A stretch of DNA of 64,000 bases from Chitinophagales bacterium (GTDB lineage Bacteria > Bacteroidota > Bacteroidia > Chitinophagales > JADIYW01), in NCBI GenBank assembly GCA_046329785.1, contig JAXLTZ010000016.1, positions 599 through 64,598 of the forward strand, given 5' to 3'. Below the pieces are notes generated by a model. That model ran no database searches. It was not told the DNA's origin and worked only from the letters and a program-made list of their open reading frames with translations. Shown one piece after another: positions 1 through 64,000 of this stretch (the stretch's first letter is position 1; the number at the start of each line of letters is the position of its first letter). The position numbers and the translations under genes are program-made.

Positions 1-2
1 AT

Positions 3-3000
3 CCAGAAGACAGTTACTCGCAGCCAATTTATAAAAAAGGCGACAATATTTATTTTGGTGGAAGAAGTGTAGCACCAAATTTCATAGCAGATAAATTTGG
101 ACAAAATCTGCCGGAAGGCGGCTTTGTAGCGTATTTAGCCGGAACAGACTACATGAGTATTTCAAAGCAAGCACCAGTTCCGCTTATACCTTTCATTGAT
201 GATGATAAGAAGGTATTTGATTACGATGCAGCAGTACCACCGACAGCATCACAAGATCCGCATACCTACATTTCTTATGCTGAGTTCAAAGATATTCCGG
301 TTGGCACCTATATTATTCGACTGGCAAGCCATTGGTGTACATTTGGCGATAAATTAGGTAAAGGAAATTTTTACGACCTTGATAATGGTAAAAAATATCA
401 ATTAACATCTACCAACCTCAGAAGTGTTGGCGGCAATGCTGCACTCAGAGAATATGTTGTGACTGTAACGGATGGAATGAATATCGATATGCCAATTTTT
501 GAAATTGAAGATTGTGCAGCAGATATAGGTGGCTCAATAGCAGGATTAAACGCACGAGCTTTAATTCAGGGATATTTCATTGACAGCACCACCGCAAGCC
601 AATCTTCATTAAAAGAAGGCACTCGCGTGGAATCTGCAATAGTTGAATACCACAAGGCGGAAACTGCTGTAATATCAGCCAACCGTTGTACAAATACAAA
701 TTTTGTCAATAGCAGAACAACCGATCATAATGGATATTCTTTTTCTCAGGTGACGACAAATGTAACATTGGAAGATCACTACAAAATGCTTGTCAGAAAA
801 ATCTATCCAAGTGGTACCGGAAATTTCTTATGGAACGCGCAGCATCTATGGGAAGGAAATCTCGGTCAATTAGAAGCAGAAACACTTACAGATCGAGTAA
901 ATTGTAATGTTGATGTTTCTAATAAAACTTACCGAGATTTTATTTATCCTATTCAGGTAGTGGATGGCAAAAGCAATATTCAAAATAATTATCGTACACA
1001 CATAACGGCTAGGGTTGTAGATGGAAATGGTGTACCTTTAAAAAATGTAAAGGTGCTTGTTACAGAAACAAGCCGTATGGATATTACGGATGTCAATGGA
1101 CTATTTAATATTCTTGTATATACAAATAATAATAGAGGCAGAAGAATTGGTAAAATTATACTGTTCGATGATGAGTGTTGCTTTTTTTCAAAGGTAATAA
1201 ACTTTGATATTCAGCTAAGCAGCACCGACTACAACAATACGGTTGCCTATGATTTAGGTGATATTGTAGTGAATGCTTGCGATGAAAATAAAACACTAAC
1301 ATTCTATCTTAAAAATGGCGGAGTATATACCTTTGGCGGTACATTAATGGACAGGGCAAACAGAAAAACAACTGTAATATCTAAACTGGATAAGCACACT
1401 ATTCGCTTACCATTTACCACCGAAAATATTCAGGATTATTTACCGCAAATTACATCTGATGCAGATGGTAATCCAATAACACCTACTACAAAAGCGGATG
1501 GATATTTTTCGGTAACAATGATCATAAAAAGTTTGCCTACCATTTGGTGTACACATTTCTATCCGATGCGCACCGAAGATCAGGTGTATGCAGAATATTT
1601 ACAATTTATTGTTTCGGATGTTAAGTATGTAGTAAAGTACGATGAAACCACTACAAGTGGCGTTACTACGCAAACACCTCAAACAACTACTTATAATGCA
1701 CAGGATGCTAATGAAATTTATCTTGATCTTGGTACCTCGTTTATTGAATACAATAAACGAAATTCTGAAAGCAACAAAGGATGGACATTTCAGCGCGGCG
1801 ACAGATTAAGATTCCTATATAAAGTAGATGGCTCGCTTCGTGAATTCCTGGAAGTAGAAATTAAAGATCAGCGCGGCAATGAATTTGTGATTCCATATAT
1901 TGAAACGTCTGAGATTTTTAAAGGTGAAGTGGTCGAAGTATTCAGACTCAAAACAAAAAGAGAAAAACAATTCTTGTACGAAATAGCTGAGTATATAAAG
2001 GTTATTGATCCGTACACTGCAGCGCGTAGATGGAATTCCACTACCATTGAATTAAATACCGGTGATGCGTATCGCAGAACAAGACGAATGGTTGCCAAAA
2101 ACGCAGCAAGTACAGAAATCAAACTTAGAAACATTGAAGATCCAACACCGAGTGAATACACAACAGTAAAAGATAATGATATCGGAAGACCGGATTTTGT
2201 AAACGACAACAACAGGCAGCTTCGCAGAAAATCAGTTGGCAGATTTGGTGGTAAATATCTACCGCAAAGTTTAATTAATAATATGCATTCATTTAATGCT
2301 GAAGATGAATTTGCTACCAGTGAAGATGATGGTGCTATTACGATATTGGAAGAATTTGATGATGTGGTTTTTGTGGCTCAGTGGGATAAGTGCCATACAA
2401 GATTAATCAATAAGCAAAGCGCAACACTTGGTGATGGACAAAATATAATATTGAATGCGAATCGTTTTATCAGCGATGCTTATCCGCTTAGTTTAATGGC
2501 TGGTTGCCGTAATCCGGAAAGTCATGCAAAATCATCAACAGGATTAAAATTCTTCGATAGCTATCGCGGTATGATTGTACAATACTCAAAGCAAGCCGGA
2601 CTTGCTAATGTAAGTGGTTTTGATGATCGATATTCCAAATCAAAATTGCAAGATAATTTCTTCTTGCCACTTGCCGAAATCTATAAAACCATAGATAGCA
2701 GTGTATATCATCTTGTCAGCAGATGCTATGGAGTAATGGACAAGAGCGAAAATAAAGAATACACATTAACTATAAAAAATATCGATCTGAAAAATGGTGA
2801 CAGTTTAGCAAAGTATAATGGAACAGGTAGCCATTCAAACATTGGTGTAAATGATGCGCAGTTTGCTACTTATGGAAACTATAACCAAGACACTAAGATT
2901 GAAGAAACTAGTATCACATACAGCGATAAATACAACTTATGGCATGGATTCCGAAGCTATACACCTGAAATGTGGGGTGAACTGAATAATAATTACATTG

Positions 3001-3428
3001 GATTTATTGGCGGACAATTATGGCTGATGGAAAAGGGTATAGATTATGGAGTTTTCTTCGGAGTAGAAGCTGAGCAAATCTTAGAACCAATATTCAACTT
3101 AAATCCAAGTGATCTAAAATCATTTTTAAACTGGAACCTTGAAACAAACGAGAAATGGAGCAACCCTGATGTAGAAATATATAATTTACGAGCGTTCAGA
3201 GAAATAAAAAGCAGAACACCTGATGCGTTTATCAAGCAAATGAATGGCGGTTTTTACGCACCGTTTTTGATGGACACCAATACACCAAATGTTACTAATC
3301 CATTATTGAATGGAAATAAATTAACCGGCGAAACATTGAAAATGCGAATATCTAATAACAGCAGAAAGCATGTGTTATTGTATGCGATAAATATTTATGC
3401 GCAATACATGCCGAGAACCAATTTTTAA
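3..3428 (+). CDS. Large virion fibre / receptor-binding-type structural protein, 5'-truncated by the window edge
   Basis: The frame of the listed 153..3428 ORF stays open back to nt 3 (PEDSYSQPIYKKGDNIYFGG...), so the true start lies left of the window. The protein exceeds 1140 aa. RVVDGNGVPLKNVKVLVTETSRMDITDVNGLFNILVY (nt ~1009-1119) resembles a carboxypeptidase-regulatory-like beta-sandwich. Function is inferred from size and context. Confidence 0.6.
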   Translation, partial: PEDSYSQPIYKKGDNIYFGGRSVAPNFIADKFGQNLPEGGFVAYLAGTDYMSISKQAPVPLIPFIDDDKKVFDYDAAVPPTASQDPHTYISYAEFKDIPVGTYIIRLASHWCTFGDKLGKGNFYDLDNGKKYQLTSTNLRSVGGNAALREYVVTVTDGMNIDMPIFEIEDCAADIGGSIAGLNARALIQGYFIDSTTASQSSLKEGTRVESAIVEYHKAETAVISANRCTNTNFVNSRTTDHNGYSFSQVTTNVTLEDHYKMLVRKIYPSGTGNFLWNAQHLWEGNLGQLEAETLTDRVNCNVDVSNKTYRDFIYPIQVVDGKSNIQNNYRTHITARVVDGNGVPLKNVKVLVTETSRMDITDVNGLFNILVYTNNNRGRRIGKIILFDDECCFFSKVINFDIQLSSTDYNNTVAYDLGDIVVNACDENKTLTFYLKNGGVYTFGGTLMDRANRKTTVISKLDKHTIRLPFTTENIQDYLPQITSDADGNPITPTTKADGYFSVTMIIKSLPTIWCTHFYPMRTEDQVYAEYLQFIVSDVKYVVKYDETTTSGVTTQTPQTTTYNAQDANEIYLDLGTSFIEYNKRNSESNKGWTFQRGDRLRFLYKVDGSLREFLEVEIKDQRGNEFVIPYIETSEIFKGEVVEVFRLKTKREKQFLYEIAEYIKVIDPYTAARRWNSTTIELNTGDAYRRTRRMVAKNAASTEIKLRNIEDPTPSEYTTVKDNDIGRPDFVNDNNRQLRRKSVGRFGGKYLPQSLINNMHSFNAEDEFATSEDDGAITILEEFDDVVFVAQWDKCHTRLINKQSATLGDGQNIILNANRFISDAYPLSLMAGCRNPESHAKSSTGLKFFDSYRGMIVQYSKQAGLANVSGFDDRYSKSKLQDNFFLPLAEIYKTIDSSVYHLVSRCYGVMDKSENKEYTLTIKNIDLKNGDSLAKYNGTGSHSNIGVNDAQFATYGNYNQDTKIEETSITYSDKYNLWHGFRSYTPEMWGELNNNYIGFIGGQLWLMEKGIDYGVFFGVEAEQILEPIFNLNPSDLKSFLNWNLETNEKWSNPDVEIYNLRAFREIKSRTPDAFIKQMNGGFYAPFLMDTNTPNVTNPLLNGNKLTGETLKMRISNNSRKHVLLYAINIYAQYMPRTNF

Positions 3429-3700
3429 TGGCAAGTATAAATAATTGAATCACCGCTAGCCATCGTATCATTTGGATATGATATTTTTAAGCTATCCAAC
3501 CAATGACAATAGGTAAATACTTGCTTATACGGATCACTTAGCCAATCGTCATAACCTGCGGTTTGAATGTTGGTTTTGGTATCACGATCATAAATTATCC
3601 ATTTACAATCATTACAATCACCGGAAGACCTATTGCTGTTTTTGGTACATGAAATAAAAATAGTTGTTATAACAACTATTGTATGGACAAATCTTTTCAT
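3425..3700 (-). CDS. Small Cys-rich lipoprotein (start moved to Met14 of the listed ORF)
   Basis: MKRFVHTIVVITTIFISCTK is a signal peptide plus lipobox Cys. Its stop codon overlaps the stop of the convergent fibre gene (3425-3428). Confidence 0.55.
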   Translation of the reverse strand: MKRFVHTIVVITTIFISCTKNSNRSSGDCNDCKWIIYDRDTKTNIQTAGYDDWLSDPYKQVFTYCHWLDSLKISYPNDTMASGDSIIYTCH

Positions 3701-3776
3701 AAGTAATTTTATATAAATATAACAAAAAAGCACTGACATTGCTGCCAGTGCTTTTAGAAAATTATAATTTTTTTTA

Positions 3777-4052
3777 TTAAAATGTAGCTGCTTTCACCGC
3801 CCACATTGCCGCTTCTTCATAAGCAGTTTGCGCAAGGGCAAGACATCTGAATTTTTCACCTGCATTTGTCGTCAATGCTTCCGCAGAAGCATTTTCTGGT
3901 TTAGTAGCTTCATCATTTCTCAATGCCTGACAAAGGTCAATTAAGTCTGCTTATTTTTGTTTGATAGTATCTACTATACTATCATTTGATGGATTGAAAG
4001 ACGCACGGACTCTTTTTTGTCCGAGAGTTTGTGGTGTTGTTCCTGTGTTCAT
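3777..4052 (-). pseudogene. Small conserved phage protein (about 91 aa) interrupted by an in-frame TAA at codon 34
   Basis: My manual translation: MNTGTTPQTLGQKRVRASFNPSNDSIVDTIKQK-TAA(3951-3953)-ADLIDLCQALRNDEATKPENASAEALTTNAGEKFRCLALAQTAYEEAAMWAVKAATF-stop. Both halves are under 60 aa, so neither appears in the ORF track. Confidence 0.6.
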
Positions 4053-4093
4053 AAAATAAAATTTTAAATTGTTATAAATATATAGTTGCCTTG

Positions 4094-4348
4094 TTAGGAT
4101 GTTAATTTGTTGCTCTCATATTTACCATACACATCTGCAATCAAAAATTTGCCAATAGAAACTGCATCATCAGCACGTTCATAAACAGATGGCGGCACAT
4201 TGAAATATTCGTATTCTTTGCCGTTGTGAAATTCAACGTGAAGAATTTTCTTTGAATCGTCATAGGTAACTTTCGATACGGTACTGCTAGTTTTGATGTG
4301 TGGTTGATGCGGATCTGATTCTTTAAGGTAATTTTTTGCATGTATCAT
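4094..4348 (-). CDS. KTSC-domain protein
   Basis: VSKVTYDDSKKILHVEFHNGKEYEYFNVPPSVYERADDAVSIGKFL matches the KTSC-domain pattern (x-Y-D-x-L-x-V-x-F-x-G-x-Y-x-Y-x-V-P) as I recall it. Confidence 0.65.
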   Translation of the reverse strand: MIHAKNYLKESDPHQPHIKTSSTVSKVTYDDSKKILHVEFHNGKEYEYFNVPPSVYERADDAVSIGKFLIADVYGKYESNKLTS

Positions 4349-4404
4349 TGTATTGGTTTTAGTTGTTTGTAAATTTCCTCTGTTAAAAATGTTTTTTTCA
4401 TAAA

Positions 4405-4779
4405 TTATTGTAGTTTAATTAAACGAAATTCAATTCTCGGATTATTTTTGTCTATAAATTTCTCTGCAATCAACTTTATGCAGTTGTTATCATTTTTTAT
4501 CGCTTTAACTTTCTGCAAACAATCCAAAATTATTTTAAGTGCATTATCTAAATCTGCACGATTGCTTTCATTAAACACACGAAGTTCCATTTCAAATAAT
4601 CCTGTAATATTTACGTTTCTGTATTTATTACATTGTAGGTAAAATGACTTTTCATAATCAGTTAAAACTTTAGTTTTTGCTAATGAAGCATGTTTGCCGA
4701 GTTTTATAACTTTGTAACAATTACTTTTGCTCGGGCATCTACCAACTATCACCTGCAAATCAAACTGTTCATTCTTCAT
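4405..4779 (-). CDS. rusA: RusA-like Holliday-junction resolvase
   Basis: PSKSNCYKV near the N-terminus and ADLDNALKIILDCLQKVKAIKNDNNCI parallel the E. coli RusA PPSNNRYY and DLDNLQKAAFDAL...DD blocks. The 124-aa size fits. Confidence 0.6.
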   Translation of the reverse strand: MKNEQFDLQVIVGRCPSKSNCYKVIKLGKHASLAKTKVLTDYEKSFYLQCNKYRNVNITGLFEMELRVFNESNRADLDNALKIILDCLQKVKAIKNDNNCIKLIAEKFIDKNNPRIEFRLIKLQ

Positions 4780-4781
4780 AT

Positions 4782-5234
4782 TTATTGATTTTCTTCTAAT
4801 CTTCTCGTATGCTCATCAATAGCCGAATAATCAGTATTGTCACGAACTTCATCTGGCATCGTATTAATGTTTTTGATTTTAGAAGACCATTGTATTTTCT
4901 GATTCTTCTGAGAATTTGCAAGCGCAATTGTGTTCTTGATAACCCACTCGGTATTTACAGTTCCGGCAGGATTCAATTTATGGTTCAATGAAAGTTTAAT
5001 TCTTCCAATATAGCTTTGCAGAATTGGATTAGGTTTTCCATTAACACGTTTGAATAATACTTCTTTGGTGATTTTCTTTTGCTTGTCGGTAAGTACGGAG
5101 TTATTGATCTCTAATTCATGCGCATATAAATGATATGCGAGATCCTTGTATCCGTTGCGCAATCCTTTGATAGATTTCCTTACATCGGCAAACAATTGTT
5201 TATCATAATTTGCAAAACCTGTATCTGCTTTCAT
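4782..5234 (-). CDS. Hypothetical protein (start moved to Met6, MKADTGF)
   Basis: Long ORF abutting the duplicated promoter element. Starting at 5249 would overlap that element. Confidence 0.55.
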   Translation of the reverse strand: MKADTGFANYDKQLFADVRKSIKGLRNGYKDLAYHLYAHELEINNSVLTDKQKKITKEVLFKRVNGKPNPILQSYIGRIKLSLNHKLNPAGTVNTEWVIKNTIALANSQKNQKIQWSSKIKNINTMPDEVRDNTDYSAIDEHTRRLEENQ

Positions 5235-5244
5235 AGTAAAAAGT

Positions 5245-5284
5245 ATCACAAATATACCAAAAGTATCAAAAATATACTATCTTT
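5245..5284. promoter_or_regulatory. Divergent promoter element, copy A of a 40-bp perfect repeat
   Basis: atcacaaatataccaaaagtatcaaaaatatactatcttt is identical to 21187..21226. On the minus strand it contains three TAnnTTTG boxes (TATTTTTG, TACTTTTG, TATATTTG). On the plus strand it has TATCTTTA 39 nt before the ATG at 5323. Confidence 0.6.
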
Positions 5285-5322
5285 ATCGTATTAAATATTC
5301 AGAATACTAAATCTCTTTCAAA

Positions 5323-6126
5323 ATGGGAGCACCAATAGCACAAATAATCGGCGCAATAGTAGGTGGAATTGGTGATTGGATGAAAATTGGCATAGGTGCC
5401 AAGCAGATGAAAGAAGGCAAGCAACTTGCCAAAGAATTGGAAGGCAAGCGACCGGTTTTAGATTTACCTCAAGCATTTAAAGAAAAAGAAGGCTATTTGC
5501 GCAATGCTGCAATTGCCAACTCAATGCCAGGTCAAACCCAAATGGAGCAACAAGTTGAAGGTAACACCGCCAATCAACTACGAAGTATTCAAGATAGTGC
5601 TGGCAGTGGCATTCAGGCTTTAACGGCTGCACTTGTTGCTAATAACAATCAAAATAAATTACTGAACCAAATTGGAGTAGAATCGGCGCAATATCAACAG
5701 CAGAATAAATCAAACCTATACGGTTTATTAGGTGATAAAGCCAATCTACAACAAAAAATGTGGGAGTTTAATGTATTGCAGCCATACCTCGAAAAAGCGC
5801 AACAAGCAAAGGCATTGAAAGAAGCAGGTCCTCAAAATATTATCACTGGATTAAAAGACAAAGGCGAATCTATTTCTTCGTTTGGTAGTCCAGGTGGCGA
5901 AAGCAAAGGCGCACAAAGCGCACAATTTAATGGTGGAACCGGTGGCAGTGCGCAAAGGACTGCAGCAACCGGAGTAGGTGGTAATGCGCAATCACAAGGA
6001 ACATTTCAACCGGAAAACGCGCAAATGTTTTATTCGCTATACAATAGTGGCATCAATCCATTCGATAGCAATGGTAAGCAAATCAACAATAACAATACAA
6101 GCGGCGGTTATAATTGGCGGTTTTAA
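5323..6126 (+). CDS. Gly/Gln-rich virion-associated protein (function unknown)
   Basis: ORF with a hydrophobic Gly-rich N-terminus (MGAPIAQIIGAIVGGIGDW) and a Q/N/G-rich C-terminus. It is the first gene of the rightward virion block. Confidence 0.6.
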   Translation: MGAPIAQIIGAIVGGIGDWMKIGIGAKQMKEGKQLAKELEGKRPVLDLPQAFKEKEGYLRNAAIANSMPGQTQMEQQVEGNTANQLRSIQDSAGSGIQALTAALVANNNQNKLLNQIGVESAQYQQQNKSNLYGLLGDKANLQQKMWEFNVLQPYLEKAQQAKALKEAGPQNIITGLKDKGESISSFGSPGGESKGAQSAQFNGGTGGSAQRTAATGVGGNAQSQGTFQPENAQMFYSLYNSGINPFDSNGKQINNNNTSGGYNWRF

Positions 6127-6136
6127 ATAAAGAATA

Positions 6137-7561
6137 ATGAGTTACGGTGATGCAATAGCAAGTACATCAAAAGCCGGTGAAGGCGATGCGGTCATTTTTA
6201 AGCATGACGGTCAGGGTATTTCTCAAAATGTTCGGAATTGGTATAATAAGGATGGTGGTCAGCGACAAGCGCAGGCATTACAAAAGCAGAAGTTTTCATA
6301 CAACAATCAAGCATCATTCTACAAGAATCTTCAAGACATTAAGGCTAAAATTTGGGATGCTGATCTTGATGAGATTAATACAAAAATCAATGATGATATT
6401 ATAAAATATGCAATAGATCAGCAAAAAAAAGGCATTGATGTATTCAGCGATCCGCAATCAATGGTTGAATTAAACGGTAAACTAGGACAGTTGTCTGCAC
6501 TAGCAAACGCGTCTAAGTCAGCACAAACCATACATGACAACACATTTAAACAAGGTATTGCAGATGATTGGAAAAATTATGATGATGCAAAATCATACAG
6601 CGAGTTAGAAGCCTATAAAAACCTACCAATTGCGCAACGTGCATTAGTGAATCCTAAATTGCAATTACGCGATTTTAATCCGGAAGAATACATCAATAAA
6701 AATATTTCACCACTATTATTGAAAGACTTGCAGCCACTTAAAGGCAAGGTATATAATGATGAAGAAAGTAAAACACAGTCCGAAGAAATTCAGAATGGTA
6801 TTATTGATGGCTACAAGTTGATGGTGAAAGAGCAACTATTATCGACAGGCAGAGTAACATTGGAAGATGCTGAAATAATTGCAACTAATTGGGCGGACAA
6901 ACAAAAAGCGGCTGCATTTTACAATCCTACAAATGCAAATAAGTTGGCTTTTGAAAAACAGAAACACGACGACATGATGGCGCACCGTGCTAAGCAGCTA
7001 GCGTTTGCTAAACAAAAACATGAAGACGAGAAAAAATATAATACACCAATTCCAACCTATGTAACAGAAACTATGGTTGGATTAGCAAATGGAAGTGTTA
7101 CGAAGAATAAATTTTATGGTGTTCCGGTTGTCGATCCGGTAGATGATGGCAAGGGTGGCATGATAAAGAATCCGGTATATGGCAATGTGTCTTCAACAGA
7201 CAACGGTAAATCTTTGGTGTTTGAAGTCTTGGATAAAGATTCAGGCAAGAAAGTAAGTAGCGTTAAAATACCGGTGTATAACAACAATGGTGATGTTGTA
7301 GTAAGTGGTACTAATGTTTGGCAAAATATCAACGATGATGCAACAGCAAATGGAATCAGCTATGGTACTGAATTCAAATCAAATACGAAAACATACGACA
7401 ATCCAACGCCTGATTATAAAAAATTGGAAAAACCAACTACCAAAACGGCACCAAAGGCATCACAAAAAACTGTGGTAAAGAAAGGATATAATTCTAAAAC
7501 CAACCAAACGCAATTTATTTATAGCGATGGTACTAAAGAAATAGTAAATGGCAAACGATAG
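6137..7561 (+). CDS. Hypothetical virion-block protein
   Basis: 474-aa ORF whose end overlaps the start of the giant gene by 14 nt. Confidence 0.65.
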   Translation: MSYGDAIASTSKAGEGDAVIFKHDGQGISQNVRNWYNKDGGQRQAQALQKQKFSYNNQASFYKNLQDIKAKIWDADLDEINTKINDDIIKYAIDQQKKGIDVFSDPQSMVELNGKLGQLSALANASKSAQTIHDNTFKQGIADDWKNYDDAKSYSELEAYKNLPIAQRALVNPKLQLRDFNPEEYINKNISPLLLKDLQPLKGKVYNDEESKTQSEEIQNGIIDGYKLMVKEQLLSTGRVTLEDAEIIATNWADKQKAAAFYNPTNANKLAFEKQKHDDMMAHRAKQLAFAKQKHEDEKKYNTPIPTYVTETMVGLANGSVTKNKFYGVPVVDPVDDGKGGMIKNPVYGNVSSTDNGKSLVFEVLDKDSGKKVSSVKIPVYNNNGDVVVSGTNVWQNINDDATANGISYGTEFKSNTKTYDNPTPDYKKLEKPTTKTAPKASQKTVVKKGYNSKTNQTQFIYSDGTKEIVNGKR

Positions 7562-10500
7562 AGACATGCAGCTTGACGATGGTTTTGAAGATGTTACAGA
7601 TGTAGCATTAGATAGCGGCTTTGAAGAAGTAGAAGTAAAAAAAAAAGATACTACTCAATCATCTGGTCAGCAATCAAGCACTACTACAAAAAATACTTCC
7701 CAATCCAACTTAAACTTAGGATTACAATTACCTACGGTTACACCAAATCCGAATAATATTGCATTGCCAGGTTTAGGTCAGCCATTCAAAAAACCAATTT
7801 CTATCAAATCAACGGCAGATGAGCAAAAACTGATAAATGCTAAACAAAAGCCGGTAATTTTTGAAGATTACAATACCATTATTAAACAGGGCGTTCAAGG
7901 TCAAAATAAATTTGACAATACTACACAGCCATTAACCAAAACTGTCACTGAACAGCAGGCAAAAAAAGATGTACAGCAGTTGCAGCAAAGACAGCAAACT
8001 GTCAAAGAAGCAAAAAAAGACAAGCACCAAAATATATTAGCGGTGATTCCTGAGTTGGCAGATGCAAAAAATACCGATGAAGCGATAAATACCATACTAA
8101 AGTCGGACCAGCGCAACAGTATAGATATGTGGCAGCAGTTCGATGATGAAACATTGCTTAATAATAATGAAACTGAATTAAATGACTTTTTAGTAAACAA
8201 AGGTCTTAAAAATCAGGAGCGCGAAACATATCTAAAAGAGCAGGCAGCATCGAATCCGAAATACGAATATGATTATCAGTATAATCAAATCGGATCATTA
8301 TACAAAGCGGTCAAACAACGCGCCGATGATTATGATATGGTGTTGCAACAGAAGTTCGGCGGCGACTATATGGATATTGCTAAACAAAATGATCCGCAGA
8401 TATTACAAGACGAAGATTTTAACAAATATGTCGCACTCCGCGAAAAACAAAATCAGCTTTCCATTAAAGCGAATGGACTGATCAATGATGATAAATTCAA
8501 AGAAGTAAAAAAATACCGCGATGACGCGCAGGCGGCTCAGGATAAAATCGATCAAAAAGCCAAAGATGATAAGTGGTATAAATTTGGTGATGAGTTAAGT
8601 TATGTTGACAGCAAACTTGCATACGCGCGCGGACACTTGGTGAAAATGATTGCAGAATTACCGGCGCTCGCAACAAGTATTGATAAAGGATATGATTGGA
8701 CTGATAAATTAGCAGACTGGGGAAATCGGTATTCTGATATGCTGATTGACAGCACTCCAACTTCTACCGATTTAAAAACAGGCGTATTCAATAAAATTGC
8801 CGATGTAGATGGCTACAAAGTATTTTTAGATGATAATGGTGACGCAACTGACGTGCGCGATAAAAATAATTTTAAGGTATCAGCAGCAATTTCGCAGCCG
8901 ATATTGGAAAAATACAGCGAAAATCCTGAAAATTATAAAGTAATAAAAGACAGAAATTTTTGGGCAGCGGCTGATAACGGACTGAATACTGTTATCGATA
9001 TGGGCGAAATGATACTCGGAACTAAAGGTGCAGGTTACATTGGCGCTGGTGAAAAAGCGCAGAAGCTGGCATCAATGGGAATTGCGTATCAACAAACTAA
9101 ACGCGATGTTTTCAATGATGCTATCAAAAAAGGATTAGATCCGCGTAATGCTGATTTGCTATCGAATATTATTGGTGTAACAGCAGGAGCCTCATCTGCA
9201 TTAAATCCACTGGAATACAATATCGCGAGCGGTAAAGGATTATTCAATTTTCTGAAAACAGAAGGATTGGACGCAGGCAAGTTGGCGTTGATTAAAGAAG
9301 GGAAATTAACTGTAAAAGATTACGCCAAAGAATTTGTGAAAGGCGCTATTAAAAATTCGATTGGTGAAAATATTGAAGAACTTGGTATAGAAAACACCAC
9401 TCAGGCAGTGGCAAATAATGTCTTCAATAATGCTATCAACGAAACGGATAAAGTAGATGGTGGATTGGATGATAAACTGCATATACTCGATAAGCAAGGA
9501 TTGGAAACCGCGCTGATCACAGCAGGTGCAGCTTTTTTAATGACACCTGTTGAAATAAGAAGTCAAACACAACTCAATCAGCAGGAAGCGCTAAAAATGG
9601 CAATTGAAAATCCGGAAGACTTTGCGCGTATCAAACAACTGCAATTAGAACGTGGTCATATTACTCAGGAACAATTAGATGCAGAAACCAAAATTTACGA
9701 TGAAGTTTCAAAATCGTACAATGCGGTAAAAGGCGATATTGATGAAAAGCTGCAACCGCAATTGTTGGCGCTATTGGCTAAAAAATATAATCTGCAAAAT
9801 AAGGTGAACGAAATCAGTGATGACGCACTATCGAAACCTTACAAAGAACAAATCAAAGCGATAAATGCAGGTATTGAATCTATTGCAGGCGGACAGGCGG
9901 CAGATGCAAATATTGCTTACGCAGCAGATACCAATATTGCTTACAATGAAAGTATAGATGAAATTAAGAGAAATAAAGAGTTAGACAATAAAGAAATCGA
10001 TGATAAAATTGCAAATATTGATAAAAATATTCCTCAATGGCAACAAGATCAACAAAAAGAAAAATTAGAAAAACAACGTACTGAGCAAAATGATTATTAC
10101 GAAAGTAAAATAAAATTATTAGGTCAGGCAACCGCAGCGGAAAGCGCCTCTACAATTGCAAAAGTGGAAACTGATATTGCCAATAAAATCAGCAGAGGTG
10201 AAGATTTGTCGGCAGAAGAAACCGACTATTACAATGCCAAAAAAGAAGATATTGATAAATTAGTTTCAAGTGAAACATATAAATCATCAACTGATAATGA
10301 AAAATCATCAATTGAAAATGCTATTACAGGGCAAGTCGAAGATAACAGCATCGGAGTTCAACGAAATCAATCAAACGGTGGAGCAGTGGAACAACGAAAT
10401 GCAACCGAAAATGTTAAAGAAAATACGCAAGAGTCACAGCAACAAAAAGGACAACCGCAATTAGATTTACAAAAAGAAATTGACGATAAAAAACAGATAA

Positions 10501-13500
10501 TTTCTGAATTGGAAGCAAATCCGAATAGTCCATTTCATAAATTGGTGGATTTAGACCAGGTTAAAAAAGAAGTTGCGGATCTTGAAGGTAAATTATCATC
10601 CTCTCTGTCTCAGCAAAATGATAAATTAGAAAGTCCAGTTGGCGCACAAACGAGCACCGAAGTCAACAACAAAGTTGATGAATCAAACACACAAACAGAA
10701 ACTTCTACTATAGAAGATAAATCTAAAGATGTTTTATCTGAAAAAGAAAAGCAGGATATTGTAAAATCTTTAGATAAGAATGAAATCAAACAGTTCCTTA
10801 AGTTAAAAACACCACAGGAAAGAACTCAGTTTTTAACTGATAAAAAAAATAGTGAGTATTCAAAAAAATACGATGCTAGTGAAAGCGAAGCTGAAGCACT
10901 TACTAGAATTACAACTGGCATTAAAGACTTGCCTGCTTCAGAACAACAAGCAGAAATTAAAAAGCGCGCGAACGATCATGCTGCTGAATACCAAAAATAT
11001 TTAGATAAAAATCCTATTTCAGAAGAAACGAAAAAATTACCTCGTGTTGCAAAGTTTGCTCAGCAAACAGCAAAGGCGATGCGTAACATTATAGATAATC
11101 CGGAAAAATGGCAATCTAAAACAGGCAAATCGTTTGAGAATGGAAGCAGAATTGATGAAAACGGCGATGTTATTCCGGAACAGATGTACATTGACCTAAA
11201 AGAAAAAGTGAAGTCTTTGCGCAAGCAAAATAAACTTGAAGAAATTGCAAAGATCAATGAAGCGCCTAGGCAATATTATGCAGACAATATTAAAATAAAT
11301 TCACAAAAAAATACTAAATTAGATAACAATGAGCAGTCAGGAAAAACAACAACAGAAAAACAACCCCCCAAAAACACCGAAAGAGAAAGCGTTGTTCAAC
11401 AAGATAATTCAAGCGGTAAAAACGAAGTAAGCAATGGAATACAGGAAAGCAGATCGGATGCTAATAAATTCAAATCAATACCAAAAGAAAGTTTTGATAA
11501 ATTAATAAATACTCTATCAAAAGCATTTCCAAATATTAAGATTTTCAGTGATGAAAAATTATTGGCTGAGAAACTTAAAAAATATAACAGCAGCGTTGAT
11601 CTTAAAACACCAAATGGTACTATTTATGGTGCTAAATTTCCAGATGGAACGATTTATATTAATACTGAAAATCTAAATGCCAATACACCAATACATGAAT
11701 TCGGTCACGTATGGGAAAAAGCATTCCCGGAAGATTTCGAGCGCGGTAAATTAATGCTTAGAAATTCAGAGCAGGGCAGAAAATTAATCGAAGAAACAAG
11801 ATTGAATCCAGCATATAAAGGATATTCACAATCGCAAATAGAATCAGAAGCACTAGTTGCTGCAATTGGAAATAAAGGTGAACAAATATTTAATTCTAAT
11901 CCGAAATTATTAGAGAAGTTCCAAACATGGCTAAATGATTTATTTGCAAAAATCTCAGACAGAATTGGTAAAATAACAGGAATAAAATCATTAGAATTTT
12001 CACCAGATACTACATTTGAAAACTTCACCAAACAGGTTGCTGGTCAATTATTGAGTGGTAAACAATTGGATGCATCTGTAAAAAATAGCGATAAAACCGA
12101 ATTACAATTTTCGCCTGATGAACTTAAATCACAGGTTGATGCATTGCGAAAAGAAGATTTCACAGACAACGAGATTCGTGATTATTTGTTAGAAGCAGGC
12201 AATACCAATGAACAAATTGATCAGGTATTGGGCAAGGAAGTATTTGGTATTAAAAAAGCAACAGTTCCACAGGATGTTATAGATGAGATTAGCATCGACA
12301 AAAAATCACACAAACAAATCTATGAAGCCGGAAAAGATAATGTTCAAAGCGGTGCGGTGGATCCAAGACAATTAGTTCAGGATGTTTTAAGCGGTGATAC
12401 ACTTGTCCTTGACGCGAACCAGGTTGCCGCACTCATCTATTACAGGGCACAGATCGATAATAAATTAAAAGCATCTACCGAAAAATTAAAAAACGAAGAT
12501 GGTGATTATTATCAGTTAAAAGCAAATCACGATGTATTATTACAAGAATTAGCCGATTATCACGAAATGGCAGTTCGTACAGCATACAATCAATCTGTTG
12601 CTTTTAGCATGAGAAAAATGCTAATTGATAATGAGTATAATGCACAAGCGCAGATTGCCAAATATAAAGCAGTAAACAATGGCAATATTTCTGTTGAAAA
12701 AGAACAAGAGTTTATCAAACTAGCAGATGATTATAAAGCTGCAGCCGATAAGATTGCAGAATTAGAAAATAAACTTTCTGAATACGAAGCGCAGCAAGCA
12801 CTCAATATAATTATTGAAGATAAAAAGAAAATATCGCCAGCAAGAACTCAGCGAAAACAAAAAGCAAAAAATCTTATAGCTGAAGGATTGGATGAACTTG
12901 CGGAAGCGTTAGGTACAAGATTAATGGCGGAAGGAAATGAAAGACCGAAACTTACAAAAGCATTAACAAAAATTGGTAAAGGCTTGATTGAAACCGGAGT
13001 AGCTTCAATTGAAGATGTTTATGATAAGATAATAGAAAAAGTTAAGGAAAAATTCGGTGATAAGGTTAATGTAGAAATCTATAAAAACGATGTAATTGCA
13101 GACCTGAAAAATATCTATACTAAAGCAACGGTAAAAAATGACGAACTGAATATTTCAAATGTTTTAATTAAAAATTTGGTTCAGAATGGCTACAATACAG
13201 TAGAGTCTTTAACTAAAAAATTAAAAGAAATAATATCTGAAACAACGCAGGATGTAACTGACAGACAGATACATGATGCAATTACAAAATATGGTAAAAC
13301 TACCAACCAATCAAAAGAAGAAATTGATCAGCAGATCACAAAGTTGAAACGAATAATGCTACTCACTTCTAAGATAGAAGATGCGCGCAATAAAAACAGA
13401 CCAAAGAAAACCGGTTTTATTCGCGATGAAGCATCGCCTGAAGAACGTGAAATGCAAAAGCAGCTAAATGAATTATTGAAAGATATTCCTCTTGACAGTG

Positions 13501-15425
13501 TAGATACTGAAAAGTTATTCAAAACCGCGCTGGAAAAAGTAAAAAAACGTTTACAAAACCAGATTGAAGACTTGGAACAACAAATCAAAACCGGCAAAAA
13601 AGAAGCACAGAAAAAAGGTATTGAGTATGATGAAGAAGCTAATAATCTTGTTAAGCGCCGAGATGAGTTAAAGAAAAAGCTGGAAGAAATATACGGTGCA
13701 ACAGGTACCTCTTATGAGCAAAGAGTGAAAACTGCGCTTCGCACGGTTAAAGCTGCCATTAGTGAATATGAGCGCCGAATACAGGAAAGCGATTTCAAAC
13801 GAAAAGAACAAAACAAATTAACGCCAACATCTGAATTGCAGCAAGAAAAAGACGCATTAAAAAAACTGAAAGACCAATATTTAGAAATGCGTAAGGATTC
13901 TGATGAAGCAGAGAATGAGCGCATCGATAGATTTAAAAAATCACTAAACAGAACAATTGAGCAATACAAGCGCAGAATTCGCGAAAAAGATTTCGCACCA
14001 AAAACAAGGAAAGAAAATCCTTATGACGAAGAAATTGGAAAGCTAAAACAAGAGCAGGCAAAAATTAAATTCCAATTTGAGAAAGAACAGGAATTAAACA
14101 AACTTGAAAACAGATCAACGTCTGAAAAAATCAAAGATGTTATTCTTGGCATTTTAAATATTCCTAGAATATTAAAAACCACTATTGACTTATCTGCACC
14201 ATTCAGGCAGGGCATTCGCTTAATGGCTGGACATCCTATTGAGTTCACTAGAGCATTTTTCAAGATGCACAAACTTGCTTTTAGCAAGAATGCTTATGAT
14301 AAATTCATAGCAGATTTTATTTCGTCAGATGCGTATAATGTAATTAAGGCATCTGGCTTGTCAATTACGGATGCAACAGGCGCACAAAAAGCGCGTGAAG
14401 AACAGTTCTGGAATAACATTATCAGTAATACACTCGAAAATAAAACGCTCAATAAATTCACTTTGGGAATACCAAAATTCCTGGATAATTATACATTCAA
14501 GGCATCTGAAAGAGGTTATTCTGGTTTCATCGATATGATGCGCATCAATGTATTTTTAGATGCGATGAAAGTAATGGAAAGGCAAGGCATTACTTTTGAA
14601 AATAATAAACAGGCATATAAAGAATTAGCTGCTTATGTAAATGCTGCAACCGGCAGAGGTGATACCGGTAGAATGGGACAAAGGACAATGGAAGTTTTAA
14701 ATTCTGTTTTCTTTTCTCCGAAGTTTATAAAATCAATGTATGATTATGTACGATCAGTCGCTAAGGCTACAACAGGTATTGGCTCAGAATTGCCAGCGCC
14801 GGTTAGAAAAATGATAGTAAAAGATTTTGTTGCATTTGTAGGAACAACCACACTATTAACGGCATTGGCACAAGCAGCGGTTAAAGGATTAGGTGATGAT
14901 GAAAAAGATTTGGAAACTGATGGCAGAAGCAGTGATTTTATGAAAATTGTTGCTGGCAAAACCAGATATGAGTTTTGGAGTGGCTACCAGCCAATGGTAA
15001 GAACTATTTGGCAATACATAACAGGTGAATCTAAGTCCATTAATAGTGGCGAAATCAAAAAAGTAGATGGAAGTATATTTGGCGGACGAGACAGAAATGA
15101 TCTGATTGTTGATTTTTTCGGCAATAAACTATCTCCAAATGCCAGCTTCATCTATAAATTCAATAAAGGAAAAGATGGTGCAGGAAATGAATTTGATGCA
15201 GGCAAAGAATTAAAAGATATGTTTATACCGATGTCGATCAATTTGTTTGCAGAAGAAATTGGCAACGATGAAAAACTATCAAAAATAGTAATAGATAATT
15301 TTTTGAACTTTTATGGTGTAAGTGTTCAGAATTTCTATAACGATATAAAGAAAGATAATACAAGTTCCGGAAACAATAAAAGCGAAGAAAAGCCTGAATC
15401 AAAGAAAAATCGCAACAAGCGGTAA
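7548..15425 (+). CDS. Giant (2625 aa) multidomain virion/ejection-type protein with a zincin HExxH motif
   Basis: Uninterrupted 7.9-kb ORF. HEFGH lies at nt 11694-11708 (residue 1383) in the context NTENLNANTPIHEFGHVWEKAFPEDFERGK. Long K/E/Q coiled-coil stretches are followed by a C-terminal hydrophobic segment (FVAFVGTTTLLTALAQAAV). Confidence 0.75.
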   Translation: MANDRDMQLDDGFEDVTDVALDSGFEEVEVKKKDTTQSSGQQSSTTTKNTSQSNLNLGLQLPTVTPNPNNIALPGLGQPFKKPISIKSTADEQKLINAKQKPVIFEDYNTIIKQGVQGQNKFDNTTQPLTKTVTEQQAKKDVQQLQQRQQTVKEAKKDKHQNILAVIPELADAKNTDEAINTILKSDQRNSIDMWQQFDDETLLNNNETELNDFLVNKGLKNQERETYLKEQAASNPKYEYDYQYNQIGSLYKAVKQRADDYDMVLQQKFGGDYMDIAKQNDPQILQDEDFNKYVALREKQNQLSIKANGLINDDKFKEVKKYRDDAQAAQDKIDQKAKDDKWYKFGDELSYVDSKLAYARGHLVKMIAELPALATSIDKGYDWTDKLADWGNRYSDMLIDSTPTSTDLKTGVFNKIADVDGYKVFLDDNGDATDVRDKNNFKVSAAISQPILEKYSENPENYKVIKDRNFWAAADNGLNTVIDMGEMILGTKGAGYIGAGEKAQKLASMGIAYQQTKRDVFNDAIKKGLDPRNADLLSNIIGVTAGASSALNPLEYNIASGKGLFNFLKTEGLDAGKLALIKEGKLTVKDYAKEFVKGAIKNSIGENIEELGIENTTQAVANNVFNNAINETDKVDGGLDDKLHILDKQGLETALITAGAAFLMTPVEIRSQTQLNQQEALKMAIENPEDFARIKQLQLERGHITQEQLDAETKIYDEVSKSYNAVKGDIDEKLQPQLLALLAKKYNLQNKVNEISDDALSKPYKEQIKAINAGIESIAGGQAADANIAYAADTNIAYNESIDEIKRNKELDNKEIDDKIANIDKNIPQWQQDQQKEKLEKQRTEQNDYYESKIKLLGQATAAESASTIAKVETDIANKISRGEDLSAEETDYYNAKKEDIDKLVSSETYKSSTDNEKSSIENAITGQVEDNSIGVQRNQSNGGAVEQRNATENVKENTQESQQQKGQPQLDLQKEIDDKKQIISELEANPNSPFHKLVDLDQVKKEVADLEGKLSSSLSQQNDKLESPVGAQTSTEVNNKVDESNTQTETSTIEDKSKDVLSEKEKQDIVKSLDKNEIKQFLKLKTPQERTQFLTDKKNSEYSKKYDASESEAEALTRITTGIKDLPASEQQAEIKKRANDHAAEYQKYLDKNPISEETKKLPRVAKFAQQTAKAMRNIIDNPEKWQSKTGKSFENGSRIDENGDVIPEQMYIDLKEKVKSLRKQNKLEEIAKINEAPRQYYADNIKINSQKNTKLDNNEQSGKTTTEKQPPKNTERESVVQQDNSSGKNEVSNGIQESRSDANKFKSIPKESFDKLINTLSKAFPNIKIFSDEKLLAEKLKKYNSSVDLKTPNGTIYGAKFPDGTIYINTENLNANTPIHEFGHVWEKAFPEDFERGKLMLRNSEQGRKLIEETRLNPAYKGYSQSQIESEALVAAIGNKGEQIFNSNPKLLEKFQTWLNDLFAKISDRIGKITGIKSLEFSPDTTFENFTKQVAGQLLSGKQLDASVKNSDKTELQFSPDELKSQVDALRKEDFTDNEIRDYLLEAGNTNEQIDQVLGKEVFGIKKATVPQDVIDEISIDKKSHKQIYEAGKDNVQSGAVDPRQLVQDVLSGDTLVLDANQVAALIYYRAQIDNKLKASTEKLKNEDGDYYQLKANHDVLLQELADYHEMAVRTAYNQSVAFSMRKMLIDNEYNAQAQIAKYKAVNNGNISVEKEQEFIKLADDYKAAADKIAELENKLSEYEAQQALNIIIEDKKKISPARTQRKQKAKNLIAEGLDELAEALGTRLMAEGNERPKLTKALTKIGKGLIETGVASIEDVYDKIIEKVKEKFGDKVNVEIYKNDVIADLKNIYTKATVKNDELNISNVLIKNLVQNGYNTVESLTKKLKEIISETTQDVTDRQIHDAITKYGKTTNQSKEEIDQQITKLKRIMLLTSKIEDARNKNRPKKTGFIRDEASPEEREMQKQLNELLKDIPLDSVDTEKLFKTALEKVKKRLQNQIEDLEQQIKTGKKEAQKKGIEYDEEANNLVKRRDELKKKLEEIYGATGTSYEQRVKTALRTVKAAISEYERRIQESDFKRKEQNKLTPTSELQQEKDALKKLKDQYLEMRKDSDEAENERIDRFKKSLNRTIEQYKRRIREKDFAPKTRKENPYDEEIGKLKQEQAKIKFQFEKEQELNKLENRSTSEKIKDVILGILNIPRILKTTIDLSAPFRQGIRLMAGHPIEFTRAFFKMHKLAFSKNAYDKFIADFISSDAYNVIKASGLSITDATGAQKAREEQFWNNIISNTLENKTLNKFTLGIPKFLDNYTFKASERGYSGFIDMMRINVFLDAMKVMERQGITFENNKQAYKELAAYVNAATGRGDTGRMGQRTMEVLNSVFFSPKFIKSMYDYVRSVAKATTGIGSELPAPVRKMIVKDFVAFVGTTTLLTALAQAAVKGLGDDEKDLETDGRSSDFMKIVAGKTRYEFWSGYQPMVRTIWQYITGESKSINSGEIKKVDGSIFGGRDRNDLIVDFFGNKLSPNASFIYKFNKGKDGAGNEFDAGKELKDMFIPMSINLFAEEIGNDEKLSKIVIDNFLNFYGVSVQNFYNDIKKDNTSSGNNKSEEKPESKKNRNKR

Positions 15426-15431
15426 TAGAAA

Positions 15432-15451
15432 GTGCCGCAATTAAGCGGCAC
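15432..15451 (+). terminator. Hairpin just after the giant gene (weak terminator candidate)
   Basis: GTGCCGC-aattaa-GCGGCAC, a 7-bp stem with no following T-run. Confidence 0.3.
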
Positions 15452-15533
15452 CCAGCAGTAGGTAATCAATTATGAATCAAATTACTTGAATGCAAATATA
15501 GCATACTTTCATCATTATGCAAGTAAAAAAGTA

Positions 15534-15541
15534 TAGATTTG
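15534..15541 (+). promoter_or_regulatory. Bacteroidota-type -7 box (TAGATTTG)
   Basis: Matches TAnnTTTG, 30 nt upstream of the ATG at 15571. Confidence 0.35.
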
Positions 15542-15570
15542 CTATATAAAATAAAGAATTGCTATAATTT

Positions 15571-16119
15571 ATGGCTAAAGTTAAATACGATATAGAAGTA
15601 AAAGGTGACTTCCTGGATAAATATCCAAGACTAAAATCTATTACAAGTGGAATAGATTTTACTAATAATAACATTAAAATCGACAGTTTGGTCAGGTATA
15701 TAGTATTCTACTATAGCGTATGGTCAACATTACACACTGATGTACCGGAATTCACTCAGCGTAAAAAGCACGCACTGTCAAAATTTAAAATTAGTCATTC
15801 TGTATTAAATAGTGAAGAATTCCTGAAAATTGAAGCAAGGCTGGCTTATAACTACATGGTGATTGAGAATGAAGCAGAATTCACCTACTGGATATCCATA
15901 ACTACATTTTTCCATAAAGCATGCTCAAATATCCTGAATGCCGAAGATTTGGATTCTAATGATTTGAAAGAAACAATTAATAGTTCGAAAAATTTGGAAG
16001 ATTTAATGAGCAAGATCACTATTCTAAATAAAAAACTATTCGGTGACATTGAAGGATTTAAAGAAATGATGCAGGAAAAATCAAGCAAAGCTGGCTTTGC
16101 GGAACAATATGCTGAATAA
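15571..16119 (+). CDS. Terminase small subunit candidate (by position only)
   Basis: 182-aa ORF joined to the large-terminase gene by a TAATG overlap. I recognise no motif. Confidence 0.4.
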   Translation: MAKVKYDIEVKGDFLDKYPRLKSITSGIDFTNNNIKIDSLVRYIVFYYSVWSTLHTDVPEFTQRKKHALSKFKISHSVLNSEEFLKIEARLAYNYMVIENEAEFTYWISITTFFHKACSNILNAEDLDSNDLKETINSSKNLEDLMSKITILNKKLFGDIEGFKEMMQEKSSKAGFAEQYAE

Positions 16120-18296
16120 TGCTGTACACAGATAAATATACAGATTACGAAACATTTGCACAGATCGGCGAATATAGGGTAGAATTTCCAAAAATGCCGC
16201 CGAAGAATCAGATCATAAATTATGGTTTGCCTATTGAGAAACAAAAATTCAGACATACACAATACGAAATTAATGGACATAAAATATATGCTTATCAATT
16301 AAAGAAAAGCGTCTGGAATAAATTATCAGCGACACAGCAAAGTGAAATAGCAGCGACTGAATGGCAAAGAAGAAAACATGGTCAGTGGTATTATATTGGC
16401 GGCAAGACAATATATATTCCTGGAAATTTCTACCATTTTTTAAACTATTACACATTTATTGATGGCTCTAAACCTCAATTTTGGGATTCGCAGTGGTTCA
16501 GTTTTCTGTTAAAAGACTGGGCTTTTCATCATCCTTTTATTACTACCAAAATTAAAGTAAAAGGTCGCCGCGGCGGTGGTACCGCTGAAGATATATCCTG
16601 CAATCTAGATTATACTACTCGATATAAAGGTAGTATATCCGGAATGATGAATAAAAATAAAGACGAAGCTAAAAAGATCAATTTCGATCCAATGGTACAC
16701 GTCTTGGTAAATCTACCAGAGTTTTTTCAACCGAAAAGAAGTGGAGAATTAAAACCAAAATCTGAGATTGATTTTACGCCGCCTTCAAAACGCTTAACAC
16801 ATAAAAGTTTTGCAGCAGAGGAAACCGAATACGATAACGAAGACTACCTGAATAGTTATCTGAATTTCATTGCCACAAGTGAAGTAGGATATGATGGTGG
16901 TGGCATGCGTTACATTTCAATAGATGAGATTTTTAAATGGGCCAATGTTTCACCAATTAAAGCCATTGAAATACAATCGCTTTGTATTATGGATGGTGGA
17001 CAGAAGAATGGTGTTAAAGATGAATTCGGTAATATTAAAAAGCATGCTGGATTACTGTCGGCACTTTCATCTGTTGAAGAAATTGACGATGATCAAATAC
17101 AGGAAGTAAAGAAACTTTGGGATGCAACGGATCCAAAAACAGGCACCGAAAACACAATCAGTTCAACAGGTGCAATACGATACTTTGAACCATTTTATTT
17201 TGGTTTAAAAGGATATATGGATGAATTTGGTTTTAGCCAAACCGAACGCGCTATTAAAGAATACAGAGAACGTGAAGCGCAGATCAGAAAAACAAAAGGT
17301 AAAAAAGCAGCACTTGATTTTAGAAGAAAGCATCCTGAAACCATAGAACAGGCAATCACACCGAGTGCTGTTGGAAGCGTCTTCAATATTGAGATATTGA
17401 CGAATGCACGAAATAACTATTACAATAAATTACCGGATGACCTAAAGCCAATTTCTGGAAAATTGGAATGGATAGAAAAATTCAGGTCTGTAAAATGGTC
17501 GCCACTGCCGGAAGCAGAATTATTTGAAGCGCCATTTATATGCAGTTATATACCAAACAGCAATGAAAAAAATTCTATATCATATAATACAGCAGATCAA
17601 AGTTTCAAGCCAAATAATTATGGAAAATTCACGATAGCTGTCGATCCAATCAATCACGATATTGATGAAACTTCGCAAGAGAGTAAATTATCAAATGCAG
17701 CGTTCCGCGTGAAGCGCGAATTAGACCTCACGATTGATGGCGACAAATTTGATGAAAATGACGAGCCAATAAACTTTGGTGAAGGCTTTGAAACCAATAG
17801 AACGGTGATGCACTTTTGTTTCCGACCGGAAATAGCAGAACAATTTTTTGAATATGTAGCTATGGCAGCAATATTTTATGGTGCGCCGGTGCTTATGGCT
17901 GCAACATCGAAGTCTATGAAAAAATATTTCGTAGATAATTTACTGGGTAGTTTTTTAATCGACAGTGATGGCAAGCAGGTTACACCAAAAACACTTCATA
18001 CTGCCGGATGGAAAGAATCCAAAGAAGCAAAAGACCAACAATTTATCGAAACTGATAATTACATCGGAAGGTATGGTTTGGCAGAAAGACATATTGAGTG
18101 CATCGAAGATTTATTAGTGGTGAATAAGGCCAACTTAACACACCACGATTTAAGTGCATGCTATACAATCAGCGAAGTAGCAAGTACGCTTTTCAAAAAG
18201 AAATTCAACAAACCACAAACAGAGAGTGGAACAAAAAAAATACAGATAAGAAGAAAAATTATTAAACCTGGTAAACTCAGAGCGACATGGACTTAA
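16119..18296 (+). CDS. terL: Terminase large subunit
   Basis: Walker A-like KGRRGGGTAE, Walker B-like MRYISIDEIF and a nuclease-domain-like FTIAVDPINHD. The 725-aa size fits, and a portal-sized gene follows. Confidence 0.7.
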   Translation: MLYTDKYTDYETFAQIGEYRVEFPKMPPKNQIINYGLPIEKQKFRHTQYEINGHKIYAYQLKKSVWNKLSATQQSEIAATEWQRRKHGQWYYIGGKTIYIPGNFYHFLNYYTFIDGSKPQFWDSQWFSFLLKDWAFHHPFITTKIKVKGRRGGGTAEDISCNLDYTTRYKGSISGMMNKNKDEAKKINFDPMVHVLVNLPEFFQPKRSGELKPKSEIDFTPPSKRLTHKSFAAEETEYDNEDYLNSYLNFIATSEVGYDGGGMRYISIDEIFKWANVSPIKAIEIQSLCIMDGGQKNGVKDEFGNIKKHAGLLSALSSVEEIDDDQIQEVKKLWDATDPKTGTENTISSTGAIRYFEPFYFGLKGYMDEFGFSQTERAIKEYREREAQIRKTKGKKAALDFRRKHPETIEQAITPSAVGSVFNIEILTNARNNYYNKLPDDLKPISGKLEWIEKFRSVKWSPLPEAELFEAPFICSYIPNSNEKNSISYNTADQSFKPNNYGKFTIAVDPINHDIDETSQESKLSNAAFRVKRELDLTIDGDKFDENDEPINFGEGFETNRTVMHFCFRPEIAEQFFEYVAMAAIFYGAPVLMAATSKSMKKYFVDNLLGSFLIDSDGKQVTPKTLHTAGWKESKEAKDQQFIETDNYIGRYGLAERHIECIEDLLVVNKANLTHHDLSACYTISEVASTLFKKKFNKPQTESGTKKIQIRRKIIKPGKLRATWT

Positions 18297-20455
18297 CAGC
18301 AAAAATAAATGGATATTTTCCGTATCACGAAGTATCACCAACAGAAAAAAAGAGTTTTGAATACATCTTAAAGTGCAACAATTTTATTGACGGCGCACAA
18401 GACTCCATATCGGATGGTTTTAAAAAAGAAGTTAGGCAAAACCGATTGTATGTTGAAGCGATACAAGATACCGAGATTTATATGGAACGCTTTGGACTAA
18501 AGCGCGGATTAAACAAAGAATTTGTAGATTATTCAGACCTTAATTTTTCACCAATTGGAATTCCAAGAGTAATATTCAATGCACTGTATTCTAAGCTAAA
18601 TTCTATTAATTCTATTAATCGCGTTGAGTGCAGAGACGAGTTTTCTGCAACACTAAAACAAGATAAGATAATTGAATTTCGCACGAAAGCCAAGCTGGCG
18701 GAACCAATTAAAGAAATCACCGGCATTGACATTAAAGGTGATGAGTATGTGCCTGAGAATGAAATTGAACTTGATGTTTATCAAAGAATGGGCGGTATTG
18801 CAACAGCCGTAGAAATCACGCTGCAGGAATTATTGAAAGAGATCGATGAACAGAATAAATACAGCATGTTTATTAATCCGGAAATAAACTATGAAATTAT
18901 TTGCTCAGGCCTACCGGCTATACATCTTGAATATGCGGAAGATGGAAAAATCATTGAAACACCAATTGATATCACGAAGCTAAAAGTGTTAGGTGGAAGC
19001 AAAAGAGATTATAGTGATGCATCTGCATTCAGATTGGAAACCACAATGCCTACACAAGAAGTGATCAATTTAATGAGAAGTTCATTACTTACAAATGATT
19101 ATGTTGACCTTGAAACGTCTATAAAAAGAGTTCGCGCTGCATCCAAAGATGATTGCAGCAATATCCATGTTTATTACTGGCAGTGCTATGATACCTACAC
19201 AAAATCTATAAAAGAAAAAAATGGAATGCGTGTAGTTCGCAATCGCGATAACAATAAAGACGGTATTAAAACCAATGTACATAAATGGTATAAATCATAT
19301 CGTGTACAAGGCACTGATGTAATATTCAATGCAGGTGAAATGCCGAATATTGTAAGAACTGCTTGTAATACTACTGAGAAAAAAGCGCAATGTCCAATCA
19401 TTATTTTAAGAGTAAAACCATATCGCAATGCTGTCAATACCAGCATAATCTCAGTTATTAAGAAATTTGAAGATATGGCAGTAATGGCATGGTTAAAACT
19501 TCAAAATGAATTGGCGAATGCAAAACCAAGTGGCCGTGAGTACAACCTAACGGCTATTGCAAATGCTATTGAATTGGTTGATTTCAAAGATTTAGATGAA
19601 GCGCTGGATTATGCTGAACAAACAGGTAATATTTATACTGCCCAAAAAGACAGTTGGGATCAGCCAAGCGGCGGCGCTGCATTCAGAGAAATTCGTGGCG
19701 GACTAACCGGTGCATTCTCAGACTACATGGATATTATCAAATTCACAAAGGAATTTGCACATGAAATTTCCGGAATAACAACCATAGACACTGGCGCTAT
19801 ACAAAATCCAAAAATATCCAATTTTGTTACAAAAGGCGCAATTGCCGGTACGGATAAGGCAATAGTAGAGTTATTGGAAACAAAACTTTTCTTCTTACAA
19901 TTAAGTGGTGAGAAAAAAATAAACATGGTTCTAAAATACGGTCATCCAAACTGTAAAATTCCATATCCATACAAGACTCAATTCTCTGAAGTAAAAGAAT
20001 TTATCTTAAACCTGATACGCAAATCAACAGCGATGGATATTGGTCTTAGAATAGAGCAAGATTTGACTGAAGATGAGCAAAATCAACTGATCTCTGAAAT
20101 GATTGCATTATCGCAAAACTATCGCGATGGAAATGGCAATGCAGGCATTACGCCAATTGAATTGATACATTTCAAAGATATGGTAAAGAATGGTAATTCT
20201 AAGTTCGCTGCATATATGCTTGGTGTATTACAGGAAAAACGTCAAAAAGACAGGTTGCAGGAACAACAAATGTCTGTACAGCAAAATGCACAAGTGCAGC
20301 AGCAAAGTAATGAAATGGCAATTAATGGAAAACTACAAGCGGAAAACCAAAAACTACAAGGACAATTGGAAAAGGTTAAACTCGAAAAGGATCTTGAACT
20401 AAGAAATGAAATGACACTGAAAACTGCGGAGTTGCAGCAAGATCAACAAAACTAA
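18287..20455 (+). CDS. Portal protein candidate
   Basis: 722-aa ORF immediately after and overlapping terL, with a Q-rich C-terminal tail. The assignment is positional. Confidence 0.5.
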   Translation: MDLTAKINGYFPYHEVSPTEKKSFEYILKCNNFIDGAQDSISDGFKKEVRQNRLYVEAIQDTEIYMERFGLKRGLNKEFVDYSDLNFSPIGIPRVIFNALYSKLNSINSINRVECRDEFSATLKQDKIIEFRTKAKLAEPIKEITGIDIKGDEYVPENEIELDVYQRMGGIATAVEITLQELLKEIDEQNKYSMFINPEINYEIICSGLPAIHLEYAEDGKIIETPIDITKLKVLGGSKRDYSDASAFRLETTMPTQEVINLMRSSLLTNDYVDLETSIKRVRAASKDDCSNIHVYYWQCYDTYTKSIKEKNGMRVVRNRDNNKDGIKTNVHKWYKSYRVQGTDVIFNAGEMPNIVRTACNTTEKKAQCPIIILRVKPYRNAVNTSIISVIKKFEDMAVMAWLKLQNELANAKPSGREYNLTAIANAIELVDFKDLDEALDYAEQTGNIYTAQKDSWDQPSGGAAFREIRGGLTGAFSDYMDIIKFTKEFAHEISGITTIDTGAIQNPKISNFVTKGAIAGTDKAIVELLETKLFFLQLSGEKKINMVLKYGHPNCKIPYPYKTQFSEVKEFILNLIRKSTAMDIGLRIEQDLTEDEQNQLISEMIALSQNYRDGNGNAGITPIELIHFKDMVKNGNSKFAAYMLGVLQEKRQKDRLQEQQMSVQQNAQVQQQSNEMAINGKLQAENQKLQGQLEKVKLEKDLELRNEMTLKTAELQQDQQN

Positions 20456-20745
20456 ACATTGAGTTTCTTTAATTCTAGTAAAATGTCTTCTAGTTTTTTG
20501 TGAATTTTGGTTGCTTTCTGTTCCGTACGAAATATATTGCTTTCAAATCCGTATATAAAATTCAGGTTGCAGTTAGTAAGTTCAGCAATCTTCATTATTT
20601 GATGCCTTGTGAATTTACCACTACCATCTTTTATTCGATTAACATTATTGGGTAATATGTCAATTTGCCTTGCAACATAAGCAAGGCCATGTTTTTCTAT
20701 ATATTTATTCAACACGAGAAAAATTCGTTCGTCAATTGGATCCAT
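20452..20745 (-). CDS. HTH (XRE/Cro-like) DNA-binding protein
   Basis: GLAYVARQIDILPNNVNRIKDGSGKFTRHQIMKIAELTNCNLNFIY has the helix-turn-helix layout of XRE-family regulators. Confidence 0.55.
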   Translation of the reverse strand: MDPIDERIFLVLNKYIEKHGLAYVARQIDILPNNVNRIKDGSGKFTRHQIMKIAELTNCNLNFIYGFESNIFRTEQKATKIHKKLEDILLELKKLNV

Positions 20746-20802
20746 ACTGCTGATATGTGAGGTAAATATAACGATTATGCGGTTAATAACAGAATGATAT
20801 TT

Positions 20803-21186
20803 CTAATTCCAGCTAAAAGCCAATAATGATTCAATTGTTTTTTTTAATTCTGTGCTTGGCTTTGAGGTTCCATTGGTGTACCTGGCAATCATTCTTTCGC
20901 TATGTTGATTTCCGGTGTGGTCTGTTAATCTTCTACACAGCCATGCAGCAGACCTTTCTCTGATTTTGAGTTCTCTGTCAAGTGAAGTCAGATATACAAG
21001 GTTGAAGTTATACTGACAACAGAATTCATTCCGGATTTTAGCCTGCATTGCTTTATTTAGCTTAGAAAAGCCAAATTTTCCTCTTTCAAAGTCAAATTCT
21101 CTCGTAGCAACAATGACGTTTTTTTCTAAAACATCAGTTTCAATCCAAAAAACAGGAATACCAACCAACTGGATGGAAAAAATCAT
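20803..21186 (-). CDS. Regulator candidate with a C-terminal HTH
   Basis: RMIARYTNGTSKPSTELKKTIESLL resembles the C-terminal half of XRE-type HTH domains. Its ATG abuts copy B of the 40-bp promoter element. Confidence 0.45.
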   Translation of the reverse strand: MIFSIQLVGIPVFWIETDVLEKNVIVATREFDFERGKFGFSKLNKAMQAKIRNEFCCQYNFNLVYLTSLDRELKIRERSAAWLCRRLTDHTGNQHSERMIARYTNGTSKPSTELKKTIESLLAFSWN

Positions 21187-21227
21187 ATCACAAATATACC
21201 AAAAGTATCAAAAATATACTATCTTTG
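21187..21227. promoter_or_regulatory. Divergent promoter element, copy B of the 40-bp perfect repeat
   Basis: Identical 40 bp to 5245..5284. The plus-strand TATCTTTG (21220-21227) is an exact TAnnTTTG, 37 nt before the ATG at 21264. Confidence 0.6.
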
Positions 21228-21263
21228 AATAGCAGTAGTATTATTCTATTAAAAAACATAGAT

Positions 21264-22628
21264 ATGCTTTTTTCAACTGCTACAGACCAAGATTGCTACA
21301 TCAGAATTACAACTCCACAAGGCGATCAAAGAGATTATCCAAAAAAATTAACGAAGTGCGAAAGATACGATGATTATGTATTGCTGGTAAGTTCTGATAA
21401 TAATCTCGAAATATGTGATTGGAAAATTGGACAAGCGGCAGCTTATGGTTATACACTAGAAGAATTAGAAACCTATTTACTTGGAATTTTAAACACTGGC
21501 TGTGCAGGAAGTGGCGGCGGCGGTGGTGGTAACAGTATTATATCCATTACGCACCAGGACTTATTAGATTTAAAGAACTCTGAAACACTTTCTGCTGGAA
21601 CTTACTATGCTATAAATGATTTCCGAACGGTATATGACCAGCCGGATTTTGAGTCAGATGGTACTCCTAAAACCTCTGTTGTTACAAAAATAGCAGATGA
21701 TTTTGAAACGCTTATATTATTTGCTACTTCGGAATCTACTTTCGCAGAACAAATTAATTCAATTGAACATCCAAATGATGTAATAAAATACGATATTAAT
21801 TTTTCTGTTACCGAATATATGGAGCGTCCCGCAGTTGGCAGGATAACTTACAGGGAAGATGTAATAAACGGAAATGGCGCTGACTATGACTTTAGAAATA
21901 TATTATTGAAATCTTATGAAAGCTCACCTGGTAGTGGAATATATAACGAATGGAAAGATAACGGTGGCGATTATATTGAAACATTAACTTTTGGTAATAG
22001 TTATAATGATGGAACTTTTATTAAAGGTAATGTTATAGCCGGAATGAGAAGTTTAGGCGCATTGGTGAGTTATCCTTTTCTAATCTGTAACGTAGTAATA
22101 AATGTAAGCACATTTGCATTAGGCAATACATTAAATGTTCTTACTAGAAATTGTCGTTTTGGTACTGGACTTACAGGTGCAAATATAAATTCAGGTGCCA
22201 ATATAATTACAGGCACGGATTTAAGAAACTTCAAAAATATGGGCAATATATCCAATGTTAGGATTGGAGATAACACAAACTCACTGACATTTTGTACAGC
22301 AACAGTAGGTTTTACAATGGGCAGTAATTGCGGAAATATTCATTTTGAGCATTCCGTAGAAAATGTAACAATTGGAGATAACAACAATAATTGGGAGTGT
22401 AATTCAGAGATTACAAATATCACTGCTGATAATGAATTATCAAACATAAACAATCTTTGTATTGGAAATTATGTTGATGGTGGTGCTTGGTCAAATTTTA
22501 TTACTTCAACCACGCATCCAGAACTTTATTCCGGAAGTCATAAAAAAGAAATTGTTCGTGCTAGTGATGATAATATTTATTCTTTATGGTTTGATGGTAC
22601 AATGATGCAATCATTAATAATTGACTAA
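21264..22628 (+). CDS. Tail fibre / spike-like protein (start moved to the ATG at 21264)
   Basis: The TTG start listed at 21225 lies inside the -7 box. The protein has a Gly linker (GSGGGGGGN) followed by N/G-rich repeats suggestive of a beta-helix. It sits between the portal and the lysis genes. Confidence 0.45.
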   Translation: MLFSTATDQDCYIRITTPQGDQRDYPKKLTKCERYDDYVLLVSSDNNLEICDWKIGQAAAYGYTLEELETYLLGILNTGCAGSGGGGGGNSIISITHQDLLDLKNSETLSAGTYYAINDFRTVYDQPDFESDGTPKTSVVTKIADDFETLILFATSESTFAEQINSIEHPNDVIKYDINFSVTEYMERPAVGRITYREDVINGNGADYDFRNILLKSYESSPGSGIYNEWKDNGGDYIETLTFGNSYNDGTFIKGNVIAGMRSLGALVSYPFLICNVVINVSTFALGNTLNVLTRNCRFGTGLTGANINSGANIITGTDLRNFKNMGNISNVRIGDNTNSLTFCTATVGFTMGSNCGNIHFEHSVENVTIGDNNNNWECNSEITNITADNELSNINNLCIGNYVDGGAWSNFITSTTHPELYSGSHKKEIVRASDDNIYSLWFDGTMMQSLIID

Positions 22629-22697
22629 AACTAAAATTTGTCCAGATAATCCTTAATTAGATAGAAACATAACCCATAAAAATCTAAAAAGGATAAA

Positions 22698-23294
22698 ATG
22701 AAACAGTATATGATTATCAAAATACATAGCATAATTACTGGATTTAAGATTCAACTCGTAAGTCTAATAAAATGGACAGCAATAAGCTCTATGCTTAGTC
22801 CTTTTATTTATTACATCATGTATATTTTTGGCTATACAAAAAATGTATTGACCTATGACCACGAAATGCTATTCGCAGTATTTATACTCGTAAGCATTGA
22901 TACCTTAGTTGGTATCAAAAAATGGATATTCCTGAAAAAGTTTAACGATAAAAAAGTGGCAGTTGGCGCATTTGAAAAAATGTTCCTTTGTTATTGCGTA
23001 ATGGTGATATTTAATCTTTATACTATGCGACTTGAATCGCATCCTGACTTACAATCGTATATGAAGCTATTTGGGTTTCTTATCGTAATATCTTACCCAT
23101 CAGGATCTATATTTAAAAATATTTTCTTTTTAAGCAAAGGTCAATTTCCACCAATAGGCTTTATGAGAAAATGGGAAAACTATGAAAATACCGCCAGCGT
23201 TGAAGAAATATTTAAAAAAGAAGCTGAAAAGGGTGGAACTATTTTAGGCGAAAATACTACTAACGAAAATACTACCAATGAAACAACTACATAA
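22698..23294 (+). CDS. Holin candidate (multi-TM)
   Basis: Several hydrophobic helices. VSIDTLVGIKKWIFLKKFNDKKVAVGAFEKM resembles the ID-x-x-TG...K...G..K core of the holin 4_1 family. It lies upstream of the spanin and endolysin. Confidence 0.5.
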   Translation: MKQYMIIKIHSIITGFKIQLVSLIKWTAISSMLSPFIYYIMYIFGYTKNVLTYDHEMLFAVFILVSIDTLVGIKKWIFLKKFNDKKVAVGAFEKMFLCYCVMVIFNLYTMRLESHPDLQSYMKLFGFLIVISYPSGSIFKNIFFLSKGQFPPIGFMRKWENYENTASVEEIFKKEAEKGGTILGENTTNENTTNETTT

Positions 23295-23784
23295 ATATTT
23301 ATTACCGGTTATTTGCGCATTGTGTATTATGTCCTGCAGTCGCAAGACACCACAGGTAATTTACCAGGAAAAAATCGTTACGCATACAGATACGATCAAT
23401 GTTACTACAAAAGAAACCGATACAATACCTTGTGCTGACTTTAACACATCATTAATTACCGATCAGCATGATACTGTCTATGTGAAAGTTACCGATAAGC
23501 AATTATCAATCAAGTACCTTAAAAAAACTGACACTGTTTACAAACAAACAATAATTGTGCAACCGGCACCGCTTCGTGTGGTAAACAGGACACGAATAGA
23601 TAATTCTGTAAAAATAAAAGCCAAACAAGGCAGCGCCATAGGTGACGGAAATAAGATTACCACAAAAAAAGAACTCGGTTGGTGGTGGATATTCCTTGCC
23701 GGCTTGTTGAGTTGGTTTATAATTCAAAATGTCGGCTTCAGGTTATTGAAAACCTATTTTCCTTTTCTAAGAATTTTCTTTTAA
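23278..23784 (+). CDS. Unimolecular spanin candidate
   Basis: N-terminal lipoprotein signal (LPVICALCIMSCSRK) plus a C-terminal TM helix (WWWIFLAGLLSWFIIQNVGF). It is located between the holin and the endolysin. Confidence 0.5.
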   Translation: MKQLHKYLLPVICALCIMSCSRKTPQVIYQEKIVTHTDTINVTTKETDTIPCADFNTSLITDQHDTVYVKVTDKQLSIKYLKKTDTVYKQTIIVQPAPLRVVNRTRIDNSVKIKAKQGSAIGDGNKITTKKELGWWWIFLAGLLSWFIIQNVGFRLLKTYFPFLRIFF

Positions 23785-23799
23785 TTAAATATTTATAAC

Positions 23800-24360
23800 G
23801 TGGCAAAACCAATATTATCACAACAAGACTTCGTAGATGCTGCAGCAGCCATTGGATGCGAAGTTGCAGCAATTAAAGCAGTCGCAGAAGTTGAATCAAG
23901 ACAAAGTGGATTTTATAGCAATGGCGATCCAGTTATTCTGTTTGAACGGCATATTTTCTCTAAAAGAACGAACCGTGCATTTGATAAGACGCATCCAAAC
24001 ATTTCAAATCCGGTAGCAGGTGGTTATGGAGCAACGGAAACACAACATGCACGATTAAATGAAGCAATAAAACTAAACCGTGAAGCTGCTCTTATGTCGG
24101 CTTCATGGGGAAAGTTTCAGATAATGGGATTTAATTATGCACTGGCCGGTTTCAATACACTCCAGGATTTTATCAATGCAATGTATAATTCAGAACGCAA
24201 TCAGTTATTGGCATTTGTAAATTATGTAAAACATTCTTCATTAGATGATGAATTGAGAAGTAAAGATTGGGTAAATTTTGCAAGGCGTTACAATGGTCCG
24301 GATTATAAGAAAAATAATTACGACACAAAATTGGCAGCAGCATACAATAAATATAAATAA
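23800..24360 (+). CDS. Endolysin, N-acetylmuramidase (DUF3380-type) family
   Basis: GCEVAAIKAVAEVESRQSGF...PVILFERHIF...SWGKFQIMGFNY...ARRYNGPDYKKNNYDTKLAAAY matches the muramidase family pattern. It uses a GTG start. Confidence 0.8.
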   Translation: MAKPILSQQDFVDAAAAIGCEVAAIKAVAEVESRQSGFYSNGDPVILFERHIFSKRTNRAFDKTHPNISNPVAGGYGATETQHARLNEAIKLNREAALMSASWGKFQIMGFNYALAGFNTLQDFINAMYNSERNQLLAFVNYVKHSSLDDELRSKDWVNFARRYNGPDYKKNNYDTKLAAAYNKYK

Positions 24361-24405
24361 TTACTAAGAATTAGTGTTTTTCATAGTTTGTATTTTTTGT
24401 TAGTG

Positions 24406-24430
24406 AGTGATGTGAAAGCATCACTTTTTA
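24406..24430 (+). terminator. Rho-independent terminator ending the rightward late block
   Basis: AGTGATG-tgaaag-CATCACT followed by TTTT. Confidence 0.6.
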
Positions 24431-24449
24431 GGTAACGATATAGTTACCT

Positions 24450-24629
24450 TTAAATAGGTTTCCATTTGACAATCTTTACAGAGTCAGGAACAACCCAAAA
24501 AAAATCACCTTTCATATTAGTTGAATAGAAAGCCGTTCCTTCAAATCCTGAATCAGATATAGTTTTATATAGTCCTGTTTTATCAGGCTGTTTTTCATTA
24601 CAGTTGTTGTATTCATTTTTTTCTTTCAT
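24450..24629 (-). CDS. Small hypothetical ORF (59 aa, below the track cutoff)
   Basis: My manual translation is MKEKNEYNNCNEKQPDKTGLYKTISDSGFEGTAFYSTNMKGDFFWVVPDSVKIVKWKPI. It fills the gap at the end of the leftward block. Confidence 0.3.
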   Translation of the reverse strand: MKEKNEYNNCNEKQPDKTGLYKTISDSGFEGTAFYSTNMKGDFFWVVPDSVKIVKWKPI

Positions 24630-24638
24630 ACTTCAAAT

Positions 24639-24857
24639 TTAGCTGTTTTCTATTTCTTTTTTTACTTCTTGCCAATACTCTTTTGTTAGATTTTCGCAGT
24701 ATCCACAACTAGCGTTATTTAAAATTTCTTGAACACAAATCAATGCACATTGTTTTGCAGTTGTTATATCTTGTACCCATCCATCTGACAAGTCGAAAAC
24801 ATTGTTAAATGGCAAAAATTTCTCTACTAATTCAATTGCTTTTTCTTTCGCTGTCAT
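24639..24857 (-). CDS. Hypothetical protein
   Basis: 72-aa ORF, tightly packed in the leftward block. Confidence 0.5.
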   Translation of the reverse strand: MTAKEKAIELVEKFLPFNNVFDLSDGWVQDITTAKQCALICVQEILNNASCGYCENLTKEYWQEVKKEIENS

Positions 24858-24868
24858 ACTTTATTTAT

Positions 24869-25504
24869 TCAAAATGGTAAATCATCTTCGAGTTCCGGGA
24901 ATTCTTCTCTATTCACACCAAAGTATTTCAGCATTCCGTTCAGTGTATTGCCTGCAGCTTTCATGCAGTTTTTCCATTTGAACTTCGCGTTGGTTCTAAG
25001 TGAATATGTATAGTTTTTAAAAGCCGTATAAAAACCAATTCTATCATAGAAAAAAAGCAAAATTAAAAACGCAAACTGTGGATTATGTTTTGTTGGACTA
25101 TGTTTAATAACACCGATAATTTCATTTTTATATTTCAATCCTTTTAGATCGTGTAATCTACCGTCTGGTACATGAAACAAATAATCGTTTATTTTAAACC
25201 GATTTAATTTCCAAATTGTATTTGAATAAATGCCACTACCGTTACAATTCCAACAAACTTCGTGGTATTCTTCATCTTCCCAATGATTATAGATACCATC
25301 TTTGCATGAATAACACTTCTTTATTATAACCTGTACATCATATCCATCTTTTGTGCCGAATTGTTCTAACAGAGCATGCTTCATTACATAGAAATGCTGC
25401 TTATTAAATTGGTGTTCATTACCATTGTTGCAGATGATCATCAAGCGCAGATGAAGTTCTGGAAATTTACCAGTCATAGGATAATCTATTTTTTGTTGTT
25501 TCAT
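24869..25504 (-). CDS. Hypothetical protein with a CxxC...CxxCxGxG zinc-finger motif
   Basis: CYSCKDGIY...CWNCNGSG resembles a DnaJ-type zinc finger. Confidence 0.55.
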   Translation of the reverse strand: MKQQKIDYPMTGKFPELHLRLMIICNNGNEHQFNKQHFYVMKHALLEQFGTKDGYDVQVIIKKCYSCKDGIYNHWEDEEYHEVCWNCNGSGIYSNTIWKLNRFKINDYLFHVPDGRLHDLKGLKYKNEIIGVIKHSPTKHNPQFAFLILLFFYDRIGFYTAFKNYTYSLRTNAKFKWKNCMKAAGNTLNGMLKYFGVNREEFPELEDDLPF

Positions 25505-25735
25505 TTAAAATATTTCCAATTGATTTAATTTCTTGTCAGAAGTCAGAAGTGGTTGTTTGTTTATTATTTTATCAACTACATAATCATCTAATTCTTTTGT
25601 AGTTTGATAACCCATTTTCAAGCCATAAGTAAGTACGTCTTTTACCTGTTGCTTAGTCAACTTTTGACCGCGATGCTCAAATGCACGCCACGAGCGATTT
25701 ATCTGATTTAAAGCACCTTGAATGTCTGCATGCAT
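25505..25735 (-). CDS. Hypothetical protein
   Basis: 76-aa ORF abutting its neighbours. Confidence 0.5.
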   Translation of the reverse strand: MHADIQGALNQINRSWRAFEHRGQKLTKQQVKDVLTYGLKMGYQTTKELDDYVVDKIINKQPLLTSDKKLNQLEIF

Positions 25736-25747
25736 AATTTTATTTAT

Positions 25748-26011
25748 TTAATATTCGTGACCTAATTCTAAAAGTTTCTTCTTTAATGCTTTTACTTTGA
25801 AGTTATAACCGCGTGGCGTAGTGCTTTCCAATTCCCAAATTTCATTTTGTATATCCATTATCTTTTGTTCTTTTATATGGCACTCTTCGCACACGACTTC
25901 GCGAGTATTATTTAATGATGCATGACCATCATGTAAGTCAAACCAGGTACCGCATTTGCATAAGCAAGGGCATTCCATTACTTCGTTCAATTCTACGTTA
26001 ATTACTTCCAT
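25748..26011 (-). CDS. Hypothetical zinc-ribbon protein
   Basis: Two Cys pairs, CPCLCKCG ... CEEC. Confidence 0.5.
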   Translation of the reverse strand: MEVINVELNEVMECPCLCKCGTWFDLHDGHASLNNTREVVCEECHIKEQKIMDIQNEIWELESTTPRGYNFKVKALKKKLLELGHEY

Positions 26012-26016
26012 GTCTT

Positions 26017-26283
26017 TTAATTTTCAATTTTTACCAAATCAATACCACGGCCTAACTGCACAACTGTTTGTCTAATTGCAAACCGTTCAATATCTTCTAT
26101 GGTATGCCGAATTGCACCATACACATAACCATTTACGTCTATATCACAATGCCATCCACCATCGGTATCTTGATACATTTTAATAGTAGGTTTCTTTTCG
26201 ATTTTAACTGATTTGTTTCCTCGCTTTTCTCTTTTAAATAAAGGATCAAAAGAAATTAATTTGTTTTCTGTTCCGTTTGACAT
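26017..26283 (-). CDS. Hypothetical protein, paralogue of 58387..58681
   Basis: It shares YxDxDGGxHCDIxVNGYxYGAIRHTIEDI and a downstream QxxVQLxRGIxL block with the second copy. Confidence 0.6.
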   Translation of the reverse strand: MSNGTENKLISFDPLFKREKRGNKSVKIEKKPTIKMYQDTDGGWHCDIDVNGYVYGAIRHTIEDIERFAIRQTVVQLGRGIDLVKIEN

Positions 26284-26294
26284 AATGTTGTTTT

Positions 26295-26417
26295 TTATTT
26301 TGTTAGTAATTTATTTATAGCATCAATTATCAACTGAATATCTTCAATTGTTATATCAACAGGTAGCAACAATGTTCCTTGCTTTCCGAATGTCAGTATT
26401 ATTGGATATTCAGTCAT
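26295..26417 (-). CDS. Small hypothetical ORF (40 aa)
   Basis: MTEYPIILTFGKQGTLLLPVDITIEDIQLIIDAINKLLTK. Its ATG overlaps the HNH stop, and it fills an otherwise empty 126-nt gap. Confidence 0.3.
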   Translation of the reverse strand: MTEYPIILTFGKQGTLLLPVDITIEDIQLIIDAINKLLTK

Positions 26418-26976
26418 TATGCATTTTTAATTGCTGTTTATCTTTTAGTTTGAACCCAAAATCATTATTTGTTTTTTCTCTATGGCATTTTTTACATAGT
26501 ATTTGGTAGTTTGAAATCCAACCGCCGCCACCGCCATGCGCAACCGGTATAATGTGATCTAAATCGTGTGCAAAAAAATGTTCGCTTTCACCACATTTCT
26601 CACATTTTAAACCACCGATAATTTTTGATCTAAAAAACTTGATTGTTTCTACGCGTCCATTTATTATATTAAAAATGTTTACTGCAAAATCAGAACATTG
26701 CTTATTAGACCATCGTGTTTGCCTGCCTTTTAATTCTATACCACAACCGCAAGAACAAAACCTACCTTGCTTTGGAAATATAATTGATAATGAAACTTTT
26801 GGGTGTCTTAAATACGGATCTAAGCAACCCAAATCGTTTATTCTATCATATAAATCTTTTGGATTAAAGTTCAATACCCTGCTGATTAATTTTTCTCTGA
26901 TATCGTTAGAATCATTACTAAACGAAACTGGCATTCTACAAGATTCTGGTTGTATTTCGTATAATGTACCTTTCAT
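26410..26976 (-). CDS. HNH endonuclease
   Basis: DLDHIIPVAHGGGGGWISNYQILCKKCHREKTNND, plus upstream CxxC pairs. Confidence 0.8.
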   Translation of the reverse strand: MKGTLYEIQPESCRMPVSFSNDSNDIREKLISRVLNFNPKDLYDRINDLGCLDPYLRHPKVSLSIIFPKQGRFCSCGCGIELKGRQTRWSNKQCSDFAVNIFNIINGRVETIKFFRSKIIGGLKCEKCGESEHFFAHDLDHIIPVAHGGGGGWISNYQILCKKCHREKTNNDFGFKLKDKQQLKMHND

Positions 26977-27467
26977 CTTCTATATGAAATAAGTTTTGTT
27001 TCAGATTTACAATATAGAGGATGCTTAGGCGAGCCGTTTTTATTGACGGTTAATGCCTTTGCATTTGGAAACATTTCATACAACTCTCTATCTCTGCCTT
27101 TTTCGCTTACAATACTAAAATTTCCCCACGCAAAAACCACATCTTTACATTTACTTGCTGTAACAGTTATCAGATTATTATTCCATTCATCTGCCATTGG
27201 ATTTGTCTTCAATAATTTTGGATCTCTTGAAATGTATGTCCAACAATTCATCATATACATACCGCCGAAACCATTTGCTTTAGCTATGCGCATGCAACTT
27301 TTAATAGTTGGATCATTTTCGTTTTCATTGGCTGTTGACGGATTTAATCCGATAAACATTACAAGAGGTTTGTTTTCATCCCAAATACGCCACAATGAAT
27401 ACCTGTGTGTTCTGTCGTGTGAGAAAGAAGCACCTGTTGTATTTTTGATAAATAGTTGTGTTTTCAT
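26973..27467 (-). CDS. DUF1643-family protein
   Basis: RTHRYSLWRIWDENKPLVMFIGLNPSTANENENDPTIKSCMRIAKANGFGGMYMMNCW matches the DUF1643 pattern. Confidence 0.75.
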   Translation of the reverse strand: MKTQLFIKNTTGASFSHDRTHRYSLWRIWDENKPLVMFIGLNPSTANENENDPTIKSCMRIAKANGFGGMYMMNCWTYISRDPKLLKTNPMADEWNNNLITVTASKCKDVVFAWGNFSIVSEKGRDRELYEMFPNAKALTVNKNGSPKHPLYCKSETKLISYRR

Positions 27468-27474
27468 TTTATTT

Positions 27475-27714
27475 TTAACTTTTTGTTTTTAAATTCTCTA
27501 CTTCGGAATAGTAGGCTTCTGAACCATCTTCAAGTAAGATGCTGATTGCATCCATTTTCTTGGCAATTTTTAATTTAGCGAAATAGTCGTTTGGTTGGCG
27601 CAACCTATAACCTAAGCATCCATATTCGTATGCCAGTATTGCTTTAAAGTCATAGGTTATTGATATTACATTTACCATTTGGATATTATTTAAGTAATAA
27701 TTGCTTGTATTCAC
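27475..27714 (-). CDS. Hypothetical protein
   Basis: 79-aa ORF in the operon. Confidence 0.45.
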   Translation of the reverse strand: MNTSNYYLNNIQMVNVISITYDFKAILAYEYGCLGYRLRQPNDYFAKLKIAKKMDAISILLEDGSEAYYSEVENLKTKS

Positions 27715-28132
27715 TATCTTTCAGTTTATCAAAGAATGTTTTATCAGAACTTGCATCGTAAACAAATGGTAGGAAAATCTGCATTAATTCAACTTGCTCC
27801 AACCGAATCATCGTTAACTGAATTTCCACCCAATCACTAATAATTTTCCAAGCAGTTTGCTCAGCTTGTTTTGCACAATTCTTTCGCGTGTCTGGAGTTG
27901 GCCGCTTATATTGCGCATACAAAACTTTGTAACAAGCATCAGTTTTCGCTGTTAGCTTAAAGAATAACGGCATGTTATTTACCATCAACCTAAATACTAT
28001 ACCTGTGCAAAATTTATCTTCATTATATTTTTTGCTAATATCGGTGGCACCAGCTTCAACTAAGTATTGTTCTATTCTCGAAATAGATGTAGCTGCTGGT
28101 ACTGTAGATGTGTAATTTTTTATTTGTTGCAT
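27686..28132 (-). CDS. Hypothetical protein (start moved to MQQIKNY)
   Basis: The listed 28225 start would overlap the YopX gene by 92 nt. Met32 starts right after the YopX stop. Confidence 0.5.
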   Translation of the reverse strand: MQQIKNYTSTVPAATSISRIEQYLVEAGATDISKKYNEDKFCTGIVFRLMVNNMPLFFKLTAKTDACYKVLYAQYKRPTPDTRKNCAKQAEQTAWKIISDWVEIQLTMIRLEQVELMQIFLPFVYDASSDKTFFDKLKDSEYKQLLLK

Positions 28133-28133
28133 A

Positions 28134-28643
28134 TTATAAATTTTTGTTATTAGTAAACGATATTGTATGCTGTGCGACAAGTTCTGAAATTTTGTTATCC
28201 CAAATATTGCCGACAACTTCGACAAAATTTAAAAAGTCGACTTTCAATTCATGGTGGTCGGAAAATGGCGTAGCATATCCATAATTATTTTGGTCAGCTC
28301 TTTTATAACCGAAATAGGCATAATCTTCCTCAAATACAACGGTAGCAAAAAAAGTAGGTAGTAAATATTTTTCGTGTTCCGTGTATTTAATTATATCACC
28401 TTCAAAAATTGGCGTTCCGTTTTTATCTTTTAAGCCAGTACATTGCGTAACCGTATTGCTTTCAACATTATAAAAACTTGTTTGAAACTCATTGTCTAAG
28501 TCAGGCAGTTTAGTAATGTAGTGATATAAACTACCATCATAATATTTATGAAAATCACCATAAACAAAAGCTGTTTTTTCGTATCGTTCAGGAAACTTTT
28601 GTACTCTGACAAATCCCCGACCTCTGTATGTGTTTCTATCCAT
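28134..28643 (-). CDS. YopX-family protein
   Basis: TGLKDKNGTPIFEGDIIKY is the typical YopX core. Confidence 0.7.
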   Translation of the reverse strand: MDRNTYRGRGFVRVQKFPERYEKTAFVYGDFHKYYDGSLYHYITKLPDLDNEFQTSFYNVESNTVTQCTGLKDKNGTPIFEGDIIKYTEHEKYLLPTFFATVVFEEDYAYFGYKRADQNNYGYATPFSDHHELKVDFLNFVEVVGNIWDNKISELVAQHTISFTNNKNL

Positions 28644-28686
28644 TTTTAACTTTCAAAATTTCAATTTTGTAAATATTTTTCTCATA

Positions 28687-29268
28687 TCAATATTCAATTT
28701 TATTGTTCCAACAAATGATTTGCCCATCAAACGATTTGTTCTTTTTAAATTTAGGTGAAAGAAAAAACCAATTTTTAAAATCTATAATTTCCAGTCCATC
28801 GTTTTTGGCTATTAATGATATATCAGTTATCTCTCTACATGATTGATCTTTTTCGCTTTCAATAAAAAATCTATCGTTTTGAATTTGGAAATACCATGTC
28901 TTCACTACTTCAACATCTGGTGCTATAATTATTTGTTTACTATTGTAAGGTTTGCCACTCCATACTCTTGGACTGAATTTATCGCCTGCTTTGAATCTGT
29001 GTCCTGAACGAATTGTGTGATGCTTTGGCTCATATTTATCGCTGTAATTTCCTATTTGTTTTATAAATTCGGAAATGATTAAATACGGCTTATCCTTATT
29101 CAATTCATATAAATCGTCAGGGTTGGGGTAAAAGTGCGTAGGTGTATTAGGTGTAAAGCAAACTGTCGCACGAAATGAACTCAAAATCTTCTCAATAAAA
29201 TAAGTTGGTTGTCCTTTCTTCGGATGATAACTAGGATATGTTCTGCTGAATGTAATTACTCTTGCCAT
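28687..29268 (-). CDS. Hypothetical protein (possible ASCH/PUA-like fold, weak)
   Basis: KHHTIRSGHRFKAGDKF is reminiscent of ASCH-type motifs, but this is not decisive. Confidence 0.45.
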   Translation of the reverse strand: MARVITFSRTYPSYHPKKGQPTYFIEKILSSFRATVCFTPNTPTHFYPNPDDLYELNKDKPYLIISEFIKQIGNYSDKYEPKHHTIRSGHRFKAGDKFSPRVWSGKPYNSKQIIIAPDVEVVKTWYFQIQNDRFFIESEKDQSCREITDISLIAKNDGLEIIDFKNWFFLSPKFKKNKSFDGQIICWNNKIEY

Positions 29269-29269
29269 C

Positions 29270-29509
29270 TTACAATATTTTAGTGTTTTCGGTATCTATG
29301 TTTAATTCTGTTCTATAATCAATTCTTTCATGCGGATAGGTAAATGTGTATATGAAATCAAGCCACAACTTATTCATCTTTATCTTTGCTTCTTCCGGCG
29401 AAATTTGTTTTAGATCCAGATCATCAATTATTAATGCACACTTATTTTTTATTTCCTTTGCACGTTCAAAGAATTTCGGTTGATCTATTGATTTAGGTAA
29501 ATTTGACAT
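29270..29509 (-). CDS. Hypothetical protein
   Basis: 79-aa ORF in the operon. Confidence 0.45.
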   Translation of the reverse strand: MSNLPKSIDQPKFFERAKEIKNKCALIIDDLDLKQISPEEAKIKMNKLWLDFIYTFTYPHERIDYRTELNIDTENTKIL

Positions 29510-29518
29510 ACACGTTAT

Positions 29519-31798
29519 TTATACTGCTTGTTGTAATCTTATTTCTCTAAGTTTTGCACCTAATGCTTCCGCCATCACTTTAGGTACTTTTGGACAAACA
29601 CTATTTCCGATGAATTTTTTCTGATCGGTTTGATTTCCCTCTAAAATGTAACTTTCTGGAAAACCTTGAATCTTCTTTAATTCTGAAATCAAAAGCATGC
29701 GCATTTTAATATCGATGATTCCATAAAGTGCCATGAATTCTTTGATTAGCTTTAAGTAGTGGCTATCACTTTCATATATCACAATTGCAACATTTCCGTC
29801 TTCTGTAGAAACCAGATATGGCGGTGCTTTGTCCATACGCGCAATTAATGTGAAGCAAGGTTCATCAACACTTGCATTTGATTTGTTAAACCACTGTGGA
29901 TTCATCAGATAATAATGTCTTTTCGAAGCCATTAAAGTTGGACAAGGCTCATAAGTGCTTGTACCAATGTTATTGTAATTGGTGTTCAGTATGAATGGTT
30001 CGCATTTTACTAAACCTAATTTTGGAATTGTTGTAATTGTTCCGCAAGGTTCATCTATGCTTGAATTAGTTGCACTTTTAAATTCTCTGTAGATAAAGAA
30101 TTTAGGATATACAAGATTGAAACGATCTTTTGTTGGAAGCACCGGACAAGGTGAATTTACTGAAGAAACATTTTCACCACTTCCATAGTAAGCTGCTAGG
30201 AATTTGGTTTCAACGAGCGCTTGACTATCTACGGTTTTAATAACGCCAGCAGGTTGATCTACGGAAATGTTTTTACCATCAGGTCTGCCACTAAAGTATT
30301 TTGTAATAAAAAATGGTTGTACTACATGCTGATTGCCGCCGGTAGATGTTAGTGTTCGTGCAGGTTCATCAACAGAAACAACTTTAGATTTCGGATCACC
30401 AGAATTGCGCTGCATAATAAATTTTGTATGCACTAAAGCAAATCTGTTATTTGTTGTTACAGTACCACATGGATTATTTACAGATGAATTTCTTTGTTCC
30501 GGATTGCCGGTATAATATCTTGACAAGAAATAAGAAGCCTGCACCAGATTTATTCTGCCTTGTGTGCTAACAACCGGACATGGATCATCAACACTTGGCG
30601 GAACATATTTGCCTGTTTTACCATTAACAGAATTATATTTTAATAAAAATTCAGCTTTACCACCTGCAACAAATTTTATCAAACCTGCGTATATACGCTC
30701 TAGTGTTTTTTCACTATATGGATCGTAACGGTAATATTTAACTTGGTCAATTGTTAGATTGTGTAACTCTAAATATTCCTGAAGCCGTGTGTCAAATTGA
30801 TCTACCTGTTTTTCAGTGATCACTAACATTGGCTGCATGCCAAATTCTGGTTTTTCAATCGATGCCGGAAATACAACAATAGTACGCGGCGGTGCTTCCT
30901 TTCCTTTGGATGATGCTTTTTTCTCTTTTTTAATGCTCAAATATTTAATGGCTGATTTGTAGCATTTATCGTGTAGAATATCAAATATTGATTTACCTTC
31001 TTCTTTAAAATTCAATACTTCTTTTACCGGTCTGTATTTTTTTAAGTTCTGATTTTTATACAAACCGACTTTGGGATTTTTTGCATGCGTAGCTTGTGGC
31101 CAAATAATCGGCAACCCTTTTTTAGCGAATATTCCAAATAAACGGTTCCTGGAAGTGTGCGCGCCGAAATCAGCACTATTCAATTGTTTCCAATCATCAT
31201 TGTAACCGAATTCTTTTACATTCTCACGCCATTTCATAAAGTCGGTACCATTTTTTCGGCTGATTGGTTTTCCTTTTTCGTCAAGTGGTCCCCAAGACAT
31301 AAATTCAACAACGTTCTCGATCATTATATAATCAGGATCGAGTATTTGTATATAGCTTTTGCCATCATAATATTTTTTTGTAACCGGATTGTATAGTTTG
31401 TATAATGATTCTGCGAGCGTTCTGCTGTCAGCTTCGCGAGCCATGCCACCTTTTGCTTTACTGAAATTTGTACACTCCAGTGATGCCCAAAGAATAACCT
31501 TAGCATTTGGATAACGCTTGCGTGCTGCATCTACAATTCCTTTCAGTTTAATGAAATCCATCAATCGTATATCTTCCTCGAAGTGGAATACTTCAGGATG
31601 ATTACGCCAGTGGCTAAGTATTGCAATAGGATCGTGGTTGACGCATGCAACAACTCTGCAAATCTTTTTACCATCCAACATAGATTTCATAAAACCTGTA
31701 CTCGTTCCGCCTGCACCACAGAACAAATCAATAATAATAAGTTCGACTTCTTTGTCGATTGTAAATTCTTCAATAAATGGAAATCCTGCTGCTGACAT
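29519..31798 (-). CDS. DNA (cytosine-5) methyltransferase with eight tandem TRD-like modules
   Basis: Motif I IIDLFCGAGGTSTGF, then LECTNFS, IMIENVVEF, TSRNRLFGI and the C-terminal QGFPESY...IGNSVCP. Eight S-V-D-x-P-x-x-T modules lie between residues 402 and 662. Confidence 0.85.
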   Translation of the reverse strand: MSAAGFPFIEEFTIDKEVELIIIDLFCGAGGTSTGFMKSMLDGKKICRVVACVNHDPIAILSHWRNHPEVFHFEEDIRLMDFIKLKGIVDAARKRYPNAKVILWASLECTNFSKAKGGMAREADSRTLAESLYKLYNPVTKKYYDGKSYIQILDPDYIMIENVVEFMSWGPLDEKGKPISRKNGTDFMKWRENVKEFGYNDDWKQLNSADFGAHTSRNRLFGIFAKKGLPIIWPQATHAKNPKVGLYKNQNLKKYRPVKEVLNFKEEGKSIFDILHDKCYKSAIKYLSIKKEKKASSKGKEAPPRTIVVFPASIEKPEFGMQPMLVITEKQVDQFDTRLQEYLELHNLTIDQVKYYRYDPYSEKTLERIYAGLIKFVAGGKAEFLLKYNSVNGKTGKYVPPSVDDPCPVVSTQGRINLVQASYFLSRYYTGNPEQRNSSVNNPCGTVTTNNRFALVHTKFIMQRNSGDPKSKVVSVDEPARTLTSTGGNQHVVQPFFITKYFSGRPDGKNISVDQPAGVIKTVDSQALVETKFLAAYYGSGENVSSVNSPCPVLPTKDRFNLVYPKFFIYREFKSATNSSIDEPCGTITTIPKLGLVKCEPFILNTNYNNIGTSTYEPCPTLMASKRHYYLMNPQWFNKSNASVDEPCFTLIARMDKAPPYLVSTEDGNVAIVIYESDSHYLKLIKEFMALYGIIDIKMRMLLISELKKIQGFPESYILEGNQTDQKKFIGNSVCPKVPKVMAEALGAKLREIRLQQAV

Positions 31799-32547
31799 TA
31801 TGCTGCGTTTTGTTTAAGTGAATAAAAACCTTTGCTGATTCGCGAAAAATTCGATTGCAGTGTTTGCCTAATTTTTTCCTTATGATGTTTATTGCTTTCT
31901 AATTTATCCGGTGCAATGCGTTCAACTAAATCATAGATTTGTTGCAAATTCGCCTTACCATTCAAACGAACAAATGCAATTTCTACTACACACTTCCACG
32001 AAGGACTGATTCCAACAACAACTACCGGTGTATGATTAATTTGTATATGCTTTCCTTTTATTTTAGAATCAGCAAGTACATCAGCGTTGTGTTCGCCATA
32101 AGATATTAATACAGATGGTGCGCCACCATTGTTATTAGATCGTGTACCATCAACATTATAAAAACTGACTCTGCCTGCAATAAAAAGCAAACTGTGTGCA
32201 AACGGAAATATATAGTTTTGAAAGAACACAGTTTCAGTACGAGCGAACAATAATGCAATTCCGTTTCCGTGCATTGCCATCTTGTGCATCCAGTCATTTA
32301 TTTGAGAACGGTTGTACGGTGGATTGAGCCACACGCGACCAAACCACGGCAAAAACAATCCATCTTCTTCTTTTGTGTAGTGATGCAATGCGGTGTCCCA
32401 CGGTCTATTGATTGGACTACACGGATCCAAATCAAACTCGCCTAGTGCTTTTATGATTGATGGCGGTGTTAGCCAAACATCACTATACAAGTTGGTTGTA
32501 TCACTATTTACAGAATTCATTCCTATTGTTGCTTTACTCATTTTCAT
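31798..32547 (-). CDS. Phage Dam-type N6-adenine DNA methyltransferase
   Basis: DVWLTPPSIIKALGEFDLDPCS ... VWLNPPYNRSQI (NPPY motif) is typical of the phage N6-adenine-methyltransferase family. Confidence 0.75.
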   Translation of the reverse strand: MKMSKATIGMNSVNSDTTNLYSDVWLTPPSIIKALGEFDLDPCSPINRPWDTALHHYTKEEDGLFLPWFGRVWLNPPYNRSQINDWMHKMAMHGNGIALLFARTETVFFQNYIFPFAHSLLFIAGRVSFYNVDGTRSNNNGGAPSVLISYGEHNADVLADSKIKGKHIQINHTPVVVVGISPSWKCVVEIAFVRLNGKANLQQIYDLVERIAPDKLESNKHHKEKIRQTLQSNFSRISKGFYSLKQNAA

Positions 32548-32550
32548 TAT

Positions 32551-34047
32551 TTAAAAAATATCAAAACTTTGACCGTCATTTTGTTTTTCGCGGTCTTCAC
32601 CTTGTACATACGTTGCTTTAGAATATGGTATAAATTCTGGCTTGTCATTCCAATCATAGATTGTTTGCTTAGGTTTATCGAAGTATAGAAATTTATTACT
32701 TACTTGAGTGTATCTTCCTTTGGCATAAATAACCTCTATTTTCCCACGAATTCCGTATGGAATATCTTTCCAATCAATCCCTTTATGATCTTTCCAGTAT
32801 TCATCATATAGAATAAAAATGTCGCTCGCTGCTTGCTCTAATCCGCCACCGCGAAGATTATTTTCTGTTGGTTTTTCGTTCTTTTCAGCAACTCGTGACA
32901 ATTGCGACAAACCTATAACAGATATATCTAATTTCTTTCCAATAGATTGTAGTCGGTTAGATAATTTTTCGTTTGCTTTAACATCTAATACACCTTTTTC
33001 TTGTACTTCAATAAGCTGCATGTAATCAATGAAAATTATATCTACTTTATGTTTCTGAATAAATGTTTTTACTTTGGTGATAATATTTTTATGAGTCAGA
33101 TCGGTGCTATCATCAACAAAAATTAAATCATCAAAACTATTCTCTTGAATATTTAATATTTCCTCTTTTTCTTGATCAGAAATAGTGTTAGTAATAATTC
33201 TTTTACTGGATATTGAACAATCTGCTTGTATAGACCTTGAACCAAGCATCATTTCAGACATTTCCGCAGATAAAATTCCAACTCGCCAATTTTGTTGTGC
33301 AAGATTTTTGGCCGCACTTAAAATAAAAGCTGTTTTACCTGTGCCTTGATAGCCTGCTATTATGTTGAATGTTTTTGATAAAAAATCTAAATTATCAAAA
33401 CCCAATTTGAATAATTTTGCGAGTGGTTTGTCTTCTATTAATTCTTTTTTTATTTTCCGCTTTATCTGATTTAGTGTTTTGATATTAGAACCTTTTATTT
33501 CTTCAATGGTCATAATATCTAGAGAAACTTTATCTAATAAATCAAATACATCTGTAATGTCATCGTACGCTTGTCTAATTCCGTCATTGCAAATCCTGAT
33601 AACTTCACGTTGAATAAATTTCTGAATTATTAACCTTGCATGATACTCTATACTTGAAGATGAAGCAACTCTATTGGTCAATTCGCTTAAATAATATGCG
33701 CCACCAACTTCCTCTAATTTTGCTTCTTTTCTCAACTGTTCAGTAACTGTCAATAAATCAATAGGATGATTTTTATTGTATAAAATTTCCATGCTTTCAT
33801 AGATTGTTGCATGTGCATCTACATAGAAAACTTTAGGATTCATAAAGTCAGCTATCTCAAACATTGCATCGCTTTCTATCAATATAGCCCCCAATACAGC
33901 TTCTTCCAATTCGCGCGCTTGCGGCGGAATTTTACCGTACAACAAATTGGAAATATCTTCCGTTTTTGTACGAGTAAACCTAGTAGTTTTTTTATTTGTG
34001 TTTTGATCTTCCATTACAGATATAATTCTTTTTTTATGATTGCACAA
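32551..34047 (-). CDS. dnaB: Replicative DNA helicase DnaB
   Basis: PPQARELEEAVLGAILIESDAMFEI..., HPIDLLTVTEQL and the Walker A IIAGYQGTGKTAF. Met12 (nt 34014) is an alternative start. Confidence 0.9.
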   Translation of the reverse strand: MCNHKKRIISVMEDQNTNKKTTRFTRTKTEDISNLLYGKIPPQARELEEAVLGAILIESDAMFEIADFMNPKVFYVDAHATIYESMEILYNKNHPIDLLTVTEQLRKEAKLEEVGGAYYLSELTNRVASSSSIEYHARLIIQKFIQREVIRICNDGIRQAYDDITDVFDLLDKVSLDIMTIEEIKGSNIKTLNQIKRKIKKELIEDKPLAKLFKLGFDNLDFLSKTFNIIAGYQGTGKTAFILSAAKNLAQQNWRVGILSAEMSEMMLGSRSIQADCSISSKRIITNTISDQEKEEILNIQENSFDDLIFVDDSTDLTHKNIITKVKTFIQKHKVDIIFIDYMQLIEVQEKGVLDVKANEKLSNRLQSIGKKLDISVIGLSQLSRVAEKNEKPTENNLRGGGLEQAASDIFILYDEYWKDHKGIDWKDIPYGIRGKIEVIYAKGRYTQVSNKFLYFDKPKQTIYDWNDKPEFIPYSKATYVQGEDREKQNDGQSFDIF

Positions 34048-34073
34048 TATTCAACAGAGATTTCCGACACAAC

Positions 34074-34781
34074 TCATTTTCTGTTTAATTCGTGTGCTTC
34101 TTTTGCTGTAGATCCTGATCCACCGAACGGATCATAAACTATGTCATTTTCATTTGACCAGGTTGTTATCTGATCGCGCGCTAAACCTTTTGGGAACGGT
34201 GCAGGATGTCCAGTTCTTCTGCTACCTAAAGTGTACGCAAACAGGTTAGATTTAATCTTTTCGTCATTCGTTATTACTTCCTGATCCCTTCTACGTTGCG
34301 CGCCTTCCTTTATCGTTTCACAATAACCTTTTCTTTTTAGGTTGTATTTTTTACCTGCACCTTTACACGGTATCATTATCGGATTAAAAGTTTTAGGTTT
34401 TCCTTTGCTGAACACGAACATATATTCAAAGCCTTGTTCATATCGGTTGTGCGTCAATGGTATAAAATTTTCTTTAACGTAAATCTGTGTATCGTGCAAT
34501 CTGAAGCCACATTCCATAAAGAAAAGTGCTTGTCTGAAAGCGGTTCCTGATTCTGAACCGTTAATAGTTTGATCTGCTACAACCCAAACAACAACGCCAC
34601 CAGGTTTTGTTATTCGGTACAGATTTCTTGCGATATGCTTGAACGGAAATTTAAAACCTTTGTAATCACGTAATTTATCATAAGGTGGACTTGATACCGT
34701 TAGATCGATAAAATTATCCGGTATTCTTTCACGCATAGTGATAAGTGCATTTTCCTGATATATTTTGTTTAGTTCTAACAT
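34074..34781 (-). CDS. Beta-class N4-cytosine/N6-adenine DNA methyltransferase
   Basis: DLTVSSPPYDKLRDY (SPPY) lies N-terminal and VYDPFGGSGSTAKEA (FxGxG) lies C-terminal. Confidence 0.8.
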   Translation of the reverse strand: MLELNKIYQENALITMRERIPDNFIDLTVSSPPYDKLRDYKGFKFPFKHIARNLYRITKPGGVVVWVVADQTINGSESGTAFRQALFFMECGFRLHDTQIYVKENFIPLTHNRYEQGFEYMFVFSKGKPKTFNPIMIPCKGAGKKYNLKRKGYCETIKEGAQRRRDQEVITNDEKIKSNLFAYTLGSRRTGHPAPFPKGLARDQITTWSNENDIVYDPFGGSGSTAKEAHELNRK

Positions 34782-35048
34782 TTAAAAATTACAATTGATT
34801 ACTTTTATTCCTAATACCACATATCCTTTCTGGATTCCATATTGACCACCAGGAAGAATGTAGGTTATAAGTGCTTTGATTTTGTGTTCTGTGTTTTTCT
34901 GCAAATTCTTATTCCAACCCTGCAGCAACAATGTGTCGCCGACCGCAAAACCACGATCATCTTTTCGCACATCGAATTGTTTCGCACGGCTTCTGATATC
35001 CGGCATTAAATAGTGATCTGTTTTGAGTATGTGATGATTCGCTGACAT
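34782..35048 (-). CDS. DUF3850 (ASCH/PUA-like) protein
   Basis: HHILKT...FDVRKDDRGFAVGDTLLLQ...GYVVLGIKV matches the DUF3850 pattern. Confidence 0.7.
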   Translation of the reverse strand: MSANHHILKTDHYLMPDIRSRAKQFDVRKDDRGFAVGDTLLLQGWNKNLQKNTEHKIKALITYILPGGQYGIQKGYVVLGIKVINCNF

Positions 35049-35049
35049 T

Positions 35050-35817
35050 TTATTTTTTCAATTCTTTGTTGTAGAAATGTTTCTGGAATTCGTGATGTGA
35101 TTTGTATTTCTCGACTTTGTATGCTTGTGAATCGAGAAGGTATTTTACAAAAATTGTTAGTTTGTAGCTGACCGTTTCTACCTGGTATCCTTGGTTTTTA
35201 AGATTCATCAACCATGCATTATCATTGACAGATTGATAAATTAATTCAACCAAATCGGCATAAGGCACATGATGATTGCCTGTGTGATAAATCAGTGGTC
35301 CTTCTATTTTGAAATCATTCAAAAGTTTACTCTTGAATTTATCGTCATATTTTTCAAAACAACTCTCACGAAATTTTAGAAAGTCGTATAGACTTTCCTT
35401 TTCTTTAGTTTCCTCTACTTTACTATTCTTTCCTTTACTATGTGGATTATCGTTAGCGATAACTCCTGTTCTTTGGCGTTCTCGCTTCGATAATAAGTTA
35501 GAAAAGCGTTCTTTATGACGATAACTAAATATTTTACCATTTTCGATGGTGAATAGTGAAACTACATTTGTGCAGTAATCAATGATTTCTTTTAATAAAT
35601 CAGGTTCAATTTCGAAATCACCAGACAGTAATTCGATATTAAAATCATTCCAATCATATTTAAAATGTTCAGAATTTGTAAGCACCTCTAACATCATATT
35701 AAACACTGCGTAACCAGTTAATTTATACTTTCTTCTCAACGCCTTAATCTTAATATCATTACGCATGTCTGCATCGTGACTATGATATTCAGCATTATTT
35801 TTTTTAGGTCTGGCCAT
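35050..35817 (-). CDS. DUF4373-type replication-organiser-like protein
   Basis: The N-terminus EYHSHDADMRNDIKIKALRRKYKLTGYAVFNMMLEVL fits the DUF4373 pattern seen in Bacteroidota phages and prophages. It lies adjacent to dnaB. Confidence 0.65.
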   Translation of the reverse strand: MARPKKNNAEYHSHDADMRNDIKIKALRRKYKLTGYAVFNMMLEVLTNSEHFKYDWNDFNIELLSGDFEIEPDLLKEIIDYCTNVVSLFTIENGKIFSYRHKERFSNLLSKRERQRTGVIANDNPHSKGKNSKVEETKEKESLYDFLKFRESCFEKYDDKFKSKLLNDFKIEGPLIYHTGNHHVPYADLVELIYQSVNDNAWLMNLKNQGYQVETVSYKLTIFVKYLLDSQAYKVEKYKSHHEFQKHFYNKELKK

Positions 35818-35821
35818 GTTT

Positions 35822-36013
35822 TTATTTATCTAGTTTCAGTTCTTTTTGATTCTTCAATTCGTTGTATAATTCAACCTGTTTTCGCATTTTGTCCTTTGCC
35901 TTGCTTACTATTTGTCCGGCAGTTGGATTATACCCATATACCTTTATCTTCTCTGAATATTTGAGATATTCCTGTACCGCTTCGACTAATATTTTAGCGC
36001 AAAATTCAGCCAT
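35822..36013 (-). CDS. Hypothetical protein
   Basis: 63-aa ORF, coupled to its neighbours. Confidence 0.45.
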   Translation of the reverse strand: MAEFCAKILVEAVQEYLKYSEKIKVYGYNPTAGQIVSKAKDKMRKQVELYNELKNQKELKLDK

Positions 36014-36519
36014 CAGATCACCGGAAAGTTTTTGTATTCTACGCCATCTAATAAGTTGCCTGATGCTTTCTTTAAAAACCTGCCTGTAATAAGTGATCTG
36101 TCTATTGTTGTAATAGCATGATATTTATTATGATCTTTTCTTGACAGTATTTCAAGATTATTTAAATCGTTGTTTAATTTATTTTCATCCTTATGGTGTA
36201 CTATTTCTTCTGAAGACAACCATCTGCCAATCTCTAAACTTTTTAAGTATCTATGCTCATAAGTGTATCCATTTCCAATATCTAATGGATGACCTAAGCC
36301 AACAATAATTAATTTATATCCATCTGTTGATATTTTATTATCATTAAACTTGTAGTGTTTTTCACCACGCGAATGATTTTTATGTTTACCTCTAGTGTCC
36401 GGAACTTCATGCATTTTACAGCCCAATATTAAAGCTGCCTTTTTTAGTCTGTAATAATGAGTATTGGAAACTATTTTTCCATTTTCTAAAACCCAACTTC
36501 TTTGTTTATTTTTAGACAT
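36013..36519 (-). CDS. HNH endonuclease (homing-type)
   Basis: YTYEHRY...EIVHHKDENKLNNDLNNLEILSRKDHNKYH. Confidence 0.8.
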   Translation of the reverse strand: MSKNKQRSWVLENGKIVSNTHYYRLKKAALILGCKMHEVPDTRGKHKNHSRGEKHYKFNDNKISTDGYKLIIVGLGHPLDIGNGYTYEHRYLKSLEIGRWLSSEEIVHHKDENKLNNDLNNLEILSRKDHNKYHAITTIDRSLITGRFLKKASGNLLDGVEYKNFPVI

Positions 36520-36530
36520 AATCCTAAATT

Positions 36531-36965
36531 TTAACCTGTTACTAATTCAATTGGTTTAGTATCTACTAAAATGCAATCCGGATCATCTTCAGCATATTTA
36601 ATTACGATTTTGTTGCCAGTCATAAGCATTTCATTTTTGAACGCAGCATACGCCACAGGATTTGCTAAAGAAGCGACATTTAAAACTGCATCAAGCATTG
36701 GAATAACGAAATCTGTTTTAATTGTCAGATCGCGATCAACTTTCTTGTCATTGATTGTATCGTAAATTTCTTCGCGTAATTTTTTACAGAAGTTATTTGA
36801 ATGAGAAATTGTATTACCAAATGTTTGCTTCATTTGTTTTTTGAATTGATCTTCCGGAATGGTATTCAATAAATGATTCATCGTCATGGTAAGCGTTGCC
36901 AGCTTCTCGTAATAGGCGAGAAGTTCATCATCTGTTAGCTTGGTTTCTTGAATTATACTACTCAT
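36531..36965 (-). CDS. Hypothetical protein
   Basis: 144-aa ORF. Confidence 0.55.
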   Translation of the reverse strand: MSSIIQETKLTDDELLAYYEKLATLTMTMNHLLNTIPEDQFKKQMKQTFGNTISHSNNFCKKLREEIYDTINDKKVDRDLTIKTDFVIPMLDAVLNVASLANPVAYAAFKNEMLMTGNKIVIKYAEDDPDCILVDTKPIELVTG

Positions 36966-36979
36966 GGTTATATAACTTC

Positions 36980-37873
36980 TTAGTTAAACGTTAATAGTTT
37001 TCTAAATTTTTCTAATCCGTAAGCATTGTTTTTTACAAGTAGAGGAAGTAATTCTTTAGCAGTTATCGGATTGACTTCTTTGGTTTTTTCATTGCTTGTT
37101 CCTGGATTTATTATCTCAAATTCCAATCCATTTTGCTTCATAAATTCACGAACACCTAAATCACATGCACCTGTGATCATGCGATAATAATTTACTGTCA
37201 ACAATGTGTCTTCTTTGATTGGGTCGTTTTTTAATTTCTCGCAAACTATTTTGAATTTGACATCTTCAATTGCAACCTTTTTGGTAGTTCCATGTGCGAA
37301 GAAGCCATCTTTTTCAGCGACAAAACAATCTGTTTTGTTTATCACTCCTTTTTGCATTGAATTAATATTATATCCACTGTATATTATTATACCTTTAGAT
37401 GTTTCTCTATTTTGAATTACAAAGCAGGTTCCATCAACAGCTTTAATGTCGTATTTTTTCTTTCTTATTTTTATTGCAGTCAATGCCGCGTTGTCGCGGA
37501 AATTTCCATCACCGATAGTAGCCAGCACAGGCATGTCACCAATGGCAGTCAATGCCGCGTTGTCGCCGAAATTTCCATCACCGATAGTAGCCAGCACAGG
37601 CATGTCACCAATGGCAGTCAATGCCGCGTTGTCGCCGAAATTGTAAGAGCCGATAGTAGCCAGCACAGGCATGTCACCAATGGCAGTCAATGCCGCGTTG
37701 TAGCTGAAATTGTAAGAGCCGATAGTAGTTACATTTTTGCAACTTACGTATCTCAATTCCGGCATGTTGTTGAAACAATTATCGCCAATTTCCGTGATTT
37801 TGTGGTTGATAAATTTTCCGTCAACTAGATCGGATGAATCAACACTTATTAATTTTTTGTTTTCAATTTTCAT
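36980..37873 (-). CDS. Leucine-rich-repeat (BspA-like, 23-aa period) protein with an unknown C-terminal domain
   Basis: NAALTAIGDMPVLATIGxxNFGD is repeated four times after a degenerate unit (IGDNCFNNMPELRYVSCKNVTTIGSYNFSY). Confidence 0.7.
   Translation of the reverse strand: MKIENKKLISVDSSDLVDGKFINHKITEIGDNCFNNMPELRYVSCKNVTTIGSYNFSYNAALTAIGDMPVLATIGSYNFGDNAALTAIGDMPVLATIGDGNFGDNAALTAIGDMPVLATIGDGNFRDNAALTAIKIRKKKYDIKAVDGTCFVIQNRETSKGIIIYSGYNINSMQKGVINKTDCFVAEKDGFFAHGTTKKVAIEDVKFKIVCEKLKNDPIKEDTLLTVNYYRMITGACDLGVREFMKQNGLEFEIINPGTSNEKTKEVNPITAKELLPLLVKNNAYGLEKFRKLLTFN
37476..37751. repeat. Four tandem 69-bp repeats (coding, in frame)
   Basis: Units start at 37476, 37545, 37614 and 37683. 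Copies 1 and 2 differ at one base, copy 3 differs in an 8-nt patch, and copy 4 is degenerate in its distal half. Confidence 0.9.
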
Positions 37874-37892
37874 AATATTAAAAATTTATTTT

Positions 37893-38012
37893 TTATAATT
37901 TACGGTACTTAGTTGCTTGCAATGAAAACCTACTAGACATTGCGCCATATTCATAAGTCACCATTTCAGCCGTATCGCTTTTAGTTTCAGTTATTTTTTT
38001 TGCTTTTGCCAT
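37893..38012 (-). CDS. Small basic hypothetical ORF (39 aa)
   Basis: MAKAKKITETKSDTAEMVTYEYGAMSSRFSLQATKYRKL. It fills the gap between two genes and is below the track cutoff. Confidence 0.3.
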   Translation of the reverse strand: MAKAKKITETKSDTAEMVTYEYGAMSSRFSLQATKYRKL

Positions 38013-38019
38013 TATATAA

Positions 38020-38445
38020 TTACTGTATGTAAGGTTTAGTATTTCTGCATTCCGGATAATTTGAACAACCTAAGAATTGTTGCTGTGTCACTTTGTTGTA
38101 TCGAATCACAAATTCTTCACCGCAACTACAATAGCCATATTTTGCTACACACTTAGCATTTTCAGTTCGTTCTTTCAGTGACACTAATAGGCTTTCAATT
38201 CCAATCAGTGTTAAATTATACCGAATAAAATCATTCTGCGTTTTAGCTTTAAACCTAATCTGCATTTTCAAAAATGTACCAGGTGTTGTTTCAAATTTTC
38301 CTAGCTTAATTTTCTTGTTAAAATGTATATCAACTTCTATGTTATTATTCACGAACCGCCACATCCATTCAAACGTTTCTGTGTGTTCAAATCCGTGATA
38401 ATCGGTTATATGAGAAATAGCATAGAATAGTTCATCGAAAGACAT
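38020..38445 (-). CDS. Protein with a C-terminal topoisomerase-type C4 zinc finger
   Basis: CSCGEEFVIRYNKVTQQQFLGCSNYPECRNTKPY resembles the zf-C4_Topoisom motif. Confidence 0.55.
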   Translation of the reverse strand: MSFDELFYAISHITDYHGFEHTETFEWMWRFVNNNIEVDIHFNKKIKLGKFETTPGTFLKMQIRFKAKTQNDFIRYNLTLIGIESLLVSLKERTENAKCVAKYGYCSCGEEFVIRYNKVTQQQFLGCSNYPECRNTKPYIQ

Positions 38446-38464
38446 TTTAAAAATTACAAAGAGT

Positions 38465-38502
38465 TAAAAAATACCGGCAGGACTATGTTGACTGCCTACC
38501 GG
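38465..38502 (-). terminator. Rho-independent terminator inside the leftward block
   Basis: On the minus strand: GGCAG-tcaacatagtc-CTGCC, with flanking CCGG/GG pairing, followed by TATTTTTT. Confidence 0.5.
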
Positions 38503-38544
38503 CCAATTCAAAAAAGAATAAAGAACTTTGCGTTAGTCGCCACT

Positions 38545-39483
38545 TTAAAATATTCTATCAATTATTGTTGCCAGATAGCCAAAGTCAACCGTAAAAGTTC
38601 GACCGGCTTCTTTTTCTTTATCAGAATGTGCTTTGAGTGCATCAATTAATTCGTTGAAGTAAGCAACATCAACACCAATTAATTGATCTTCGAGTGTAGC
38701 AATATTGGTTAAATCAAGATTGCTTGTTTGGTGCGCAATTTTTAATATTTGACCTGCATTGATAGTCCATTGGCGGTTTATAAACTTTCTGATTCTGATC
38801 AATGATGCTATCGGATATTTACTACCAATGTATTGTAACTCTTTTGATAACAAGGATTCCAAAGCATCAATATTTGTTACAAGTTTTTTTGTTTTACTTT
38901 CCCAATAATTTGTGCAATGAACGAAATCATAATTGTCATGTATTTCTTTAGCTTCACCATAGAAACGTAATACTAGTTGAATTTTATCGGATAATGTTAT
39001 TGCGTTTGCACTTAGAAATAATGGTCTATATCTTGGTTTTTCATTATTATCAGCTTCTTTAAATACTGAAACTACATTGTCAATGTATTCAGTTCCAACT
39101 TCTTCAGGATGTTGTTCAAAATATTGATAGTTACTGCCTTTGTCTTCCGCCGCAATTCCTGCTGACTTTATCACAAGTTTTACGCGACCATCTTCATCTT
39201 CCAAAACACTGATTGGAACTTCGACACCAGTGTCATTATCATCTTTTTTGCGATTAGATTTGAATTTATGTACATAGTAATGTGCCACAGCCAACACCGT
39301 TTCTTTGTTTGTAAAATAGACATCAAAGTCATTTACCTTTTCTTTCAAAAACATTGATGCAATACAACCACCAGTAATAATAGAGTTTTCTTTAACCAGT
39401 TTTTGTACTTTTTCATCTTCGATAGATTTTATAAAATCTTCAAATTTTTTAGCCAGTACGGCGTTGATAGTTTTCTTTTTCAT
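38545..39483 (-). CDS. Hypothetical protein with a Pol-beta-type nucleotidyltransferase-like motif (start moved to MKKKTINAV)
   Basis: ITGGCIASMFLKEKVNDFDVYF fits G-[GS]-x(9-13)-D-h-D-h. The listed start overlaps the MBL gene by 47 nt. Confidence 0.4.
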   Translation of the reverse strand: MKKKTINAVLAKKFEDFIKSIEDEKVQKLVKENSIITGGCIASMFLKEKVNDFDVYFTNKETVLAVAHYYVHKFKSNRKKDDNDTGVEVPISVLEDEDGRVKLVIKSAGIAAEDKGSNYQYFEQHPEEVGTEYIDNVVSVFKEADNNEKPRYRPLFLSANAITLSDKIQLVLRFYGEAKEIHDNYDFVHCTNYWESKTKKLVTNIDALESLLSKELQYIGSKYPIASLIRIRKFINRQWTINAGQILKIAHQTSNLDLTNIATLEDQLIGVDVAYFNELIDALKAHSDKEKEAGRTFTVDFGYLATIIDRIF

Positions 39484-39493
39484 GGTATTATTT

Positions 39494-40237
39494 TTAAAAA
39501 GGTGTTTTACCCAGATTAATAATTTTTCCTTTAACAGCAATCGTTACAGTTTTACCGGTTGCATTTTTGATCTCATTATAGAATAAGTTTTCATCAGAAT
39601 TATTATCACTTAGATGAATAACCACGATATTATTGACCTTAGTCAGATCGTATGCCTGCAGCGTGTTAATACACGTTTGCAAACTCATGTGTGACTGAAT
39701 TACGCGATCTCGAACGAATCCTGTTGTTTCGGCGTTTGCTAATTTTTCATTGATAATATTCTCGCAATAATTCGCTTCTATGATGATGTTGTTCAGTCCG
39801 CCGAAATTATATTCACAGTAATAAGTATCAGTCATAAACATAGTGGTACCCATTTCTTTATGGTTTATTAAAAAACCGTATGGTTGTGCTGCATCGTGTT
39901 TTACATTAAATGGTTTTACAACGAATGGTCCGATTTCTTGCTCTACCTGTTCCGGTATTGGTTTCAGCCTACGCGATTGAAAACCTAATGCGTTTATGGT
40001 ACCAGGTGATGTATAAATATTAACTCCAAATACGGACAATGGCTCTGCTGATTTCGCATGATCGCCGTGCTCGTGCGTTAGGATGCAGCCTACAATGTTT
40101 TGCAGATCGAAATTGACAGCTTCTTTTATTTTTTGAAGAATAACACCACACTCAAGAAGCAACATTTTTCCGCTGCTATCTTTTAAAAAATAACAATTAC
40201 CTTTTGAGTTACTATTTATTACATGAAGTTTCATCAT
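39494..40237 (-). CDS. Metallo-beta-lactamase-fold hydrolase (probable recombination-associated nuclease)
   Basis: ILTHEHGDHAKS (HxHxDH). It is coupled to recT. Confidence 0.8.
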   Translation of the reverse strand: MMKLHVINSNSKGNCYFLKDSSGKMLLLECGVILQKIKEAVNFDLQNIVGCILTHEHGDHAKSAEPLSVFGVNIYTSPGTINALGFQSRRLKPIPEQVEQEIGPFVVKPFNVKHDAAQPYGFLINHKEMGTTMFMTDTYYCEYNFGGLNNIIIEANYCENIINEKLANAETTGFVRDRVIQSHMSLQTCINTLQAYDLTKVNNIVVIHLSDNNSDENLFYNEIKNATGKTVTIAVKGKIINLGKTPF

Positions 40238-41400
40238 TAGAATCCTGGTTCTTGACTGCCTTTTTGCTGATTAAATAAATCCTGTTGTTGCTGTTGTTCT
40301 TCGCGAGCAATCTCGTCCTTTTCTTCTTGTGTCAATTCATTGGGATCTTTTTTTTCTTCAGTGGTTGCAACTATTTCAACCGAAACAGCAAACTGTTCGC
40401 TGTTTTGTTCCGATTTATTTTCATCTACCGTCTCAATAGTTTCTGCATCAGCGAAAGTCATTGGAACTTTATTAGCGTTTTCGTTGATTTCTGCTTTAAC
40501 TCTTTCATCTAACAATAAACGCTCGTTTTGTTGCATTTTTTGCAAATTCTCATCAATTTTCTCTGCATCAATTGTAACACTATTCCAACCTGCGCGTTTT
40601 AGTGTTTTGTAGCACATTTCAGGTTCCCAACCTTCAACTTTAATTTTATTTCCAGTTTTTACATTTCTGTTTTTTTCTTTATCCCATTTATATTCATCCT
40701 TTTCACCACCCCAGAATTCAGCTGCGGCATAAGGTGGTTTTCTTTTCTTGATTTCTTCTAAAGAAAATGTACGCAAAACATTTCTTTCAGGATTACTATA
40801 ATACATTTTATAATAAAATCCACCAATAATTTCACCTTTATCAAATGGCTCCGGTTCGAGAATATAGTTTTCTACTTTATTGTTTGCATCCTTTTTAATT
40901 ACTTTGAATTTGTCATTTTTGTAAATAACTTCTACCACAATATCATCAGGTACATCCAAGCCATATTTACGCGCTTTCAATTCAATTCCGTTGTAACCAA
41001 CGATGAACCCTATTCCATAGGATTTTCCGTCTGCTTCTTTAAATGGAATAAGATTGATGTGATTCGGCTGCATAGGATCCAATCCTATTAATACATAAGG
41101 GACACACTCTAATGCCAACTTGCTCATGTTTATATTCTTCCAGGAGAATTCCAAATTGTTTTTATACTTTTCTTCCTGTTGAGTTGTGTATTTGGCATTT
41201 GTTGCTAAACGTTTCTTTTCTGCATCTTTAAGTACCAAATCTAGCTTCAAAAAATAATTCTGCATTGTTCTTTGGTGAAACTTAGTTAGCTGCATATCCT
41301 TTGCTACATTCTCTTTAAATGCAGTCGTTACAGAATGTGCAAATCTTTCTGAATAACTAAGTTCTTTTTTGGCCACTTCTGTTGTGTTGTATGTTGACAT
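40237..41400 (-). CDS. recT: RecT-family single-strand annealing protein
   Basis: CVPYVLIGLDPMQPNHINLIPFKEADGKSYGIGFIVGYNGIELKARKYG matches the RecT core, followed by an acidic C-terminal tail. Confidence 0.65.
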   Translation of the reverse strand: MSTYNTTEVAKKELSYSERFAHSVTTAFKENVAKDMQLTKFHQRTMQNYFLKLDLVLKDAEKKRLATNAKYTTQQEEKYKNNLEFSWKNINMSKLALECVPYVLIGLDPMQPNHINLIPFKEADGKSYGIGFIVGYNGIELKARKYGLDVPDDIVVEVIYKNDKFKVIKKDANNKVENYILEPEPFDKGEIIGGFYYKMYYSNPERNVLRTFSLEEIKKRKPPYAAAEFWGGEKDEYKWDKEKNRNVKTGNKIKVEGWEPEMCYKTLKRAGWNSVTIDAEKIDENLQKMQQNERLLLDERVKAEINENANKVPMTFADAETIETVDENKSEQNSEQFAVSVEIVATTEEKKDPNELTQEEKDEIAREEQQQQQDLFNQQKGSQEPGF

Positions 41401-41433
41401 GATATAAATTTTATGAATGAATAATTTTATTTT

Positions 41434-43509
41434 TTAAGCAGTCTTTCCAAGTATGCCTTTAATGGTTTCAATGGATAAGGTTTTGTCGTTCACCTGATTC
41501 ATTATTTCAATGAATAAGTTGTGTACATCATCCAATTCTTTTGTACCAACTGTTAATTTCTCACACCACGGCGCAACTACAAGATTTATCACCTGCGCTA
41601 TTGTATCTGGTATATTTGTAACCGATTCGCGATTATCCAGAAATATAGGTGCAGTGATTTGATAATGGTTGGACAAACCATTAATAATGTCGATACCTGC
41701 AAAGATTTTACCGGCAGTATTTAGATCATCGTATGGCACACCTTTGTAGGTAGTTTTACAGGTTGGTTTTTCACCGCCGTTTTGTTGCTGATCAAACATT
41801 TTGAATCTTACATACTTGAATTTTTTGTTAACAGATTCCTCAACCGCATTAATATATTCGCTATTGTATTTGTCGATTACAAATTCTTGTCTTTCCAGGT
41901 TGGACAACTCCTGTGCAGAAGACTGTTGTTTCAATTCTAATTCTGCAATTCTAAGATTGGTTCTTTCTATTACTTCCTTTAATGCCATTTGTTTCTTTAA
42001 CTCATCCAGATTCAGTGTAGCTTCCTCTTTTTGTAGCTTCAAATCTTCAATGTCAACTTTTGGTGATTCATCGATCACAAATTTTTCTATCTCTTGTTTT
42101 AAATCGGAAATCTCTTTACTTTCAGCAATTGGAGTATTTTCGATTGTTTGAATTTCGATTATTAGTTTATCGATCTCAGTTTGTAAATCTGTTAACTTGT
42201 TCTGTGCTTCGGTATTCAGGTTTTTTAATTCCTGATTTTTTGCAGTTAATTCTTCAATACGTTCTTTGTTTTTTATGCCAATGTTGTTGATTTCATCGAG
42301 TTTTTTCGATTTGTTGGTGTTGAAGTTTATTGTAAGTTCCTTTTTGGAATTTGCAATTTTATCAGCATCCAGTTCGCGGTTACATGCCGGACAAGAAAAA
42401 TCATTATCATTGAATAATAATTCTGATTCGTTAACATTATTCCATTCTTTGCGGATTCTGTCATTTTCCGCAACGAGTTGATTAATCGAATTGTTGTTTA
42501 ATGAAATACTAGAATTGTTATTGGATATTTCATTTTGATAATTGAGTAATGAACGCTGTTTGTTTTCAAGTGAAGTTTTTAGATCACTGCTTTTATTGCG
42601 TTCTAAACTTTTTTGATCTTCTTGAAGTTTTTGCAATTTTGTTTGAAGCGCAAATTTATCTTCTTGCTGCTTTTTGATTCGTTTAAAATCATTTTCTACG
42701 GCTTTATTACGGTTTTCTATCGATTCATCAATAGATTTTAATTCTTTCTGAACTTTCTCAATTTCACTTTGCACCAGAGAGAAAACCGGTATTTCAAGCG
42801 GCAAACTTTTGGTTGCTTCATCGATACGCGCCGGTAAAGAATCAATTTCTTCTTTAATAGTTTTCTTTTGACCAGAAATTTGACTCTTATAGGATTCAAT
42901 AGTTTTATTTTGATTAAATGCACCAATCAGATTGTCTATCTCTGCTTTGAATTGAATACTGTCAATTTTAGCAATTATTGAATCAACTGAAATATTGGAT
43001 TCAAGTTTGTTCAGGATAATTCGTCTGTCTTCCCATTTTAACGCTTTAGAGTTAAAGAACATAGGGTTTGTAAGCAGTTTGAAATATTTTTCAGTTACAA
43101 TATCGTTGATCTTTGCCTGGTATTCCGATTCTTTCATAGGCACATCATTATAGAAGTATTTGGTTTCATTACCACTAAAAACTTCTTCCAGAGTACCGCG
43201 TGGACGTGTCCATTTTTGTTTGTAGATGCGTTGTAATTTTATAACTACACCGTCCACATTCCAATATCCTAAAACATCAGTATCTATTCGATCTACACGC
43301 TTACCATCTTCAAGCGGTTGTATGTTAAAGTCTGTGCGTTCTGTGCTATCTTTACCAAACAATAACCAATATACAGCATCATAGGTTGATGTTTTACCTG
43401 ATTCATTGGCGCCGTAGATGTTGTTTATTAATTGATCGAATGTAAATTCAATGCTTCTTAGTCCTTTGAAATTTTTTATGACAATTTTTTCTAATACAAT
43501 TTTTTTCAT
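41434..43509 (-). CDS. Rad50/SbcC-like AAA ATPase with a coiled coil and a CxxC hook
   Basis: IKNFKGLRSIEFTF...IYGANESGKTSTYDAVYWLLFG (Walker A), a long coiled coil with a central FSCPACNREL, and a C-terminal PIFLDNRES. Confidence 0.8.
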   Translation of the reverse strand: MKKIVLEKIVIKNFKGLRSIEFTFDQLINNIYGANESGKTSTYDAVYWLLFGKDSTERTDFNIQPLEDGKRVDRIDTDVLGYWNVDGVVIKLQRIYKQKWTRPRGTLEEVFSGNETKYFYNDVPMKESEYQAKINDIVTEKYFKLLTNPMFFNSKALKWEDRRIILNKLESNISVDSIIAKIDSIQFKAEIDNLIGAFNQNKTIESYKSQISGQKKTIKEEIDSLPARIDEATKSLPLEIPVFSLVQSEIEKVQKELKSIDESIENRNKAVENDFKRIKKQQEDKFALQTKLQKLQEDQKSLERNKSSDLKTSLENKQRSLLNYQNEISNNNSSISLNNNSINQLVAENDRIRKEWNNVNESELLFNDNDFSCPACNRELDADKIANSKKELTINFNTNKSKKLDEINNIGIKNKERIEELTAKNQELKNLNTEAQNKLTDLQTEIDKLIIEIQTIENTPIAESKEISDLKQEIEKFVIDESPKVDIEDLKLQKEEATLNLDELKKQMALKEVIERTNLRIAELELKQQSSAQELSNLERQEFVIDKYNSEYINAVEESVNKKFKYVRFKMFDQQQNGGEKPTCKTTYKGVPYDDLNTAGKIFAGIDIINGLSNHYQITAPIFLDNRESVTNIPDTIAQVINLVVAPWCEKLTVGTKELDDVHNLFIEIMNQVNDKTLSIETIKGILGKTA

Positions 43510-43655
43510 AAATTTGATTTAGTTAGTGATTTAATATTTGAATTTACGGTAGGCGAACGGCTTCAACGCTGTCTATTTTGTTTAGGGGTTTAAAAATCAG
43601 CGGTAGCAGCGAGATCATTTTTACCGCTTTTAAAACTATAAAACTATGAAACCCA

Positions 43656-43671
43656 ATTGCCTCGCGGCAAT
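43656..43671 (-). terminator. Hairpin downstream of the tRNA-like element
   Basis: On the minus strand: ATTGCC-GCGA-GGCAAT followed by TGGGTTTCATAGTTTTATAGTTTT. A second hairpin, AGCGGTA...TACCGCT, lies at 43599-43628. Confidence 0.4.
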
Positions 43672-43682
43672 CAATAGAGTTG

Positions 43683-43805
43683 CTTGGATGAGTGGATTTG
43701 AACCACCGACCTTTGAATACACCTCGCCGAATTTCCAGCATCCTACTTTAGCGATTCGAACCTTTTTGCGATAACATCAACGCTCTACCACTGAGCTACA
43801 ACCAA
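43683..43805 (-). tRNA. tRNA-like element with about 51 nt inserted at the anticodon-loop position (intron-containing tRNA, pseudogene or decoy)
   Basis: On the minus strand: TTGGTTG-TA-GCTCAGTGGTAGAGC-G-TTGAT-[58 nt]-TTCAA-AGGTC-GGTGGTTCAAATCCACT-CATCCAA-G. The acceptor pairs 6 of 7 and the D and T arms are canonical. I found no 5-7-5 anticodon hairpin in the insert. Confidence 0.45.
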
Positions 43806-43824
43806 TCCAAACAGTGATGAACTG

Positions 43825-44079
43825 TTATGCTTTGCCGTAAACCCAGTGGGATTCTACCTGGGTTGCTTTTTCTTCAGCAGCAGCAACAGTTTTTTCTTCA
43901 ACAACTTCTTTTTTTTCTTCCGCCAGTTCTTCAGTTGCAGAAGCTGTTTCTTCTTCAACTTCTTCTTTCACTTCTTCTTTTTGTTCAGTGTCTTCAGAAA
44001 CTTTGTTTTCTTCTTCGACAAAGAATTTTGGTGCTACAAAAGAAGCCACCATTGCGAAAAGCACAAATAATTTTTTCAT
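43825..44079 (-). CDS. Secreted, highly acidic Glu/Lys-rich small protein
   Basis: Signal-like MKKLFVLFAMVASFVAP followed by E/K/V low-complexity sequence. Confidence 0.5.
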   Translation of the reverse strand: MKKLFVLFAMVASFVAPKFFVEEENKVSEDTEQKEEVKEEVEEETASATEELAEEKKEVVEEKTVAAAEEKATQVESHWVYGKA

Positions 44080-44167
44080 ACGATTTTATTGATTATAATT
44101 AATGCCTACTTTTTATTCCTGTGTTCGGCTTGTCAGGTTATTATTGATATGTTTTATTGTTTAAGAA

Positions 44168-44290
44168 TTAATTTAAAATCTTCGATAAAATGTAATCAAC
44201 AATGTTTTTAGAAGACAACACCACTAATCCAATTGCAATCACAACTACCAGTGCATTATTAATATCATTTTTGTCTATTAGCTTTTTCAT
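44168..44290 (-). CDS. 40-aa single-TM peptide (start moved to MKKLIDKN)
   Basis: ALVVVIAIGLVVL is the TM segment. A TAATG overlap couples it to the upstream 61-aa gene. Confidence 0.4.
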   Translation of the reverse strand: MKKLIDKNDINNALVVVIAIGLVVLSSKNIVDYILSKILN

Positions 44291-44475
44291 TAGCTGTATT
44301 TTACGATTAGCATTACTACGGTGAAAAAAACAATGCTTATTACTGACACCATGAAGAAACCACAACCAACACCATCTTTATGAATATGATCATGCTCTGA
44401 CATTTCATCATATCCTGGATCGCTGCAACATTTGTTACATTCACAATTTGGATTATTTGGTTCTTGTGCTTTCAT
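44290..44475 (-). CDS. 61-aa Cys/His-rich peptide with a C-terminal TM helix
   Basis: CECNKCCSDPGYDEMSEHDHIHKDGVGCG followed by FFMVSVISIVFFTVVMLIV. Confidence 0.45.
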   Translation of the reverse strand: MKAQEPNNPNCECNKCCSDPGYDEMSEHDHIHKDGVGCGFFMVSVISIVFFTVVMLIVKYS

Positions 44476-44650
44476 CGGTATATTGTTTTTTCAATACTAA
44501 TTTTTTAGGCGATTCAATCTCATATACTCTTTTCTTTGAGCGACTCCTAATAGTGTTCCATCTTTCCATTTTGGTTGGTGTAGCAAGAAATGTCAGCTTA
44601 CAATCATCTGCAATTTTTCCGGCAGGATCTATTGAATCAATCGCCCTCAT
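44453..44650 (-). CDS. Hypothetical basic protein
   Basis: 65-aa ORF with an ATGA overlap to the upstream HTH gene. Confidence 0.4.
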   Translation of the reverse strand: MRAIDSIDPAGKIADDCKLTFLATPTKMERWNTIRSRSKKRVYEIESPKKLVLKKQYTDESTRTK

Positions 44651-44967
44651 CTTTTATCACTTCTCTTTGTTGATTCGTAATATTTTCTTACAGCACTTTT
44701 CGGAACACTCAATAGCTTACCTAAATCGTTATAGTCACCAAACTTTACCTTATCAGTTATCCAACCACGCGCCGTATCTTCTTTGATTGGAAAAATTTCA
44801 CACAAATCAGCCACACACAACAAATCGCTATATTTATCCCAATCAACCGACATACTCAATTTCTTTTCTTCCTCTATTGCTTTTTGTTGCCCACGATAAC
44901 TAGCTTCTTCAATCTGTTTGAAAAAATCATTTGCTGTAATGCCTTGTATAATTATAGTAGCTTCCAT
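44647..44967 (-). CDS. Excisionase/MerR-type (HTH_17-like) DNA-binding protein
   Basis: LLCVADLCEIFPIKEDTARGWI...LGKLLSVPKSAVRKYY. Confidence 0.5.
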   Translation of the reverse strand: MEATIIIQGITANDFFKQIEEASYRGQQKAIEEEKKLSMSVDWDKYSDLLCVADLCEIFPIKEDTARGWITDKVKFGDYNDLGKLLSVPKSAVRKYYESTKRSDKR

Positions 44968-44990
44968 GTGTTTGATTCATTTAAAAACAG

Positions 44991-45042
44991 GTGAGTGGAA
45001 GTCTTTGAGAAAATGTTGACGTAAACAACAACTTCCACTCAC
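44991..45042. promoter_or_regulatory. Long intergenic hairpin (12-bp stem, 28-nt loop)
   Basis: GTGAGTGGAAGT ... ACTTCCACTCAC, lying between two leftward genes. Confidence 0.4.
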
Positions 45043-45123
45043 ACCGATGATGCCGTAGAACAAAAAAACTATTGCATCAAAAAAAAGAACTATCAACGGT
45101 TCAATAAAACCGTATATTTTAAA

Positions 45124-45363
45124 TCAATTAAATTTTACTGTTTTCAATTTTTCTGTTAATGCAGTTAATACATGAGGCATTACTGATTCTTCACCATCTG
45201 CAATTTTCTTTAGTGTTCTGTATGAACAATCAGTAATTTCAGGCAACATTCTAGCAGGATATATAGCCATAAGTTTCAACACTTTTTTTGTCAAAGAAGA
45301 ACTCGGCTTTGTGCCTTTTCTTCTATCAATCTTCTGAATAACATTTTTTTTAAAAGTTGGCAT
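45124..45363 (-). CDS. Hypothetical small protein (possible HTH)
   Basis: 79-aa ORF, the first gene after the 45.4-45.7 kb non-coding region. Confidence 0.5.
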   Translation of the reverse strand: MPTFKKNVIQKIDRRKGTKPSSSLTKKVLKLMAIYPARMLPEITDCSYRTLKKIADGEESVMPHVLTALTEKLKTVKFN

Positions 45364-45632
45364 AATGAAAAATTATTTGTATTTTTATTCGTTATAGTAA
45401 AACATACAACGTTGCATGTTTTAAATTGACATTACAAATGTACAAAAGTTCTATGAGCTTTTGTAATAATTCACATGAAATTTCTTAAAATTTAACAAAT
45501 TAATTTTGGCAAATATAAAACAATATGATAATCAGGAGTTTAGGATTTTTATAAAATTCCTAAAATCTCAGAAAATTCTAAAAAACTTAAATAGCAGATT
45601 TGTTATTTAAGTAATTCGACAAAAATGCTATG

Positions 45633-45668
45633 TTTTTTGTCCGGTTTTTTGTCCGGTTTTTTGTCCAA
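45633..45668. repeat. Three tandem 12-bp repeats TTTTTTGTCCGG (the last ends AA)
   Basis: Units at 45633-45644, 45645-45656 and 45657-45668. They are phased T6/A6 tracts. Confidence 0.85.
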
Positions 45669-45671
45669 TAA

Positions 45672-45699
45672 AAAATGCTGCGAGAAATCGCAGCATTTT
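45672..45699. terminator. Bidirectional rho-independent terminator
   Basis: AAAATGCTGCGA-GAAA-TCGCAGCATTTT, a perfect 12-bp stem whose outer A/T runs can serve both orientations. Confidence 0.7.
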
Positions 45700-45720
45700 A
45701 TGAATTGTTTTTAATTTTTA

Positions 45721-46068
45721 TTAGCATCGCCTAAAAGGCAAGCCGCCGGAACTATGCGTTAACGGTTTGATGGCTACTAGATTGTTTTTGCTTTGATTTA
45801 ATATTGGGTATAAGTTTAATGTATAATAAATTTGTTTGATACAATAATTACCGTAGTCCGCATCAGCAAACGCAATAACCTCGCGTTCCGGTTTAATCGT
45901 TAAAGTTTCGTAATGCGTAATTGTTGGAACAATCACCGCACTGGGCAGTTGTTTTTCGATAGTTATTTGCTGGACTTTACCAGGTGGTTGATCCTGTCCA
46001 TAACTAACGCCTGTTGATGCGGTCAATAAAGATCCGACAATCAAAAGGAATGCTAATTTTTTAAACAT
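45721..46068 (-). CDS. Secreted hypothetical protein
   Basis: Signal peptide MFKKLAFLLIVGSLLTASTGVSYGQ. Confidence 0.55.
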   Translation of the reverse strand: MFKKLAFLLIVGSLLTASTGVSYGQDQPPGKVQQITIEKQLPSAVIVPTITHYETLTIKPEREVIAFADADYGNYCIKQIYYTLNLYPILNQSKNNLVAIKPLTHSSGGLPFRRC

Positions 46069-46131
46069 AATACCAAAGTTAATAATTTTATCGTCTGTGA
46101 GTATAGAAATGCTATATTTAATATTTATTTG

Positions 46132-46770
46132 CTATTTTTTATTTTCGTTGTAACATTTAATGAAATCGACCACCGCCAAGAATGTAGCTTCAATAAGTGT
46201 ATCGGCTTTGAATAATTGATGTCCATTAAGTCGCACCATTATTTTACCGTCTGGTATTTCGGTATCAAAGCTGCTACTCGGATGAACATTTAACATACCG
46301 AACGTTCTCGGAAAACAGTAATCTACCGTTTCTACACCGTCACCGATTTTTAACCTGCATATTTTCTCTACAACAGGCATAAGTGCATTCCATGATGAAT
46401 CGTATTCTAAATCATCTACATCAATTGGCTTCTGATCGTCAAATAAAAACTCTGAATTTCTATTTACAAAATCAATTGTAATATCTCGCCAATTTTCACC
46501 TAAATCAAATTCGGCTATTAATATTTTGGCATTGTTAATTTCTTCCTGTGTCATAAATTCCACAAGAGATATAATGTCATAATCTTGTTTTCCATGATCG
46601 AAACCTGTGAATTGTTGTTCTGCACTAATAAGCATTATGTTTTCATCATAATCGCTAATCTCAACATTATTGAAACGTGTATCGATTCTTCTATATAGTT
46701 CATCGATTCTGTCTTTAGTTGTAGTTCCTTTGAAATTTTCGTCTGGAATTTCAATAATAAATTTTGCCAT
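46132..46770 (-). CDS. Hypothetical acidic protein
   Basis: 212-aa ORF. Confidence 0.55.
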   Translation of the reverse strand: MAKFIIEIPDENFKGTTTKDRIDELYRRIDTRFNNVEISDYDENIMLISAEQQFTGFDHGKQDYDIISLVEFMTQEEINNAKILIAEFDLGENWRDITIDFVNRNSEFLFDDQKPIDVDDLEYDSSWNALMPVVEKICRLKIGDGVETVDYCFPRTFGMLNVHPSSSFDTEIPDGKIMVRLNGHQLFKADTLIEATFLAVVDFIKCYNENKK

Positions 46771-46776
46771 TGTGTT

Positions 46777-47031
46777 CTATTTTTTTTTAGAATTTTTAGT
46801 TAATACATAATCAAATAAATTATTATCAGTTACGCATTTTTTAACGATTGGAAATTCATTGTTAGACTCATCATTTATCAATTTCATTAGTTCTAATGTA
46901 CTGACAATTTTAGTGCTAAACCCATCGGTAATTTTTACATGAAGTTCGCTTTCGTTTAAGACTTCACATTTTTCTACCTTACCATATTTTGTTAATAGTT
47001 CAGTCAGATTTTTGATTTTATTCTCGTTCAT
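46777..47031 (-). CDS. Hypothetical protein
   Basis: 84-aa ORF. Confidence 0.5.
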   Translation of the reverse strand: MNENKIKNLTELLTKYGKVEKCEVLNESELHVKITDGFSTKIVSTLELMKLINDESNNEFPIVKKCVTDNNLFDYVLTKNSKKK

Positions 47032-47123
47032 AACTCTGTTTTAAGTTTGTTTACAGCAGCCGAAAACCTCTAACGGCTGCTGTGCTCACAATGGGACATG
47101 AAAACCCTGCGGACTTGCAACCG

Positions 47124-47498
47124 CTAACCTTCCAATACTTTTATCGCTTCATTGATAGCATGAAATCTATCGTAGTTTAACGAATAGTAGATTTTTTTGC
47201 TTTCTCGCTCTGTTAACACTGCGCCAACTTCACGAAGTGATTTTAGGTGCTGGCTAGTGATACTTTGCTCAAGTTCCAGTGTTCTGTAAATTACATTTAC
47301 ATTCACTCGCTTTTCTTTCTCGATTAGTTTGATAATCTTTAATCGAACGTGATGAGCAACTGCTTTAAATAATTCTGCTGCAGCTTCGATTTTAGTTACG
47401 TTGATTTCTAACGAACCGGCAGGAATGATTTGACTGCCGCTTTTATTTTGTCCGTTTGTTTTTGCGCCTACTGCGCCTTTTTGTTGTGTTTTTGACAT
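47124..47498 (-). CDS. ArsR/SmtB-family HTH transcriptional regulator
   Basis: ELFKAVAHHVRLKIIKLIEKEKRVNVNVIYRTLELEQSITSQHLKSLREVGAVLTERESKKIYYSLN. Confidence 0.75.
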   Translation of the reverse strand: MSKTQQKGAVGAKTNGQNKSGSQIIPAGSLEINVTKIEAAAELFKAVAHHVRLKIIKLIEKEKRVNVNVIYRTLELEQSITSQHLKSLREVGAVLTERESKKIYYSLNYDRFHAINEAIKVLEG

Positions 47499-47550
47499 GA
47501 TTTTGATTTTATAATTAATAAATTGGTTTATTTTCTAAGCGTAGATGTTA

Positions 47551-48306
47551 TTAAACATTTTCTTCAATACCACAAATCCGGCAAACACTTTTTCCATCAT
47601 TGTCTGCATCAACATAGCTATGGTTGCAAACATCTTTTGGTGTGCCGTATTCGATTACATAACGATCAACAACATCCCAATTGATGCCGATAGTAGCATC
47701 ACGTTTAGCAATCATCATTTCGAGTGCTTCCTGTGCCTGTTCATCTGTCAAATCATAGTCAATTTCTTGAGCACGCTCTAGCATATCATATTTGCACCAG
47801 TGGTCAGATTCTTTTTTGTACTGCTCGAATTCCTTGCGCAATTCTGCGAGTTCTCGGCATGAGATTAATAGATACTTGTTTGCGGAAATTACTTTTTCCT
47901 TTTCTTCGCTTTGTAACGCTGCCATAAATTCAACCTTGCTTATTAGGTCTGGCTGTGAATTACTAATCGGATCTAAATTCTCAAATACTTTCTCGATTTC
48001 AGTTATAGAAAAATGTCGCTGCTTCTCGGTAGAATGGTTGTTGCTGACTGTTACTGTTTGATTGTTATTAAACTTCCCTTTATTAAAATCAATGATACCG
48101 AGTAAATAAGCATTCATTTCATCGTAACTTTTACAAGGTGTAAACGGCTTTTCAAATCCAGATTTAGTTTCTATGGCTATACAAAAAGGATTTCTTTTTT
48201 TAGTGGAGTGCTTAGTGCTTATAAAATACTTACTGTCTATTCCTGCAGTTCTTAAAGCGTTGTTTAGTGCTTCGGTCTGTTGTGGTATTGTTTGTGTGTT
48301 TTTCAT
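47551..48306 (-). CDS. Hypothetical protein with a C-terminal Cys pair motif
   Basis: 251-aa ORF ending ...CNHSYVDADNDGKSVCRICGIEE. Confidence 0.55.
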   Translation of the reverse strand: MKNTQTIPQQTEALNNALRTAGIDSKYFISTKHSTKKRNPFCIAIETKSGFEKPFTPCKSYDEMNAYLLGIIDFNKGKFNNNQTVTVSNNHSTEKQRHFSITEIEKVFENLDPISNSQPDLISKVEFMAALQSEEKEKVISANKYLLISCRELAELRKEFEQYKKESDHWCKYDMLERAQEIDYDLTDEQAQEALEMMIAKRDATIGINWDVVDRYVIEYGTPKDVCNHSYVDADNDGKSVCRICGIEENV

Positions 48307-48347
48307 GGTTGATATTTAATAGTTTTAGTTTTAAGTTTTTGATTTTA

Positions 48348-49853
48348 TTATTCTGCCGTTTTAAAAGTGAATAATACTTTTGCTTGTTGTCCTGCTGACT
48401 GTGCTTTCGTTTTAGCCGTTTTAGTTGTACGTCTGCCTGTGTTTCGTTTCTGGTAGTCGGTTTGTTCTTTGGCTTCAAATAATACATATCCTTTGATCTC
48501 TGCTACTTTTTTATTGAATAATTCCCAAACTTTTTCATCTTTAAATTCAAAGTGCATATTTCCATTTTTATAACCTTTGTATTTGAAAAAGTGGCTTGTG
48601 TACCATTCGCCGTAAGAATTTCTATTTATACTGTGGTTTACGGTGTTTGTAATTGCTGAATAGTTTTCACCAGTAATAAAACAAAGTGCTTTTTCAAAGT
48701 CTGGAATAATTCCATCATAACTACTTGTTAAATAACTATAAGTTTCTGAAGTATAGCCGTATTGTTTTGCTTCACTAATCATATTAGGCAAAATAAATTT
48801 CTTACCTACTAAAAAATGACTGTTTGTTTTCCATCCTTTCACATTATATCTATTATCGTGGTGGCGTTCTGTCACTCTGTCGAATACTTCAATAATTGCT
48901 TTGTTCATGCGCTGCTCTTGCGTACCTATCACTATTTCAAGCATTTTATAAATATTACGCATCGTAAATGGTATGTTTGTTTGTTGCTCAACAAATTTAT
49001 TTATATCTTCTCTTAGCCCTCTGGTTGTGTACTTTTCCATTTTCAAAAGATTAAAAATGTATTTCCATGCATCTTTTTGCAGTTCTTTTTTAAATTCAGT
49101 TCGTGTCTGATTTATTTCGTGTTCTGATGGCTCTTTATAGTTTTCGTTGTGATGAAATACACACGTTAAAGCGTTCATTTTTTGATCTATCATGTACTTT
49201 TCATCAAATAGTTTTACCGCTGCAACGTATCTATTCACCAGTTCTCTAACATTGTCGTGTTTTAAAATTCCATATCCTTGCGCTTCTTCCGGTTCGTCTT
49301 CTAAGAAAAAACCTTCAAATTCTGTATTATAACTTTCGCCTGGTTTTTGTATCCTTATCATTGATACGCTTACGCCTGTTTTACGTTCTGCAACCTCAAA
49401 ACATTGCCCTAAGTCTGTGATGTTTCCTTTTACTGCTTCAATAATACTTTTTAGCTCTTTTCTTGTTTGCGTTCCTGCGTTGTTTATTGTTTCGCTGTTA
49501 CATAGTGCTATAATTTTACAACCTTTCGGCGCAATATTGAAAGCGTGTAAAATATGTTTATCTGCGCTGCTAAATGGTGGATTCATTACGATATAGTCAA
49601 TATGGCTTATCTGGTGGCTTTCCACTTCTAAAAAATCGTTTCCGATAACTTTAGATTTACTTTGTAAAATCTTTCTTAAATCTTCGTTTTTTTCGCAAGA
49701 AAGAACACTTTTAGGGTTGTGCAGGTTTAAAAAATCTATTATGTCGCCTTTGCCTGCGCTCGGCTCTAAGAATGTTTTATTTTCGATTGTTACATCTTGC
49801 AACATCATTTCTATAACATTGTCTGGAGTTGGGAAAAATTCTTGATCAAACAT
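48348..49853 (-). CDS. N6-adenine DNA methyltransferase (gamma-class order) with a DUF4942-like C-terminal domain
   Basis: FLEPSAGKGDIIDFL (motif I) precedes IVMNPPFSSADKH (NPPF). A long C-terminal extension follows. Confidence 0.75.
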   Translation of the reverse strand: MFDQEFFPTPDNVIEMMLQDVTIENKTFLEPSAGKGDIIDFLNLHNPKSVLSCEKNEDLRKILQSKSKVIGNDFLEVESHQISHIDYIVMNPPFSSADKHILHAFNIAPKGCKIIALCNSETINNAGTQTRKELKSIIEAVKGNITDLGQCFEVAERKTGVSVSMIRIQKPGESYNTEFEGFFLEDEPEEAQGYGILKHDNVRELVNRYVAAVKLFDEKYMIDQKMNALTCVFHHNENYKEPSEHEINQTRTEFKKELQKDAWKYIFNLLKMEKYTTRGLREDINKFVEQQTNIPFTMRNIYKMLEIVIGTQEQRMNKAIIEVFDRVTERHHDNRYNVKGWKTNSHFLVGKKFILPNMISEAKQYGYTSETYSYLTSSYDGIIPDFEKALCFITGENYSAITNTVNHSINRNSYGEWYTSHFFKYKGYKNGNMHFEFKDEKVWELFNKKVAEIKGYVLFEAKEQTDYQKRNTGRRTTKTAKTKAQSAGQQAKVLFTFKTAE

Positions 49854-49911
49854 TTTTTTTAGTTTTTTATTTGGTAACTATATATTTATTCAACCTAATT
49901 TTCATTTTCGT

Positions 49912-50181
49912 CTATACTTTTTTGCGTGAAATTTTTGCAAGTGCTTTGTTAAATGAAATTCCAAAGTTGTTTTCTATGTCGGTTGCCATTTCTTTCAACA
50001 CTTCAATTAATTTTTCCTGTTCATTTTCTGTCAATTTATATTGCGGAAATTTAGGACTTAATTTCAGTTTTAACGTTGAATGCTTCATGTTGGCTTTAAA
50101 AGCTAAATGTACCTTGTTTAGCTTCCAACCATCTATTATGGTCAATAGATTCTGTAATTGCGTATTGTTTTCGTTGTTCAT
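49912..50181 (-). CDS. Hypothetical protein (start uncertain)
   Basis: The listed ORF overlaps the transposase 3' end by 86 nt. Met32 (nt 50088) would remove the overlap. Confidence 0.4.
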   Translation of the reverse strand: MNNENNTQLQNLLTIIDGWKLNKVHLAFKANMKHSTLKLKLSPKFPQYKLTENEQEKLIEVLKEMATDIENNFGISFNKALAKISRKKV

Positions 50182-51100
50182 TTTCTATCAATTTTTTATA
50201 CGGAAGTTGTGCGGAAATATTTCCTAACATAAAGTTAAATCGGTCACACTCGCTTAATTTTCGAGTGTTGTATCTAAATGAAAATTCATCTAAATAAAGT
50301 TGTAAATGTTTAGCTGACATGCTGTGATATATGCCTACTACACCTCTTTTTAACAGCGACCAATAACCCTCTAAAGTGTTGGTGTGGCAATCACCAACAA
50401 CATATTTTCTATCGTTGTGCTTAACAAATGAGTGTTCGTATAGCTTTTCTAAGCCACGATAGCCGTACCACTCGTCTGTGTGCAATGTTGCACCTTTTGC
50501 CACATTTTCTTTAACGAATTTGTGCAAATTAGTTTGTGATGTATTTGTGATTTTCTTAGCACGAATTTCGCCGCCACGTTCAACTAATCCTGCAACTGCT
50601 GTTTTCGTTTTTAAAGAACGTCCTTGATTTCCATCCGTTCTTTTAGATGCGTGTTTGTTCTTTTCCTCACCGCCAATAAATGTTTCATCAGCCTCAACAA
50701 CACCTGTTAACTTGCCATTGTCCATGCCTAATGTGTGGCGTATTCGGTGCAATAAATACCAAGCTGTTTTTTGTGTCACACCTAAATCACGATGTAATTG
50801 TAAAGATGAAATTCCTTTTTTGTGTGATGTGATTAGGTAAATTCCTGCGAACCATTTTTGCAATGGTATTTTGCTATCTTCAAAAATAGTTCCAACACGC
50901 ACGCTATATTGACGTTTACATTTATCACATTTGTAAACTTTTCCGTTGTTGTATTTGAAAATTTTGTTGTGTCCACAATCTTCATAAGGACATTCTAAAT
51001 TTCCGTTCCAACGAACTAATTCTAAATAATCACGACAAACTTGCTCGTCTTTAAAATAGGCGAGCAAGTCAAGAAGTGTTTTAAATTTTTGTAAGTCCAT
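50096..51100 (-). CDS. IS1595/ISXO2-like DDE transposase homologue
   Basis: N-terminal zinc ribbon (CPYEDCGHNKIF...KCDKCKRQYSVRVGTIFEDSKIPLQKWF), then HKKGISSLQLHRDLGVTQKTAWYLLHRIR and VVEADETFIGG. Confidence 0.8.
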   Translation of the reverse strand: MDLQKFKTLLDLLAYFKDEQVCRDYLELVRWNGNLECPYEDCGHNKIFKYNNGKVYKCDKCKRQYSVRVGTIFEDSKIPLQKWFAGIYLITSHKKGISSLQLHRDLGVTQKTAWYLLHRIRHTLGMDNGKLTGVVEADETFIGGEEKNKHASKRTDGNQGRSLKTKTAVAGLVERGGEIRAKKITNTSQTNLHKFVKENVAKGATLHTDEWYGYRGLEKLYEHSFVKHNDRKYVVGDCHTNTLEGYWSLLKRGVVGIYHSMSAKHLQLYLDEFSFRYNTRKLSECDRFNFMLGNISAQLPYKKLIENEQRKQYAITESIDHNRWLEAKQGTFSF

Positions 51101-51270
51101 TAATTATATTCTTCCATTCTATAATATAGTTTTTCGTAACCATAACCAGCGTTTTCGCTGATTACAAACTCACGTGCTTCATCTTCGGTATCAAAGTTCA
51201 TTAAACATTCGCCGTCTTCATAAATGTCTTCTTTGTCGTAAACCGCAAAGTAAAATTTTTGTTTTTCCAC
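51100..51270 (-). CDS. Small acidic hypothetical ORF (56 aa, GTG start)
   Basis: My manual translation is (V)EKQKFYFAVYDKEDIYEDGECLMNFDTEDEAREFVISENAGYGYEKLYYRMEEYN. Its TAA overlaps the transposase ATG (TAATG). Confidence 0.35.
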   Translation of the reverse strand: MEKQKFYFAVYDKEDIYEDGECLMNFDTEDEAREFVISENAGYGYEKLYYRMEEYN

Positions 51271-51295
51271 TTTTTATTATTTTTAAAGTTTATAA

Positions 51296-51556
51296 TTATT
51301 TACTAAAATATTCTTGTAATTGTGCAGGCAATCCCTCAGCATCTTTATCTACGCTTTTTAATCCTAAAACATAAGCAATATGTTTTGCAGTTATCTTCCA
51401 ATCAATTTCTTTTTTATAAAACCACTCAACAACTTCGATTTCTTCATTCGTAACTGTTGCTAATGATTTCGGAATCCAAAATATTTTTTGCCAATATTCT
51501 ATTTGAATTGCTTTATCAGTTTCTTTTATAAATTTTGCATTTTTTAAAGTTGCCAT
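51296..51556 (-). CDS. Hypothetical protein
   Basis: 86-aa ORF. Confidence 0.5.
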   Translation of the reverse strand: MATLKNAKFIKETDKAIQIEYWQKIFWIPKSLATVTNEEIEVVEWFYKKEIDWKITAKHIAYVLGLKSVDKDAEGLPAQLQEYFSK

Positions 51557-51644
51557 TTTGTGTTAATTTTGATAGTGTAAATATACAACTAAATAGTTTT
51601 AAATCCAAATAGTTTTATAATTATTTTTGCTTTTATTACAATTT

Positions 51645-51660
51645 CTTGATTTAAATCAAG
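51645..51660. promoter_or_regulatory. Perfect 16-bp palindrome CTTGATTTAAATCAAG
   Basis: It lies in the 113-nt gap between the membrane-protein pair and the next leftward gene. It could be an operator or a hairpin. Confidence 0.4.
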
Positions 51661-51669
51661 GATTTTAGG

Positions 51670-52245
51670 TTAAATAGGTATATAGTTACCTAAATTATTT
51701 GCGATAGACTCAAACTGTCCTTTTGCTTGGTCAATATCTGTAACATTAATCATCAACTTATCTTTTGTGTTTTGCTTCAATTTTGAAAAGCCAACGAATG
51801 ATTGCCAAATAGTCTGCAAAACAAATTTATCATTTTCTATTTGCTTCGGATTGTTAATTGTGTCAATAATCCGTCTTGACAAATCGGGAATAACAATTAA
51901 ATTAATGCTCGTAGGAGCTGGCGGTAGCCAGCTTATACAAGTTTTAACTTCTTCATCTGTTAAGTTGAAAGAATTCAATTTGTTTCTAACAGCAGTTTGA
52001 AATTCTAATGAAACGATTTTATTTCCATCTTCTGCGGTTTCTAACAAGTCAAATTTGTAGCGTTCAAACACACTTTTAACATCATTTGGATTTGAACAAA
52101 CTTGAATTTGGTCAATGGCTTTGCTTTGAGTTGAAGGTCGTGTTATTAAGAAAATGAAAACGATAAAGAATAATAGAAATCCTAGTAGTATATATAAAGG
52201 CTTTTTATCTTTTTTCTTTTTTTGTCTTTGTTTAGACTGCTCCAT
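51670..52245 (-). CDS. N-terminally membrane-anchored protein of unknown function
   Basis: A basic N-terminus is followed by the TM helix PLYILLGFLLFFIVFIFLI and a roughly 150-aa soluble domain. Confidence 0.6.
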   Translation of the reverse strand: MEQSKQRQKKKKDKKPLYILLGFLLFFIVFIFLITRPSTQSKAIDQIQVCSNPNDVKSVFERYKFDLLETAEDGNKIVSLEFQTAVRNKLNSFNLTDEEVKTCISWLPPAPTSINLIVIPDLSRRIIDTINNPKQIENDKFVLQTIWQSFVGFSKLKQNTKDKLMINVTDIDQAKGQFESIANNLGNYIPI

Positions 52246-52249
52246 AATT

Positions 52250-53368
52250 TTATTTTTCGGTATTTAGGGATTGGATTTTAATGTTAAGCCATTTTTCGGA
52301 AACTTTGATTGCATCTCCATTAAGTGTATTTGCTGTTTTGACGTCAAAATTACCAAGTGAGTATGCTTGCCAGCCGCCCATGAATTCACCGACTGAACCT
52401 TTTAACGATGCAACATTAACAGGGATTACACCATTTTGATAGCCAATAATATCCTCTTCTTTTTCGATTATTTTATTGTCACAATTTATTATGTCGCTTT
52501 CTAATTTGTTAATTTTTGAAATAATTTCATTCAATTCTTTCCTTTTTTCCACAATCTTATTATTGATGTTTTCAATCATTAGTTTCACTTTTTCGCTTTC
52601 GGTTTTTAGATAAGTATGGCTTAAAACAAAATGAAGCAAGAAGCCCCAAATCACATAAACAACAAATCCAAGAACTAATACTAAATAGAAATTAATGTCA
52701 GTAAAAATCATTGAGGTTTTCCATGTTTCGTCTGTTAAGCCTGCATTGAATTCATTAGTGTGTACACCTTGGGATATTTTATAACCAATGAACGCATCTG
52801 CAATGAGTGTTATAAAAAGTAGTGACAGAATTACGCCATATTTTTTAGGTTTGTTGGCAGAGGTTAATTTTTTATTTGTTTCTAATGCATCATGAATTAA
52901 AAATCCAAGTCCCAAAAATATTACTGGAAACAATATGATTAAAGCAATTACACCGCCACCTCTATTCATAGCGTCTGCAAAAACATTTGGATTTATAAAG
53001 CCTAAACTGCCAGGTTTGATACCATAAAAAGCAGAATAGCCAGAAGAAGAATAAAATACAAAAAGGTATAAGGTTAGTAGCAAAGTAATAAATGCTCCTA
53101 TTACGAAAGGTATCGTATCGCCAGTTTCTCCGTCACCATTTCTAATATCAATTTTTTCAAGTTCAAGTTCTTGAATTTCCTTCTCCTTTTCGTCTTTGTT
53201 GGATTTTGTAGAAGATAGTTCTGCATTTGCTGAATTCTTTTTTTCTTTTTCCTGTTGAACCTCTGCTTTCAGTTTTGCAATTCTGTCTTTTAAGCCTTTT
53301 TCAATAAGATTTTTAAATCTATATTCTAAAAGCTGTAATCTATCGGATTTTTTATTTAATCTTTGCAT
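52250..53368 (-). CDS. Polytopic membrane protein flanked by coiled coils, function unknown
   Basis: An N-terminal K/E coiled coil is followed by about four hydrophobic helices (IPFVIGAFITLLLTLYLFVFY, GVIALIILFPVIFLGLGFLI, YGVILSLLFITLIADAFIGY, INFYLVLVLGFVVYVIWGFLLHFVL) and a C-terminal coiled coil. Confidence 0.65.
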   Translation of the reverse strand: MQRLNKKSDRLQLLEYRFKNLIEKGLKDRIAKLKAEVQQEKEKKNSANAELSSTKSNKDEKEKEIQELELEKIDIRNGDGETGDTIPFVIGAFITLLLTLYLFVFYSSSGYSAFYGIKPGSLGFINPNVFADAMNRGGGVIALIILFPVIFLGLGFLIHDALETNKKLTSANKPKKYGVILSLLFITLIADAFIGYKISQGVHTNEFNAGLTDETWKTSMIFTDINFYLVLVLGFVVYVIWGFLLHFVLSHTYLKTESEKVKLMIENINNKIVEKRKELNEIISKINKLESDIINCDNKIIEKEEDIIGYQNGVIPVNVASLKGSVGEFMGGWQAYSLGNFDVKTANTLNGDAIKVSEKWLNIKIQSLNTEK

Positions 53369-53430
53369 TTTATTAGATTTAGTTGTTAGACCTATTTGTT
53401 CGTCAATTCAAGGTTGCCACCTTGTTTATG

Positions 53431-53766
53431 TTATTTTGTTGCTTTATCTATTGCTTCTTTTATTTGTATCATTGTTGCGCTTTCTGCGTTCCAATAACCT
53501 CTCTCAGCTAAGAATTGAAGTGATTTTCTTGCTTCTTTTAATGCTTCTAATAAATCAGGTGCAGCAGCTATTAGTTTTGCATTCGCTTCGTGCTCTTCAA
53601 ATGATACTCTATAAGCATCATTTAAATGCAAGCTGCATATTCTTTTACCTCTCTGCGCATCAGCCATTATGCTAAATGATTCTATTGTTTTGTGAAACAC
53701 ATATACCCATCCTGTTCCATCGCCTTGTGTGTGTGTTGTTTCGGTGTTTTTTACTAAATTTGTCAT
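53431..53766 (-). CDS. Hypothetical early protein
   Basis: 111-aa ORF containing ANAKLIAAAPDLLEALKEA, a motif I recall from many uncharacterised small phage proteins. Confidence 0.55.
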   Translation of the reverse strand: MTNLVKNTETTHTQGDGTGWVYVFHKTIESFSIMADAQRGKRICSLHLNDAYRVSFEEHEANAKLIAAAPDLLEALKEARKSLQFLAERGYWNAESATMIQIKEAIDKATK

Positions 53767-53811
53767 GATAATAGATTTAAGTAGTTAAGAGGATTTAATT
53801 TTATTGTCGCT

Positions 53812-53841
53812 GGCGTGTTGTTCGAGCAATGCGCCTTTTTT
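53812..53841 (+). terminator. Plus-oriented intrinsic-terminator-like hairpin inside the leftward operon
   Basis: GGCGTGTTG-ttcgag-CAATGCGCC (two G-T wobbles) followed by TTTTTT on the plus strand. The minus-strand side has no U-run. Confidence 0.35.
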
Positions 53842-53844
53842 ATT

Positions 53845-54066
53845 TTATGTTGTAGCTTTTATTTCTGGAAGAAAGCCGACTTCTATACCAATTGAAATAC
53901 CTTTTTCTAAGTATTTGTTTAAATCTTCGTATGATTCAATTGCGCTTTCTGTGTTATCGCCGTGTAAGGCGTAAAGCTGAAATAAACCAGAATTATAAAT
54001 TTCTTTTGCTTTGTCTGTGACATCCATAAAAATAAATTTGTCACTTATCCATGTTCTGTTGCTCAT
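53845..54066 (-). CDS. Hypothetical early protein (first gene of the leftward block)
   Basis: 73-aa ORF next to the divergent control region. Confidence 0.5.
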   Translation of the reverse strand: MSNRTWISDKFIFMDVTDKAKEIYNSGLFQLYALHGDNTESAIESYEDLNKYLEKGISIGIEVGFLPEIKATT

Positions 54067-54359
54067 TGTTGTAATTTTATTTTATGATCAATCGCTTTAT
54101 GTGTATCAATTATTTGATAGTACAAATATAGATAAACTATACTAAATATACAAATGCTATTCTACTATTTAACATATCTAATCTATCTAATATTTGAAAA
54201 CGCTAATAAATACTATATGTTTGGCTTATTTAGAATCTGTATAAATTACATAATTACCTAAAATTAGGTAGTATAGCAATGCTATATCTGACATAGAAAA
54301 CAAATACAATTCGTATCTTTACAACATGAGCAGTAATATGTATTAATTATTAAAATGTA

Positions 54360-54398
54360 CGACCGCCATCGTACAAGGTGTCGACCGCCATCGTACAA
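54360..54398. repeat. Two perfect 17-bp direct repeats CGACCGCCATCGTACAA with a 22-bp period
   Basis: Copies lie at 54360-54376 and 54382-54398. The first sits inside the palindrome GTACGA-CCGCCA-TCGTAC. They are GC-rich relative to their surroundings and end 3 nt before the TTG start at 54401. Confidence 0.85.
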
Positions 54399-54400
54399 CT

Positions 54401-54805
54401 TTGTATGTAAATTTTAATTTCCTCTTTGAATATAAAGAAGACTTGGAAAAAAGGAAGCAATATATTAAGGTTATCGAGCAAGGAACAGACATTGAATCGG
54501 TTCTAGTTCGTGAATACAAGCCATTTAAAAACCAGTCTAAGCGCTTCGTTAAGTTGTACGCCGAATTATTCCCGATCTTGCCTAATTTGACCGCATACGA
54601 AGCTAAAATCTTTTTCTATATTATAGCGAACCTAAAAATGAAATCGAAAACCATTGTTTTAAAACCTGGTAGTTTCAATTTTCACCGCCAAACATTCTAT
54701 AAAGCTATTAACGGTTTAATTGTCTGGGATCTGATTACAAAATCACCGAATACAAACGCACTTTACATCATCAATACTGATTACTATTTCAATGGTCAAA
54801 TATGA
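54401..54805 (+). CDS. RepL-like winged-helix protein (replication or regulatory), TTG start
   Basis: LTAYEAKIFFYIIANL...FHRQTFYKAINGLIVWDLITKSPNTNALYIINTDYYFNG resembles the wHTH and C-terminal NP-x-x-x-F-x-G end of RepL-type proteins as I recall them. There is no in-frame ATG before residue 79. Confidence 0.4.
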   Translation: MYVNFNFLFEYKEDLEKRKQYIKVIEQGTDIESVLVREYKPFKNQSKRFVKLYAELFPILPNLTAYEAKIFFYIIANLKMKSKTIVLKPGSFNFHRQTFYKAINGLIVWDLITKSPNTNALYIINTDYYFNGQI

Positions 54806-54990
54806 TCTAATTCAATAGTCACTTTAATACACGTTATATTTATGATTGTTTAAATGATTTATGATTGTAGGTTAATCCTATGTGTGTGGGTTTTGTGCGT
54901 GGGGATGCTTGCAATTACACGCCAACAAATGTATCTTGCAGCACGCTTGCCGCTGGCGCAGTTAGCACCACGCCACATTGGTTGCATTTG

Positions 54991-55029
54991 CAATAGTTGT
55001 ATAAACAATAGTTGTCATAACAATAGTTG
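54991..55029. repeat. Three CAATAGTTG iterons with an exact 15-bp period
   Basis: Copies lie at 54991-54999, 55006-55014 and 55021-55029. A related CAATAGT lies at 54813-54819. An A-rich tract follows at 55030-55082. Confidence 0.85.
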
Positions 55030-55082
55030 CAAAATAAACTATATTAATAAAAATAAACCCCCAAAACACACCAAAAACAATA

Positions 55083-55110
55083 ACAAGCGTTAACTAGTAT
55101 TAACGCTTGT
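55083..55110. promoter_or_regulatory. Perfect 11-6-11 inverted repeat (candidate tyrosine-recombinase core site, or a terminator hairpin)
   Basis: ACAAGCGTTAA-CTAGTA-TTAACGCTTGT. The right arm plus one base (TTAACGCTTGTA) recurs at 55331-55342. Confidence 0.45.
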
Positions 55111-55495
55111 ACTTTTACATCGGCATGGAATTACTTTCTTTCGGTTTTATCATACTTATATTAGTTTAAATATTACTTGTATTACTTGTTTGAATTGAAT
55201 TTCCTTTTTTCTAGGGTACTCCTTGCGCCATGTTCGATTTTCCTGCGATGCGACCGGTGGGTGCTACATAACGGCACCTCGACACCGCAACCACATAAAT
55301 CACACAACAAAAAGTGTTAAAAAGTAAAAATTAACGCTTGTAAGTTGTGTTTTTTCCAATAAATCACTATCTTTGTGATGATAAAAGCATCAAATATATA
55401 GCATGATGTATCAAAATGTACAGTTGTAGTAGAAGGATTTTTAGGCGAGTATTTGTGATTGATTATTGGTCTGAAATGGCAGTTTTTAGTGGTAC

Positions 55496-55525
55496 TTTGG
55501 TAGTTTTGGGTAGTGATTTGGTAGT
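55496..55525. repeat. Three TTTGG(G)TAGT direct repeats in a G/T-skewed tract
   Basis: Copies lie at 55496-55504, 55505-55514 and 55517-55525. A related TTTAGTGGTAC lies just upstream. Confidence 0.7.
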
Positions 55526-55623
55526 GATGTGAGTGGTGGTTGCGTGTGTGATAAAATCATTACTGAGGTTTGGTAATGAAATGGGTGATAAGGATTCTTT
55601 AATATTTGTAAAAAGCAGGTAAA

Positions 55624-55872
55624 ATGGTAACGGAATTTCAATTTGTAGGGCTATCCAAAAATAAAAGATTCACACTTTATGATAACACAAAAAAGCGTGA
55701 TGTGTTTTGGTCATTTTCCAATTTAGCGGATGATCGCTTTAATGCACTATGGAATTATTTTGTTGGCGGTGGCAAATGGACTGGAAACGAAAAGGCGATT
55801 ATAAAGCATGATGGACTTACATCACAAGGCACACCTATAAATCCTGTAATTATTGAAGTAAAATTACCTTAA
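55624..55872 (+). CDS. Hypothetical protein
   Basis: 82-aa ORF, the first gene after the non-coding region. Confidence 0.5.
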   Translation: MVTEFQFVGLSKNKRFTLYDNTKKRDVFWSFSNLADDRFNALWNYFVGGGKWTGNEKAIIKHDGLTSQGTPINPVIIEVKLP

Positions 55873-55885
55873 TCAAATAATCAGT

Positions 55886-56368
55886 ATGAATACAAGACAA
55901 ACACTAAGTAATCTTTTATCTTTTCTCATCGATAATCGAATCGGTGGAACAACAACACTAATTGAAAAAACAGCAATAGAAAATGATTGTAAAATCATAG
56001 TTCATACCGACCATGGTAAAAAGGAATTCAAATCACCAATGGTTCGTGAAAAGTGCGTATCGTTTAGTGACTTGAAAAATCATTTGGGTAAAAAGGCAGT
56101 TCCGGTTTTAATTGACAATGCAGCATTGATTAAATTTCTGGAAATGTCAATACAGGAAATTAGTATGCACGAATGGATTCCGATAGTTAAATTTCCGAAG
56201 AATTACGATGAAGACCACGACGACAATCGTTTTCTTATCTATGATGAAACGTATGGTACACAAGCAGCGATTTATGATAGTGGTAGATTTTTTGTTCCGC
56301 TTACAACAGGAGTTAAAGAGTTTTTCCCAAAGTTCTATCGTCAATTACCTAAGGCACCGAATCAATAA
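55886..56368 (+). CDS. Hypothetical protein
   Basis: 160-aa ORF. Confidence 0.55.
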   Translation: MNTRQTLSNLLSFLIDNRIGGTTTLIEKTAIENDCKIIVHTDHGKKEFKSPMVREKCVSFSDLKNHLGKKAVPVLIDNAALIKFLEMSIQEISMHEWIPIVKFPKNYDEDHDDNRFLIYDETYGTQAAIYDSGRFFVPLTTGVKEFFPKFYRQLPKAPNQ

Positions 56369-56376
56369 ACAACACC

Positions 56377-56571
56377 ATGAGCAACTACGCACTTAACAAT
56401 CAATTTATGCATGCATTCGTTCAAAGACGATATTGCACATTTTGCGGTGAGGAAATCGAACGAAAGTTTATAAATGGTAAATTTTCACATTATGATTTTA
56501 ATCACAAGTGCAAATCGTTCCTTGAACGAATGAAAAGTAATTTTGATAACATACCAAAAAATAATCAGTAA
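56377..56571 (+). CDS. Small hypothetical protein with Cys/His pairs
   Basis: CTFCGEE...HKCKS. Confidence 0.45.
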   Translation: MSNYALNNQFMHAFVQRRYCTFCGEEIERKFINGKFSHYDFNHKCKSFLERMKSNFDNIPKNNQ

Positions 56572-56572
56572 A

Positions 56573-56803
56573 ATGGAAATAGGGAAAAAATATAAATTAA
56601 TAGAAGATAAAGAATATCAAGCAAAGCATTATAACGTACTTAATGGTGAAGAAGTTGTTAGTAATACTGGCGTGTTGGAAAAGTTTTATGAAAAAACAGG
56701 TATTTGTGTTTTATCTGTAAAAATAAAATATCACTATAACGATGGAATAATAAAAGACACAAACATTTATGTAAATAAAGACGACCTAACATTAATTAAC
56801 TAA
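56573..56803 (+). CDS. Hypothetical protein (start moved to MEIGKKY)
   Basis: The ATG at 56573 follows the upstream stop (56569-56571) directly. Confidence 0.45.
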   Translation: MEIGKKYKLIEDKEYQAKHYNVLNGEEVVSNTGVLEKFYEKTGICVLSVKIKYHYNDGIIKDTNIYVNKDDLTLIN

Positions 56804-56818
56804 AAATAACTCAGCAGT

Positions 56819-57835
56819 ATGGAAATCTTATCAGTAAATCAAAAAGGCACAGCTTCTACATTCGTCAGGAATGAAAGTGATGAAGCAATCTTCGCTCGCT
56901 ATCTGGCGGAAAGCGACTTCAAGGAAGGTACAAAACGAGTATATCGTGCCGGACTACGCGGACTCTATTCCTGGATGCTCGCAAATAACTACACGCTTGA
57001 AAAAATCTCGCGTATTGAAGTGATTAGCTACAAAAATGGATTACAGGGCACAAAGCTGTCACACAAAAGCAAGACAGCATATTTTCAAGCACTATTGTGC
57101 TTTTTCAAATGGTATGGCGCCGAGTTTAATGGCGGCAAGAACATTGCTGCAGGAGTCAGCGGATTCGATAATATCGTGGATTTTCAAAAAGATGCACTCA
57201 CTGATGATGAATTTAAAAAAATATTGAAGGCATCGCTGGCCAAAGACACCTTTGTGCGTTACCGGAATTTTGCGATCATCTGGATATTGGGCACAACCGG
57301 TATGCGCGGATCTCTAAGTGCGCGGAACCTGAAATGGAGCGATTTGGTTAGGCGTGAATGTATAGATGATAAAGGCAATGTGAGTCTGCGCGACTTCATT
57401 CGTTATACAAAAAAAGGCAAAGGCTTCAAGGAAGATTATGTGCCAATTAATGATAGTACGTATTTGAAACTGATGGCCTGGTATAAACAGGTTGAGCATT
57501 GGTACGGCAGGGTAGAGCAGGACTGGCCTATATTTTATTCACTACGCTTCGATCTTGCGAAAAAGCATCAGGAGCCGGCGCATCTAAGTGATAGCGGTTT
57601 TCGTGATTTGGTGCGTGGAATGATGAAAGATGCTGGCGTTTGGAGTAAAACTAAAAGCATGCACAGTATTCGCCATTATTTTGCAACCATGATACTTCGT
57701 CAGACGAATGGCGATAAGGAATTTGTGCGCGGACTACTTGGACACAGTTCGACAAAAGTCACCGATACCTATACGCGTCAGGCGGACAGGTTTTTGGCTG
57801 CAAGTAAAATTCAAGATATAAAATTTGCTGAGTGA
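56819..57835 (+). CDS. int: Tyrosine recombinase / phage integrase family
   Basis: An N-terminal SAM-like region, then MRGSLSARNLKWSDL (catalytic Arg region), HSIRHYFATMILRQ and LLGHSSTKVTDTYT (H-x-x-R ... H ... Y). Confidence 0.9.
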   Translation: MEILSVNQKGTASTFVRNESDEAIFARYLAESDFKEGTKRVYRAGLRGLYSWMLANNYTLEKISRIEVISYKNGLQGTKLSHKSKTAYFQALLCFFKWYGAEFNGGKNIAAGVSGFDNIVDFQKDALTDDEFKKILKASLAKDTFVRYRNFAIIWILGTTGMRGSLSARNLKWSDLVRRECIDDKGNVSLRDFIRYTKKGKGFKEDYVPINDSTYLKLMAWYKQVEHWYGRVEQDWPIFYSLRFDLAKKHQEPAHLSDSGFRDLVRGMMKDAGVWSKTKSMHSIRHYFATMILRQTNGDKEFVRGLLGHSSTKVTDTYTRQADRFLAASKIQDIKFAE

Positions 57836-57889
57836 TGAAAAAAAGAAGAATCAATTGCAGTAGAAAATAATTTACATTAAACACCAACC

Positions 57890-58048
57890 ATGAGCAACAA
57901 CATCGGCAACAAACTATTCCGAATGGATATAGTGAAAAAGAGAGACAAGCGCGGAAACGTTTTGCGGCTTTGTGTCAGGCTGCGAAGCGTTGGAATTGAG
58001 CATTGGGGCAGCTTGCACAAAACCGATGTTATACGCTGGCACGGGTAA
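57890..58048 (+). CDS. Small basic hypothetical ORF (52 aa)
   Basis: MSNNIGNKLFRMDIVKKRDKRGNVLRLCVRLRSVGIEHWGSLHKTDVIRWHG. It is co-oriented with its neighbours and is preferred over the antisense 57877..58074 ORF. Confidence 0.3.
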   Translation: MSNNIGNKLFRMDIVKKRDKRGNVLRLCVRLRSVGIEHWGSLHKTDVIRWHG

Positions 58049-58094
58049 TTTAGTAGGAACTTAATTTGAAACACAAATAAAAATCACACAAGCA

Positions 58095-58400
58095 ATGGCA
58101 ACAATAATTTATGAAATACCAAACTCCGTAAAGGAAATGTTCGAACAAGGCGAAAATAGTTATCGCATTATTGACTATTCAATACAGGAAATGGACAATA
58201 TTCAAAGTATGCAACATTTCCTTGACTGCATAGGAGCGACAACAGATAATATCGAAACAGACGATGGGACGCAGGTAGTAATTGTTCATCCCGATTTTGA
58301 CCACAAACTTGTAATTGATAGTGGTGGGTTGGGTGATTTTTATTCTCACGGTTATGACGTAACTCTCTATTCGGAGACGGTCAGTAGTGCTTGCGTATAA
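58095..58400 (+). CDS. Hypothetical acidic protein
   Basis: 101-aa ORF. Confidence 0.5.
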   Translation: MATIIYEIPNSVKEMFEQGENSYRIIDYSIQEMDNIQSMQHFLDCIGATTDNIETDDGTQVVIVHPDFDHKLVIDSGGLGDFYSHGYDVTLYSETVSSACV

Positions 58401-58681
58401 CGAAAGTATTGTCGTTCCGGACAAACCAAGTATTACTGTTTATCGCGATAAAGATGGCGGTTTCCATTGCGATATAAATGTAAATGGCTATTTGTATGGC
58501 GCCATTCGGCATACCATAGAAGATATCGCTGAGTATTGCCAATACTCAGGTTGCCGTTCAGCTTTCAAGAGGTATAAAATTAGAGTGGAAACTAAGTATT
58601 GTTGACAAAATCAGAGATTTCGAGAATCTAAAGAACGAAGCATGGTTAAAGTTGCAAGATGAACTTGCTAAAATTGGGTAA
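58387..58681 (+). pseudogene. Paralogue of 26017..26283 that needs a +1 shift at nt 58537 to be read through
   Basis: Frame 1 gives ...AIRHTIEDIAEY, then diverges to a stop at 58605. Skipping T58537 gives ANTQVAVQLSRGIKLEWKL...DELAKIG, ending at the TAA at 58679-58681. This aligns residue for residue with FAIRQTVVQLGRGIDL of the paralogue. Confidence 0.55.
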
Positions 58682-59362
58682 TTACTCCACGATAAACGCC
58701 AAATCTTCATCGTCAACAACAGCCACAACCTTGTCGCCAATTTTTACAGTAAGATTAGTGTGTTTATGAATAATCACGCGTTCACCAGCAAATTTTCCTT
58801 TTAAAACAGTTCCTATTCTATCAAACGCTTTAATGCCAAATAAACTGATGCCTTTGTATTTGTTGTCGTGAATTTTTTTGCCTTTCGGATCTAAAATTTT
58901 TGATTTTCTTATCTCACCAAGTATTCTTTCACGTTCATCATTGGTTTTTTTGACATTCACATCCAATTCTACAAGATTTATTCCATCAAAAACATTGAAA
59001 TGCTTGAAACTATTAGGTATTGCTCGTAAATCATTGCTATCGGTGGATTCGATACCACGATAATATCCATACATACCGCCAAGTGCCATCGGAATTTCTT
59101 CAACCAAGAACATAAAGTCACAATCAAACTCAGGAAGTTCGTATCTATTGAATACAAGAAAATTCTGAACGATTGCAGTCTGCATTTGCTTATGAAACTG
59201 TATGATGTCGCCTTTTTTTAGAAGTACGCCATCAGTCAACACCTCAGCATTGACACAATCATCGAATATATGATATGGATTATCACCGGTTTGAATGATA
59301 ATTTCACGGTTAAGTAGTGGTCTTGTTAGCACCCATCCGTTTACTGGTTTCGTGCTACTCAT
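58682..59362 (-). CDS. Protein with GroES-like N- and C-terminal segments (weak)
   Basis: NGWVLTRPLL...AEVLTDGVLLKKGDIIQF and GTVLKGKFAGERVIIHKHTNLTVKIGDKVVAVVDDEDLAFIVE resemble GroES strands. Confidence 0.35.
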   Translation of the reverse strand: MSSTKPVNGWVLTRPLLNREIIIQTGDNPYHIFDDCVNAEVLTDGVLLKKGDIIQFHKQMQTAIVQNFLVFNRYELPEFDCDFMFLVEEIPMALGGMYGYYRGIESTDSNDLRAIPNSFKHFNVFDGINLVELDVNVKKTNDERERILGEIRKSKILDPKGKKIHDNKYKGISLFGIKAFDRIGTVLKGKFAGERVIIHKHTNLTVKIGDKVVAVVDDEDLAFIVE

Positions 59363-59642
59363 TTGACACGATGAATTTTATGTTTCCGGCAACTGTGTAA
59401 GTGATTGTTTCGGATAAAATGGTTTCTGAAATCACAGCAGATTTATAAATGAGTACATTATCACCAACCTTAATTCCAGCAGCTTTCACCTTTTCATTTT
59501 CTGCATCCAGCATAGTAATTTTTGCCAATTGCAGGCGCATAATGTTGTCGTCTAAATGAATACCACTTCCGGTTTTTTCTTGCATTTTGATGGTTTCTAT
59601 CAAAACCACATCACCAAGTGCTTTTTTAATTTTTAAAGGCAT
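59355..59642 (-). CDS. GroES/gp31-like co-chaperonin candidate
   Basis: 95 aa. LGDVVLIETIKMQEKTGSGIHL...IKVGDNVLIYKSA...IKFIV parallels the GroES layout. Confidence 0.45.
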   Translation of the reverse strand: MPLKIKKALGDVVLIETIKMQEKTGSGIHLDDNIMRLQLAKITMLDAENEKVKAAGIKVGDNVLIYKSAVISETILSETITYTVAGNIKFIVSNE

Positions 59643-59658
59643 AAAAAATATTTTTTCT

Positions 59659-59697
59659 CAAAAATAGTATATTTCTGATAGTTTTAGTATAAATTTG
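59659..59697. promoter_or_regulatory. Divergent promoter region, partial third copy of the 40-bp element
   Basis: The minus strand reads ATCAGAAATATACTATTTTTG, matching 18 of 20 positions of copies A and B and containing TATTTTTG. The plus strand has TAAATTTG (59690-59697) 19 nt before the ATG at 59716. Confidence 0.5.
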
Positions 59698-59715
59698 ATG
59701 CGTAAATTAAATTGA

Positions 59716-60882
59716 ATGTCTGAAGAAGAAGTTCAAACTAACAATAATGAAGCAGCAAATGCTAGTGCCGCTGCAACAAATGCTGATATAAAATTCAGTA
59801 TTGGCGCAAGTCAGCAAGCAGCTACAAATACCAACACTGAGGTGGTAAATACTGAAACTGTAAATACAGAACAGAATAATACCAATACTCAAACGCAGAC
59901 AGAAGCAACAACTGCCGCTACAACCGAAGCTACGGCAAACAATGAAGCAGCAGAAAAAGCAACAACAGAGCAAAAGAAAATTCCGATTGAGTTTAAGAAA
60001 CAAGAACCATCGGAAATATTCAATACACTCAAACAGCAGTACGGTAGAGAAATTGATGAAGATTATCTGAAAAAAGATTACAAATCATTATTTACACAAG
60101 CAGAAGAAAAATTAAAACATTTTGAGTCAAAAATAGCCATTCTTGACGATGAGGTTATCAAATCCATAGTTGACTACAAAAACAAAGGCGGCGATCTTAA
60201 AGAATTCTTCTATGCACAAACAATCGATGCAGACAGCATTCCGCAAGATAAATTGATCACAGATTTCGTAAACAGACAAAATCCTGATTATGACGATTTG
60301 ATCAAAGAAATGGAATTGACACAAAAGTACGGAATTGGTATTGATTTGGAAGCTGAGATCAAAGAGGCGCGTGAAAACCAAGATACTGCACAACTATATA
60401 AGTTGGCAGAAATTAAGAAAAACAGAATTGACGCAAGTAATGCGCAAAAACAATATATCAATGCACAAAAAGTTGAAATCTTAAACAGACAACCGGCGGT
60501 GCAAAACCAGGAAGAAGTTCAAAAACAATTTGAAGCCAAATTGGGTGAGTATGCAAAATATGCCGAAGAAAATTTATCTACGATAAGGGAACTTACGTTG
60601 GGTGATTTTTCACTTGGCGAACAAATAGCAGACACATCATACATTGGTTACAAAGACGAAAGTGGAATTTTATATGTACATGGAATCACAGACAGGGAAC
60701 TGACAGAAGCGATCTTCATCTACAAAAACAAAGATGCCATTTTCAACAAAATCAGAGAAGACTTGAATGTTGATGCAGAAATTAAAAATGATCAGGCATT
60801 TAACAATCCGGTTCAAACGAACGTAATTCCAACAAGCAGTAGTAGCAATGGTGAAATCAAATTCCAAATTAAAGGAAAGTGA
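59716..60882 (+). CDS. Scaffolding protein candidate
   Basis: T/N/A/E-rich low-complexity N-terminus, coiled-coil body, located immediately upstream of the capsid-sized gene. The call is positional. Confidence 0.4.
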   Translation: MSEEEVQTNNNEAANASAAATNADIKFSIGASQQAATNTNTEVVNTETVNTEQNNTNTQTQTEATTAATTEATANNEAAEKATTEQKKIPIEFKKQEPSEIFNTLKQQYGREIDEDYLKKDYKSLFTQAEEKLKHFESKIAILDDEVIKSIVDYKNKGGDLKEFFYAQTIDADSIPQDKLITDFVNRQNPDYDDLIKEMELTQKYGIGIDLEAEIKEARENQDTAQLYKLAEIKKNRIDASNAQKQYINAQKVEILNRQPAVQNQEEVQKQFEAKLGEYAKYAEENLSTIRELTLGDFSLGEQIADTSYIGYKDESGILYVHGITDRELTEAIFIYKNKDAIFNKIREDLNVDAEIKNDQAFNNPVQTNVIPTSSSSNGEIKFQIKGK

Positions 60883-60907
60883 TTTTAAACATTAAACAAC
60901 TACAAAA

Positions 60908-62413
60908 ATGGGAGCATCTAATTTAGTTAGCAGCCCAGTGTCAACAACACTGACAGGCAGCAACTATCCAAATAACGCAACAGTAACTGGTCAATATACA
61001 ACCAGCTTTAAGCGCCGCGATCTATATTCCGTTTCACAGGAATTAGGCGCAGCAGGTCTTACATTAAGACGAAAGATCAACAAAGAAATTTGTGATAAAT
61101 ACGGCGACTACACCAACTCATGTTTAACCGAATTATTGGAACAAATGGGTAGAACATTGACTTCAAAATCCTTCAAAGAAGGACATTTGGAATCTGGTCG
61201 CCTTATCCGAAACGTGTTCTTAGTAGCACACGCAGCAGGTGCAACAGGCGCGGCTGTTGCTGTGACTGTTGCTGCAGCATCACATACAGGAACAAATTCA
61301 CTACCAAAGGTTGGTGATATTATGCAGATAGCACCAGGCGGTGTGTTTGTGCAAGTAGTTGGTAAAGATACCGGAAGTGCAAGCATTAACCGACCAGGTG
61401 TTGATACAACAGGTGCGGTATTAGTACCAGGTGCATTAGGTGGAACATCGACAGCGCATGTATTGGTGTTAAAGCCATGGATTTCTACAACGAATATTCC
61501 GGCGATCACTTCTACTACACAATTGATCTGGCACACTACTCAGGTAGGTGAAGCATCTTGTCCGGTAGATGGAAACAAAACATCGGATGAATTGTACGAA
61601 TACGGATATAGTATTGTTCGTGCTGGTTACGAAGTAACATCTGAAGCAGGAAACATAGAAGTATCATGCGAATTAGGCGGTGTTTATCCAACGGATATTT
61701 ACGCAAACCGCGATGTTGCATTACAGGAATTATTGTTTGAAAAAGCAATCGAGAACCAGATTATTTTCGTTCCGAAATCAGACGATACTACTGATTATAA
61801 ACAATCAAACGGTGTAATTCCGCAGATTCAAAATAACGGTGGTTATACGCACACTTATACAACTTGGGCGTTCAACGACTTCAAAGTGATCGCGAAGTAT
61901 TTATATAATAACGGTGGTGTCAAAAAATACTTAGTGAAAGGCGCCTATGATTTGATTCGTCAAATTCAAAGTGACCTTGCGGCGAACAACCATCCGTTAA
62001 TTCCGAAAGTACAAATCTCCATTGGCAGTGGTCAAATGGTGAAAGATGTAGCTATCAACATGGAATTTGATTGTGTGAAATTCGCAGGCGTTGAGTTCTA
62101 TTTCCAAACATGGGATTGCTTCTCAGACAACGACGGTCGCGGCGCGCTGTATGGTGGTGATGCGATCTTCATGCCGCTTGACAGCACTTATGTGCAAGAT
62201 TCTGTTACCAAAAAATCTGTAAACAAAGGCAAACTTGAAGTTTATTTCAGATCGGATAACAGCGCAGTTGGCGGAAAAAGAGACAAAAATAATACCTGGA
62301 TGATTGACGCGTCAAAAGTAACAGGTTGTATGTACGACAGTTGGCATGGTTTAGCAGAATTGTGTGTGGAAATGATGTGTGCAAACCAATGGGTGTACGT
62401 TAAAAAAGTTTAA
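60908..62413 (+). CDS. Major capsid protein candidate
   Basis: 501-aa ORF after the scaffold candidate. It uses relatively GC-rich codons, typical of highly expressed genes. I recognise no motif. Confidence 0.5.
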   Translation: MGASNLVSSPVSTTLTGSNYPNNATVTGQYTTSFKRRDLYSVSQELGAAGLTLRRKINKEICDKYGDYTNSCLTELLEQMGRTLTSKSFKEGHLESGRLIRNVFLVAHAAGATGAAVAVTVAAASHTGTNSLPKVGDIMQIAPGGVFVQVVGKDTGSASINRPGVDTTGAVLVPGALGGTSTAHVLVLKPWISTTNIPAITSTTQLIWHTTQVGEASCPVDGNKTSDELYEYGYSIVRAGYEVTSEAGNIEVSCELGGVYPTDIYANRDVALQELLFEKAIENQIIFVPKSDDTTDYKQSNGVIPQIQNNGGYTHTYTTWAFNDFKVIAKYLYNNGGVKKYLVKGAYDLIRQIQSDLAANNHPLIPKVQISIGSGQMVKDVAINMEFDCVKFAGVEFYFQTWDCFSDNDGRGALYGGDAIFMPLDSTYVQDSVTKKSVNKGKLEVYFRSDNSAVGGKRDKNNTWMIDASKVTGCMYDSWHGLAELCVEMMCANQWVYVKKV

Positions 62414-62427
62414 CCAAAGATAATTAT

Positions 62428-63348
62428 ATGGCTTTCACGTATTTAACAACAGGAAAAGACAATGACATAACTAAAACTGTAGAGTTTTATGTTAACAACC
62501 CAACTATACCGGCGCAATTTAAAATTGCGTCCGGTGTATTGGAAAAAGCACCGACAAATAATATGTCTAAGAACGCGGTGGTAAATCCAACTGGCATTTC
62601 GGCAAAAACACATTTGAACATAAATGGTGACTACACGTTAACGGCACTTTACAGAGGAGAAGATTTATTTAAAGAGAAACCGAATGTATTTACCAAAGAA
62701 GGTAATTTACAGCCAAATATCGAACTGGATCCGATTATTTTCGTCAATGGATTTTTGAATATTTTCGCGCCAGCGAACGACCTTTTAGCGCTTCGCAAAA
62801 TTGAATACCTATTGTATTTGGATAAATACTATCCGCAAACAAACAATGGTGTTCGATTAGTTGAGCATACTAAACCGGAAGATGCAGTGACAACAACAGG
62901 ACTTGATGTATTTAAATACAAAGATTTAGTTGATAAAATCGCTACTTCTGAACTTGGTACTAAAATGTTGATTGACAAAGCAATGCTTTTCAATGAAGCT
63001 GCAACAGTGATCTATGAAACATCAGGCATCGATAAGATCAAAGAAATCTTACAACATGCGATGCTTCAAAATCTATCTGATTTTGCGAAAAAATTTGATT
63101 CCAGTGCCACACAAAAAGAATTGATTAAAAAAGCTATCGAAAAGAAAGTGTTAGACTACAACAAGAAAACAGATAGTTATCAATTTAAGGACCAGGATGG
63201 CGCGTTTATAGAAAACGAAATTATTTTCTCAATAAAAGAATCCGATACCATAGTTAGAGATTTGCTTTTTGCTGAATTTCTTGTGAAAGAAACTGAAAAA
63301 TTCACAAAAATTAAATTAATCCTACAAAATGTCAAATCCAAATCTTAA
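62428..63348 (+). CDS. Hypothetical head-module protein
   Basis: 306-aa ORF in the head gene train. Confidence 0.55.
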   Translation: MAFTYLTTGKDNDITKTVEFYVNNPTIPAQFKIASGVLEKAPTNNMSKNAVVNPTGISAKTHLNINGDYTLTALYRGEDLFKEKPNVFTKEGNLQPNIELDPIIFVNGFLNIFAPANDLLALRKIEYLLYLDKYYPQTNNGVRLVEHTKPEDAVTTTGLDVFKYKDLVDKIATSELGTKMLIDKAMLFNEAATVIYETSGIDKIKEILQHAMLQNLSDFAKKFDSSATQKELIKKAIEKKVLDYNKKTDSYQFKDQDGAFIENEIIFSIKESDTIVRDLLFAEFLVKETEKFTKIKLILQNVKSKS

Positions 63349-64000
63349 TGTAAGGTTTTATATTGATAAGACCATACCTGAAATAAGAGTTGTTGATTCT
63401 ACAAATTATACTTCGCTCGGAATTACGCCGAGCCAAGTATATATTTCTTTAGAATTGCAGACACCAGCCGGACTATTGTATATCAATCCGACATACAATA
63501 CACCAATGACTGCGCCAAACCTAACAGGTAGCACACATACATTCAGTTATGCACTGCCACTTGTTGATGGTGAATTGATAAAAGGCACTTATAGTGTCAA
63601 GGCAAAACTATTTATAAATTCATCACCAACTACTCAGGTATATGATTATGAATGGAAACAAGACATTGACTTTGGTTGCAAGAAAATATCAATCGAACAT
63701 TTGATTGATTGTTTTTGCGCGAAATTTACTTCCATAGACAGAACCAGCTATGTTGGCTCTACACAAATCACATATAGTCATGTAATTAATTATCCATCAG
63801 AAACAAATACTGCGGATGTTACAACTGTTCTTTTAAGTTGGACAGATAATAAACTGGCTAACGGTACCTATGTATCAGAGGTAACTACAAAAAGAGAATG
63901 GGCGTATGGCAATAATTTCTCGGTGATCGCACAGATATCCGGAAGAAAAGACATTAAGGTGAAATGCGAAGATGCATGTGAAATAAAATGCGCATTTAAT
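63329..64000 (+). CDS. Hypothetical virion-module protein, 3'-truncated by the window edge
   Basis: The ATG at 63329 (MSNPNLNVRFYIDKTIPEIRVVDSTNY...) stays open for 224 codons to nt 64000. It is absent from the ORF track because no stop is reached. Confidence 0.6.
   Translation, partial: MSNPNLNVRFYIDKTIPEIRVVDSTNYTSLGITPSQVYISLELQTPAGLLYINPTYNTPMTAPNLTGSTHTFSYALPLVDGELIKGTYSVKAKLFINSSPTTQVYDYEWKQDIDFGCKKISIEHLIDCFCAKFTSIDRTSYVGSTQITYSHVINYPSETNTADVTTVLLSWTDNKLANGTYVSEVTTKREWAYGNNFSVIAQISGRKDIKVKCEDACEIKCAFN

Follow-up and report, generated by a model that had tools for sequence, protein, structure and literature searches.

The window, a stretch of 64,000 nucleotides from a contig of a Chitinophagales bacterium (JAXLTZ010000016.1), is a phage with a terminase, DnaB and a replication initiator. 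In the replication module of this phage, an open reading frame on the minus strand (29519..31798) encodes a protein of 759 aa, which is identified as a C5-cytosine DNA methyltransferase by its motifs and by its match to PF00145 in Pfam (E = 7e-27; 95.1 bits, cut-off 22). An earlier note, made from the letters of the window, had proposed this assignment, and all the motif blocks that it listed are found in the translation. The score against TIGR00675 in NCBIfam (72.7 bits) is below the cut-off of that model (100.65), and NCBIfam and PHROGs returned nothing beyond generic 'DNA methyltransferase' labels for the window protein. A Dam-like N6-adenine methyltransferase gene (31798..32547, minus strand) lies directly upstream and is translationally coupled, the ATG of the C5-methyltransferase gene overlapping the stop codon of the Dam-like gene by 1 nt (TAATG), and an N6_N4 methyltransferase is encoded nearby. 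Two homologues on long bacterial contigs are also located among phage replication and recombination genes, and no nuclease or restriction-enzyme Pfam match was found in the genes adjoining these two homologues, in agreement with an orphan phage methylase.

The conserved motifs, located by translation and by comparison with homologues, are all encoded on the minus strand. Specifically, motif I, the SAM-binding loop, reads IIDLFCGAGGTSTGF (residues 22–36; 31691..31735), with D24, F26, G28, G30 and G31 invariant among 120 homologues; motif IV is present as the variant SLECTNFS (residues 106–113; 31460..31483), which contains the catalytic Cys109, likewise invariant in the 120 homologues; motif VI reads IMIENVVEF (residues 158–166; 31301..31327); motif VIII is present as the variant TSRNRLFGI (residues 215–223; 31130..31156); and motif IX, MRMLLISELKKIQGFPESY, and motif X, KKFIGNSVCPKV, are encoded at 29585..29704, with the QGFPESY and IGNSVCP blocks at residues 699–738. 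DLFCGAGG, IENV, QGFPESY and IGNSV follow one another in the canonical order and are invariant or at least 90% conserved among the 120 homologues. The residue preceding Cys109 is Glu rather than Pro, ECT[NH]FS being typical of the family. Furthermore, the Pro-Cys (PCQ) of motif IV and the QxRxR of motif VIII are absent, and E-C-T-N and T-S-R-N-R take their places family-wide, the latter retaining both arginines.

AlphaFold2 was applied to the window protein, together with 120 homologues, and to a minimal homologue with six of the repeated units described below. The catalytic domain of the window protein is predicted with a pLDDT above 90, and in a Foldseek comparison of the model with the PDB it matches M.HaeIII, M.HhaI, DNMT1 and the CP-933R prophage methyltransferase, the first two of which share its fold. 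All these matches fall on the catalytic domain and none on the array of units, for which the pLDDT is 30–60 in both modelled proteins, with no readable fold; the models therefore lend no structural support to DNA contact by the units. Three further segments, all encoded on the minus strand, are distinguishable around the array. An insertion of 87 aa (residues 275–361; 30716..30976) is modelled with low confidence and is missing in most homologues. It is followed by a helix, SEKTLERIYAGLIKFVAGGKAE (residues 362–383; 30650..30715), which precedes the array and, as judged from homologues and model, constitutes the conserved N-terminal part of the variable region. Behind the array, a conserved and confidently modelled segment (residues 664–698; 29705..29809), whose first five residues are shared with the last unit, leads into motif IX.

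The eight-unit array

Between motif VIII and motif IX of the one catalytic core lie eight tandem units of 32–40 aa each (residues 384–668; 29795..30649, minus strand). In order along the protein, these are unit 1 (type B, residues 384–423, 30530..30649, core SVDDPCPVVSTQGRINLV), unit 2 (type G/B, residues 424–460, 30419..30529, core SVNNPCGTVTTNNRFALV), unit 3 (type H, residues 461–496, 30311..30418, core SVDEPARTLTSTGGNQHVV), unit 4 (type F/G, residues 497–533, 30200..30310, core SVDQPAGVIKTVDSQALV), unit 5 (type A, residues 534–567, 30098..30199, core SVNSPCPVLPTKDRFNLV), unit 6 (type C, residues 568–602, 29993..30097, core SIDEPCGTITTIPKLGLV), unit 7 (type E, residues 603–636, 29891..29992, core TYEPCPTLMASKRHYYLMNPQ) and unit 8 (type D, residues 637–668, 29795..29890, core SVDEPCFTLIARMDKAPPYLV). 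Units 7 and 8 are found in nearly all family members, and unit 8 occupies the canonical position of a target-recognition domain (TRD), beside motif IX. Each unit is laid out as a strand, a loop, the segment S-[VI]-D-x-P-x-x-[TV]-[LIV] and a hairpin, which is the shape of a minimal TRD.

Sequence comparison of the units confirms the tandem repeat. Compared pairwise, the eight units reach a mean local score of 40.2, whereas units with shuffled residues reach 17.6 ± 0.7 (z = 33); unit-to-unit identities are 15–53%, and the eight hairpin loops all differ from one another. Tandem Repeats Finder detected no DNA-level repeat, indicating that the duplications are old and ruling out a recent duplication of units. 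The earlier note had placed eight TRD-like modules between motifs VIII and IX, and our analysis agrees with it in the position and TRD size of the modules and in their starts (residues 402, 439, 475, 512, 546, 580, 616/617 and 643; 29810..30595). The P-x-x-T-[LIV] core that it named is present in five of the eight units, units 1, 4 and 5 having V in place of T (V-[VIL]). What it took for an aromatic linker between modules is really the hydrophobic or aromatic strand that opens the next natural unit, and for this reason we define the array as residues 384–668.

The unit pattern is that found around T250-L251 of M.HhaI, in residues 232–244 of M.HaeIII and in the two TRDs of the SPbeta enzyme MtbP. 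Specifically, one window unit fits the pattern of M.HaeIII residues 212–249 (1DCT; EYFIGSYS...) and of M.HhaI residues 238–272 (T250-L251 and the loop SAYGGG), as verified in the sequences of both; these enzymes carry a single such element, whereas the window enzyme carries eight. In M.HhaI and M.HaeIII, the [TV]-[LIV] anchor and its two flanking loops are the target-reading elements. The supposed kinship with characterised TRDs is borne out by a profile search in location and not in score: the best unit-profile matches in M.HaeIII and MtbP fall on the TRD cores, at only 4–9 bits (6.4 bits for M.HaeIII, with negative scores for M.HhaI), and the unit profile has no significant match among PDB sequences. 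The likeness to the M.HaeIII and M.HhaI TRDs is thus one of pattern and position, with weak scores. Among profiles of the unit types, G and F score highest on the second TRD of MtbP, and H and J on the first. Unit 3 is most like the first MtbP TRD (SPTLTTMGGG) and unit 4 most like the second (EPAFTVNTIDRHGV), and units 3–4 are colinear with the two, at an E value (0.6) that is not significant.

Unit number, order and modularity in the family

All 120 of the nearest homologues carry 6–11 units, and a profile search of the whole library returned 2174 clusters of proteins, in which unit number reaches 12 (4–12 in 72 full-length cluster representatives). Across the family, unit number spans 2–12, the eight of the window enzyme being in the median-to-upper range and ordinary within its own family. 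The earlier note had regarded eight units as exceptional; the number does exceed that of known described enzymes, yet it is usual in this sequence family. We know of no described enzyme with more than 3–5 specificities. The smallest member is gp028 of Cellulophaga phage phi4:1, with 2 units, and gp38 of Bacteroides phage BS-TP2 has about 8; both are annotated only as 'DNA methyltransferase', and their catalytic domains are 49% identical to that of the window enzyme, with which they also share the ECT[NH]FS motif and a terminal D-type unit. The hosts of the family belong to Bacteroidota and many other phyla, with no Bacillus phage among the matches listed in two phage searches. The family is large and apparently unstudied, no description of it having been found in the literature.

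The units keep a conserved order throughout the family, as also seen in 77 viral and prophage loci, with the variable B, G, H and F types followed by A, C, E and D, and the array ends in E-D, or in D alone, in nearly all members. The unit types are few (about 8), E and D being the best conserved, and relatives of the window enzyme contain tandem copies of the same type with near-identical loops (AA, AAA, CC). The conserved order, the few types and the same-type copies are as compatible with a fixed repeat domain as with freely shuffled TRDs.

The units behave as modules throughout the family. In 44 pairs of enzymes with catalytic domains at least 88% identical, the arrays differ by one or two whole units, a clean gain or loss of modules among near-identical enzymes. 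Three natural variants, P0005, P0008 and P0060, whose catalytic domains share more than 91% identity, have the arrays BBFAAACED, BBFAACED and BBFACED, respectively. Furthermore, the types are told apart by the hairpin loop, the counterpart of the recognition loop, in which identity is 0.57 within types and 0.15 between types, against 0.55 and 0.49, respectively, in the framework. The upstream unit types are kept across enzymes that are 36–50% identical overall, with near-invariant loops (for example GPARTLTSTGGNQ), indicating that the upstream units are under purifying selection rather than in decay. Two other architectures, a closed beta-propeller and a TALE-like code of one unit per base, are unlikely for an array that ranges from 2 to 12 units and gains or loses units singly.

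Site avoidance and target assignment

In the window, GGCC is strongly avoided (O/E 0.24) and is the most avoided 4-mer. GGWCC is avoided as well (O/E 0.36), as are many 6-bp palindromes, including AAGCTT (0 sites against 16 expected), AGATCT (0 against 13) and GTATAC (0 against 12.7), and CCGG, GCGC, CGCG, GCWGC and CCWGG are not avoided (O/E 0.94–1.28). Because GGCC, GGWCC and many 6-bp palindromes are still avoided, any protection is not general. From the k-mer data, protection would be predicted at CCGG, GCGC, CGCG and GCNGC, with none at GGCC. The very broad self-protection put forward in the earlier note is not supported, in view of this avoidance and of the few unit types, their conserved order, the near-constancy of E and D and the same-type copies.

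Unit content was correlated with the over- and under-representation of k-mers over 72 viral, prophage and window loci. No link between a unit type and a target was robust after multiple testing in these 72 loci, the differences tracking GC content and clade. The sole hint, a relaxed avoidance of GGWCC with type H, is contradicted by the window itself. A guess from the likeness to the SPbeta TRDs, that units 4 and 3 read GGCC and GCNGC, respectively, is unsupported for GGCC, given the avoidance of this site.

Readings of the array

The multispecific methylases of Bacillus phages (M.SPRI, M.Phi3TI, M.Rho11sI, M.H2I and M.SPbetaI, the last being MtbP) and the window enzyme have in common an orphan phage gene and one catalytic core, in which the variable region between motifs VIII and IX opens with a conserved N-terminal part and continues with TRD-sized units that abut one another. 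By analogy, we lean towards reading the window enzyme as an orphan phage C5-methyltransferase whose single core carries an array of diverged TRD-like units and would work like these enzymes; as judged from sequence, multispecificity is plausible. Of the T-[LIV] cores expected of such TRDs, five are present in the eight window units, with V-[VIL] in the other three. The two groups differ in several respects. The cores of MtbP and the window enzyme are barely related (BLASTP: 26.9 bits, E = 0.002, 25% identity over 75 aa), and motif IV contains E-C in the window family and P-C in the Bacillus-phage enzymes. Unit number is 2–12 in the window family, against 2–3 active TRDs in the Bacillus-phage enzymes. 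The hosts of the SPbeta-type enzymes are Bacillus, in contrast to the many phyla of the window family. The window units, of 32–40 aa, are shorter than the Bacillus-phage TRDs, which Trautner et al. are said to have put at 38–54 aa in 1996. M.(phi)BssHII, derived from a Bacillus stearothermophilus prophage and thus phage-derived like the window enzyme, reportedly has about five specificities (work of Sethmann et al. from 1999), the most described in one C5-methyltransferase; its TRDs are reportedly at separated locations, whereas the window enzyme has one uninterrupted array of eight units.

If the analogy with the Bacillus-phage enzymes holds, each unit would provide a [TV]-[LIV] anchor and two flanking loops for contact with DNA, the units would be offered singly and in turn to the shared active site, and one protein would methylate what we infer to be several short sequences in replicating phage DNA, so that several host Type II restriction systems would be blunted. 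The enzyme may in this way guard the phage against several restriction enzymes simultaneously, and further protection would come from the two other DNA methylases encoded in the vicinity. Independent specificities are probably fewer than the eight units. In particular, types E and D may be structural, since they are present in nearly all members; they may form a constant scaffold or a base TRD, to which the upstream variable units would add targets.

A more far-reaching reading, in which the proteins form a widespread family of hyper-multispecific phage C5-methyltransferases, with most units being independent, exchangeable TRDs and single enzymes methylating at least six different motifs, is possible, though we hold it doubtful. 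If true, these would be the most polyvalent DNA methylases known, and the natural series of one-unit deletions could solve how TRDs share one active site; we know of no structure that accounts for the use of a single catalytic site by several recognition domains. To our knowledge, almost all known multispecific cytosine methylases come from a few Bacillus phages that were studied in the 1980s and 1990s. A 2025 review still cites these alone. If the units are real TRDs, a far more extreme anti-restriction device would be common in phages of Bacteroidota, Proteobacteria, cyanobacteria and Firmicutes, and modules of ~35 aa would offer a natural toolkit for engineering methylase specificity, with a bearing on host range in phage therapy and on the reading of 5mC patterns in metagenomes.

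Alternatively, though we judge this unlikely, the array may be one composite DNA-binding domain, an extended, beta-rich small domain or clamp with a single or relaxed short specificity and perhaps a role in processivity, in which unit number tunes length or affinity and not how many targets are read. As a structural repeat, the units would represent a small domain of a kind new to C5-methylases. The conserved order [B/G/H/F]-A-C-E-D with its E-D or D end, the few types with same-type copies, the retention of two units in the smallest member and the persisting avoidance of GGCC and many palindromes are all consistent with such a domain, and the short beta strands predicted for each unit could lengthen a sheet. 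However, the clean gain and loss of single units at 88% or higher catalytic identity is hard to square with a cooperative closed fold, and the range of 2 to 12 units, the type-specific loops on a generic framework and the failure of AlphaFold2 to produce a compact fold beside confident catalytic domains also argue against it.

It is improbable that the array consists mostly of relics, with one to three active TRDs (most likely D, perhaps together with E or C) and the rest serving as pseudo-domains or spacers for folding. The near-universal presence and superior conservation of types E and D, the canonical position of unit 8 and the missing Thr in units 1, 4 and 5 point in this direction, as do the pseudo-TRDs that Lange et al. 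reportedly described in some Bacillus-phage enzymes in 1991; the purifying selection on the loops of the upstream types points against it.

Finally, a changed chemistry or substrate (another alkyl donor or nucleic acid), by which the enzyme would not be an active DNA 5mC methylase, is suggested by the family-wide invariance of Glu-Cys for Pro-Cys and T-S-R-N-R for Q-x-R-x-R and by the existence in phages of C5-methyltransferase homologues with other chemistry (CmoX; PMC12783734), but is very improbable given that the catalytic Cys, ENV, the two arginines of motif VIII and motifs I, IX and X are intact, with no cofactor-synthesis gene among the neighbours examined. Furthermore, two homologues carry inteins within the catalytic domain, a location that suggests that the enzyme is active and important.

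Architecture of the repeat array

The 759-aa product of ORF 29519..31798 (−) carries the C5-methyltransferase blocks in canonical order and matches Pfam PF00145 (E = 7e-27). Its modules start at aa 402, 439, 475, 512, 546, 580, 616 and 643, exactly as the earlier note had placed them, and a profile built from the eight modules recovers all of them in the enzyme. The mean pairwise local alignment score of the eight units is 40.2, versus 17.6 ± 0.7 for shuffled sequences (z = 33), with pairwise identities of 15–53%. Tandem Repeats Finder detects no DNA-level repeat in the array, indicating that the duplications are ancient. Alignment of units from many homologues places the aromatic/Gly-rich stretch, previously described as a separate linker, within the unit, the consensus of which is F-[IL]-x-K-Y-x-S-G, loop, S-[VI]-D-x-P-x-x-[TV]-[LIV]-x-T, hairpin, L-V. 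In this register, the array spans aa 384–668 (nt 29795..30649) and comprises eight units of 32–40 aa each. The Thr of the proposed P-x-x-T-[LIV] core is present in five of the eight units and is replaced by V in the remaining three.

In AlphaFold2 models, the catalytic domain has pLDDT > 90, and the array has pLDDT 30–60 both in the window protein and in a 6-unit homologue, with only short beta strands in each unit. Foldseek matches are restricted to the catalytic domain (CP-933R prophage MTase 3G7U, DNMT1, M.HaeIII and M.HhaI). Units strung flexibly like beads and becoming ordered on DNA would fit the low pLDDT of the array; so would a poor alignment. After motif VIII and before the pre-array helix, the protein has an 87-aa insertion (aa 275–361; 30716–30976, −), modelled with low confidence, which most homologues lack and which has similar counterparts in homologues P0047, P0072, P0094 and P0120.

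Unit types and likeness to known target-recognition domains

The unit layout (strand, loop, T-[VL] pair, hairpin) occurs once each in M.HaeIII (TRD region, residues 210–257, sequence checked against 1DCT) and in M.HhaI (residues 238–291, GERIYSTRGIAITLSAYGGG..., sequence checked). In the established structural picture of M.HhaI, T250-L251 and the flanking loops are the elements touching the target bases. The SPbeta multispecific enzyme MtbP has two TRD cores, SPTLTTMGGG and EPAFTVNTIDRHGV. The best unit-profile matches in M.HaeIII and MtbP land exactly on the TRD elements, at only 4–9 bits; with type-specific profiles, G/F units favour MtbP TRD2 (9–9.6 bits) and H/J units favour TRD1 (6–8 bits). 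In BLASTP, window units 3–4 are colinear with TRD1-TRD2 at a non-significant E = 0.6, and a unit-profile search of all PDB sequences yields no significant match. On this evidence, homology between the units and TRD cores is well motivated without being proven statistically. Units 3–4 (30200–30418; H-type and F-type) align to MtbP aa 301–372 (gene at the SPbeta locus, 25716–27047), which could be chance or the trace of a shared two-TRD ancestor.

Clustering of 974 units defines about eight types, the B/G/F boundaries being fuzzy. Units of one type share 0.55 identity at the framework positions (S, V, D, P, T, L), against 0.49 for units of different types; over the seven residues that follow the [TV]-[LIV] pair and correspond to M.HhaI recognition loop II, the respective values are 0.57 and 0.15. 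The types are similarity-defined, making the comparison partly circular, yet the frame-versus-loop contrast remains informative. In the window enzyme the types run B-G-H-F-A-C-E-D, and its eight hairpin loops are all different. Forty-four enzyme pairs with ≥ 88% identity between their catalytic domains are set apart by one or two whole units, as exemplified by homologues P0005, P0008 and P0060.

We lean towards the enzyme being a multispecific orphan C5-methylase that works like the Bacillus-phage enzymes, with probably fewer than eight independent targets. Unit order is kept family-wide, namely a variable B/G/H/F set, then A (1–3 copies), C (1–4 copies), E and D, and nearly all arrays end in E-D or D alone. 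This order, the near-ubiquity of E-D and the occurrence of same-type units in tandem argue for an array acting as one composite DNA-binding domain, which we consider possible though unlikely; an array consisting mostly of pseudo-domains is more doubtful still.

Motif IV (31460–31483, −) reads S-L-E-C-T-N-F-S, with Glu-Cys replacing the Pro-Cys that is near-universal in motif IV of C5-methyltransferases, and motif VIII (31130–31156, −) reads T-S-R-N-R in place of Q-x-R-x-R. Both variants are invariant in 120 homologues, and ECT[NH]FS is typical of the wider family. Altered chemistry, to which the Glu-Cys motif points, is very improbable because all other catalytic residues are intact. As a multispecific methylase, the enzyme would share its presumed mode of action with the SPR/phi3T/SPbeta enzymes, although it is not closely related to them: its catalytic core shares only 26.9 bits with that of MtbP, motif IV differs, and it has far more units, of shorter length.

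A widespread array-bearing family

A protein search returned at least 8000 relatives, of which the best 120 (560–900 aa; 36–56% identity to the window enzyme over the BLASTP-aligned region) all contain 6–11 units. The unit profile, scanned filter-free over 1.84 billion cluster representatives, matches 2174 clusters at E 1e-3, 988 at 1e-10 and 157 at 1e-30, with at most 12 matched stretches per protein; 72 full-length representatives contain 4–12 units. Eight units, suggested in the earlier note to be exceptional, are therefore ordinary in this family, but do exceed those of any described enzyme in the accessible literature, as the note had also held. A review from 2025, with REBASE's founder among its authors, cites Bacillus phages alone for arrayed TRDs, a 2022 paper (PMC8936443) does the same, and full-text literature searches found no description of the family. 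Confirmation of many targets by wet-lab methylome data would add decisively to the interest of the enzyme.

Viral relatives number at least 549 in IMG/VR, and the hosts of isolated phages with the array are Bacteroides, Porphyromonas, Tenacibaculum, Pseudomonas, Aeromonas, Klebsiella, Citrobacter, Pectobacterium, Burkholderia, Ralstonia, rhizobia, Myxococcus, Nostoc and Roseburia. Catalytic-domain identity is 49% for Cellulophaga phage phi4:1 gp028, an enzyme with only two units. Homologues P0135 (1213 aa) and P0234 (939 aa) carry inteins (Hint/Intein_splicing) in the N-terminal catalytic domain, that of P0234 also with a LAGLIDADG domain; inteins usually occupy conserved sites in important enzymes.

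Sequence avoidance and phage context

Over the whole window (1–64000; 34.5% GC), observed/expected ratios or counts indicate palindrome avoidance that is strong and selective, affecting GGCC (0.24), GGWCC (0.36), CTAG (0.43) and CAGCTG (1 observed, 11.5 expected). AAGCTT (16 expected), AGATCT (13), GTATAC (12.7), ACATGT, CATATG, GTGCAC, AGTACT and CGATCG are absent against 5–16 expected, and further 6-bp palindromes are likewise depleted. CCGG (1.28), GCGC (1.09), CGCG (1.0), GCWGC (1.09) and CCWGG (0.94), all classic 5mC targets, are not avoided, and may hint at which sequences are protected. Very broad self-protection had been proposed; the avoided set (GGCC, GGWCC, 6-bp palindromes) indicates that protection is far from universal. 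In a comparison of unit types with motifs across 72 loci, the signal is confounded by clade and GC content.

The window is phage DNA, encoding a large terminase, DnaB, a replication initiator and an SbcC-like protein. Upstream of the large terminase gene (16119–18296) lies a giant 2625-aa ORF (7548–15425, +) with no Pfam match at E ≤ 0.01. The C5-methylase ATG overlaps the stop codon (TAATG) of the upstream, translationally coupled Dam-like N6-adenine MTase gene (PF05869; 31798–32547, −). An N6_N4 MTase (PF01555, 1e-30; 34074–34781, −) is encoded nearby, and a methylase-like DUF4942 protein (48348–49853, −) matches phage 'DNA methyltransferase' PHROGs at its N-terminus. These two further methylases and the methylase-like protein suggest heavy phage investment in methylation-based anti-restriction. 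Two homologues on long bacterial contigs sit amid phage replication/recombination genes (RecT, DnaB, YopX), with no nuclease or restriction-enzyme Pfam match among the neighbouring genes. The gene setting is that of an anti-restriction orphan methylase.

Downstream of the C5-methylase, all on the minus strand, are genes for an HNH endonuclease (26410–26976), DUF1643 (26973–27467), YopX (28134–28643) and two proteins without Pfam matches (28687–29268, matching phrog_8581 of unknown function, and 29270–29509). The YopX, RecT and DnaB neighbourhood is found again beside the chromosomal homologues at loci L003 and L004.

Follow-up and report, generated by a model that had tools for sequence, protein, structure and literature searches.

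A perfect palindrome upstream of a phage-encoded Xer-type recombinase gene, with a partial copy at the recombinase promoter, as a candidate recombination site

A phage contig from a Chitinophagales bacterium contains a perfect 11-6-11 inverted repeat (site 1) whose arm sequence recurs as an exact third half-site immediately upstream of the putative promoter of the operon encoding the phage's tyrosine recombinase, and both the arms and the third half-site are unchanged in the one independent relative found for this phage. We put at about even the chance that the palindrome is a dif- or lox-like target of the phage's own recombinase and that the copy at the promoter is an autoregulatory site. 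The window refers throughout to the whole stretch of DNA analysed, 64,000 nucleotides in length, corresponding to positions 599-64598 of a 69,950-bp contig (C8) in a 3.2-Mb assembly (G000) of 51 contigs that is 86% complete.

Phage DNA extends along the whole contig, with genes coding for a terminase, holin, muramidase, DnaB-like helicase, replication initiator, RecT, several DNA methyltransferases and virion proteins, and plus-strand ORFs run through both contig ends such that there is no host flank. The palindrome sits in a 1.5-kb gap (54067-55623). A long block of leftward genes adjoins the gap on one side, and on the other a short operon runs rightward with the recombinase gene as its last gene. 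A domain scan of the window ORFs reveals no plasmid-partition genes, ARAGORN calls no tRNA in the window, an Rfam search of 53500-56500 returns nothing beyond one chance-level match, and a DNA search of the phage collection gives no match. No RNA sequencing run is listed as containing this stretch. The phage early gene block also includes an IS1595-family transposase gene at 50096-51100 on the minus strand (DDE_Tnp_IS1595, 1e-43, together with a zinc ribbon). The features in and around the gap are as follows.

54401-54805, plus strand: gene for a RepL-like winged-helix protein, reading toward the palindrome, with an orthologue in the same place in the related phage contig G045
54975-55034, plus strand: three direct repeats with a ACAATAGTTG core and a 15-nt period, between the RepL-like gene and the palindrome
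55083-55110, no strand assigned: site 1, a perfect 11-6-11 inverted repeat composed of ACAAGCGTTAA (55083-55093), CTAGTA (55094-99) and TTAACGCTTGT (55100-55110)
55111-55121, plus strand: conserved U-rich tail, ACTTTTACATC in the window, ACTTTTTACATCC in G045 and ATTTTTTACATCC in the metagenome contig L010
55207-55241, no strand assigned: conserved block between sites 1 and 2, TTTTCTAGGG.ACTCCTTGCGCCATGTTC.ATTTT, with the 18-nt exact word ACTCCTTGCGCCATGTTC at 55218-55235
55310-55342, no strand assigned: site 2, an exact third half-site TTAACGCTTGTA (55331-55342) and a degenerate inverted partner AAAAGTGTTAA (55310-55320, 9/11)
55344-55379, plus strand: putative Bacteroidota-type promoter of the recombinase operon, GTTG (-33-like), 20 nt, and the -7 box TATCTTTG (55368-55375)
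55477-55527, plus strand: G/T-rich repeats TTTGGTAGTGA with a 21/11-nt period, in the C-poor leader of the recombinase operon
55624-56803, plus strand: four small ORFs (82, 160, 64 and 86 aa) in the promoter-to-recombinase interval, absent in G045
56819-57835, plus strand: gene for an Xer-type two-domain tyrosine recombinase of 338 aa (PF00589, 7e-16)

The original prediction described site 1 as a perfect inverted repeat with the geometry of dif sites, and a re-reading of the sequence bears out both points: pairing stops outside 55083-55110, where the flanking A residues at 55082 and 55111 are unpaired, and the 11-6-11 arrangement is the one given for dif, Bsdif and archaeal XerA sites in PMC5357621. 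Two inverted arms around a short centre, as in sites with arms of ~11-13 bp and centres of 6-8 bp, are present in both phages, arranged 11-6-11 in the window and 14-6-14 in G045. Neither spacer, CTAGTA in the window or CTGTTA in L010 and G045, is self-complementary, and the sites are thus asymmetric and directional. The exact 11-mer arm is found in three places only in the 64-kb window, these being the two palindrome arms and the 55331-55342 region, and five times in the 3.2-Mb assembly, with three copies lying within 260 bp and the two elsewhere (on contigs C4 and C17) corresponding to chance level. Perfect inverted repeats with arms of at least 10 and spacers of 4-9 occur at four places in the 64-kb window, and the one at 45672 is plainly a bidirectional terminator. 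By itself, site 1 is therefore weak evidence; the cluster of three copies and the conservation across phages exceed chance.

The protein encoded at 56819-57835 is, as originally predicted, the only tyrosine recombinase in the window (the sole PF00589 match among 72 ORFs scanned), and the distance of 1.7 kb from the palindrome is also correct, with the gene starting 1709 nt downstream. Its catalytic residues are R163, K199, H282, R285, H309 and Y318, the first five of which are invariant and the last at least 90% conserved in an alignment of 69 sequences. It matches the XerD, XerC, XerA and XerS models from end to end with values of 1e-19 to 1e-22, far under the family cutoffs, and does not reach the equivalog thresholds of XerD (72.6 bits vs 329.6) or XerC (68 vs 335); full-length matches are also obtained to XerA, XerH, IntI4 and XerD chains, and a domain search gives PF00589 and a weak SAM-like match only. 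In an AlphaFold model (pLDDT 91.6), residues 1-20 are disordered, a core-binding domain of four helices begins at residue 21 and the catalytic domain follows; no further domain precedes these at the N terminus. The top Foldseek matches are XerA and XerH on palindromic difH (TMq 0.67), followed by IntI4, a lambda Int core fragment and Cre, with 15-17% identity to the Cre chains. As modelled, the enzyme belongs with the simple recombinases that act on short symmetric sites, and is not a lambda-type integrase with arm-type sites. A protelomerase acting at a telomere site was also considered and rejected, the enzyme having 338 aa and an Xer fold.

The nearest annotated homologues, at 23-29% identity, are encoded by small plasmids of Flavobacterium, Tenacibaculum, Staphylococcus and Streptococcus, and the Flavobacterium and Tenacibaculum loci that were inspected adjoin DnaB-like or ParA genes. 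The lineage is a sparse one, with four proteins at E <= 1e-20 in a set of 5.8 billion (100, 72, 71 and 62% identity), four representatives at E <= 1e-30 and 133 at E <= 1e-10 among 1.84 billion, and one weak match only among 50,697 phage records. A perfect palindrome lies upstream of the recombinase gene at one of three plasmid loci, that of Flavobacterium (11-5-11), and neither of the two Tenacibaculum loci has an upstream palindrome with perfect arms of at least 9, such that the plasmids do not offer consistent support. The Flavobacterium palindrome, GTCTATATTCT-TTTAT-AGAATATAGAC at 2293-2319 of locus L028 (plasmid NZ_CP092372.1), is ~400 nt upstream of the recombinase gene and is adjoined by four iteron-like repeats and two copies of GTAAACAATGTTTAC.

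Just 3' of the recombinase gene in the window there is an element (57956-58084) whose depth is 5-7 times that of its surroundings in four metagenome runs, and which is covered by many short contigs with differing flanks. It is present as a single copy in the window, has no Rfam match, and consists of a long imperfect hairpin (about 57965-58025) and then CTGGCACGGGTAATTTAG, ahead of an ORF at 58095-58400; we take CTGGCACGGGTAATTTAG to resemble a -24/-12 promoter. In two genomes of the genus, small contigs have related copies of this element immediately 5' of DNA methyltransferase genes.

Relatives of the phage were sought by exact-arm pattern scans of three public collections, followed by BLAST against the window. 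The scans return 15 loci (one viral, five metagenome and nine genome), and only L006 and L010 are related to the window; L006 is part of G045, a viral contig of 57.8 kb, and L010 is a short metagenome contig of the same lineage, giving one independent relative. The other 13 loci (Vibrio, Clostridia and others) have nothing else in common with the window. Protein scans of viral contigs find no relative with the recombinase alone, and only G045 with two- and four-sequence recombinase and structural-protein alignments. A pattern combining the half-site with the promoter gives three further matches, all in an unrelated coding region, and these were discarded.

The structural genes of G045 and the window share 65-87% amino acid identity and the recombinases 69%, and the regulatory gaps (~1.6-1.8 kb) are mostly unalignable. 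The palindrome in G045 is a perfect 14-6-14 repeat, AGTACAAGCGTTAA-TAACAG-TTAACGCTTGTACT, with a spacer that reads CTGTTA in the window orientation, and the right-arm consensus of site 1 in the two phages extends to TTAACGCTTGTACT. Both arms of site 1 and the third half-site are identical in G045 and L010, and the spacer differs from that of the window at two of its six positions. The longest exact words common to the two gaps are of 21 nt (left site 2) and 19 nt (the right arm of site 1 with its tail, ending in ACTTTT), followed by words of 18 nt (55218-55235), 17 nt (the third half-site), 14 nt (the leftward promoter region) and 13 nt (the left arm). In shuffled sequences (n=200) the longest shared word is usually 11-13 nt, and 17 nt is reached in 1/200; all of the 21-, 19-, 18- and 17-nt words except the 18-nt one fall on the sites. 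In G045 the recombinase gene comes directly after the sites, starting about 680 nt from the palindrome, and is the first gene past the promoter, where the window has four unrelated small ORFs in between. The link between sites, promoter and recombinase is thus conserved, whereas the intervening content is not. The sites track the recombinase (69%) and not the faster-evolving RepL-like protein (31%), which has other repeats beside it in G045; the comparison covers a single independent relative, whose arms are identical.

Contigs from four wastewater-labelled runs, belonging to four different studies, bridge the palindrome intact (X1 54698-55750; X2 54870-57970; X7 54939-55188 and 55079-55278; X9 54906-55361). 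Leaving aside 65 with less support, the differences from the window are at 55054, 55112, 55122, 55127, 55128, 55213 and 55268, with indels at 55158 (+21) and 55182 (-9), and none of those listed is within 55083-55110 or 55330-55342, which for the diverged X7 and X9 contigs falls short of proof of invariance. No joints at site 1 are seen in the contigs of the four runs, a type of data from which rare recombinant forms are dropped. Three of the four runs have contigs that share an allele at 55112-55128, just to the right of the palindrome, consisting of C>G, G>A, G>A and G>A.

The recurrence of the half-site at 55331-55342 had been noted in the original prediction, and the exact match proves to be longer than stated, with the 13-mer ATTAACGCTTGTA present at 55099-55111 and again at 55330-55342. 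The inverted partner of this half-site is degenerate in both phages, and the spacer of site 2 is A-rich, with 10 nt in the window and 11 nt in G045. The consensus for Bacteroidota promoters, as given in PMC7366714, is TAnnTTTG (-7) and TTTG (-33). At the putative promoter of the recombinase operon, G045 has TTTG 20 nt upstream of the -7 box where the window has GTTG, the 12-mer TATCTTTGTGAT containing the -7 box TAnnTTTG is common to both, and the -7 box begins 25 nt past the third half-site in the window and G045 alike. The leader that follows (55380-55623) is G/T-rich and C-poor in both phages, which have GAAATGGGTGAT and the 11-mer GGTAGTGATTT of the right repeat array in common.

The conserved block at 55207-55241 is at a similar distance from the palindrome in the window and G045. 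No coding, promoter or RNA-family explanation was found for it, and as a DNA pattern it matches G045 only among the viral contigs. Small ORFs between the two sites were rejected as genes, with conservation limited to 8 residues across the block. An invertible promoter, switching between sites 1 and 2, was also set aside for now: the arm-adjacent bases differ (CTAGTA vs TAAAAA), the spacer of site 2 is 10-11 nt, and contigs of the four runs show no strand-changing joint.

A RepL-like gene directly upstream of the palindrome was part of the original prediction, and this is upheld as to position and, as to identity, as a lead. Language-model features of the protein match viral clusters at 0.94, with 25 of 30 matches in clusters in which 19-76% of the members carry RepL (PF05732), but the Pfam RepL model (PF05732) does not match it even at E up to 5, and we regard the RepL assignment as a lead and not as family membership. 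Weak Pfam winged-helix matches are to TrmB and, for the G045 orthologue (31% identity, E 3e-15), to Phage_rep_O and SarA/Rot. The RepL-like ORF starts at a TTG, and just in front of it (54360-54398) there are two copies of a perfect 17-nt direct repeat, CGACCGCCATCGTACAA, at a spacing of 22; the repeat overlaps a short hairpin.

Direct-repeat arrays do flank the palindrome on both sides, at 54975-55034 and 55477-55527, but the suggestion that these are arm-type sites is made unlikely by the absence of an arm-binding domain from the recombinase and by the replacement of the left array in G045 with unrelated repeats (AATATACAATAC twice and a 17-mer twice). A lambda-type attP would be expected to have conserved flanking arm repeats and an enzyme with an N-terminal arm-binding domain; the right arrays share only an 11-mer, and the recombinase model is structured from residue 21. 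It is more probable that the repeats at 54975-55034 serve the RepL-like protein as iterons than that they are arm sites for the recombinase. The repeats change with the RepL-like protein and the palindrome is fixed with the recombinase, and it is mainly from this that we infer that the repeats belong to the former and the palindrome to the latter.

The hairpin formed by site 1 is stable (-13.6 kcal/mol on the plus strand, z -4.0) and is flagged as terminator-like on both strands. It has the stem-loop and U-tract of an intrinsic terminator, with a tail of only 4-6 U; the plus-strand tail is U-rich in all three sequences (ACUUUUACAU in the window, ACUUUUUACAU in G045 and AUUUUUUACAU in L010), and the RepL-like ORF reads toward the hairpin in both phages. 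A plain intrinsic terminator, possibly bidirectional, between the RepL-like gene and the recombinase operon is nonetheless improbable, as it leaves unexplained the exact third arm copy 220-390 nt away in both phages, and the 22-28 arm positions that are unchanged while the loop and flanks change. Moreover, only 4/11 stem pairs are G-C, the minus-strand tail is not conserved, and the hairpin is 277 nt past the stop codon in the window and about 400 nt past it in G045. Conservation of sequence rather than of structure would suit operators for a regulator other than the recombinase, with a phage or host factor controlling the recombinase operon and insulating it from the RepL-like module without any recombination. 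The third half-site is immediately upstream of the -33 and -7 elements with identical spacing in both phages, and the region between divergent gene blocks is the usual place for phage switch operators. We consider this explanation rather doubtful, however, as no conserved candidate regulator is encoded nearby, and the recombinase and the RepL-like protein are the only neighbours common to the two phages; the predicted recognition helix of the RepL-like protein differs between them, and the half-site is absent from the conserved leftward promoter region. The centre-to-centre distance of the half-sites, 17 bp, is typical of tyrosine recombinase sites and not of helix-turn-helix dimers.

The palindrome could also serve a temperate phage as the attP core when it integrates into a chromosome, a reading that has the same geometry and enzyme evidence in its favour as a resolution site, and the difference in spacer between the phages is as expected for different attB targets. 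This is improbable, given that a search of the 86%-complete host assembly for the 28-mer with up to 8 mismatches finds site 1 alone, and that relatives of the recombinase are present in 0/44 other genomes of the family (E <= 1e-30), 0/400 of the order (E <= 1e-25) and 0/400 of the phylum; the order sample includes the 44 family genomes, and ~800 genomes from the host's phylum were sampled in all. The palindrome is also uninterrupted in both phage contigs, the contig ends fall inside phage ORFs, and there is a better attP-like candidate at 43632-43681. This 50-nt segment borders a phage tRNA gene on that gene's 3' side. Its counterpart in the host genus, with which it shares 90-94% identity, is an intergenic terminator region that is syntenic and single-copy and occurs in 25/32 other genomes of the genus and 0/12 genomes of the family's other five genera; by its sequence the segment ties the phage to this host genus. 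The homology boundaries are the same (query positions 15-64) in 21 of 30 matches outside the phage contig, and among the remaining matches four weaker ones end at position 54 or 58, one ends at 63, and three include the left part only. The segment has the look of a common core for attP and attB, or alternatively of a host terminator that the phage has captured. Were this recombinase to integrate the phage at the segment, the palindrome would be neither the integration site nor the recognition sequence of the enzyme. The segment contains no copy of the half-site and is not found in the G045 fragment. No prophage junction is present at the host locus in the genomes inspected, one of which (G007) duplicates the whole host locus; in another (G016) two contigs break inside the 50-nt core, with host DNA on both sides. 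The adjacent tRNA gene (43683-43805, minus strand) has ~60 extra nucleotides in the anticodon-loop region, scores 47.3 bits with the Rfam tRNA model against a gathering threshold of 29, is not called by ARAGORN, and may be an intron-bearing or disrupted phage tRNA. Mimicry of the host dif site by an Xer-exploiting element was considered separately and rejected, as there is no similar site in the host assembly.

With the palindrome as a target of the phage recombinase, one recombinase monomer would bind on each 11-14-bp arm of site 1, with strand exchange across the asymmetric 6-bp spacer, by analogy with dif, difH or loxP. Replicated phage genomes would be resolved or circularised at site 1 in the style of Cre/lox or Xer/dif, and recombinase bound at site 2, abutting the -33 element of its own operon promoter, would regulate its own expression. 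The hairpin of site 1 and its U-rich tail may in addition stop transcription from the RepL-like gene. Binding, cleavage, autoregulation and the biological role are what we infer here from the sequence features, their conservation and the class of enzyme. Both phages encode, near the site, a two-domain recombinase with a complete catalytic set; the distance is 1.7 kb in the window and about 0.7 kb in G045. In PMC10250229, about half of the palindromes tested within 1 kb of Cre-type recombinase genes prove to be substrates for the enzyme, and xerS is described in PMC5357621 as immediately beside difSL in one module. Several observations count against the reading: site 1 is 1.7 kb from the gene in the window, the half-site at -37 to -48 suits an ordinary transcription factor, the hairpin and conserved U-rich tail fit a terminator, there is a single relative, and a palindrome accompanies the plasmid homologues in one of three cases.

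If the recombinase does bind here, resolution or circularisation is the most likely role, because the site adjoins a RepL-like module and because neither an integrated relative in the genomes sampled nor an attB in the host assembly is found. The plasmid-type homologues, the RepL-like module and these absences favour resolution or circularisation, with chromosomal integration only somewhat less probable. The suggestion in the original prediction of a Cre-like resolvase rather than an integrase fits with this, as neither an integrated relative nor an attB-like host site was found. More tentatively, and with considerable doubt, the phage may be a part-time plasmid that couples a RepL-type replicon, whose iterons are lineage-specific, to a single-Xer/dif-like resolution module of its own, with the recombinase sensing the occupancy of its own site through the degenerate promoter copy and forming with its target a new orthogonal pair. 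A recombinase with a target site of its own is a kind of module to be expected biologically, and none of the findings overturns current understanding. Orthogonal recombinase/target pairs are sought as genome-engineering tools, according to PMC10250229, and the pairing, if true, would provide one with a short 6-bp spacer from a nearly empty Xer-type branch. A further implication would be that an uncultured wastewater phage with promoters of apparent Bacteroidota type is maintained like a plasmid. To our knowledge, plasmid-like phages have hardly been described in the Bacteroidota.

Among known systems, intrinsic terminators resemble site 1 in having a stem-loop and then a U-rich tract downstream of an ORF, but invariance of the arm sequence and an extra exact half-site, as at site 1, are not among their properties. 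The single-recombinase modules XerS/difSL of streptococci, XerH/difH of Helicobacter and XerA/dif of archaea likewise combine one two-domain Xer recombinase with inverted arms of ~11 bp. Archaeal XerA/dif has the same 11-6-11 arrangement as here (PMC5357621), and XerA and XerH-difH are the best structural matches of the phage recombinase as modelled. The phage module differs from these in its location on a phage contig and not at a chromosome terminus, in a protein that is far below the XerC, XerD, XerS and XerA cutoffs, and in arms that form a perfect palindrome with a second, degenerate site on a promoter. We know of no link between the phage module and FtsK.

The Cre/loxP system of the phage-plasmid P1 and other Cre-type pairs, as described in Jelicic et al. 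2023 (PMC10250229), similarly consist of a phage-borne simple recombinase and a palindromic target upstream of its gene, with a spacer that is free to differ between lineages, as it does here. The likeness to Cre/loxP in role would be that the genome of a plasmid-like phage is cyclised or its dimers are resolved. P1, too, has a RepL lytic replicon. The phage module departs from that of P1 in the arrangement of the site, 11(14)-6-11(14) compared with 13-8-13 for loxP, in the low identity (15-17%) of its recombinase to Cre chains, and in the absence of partition genes from the phage window. In the TnpI/IRS system of Tn4430 and the ResD/rfsF system of plasmid F, core inverted repeats are accompanied by extra copies of the motif near the recombinase promoter or origin, coupling resolution to regulation. 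The accessory motifs of Tn4430 are directly beside the core, whereas the extra site in the phage is 220-390 bp away and has a degenerate partner of its own.
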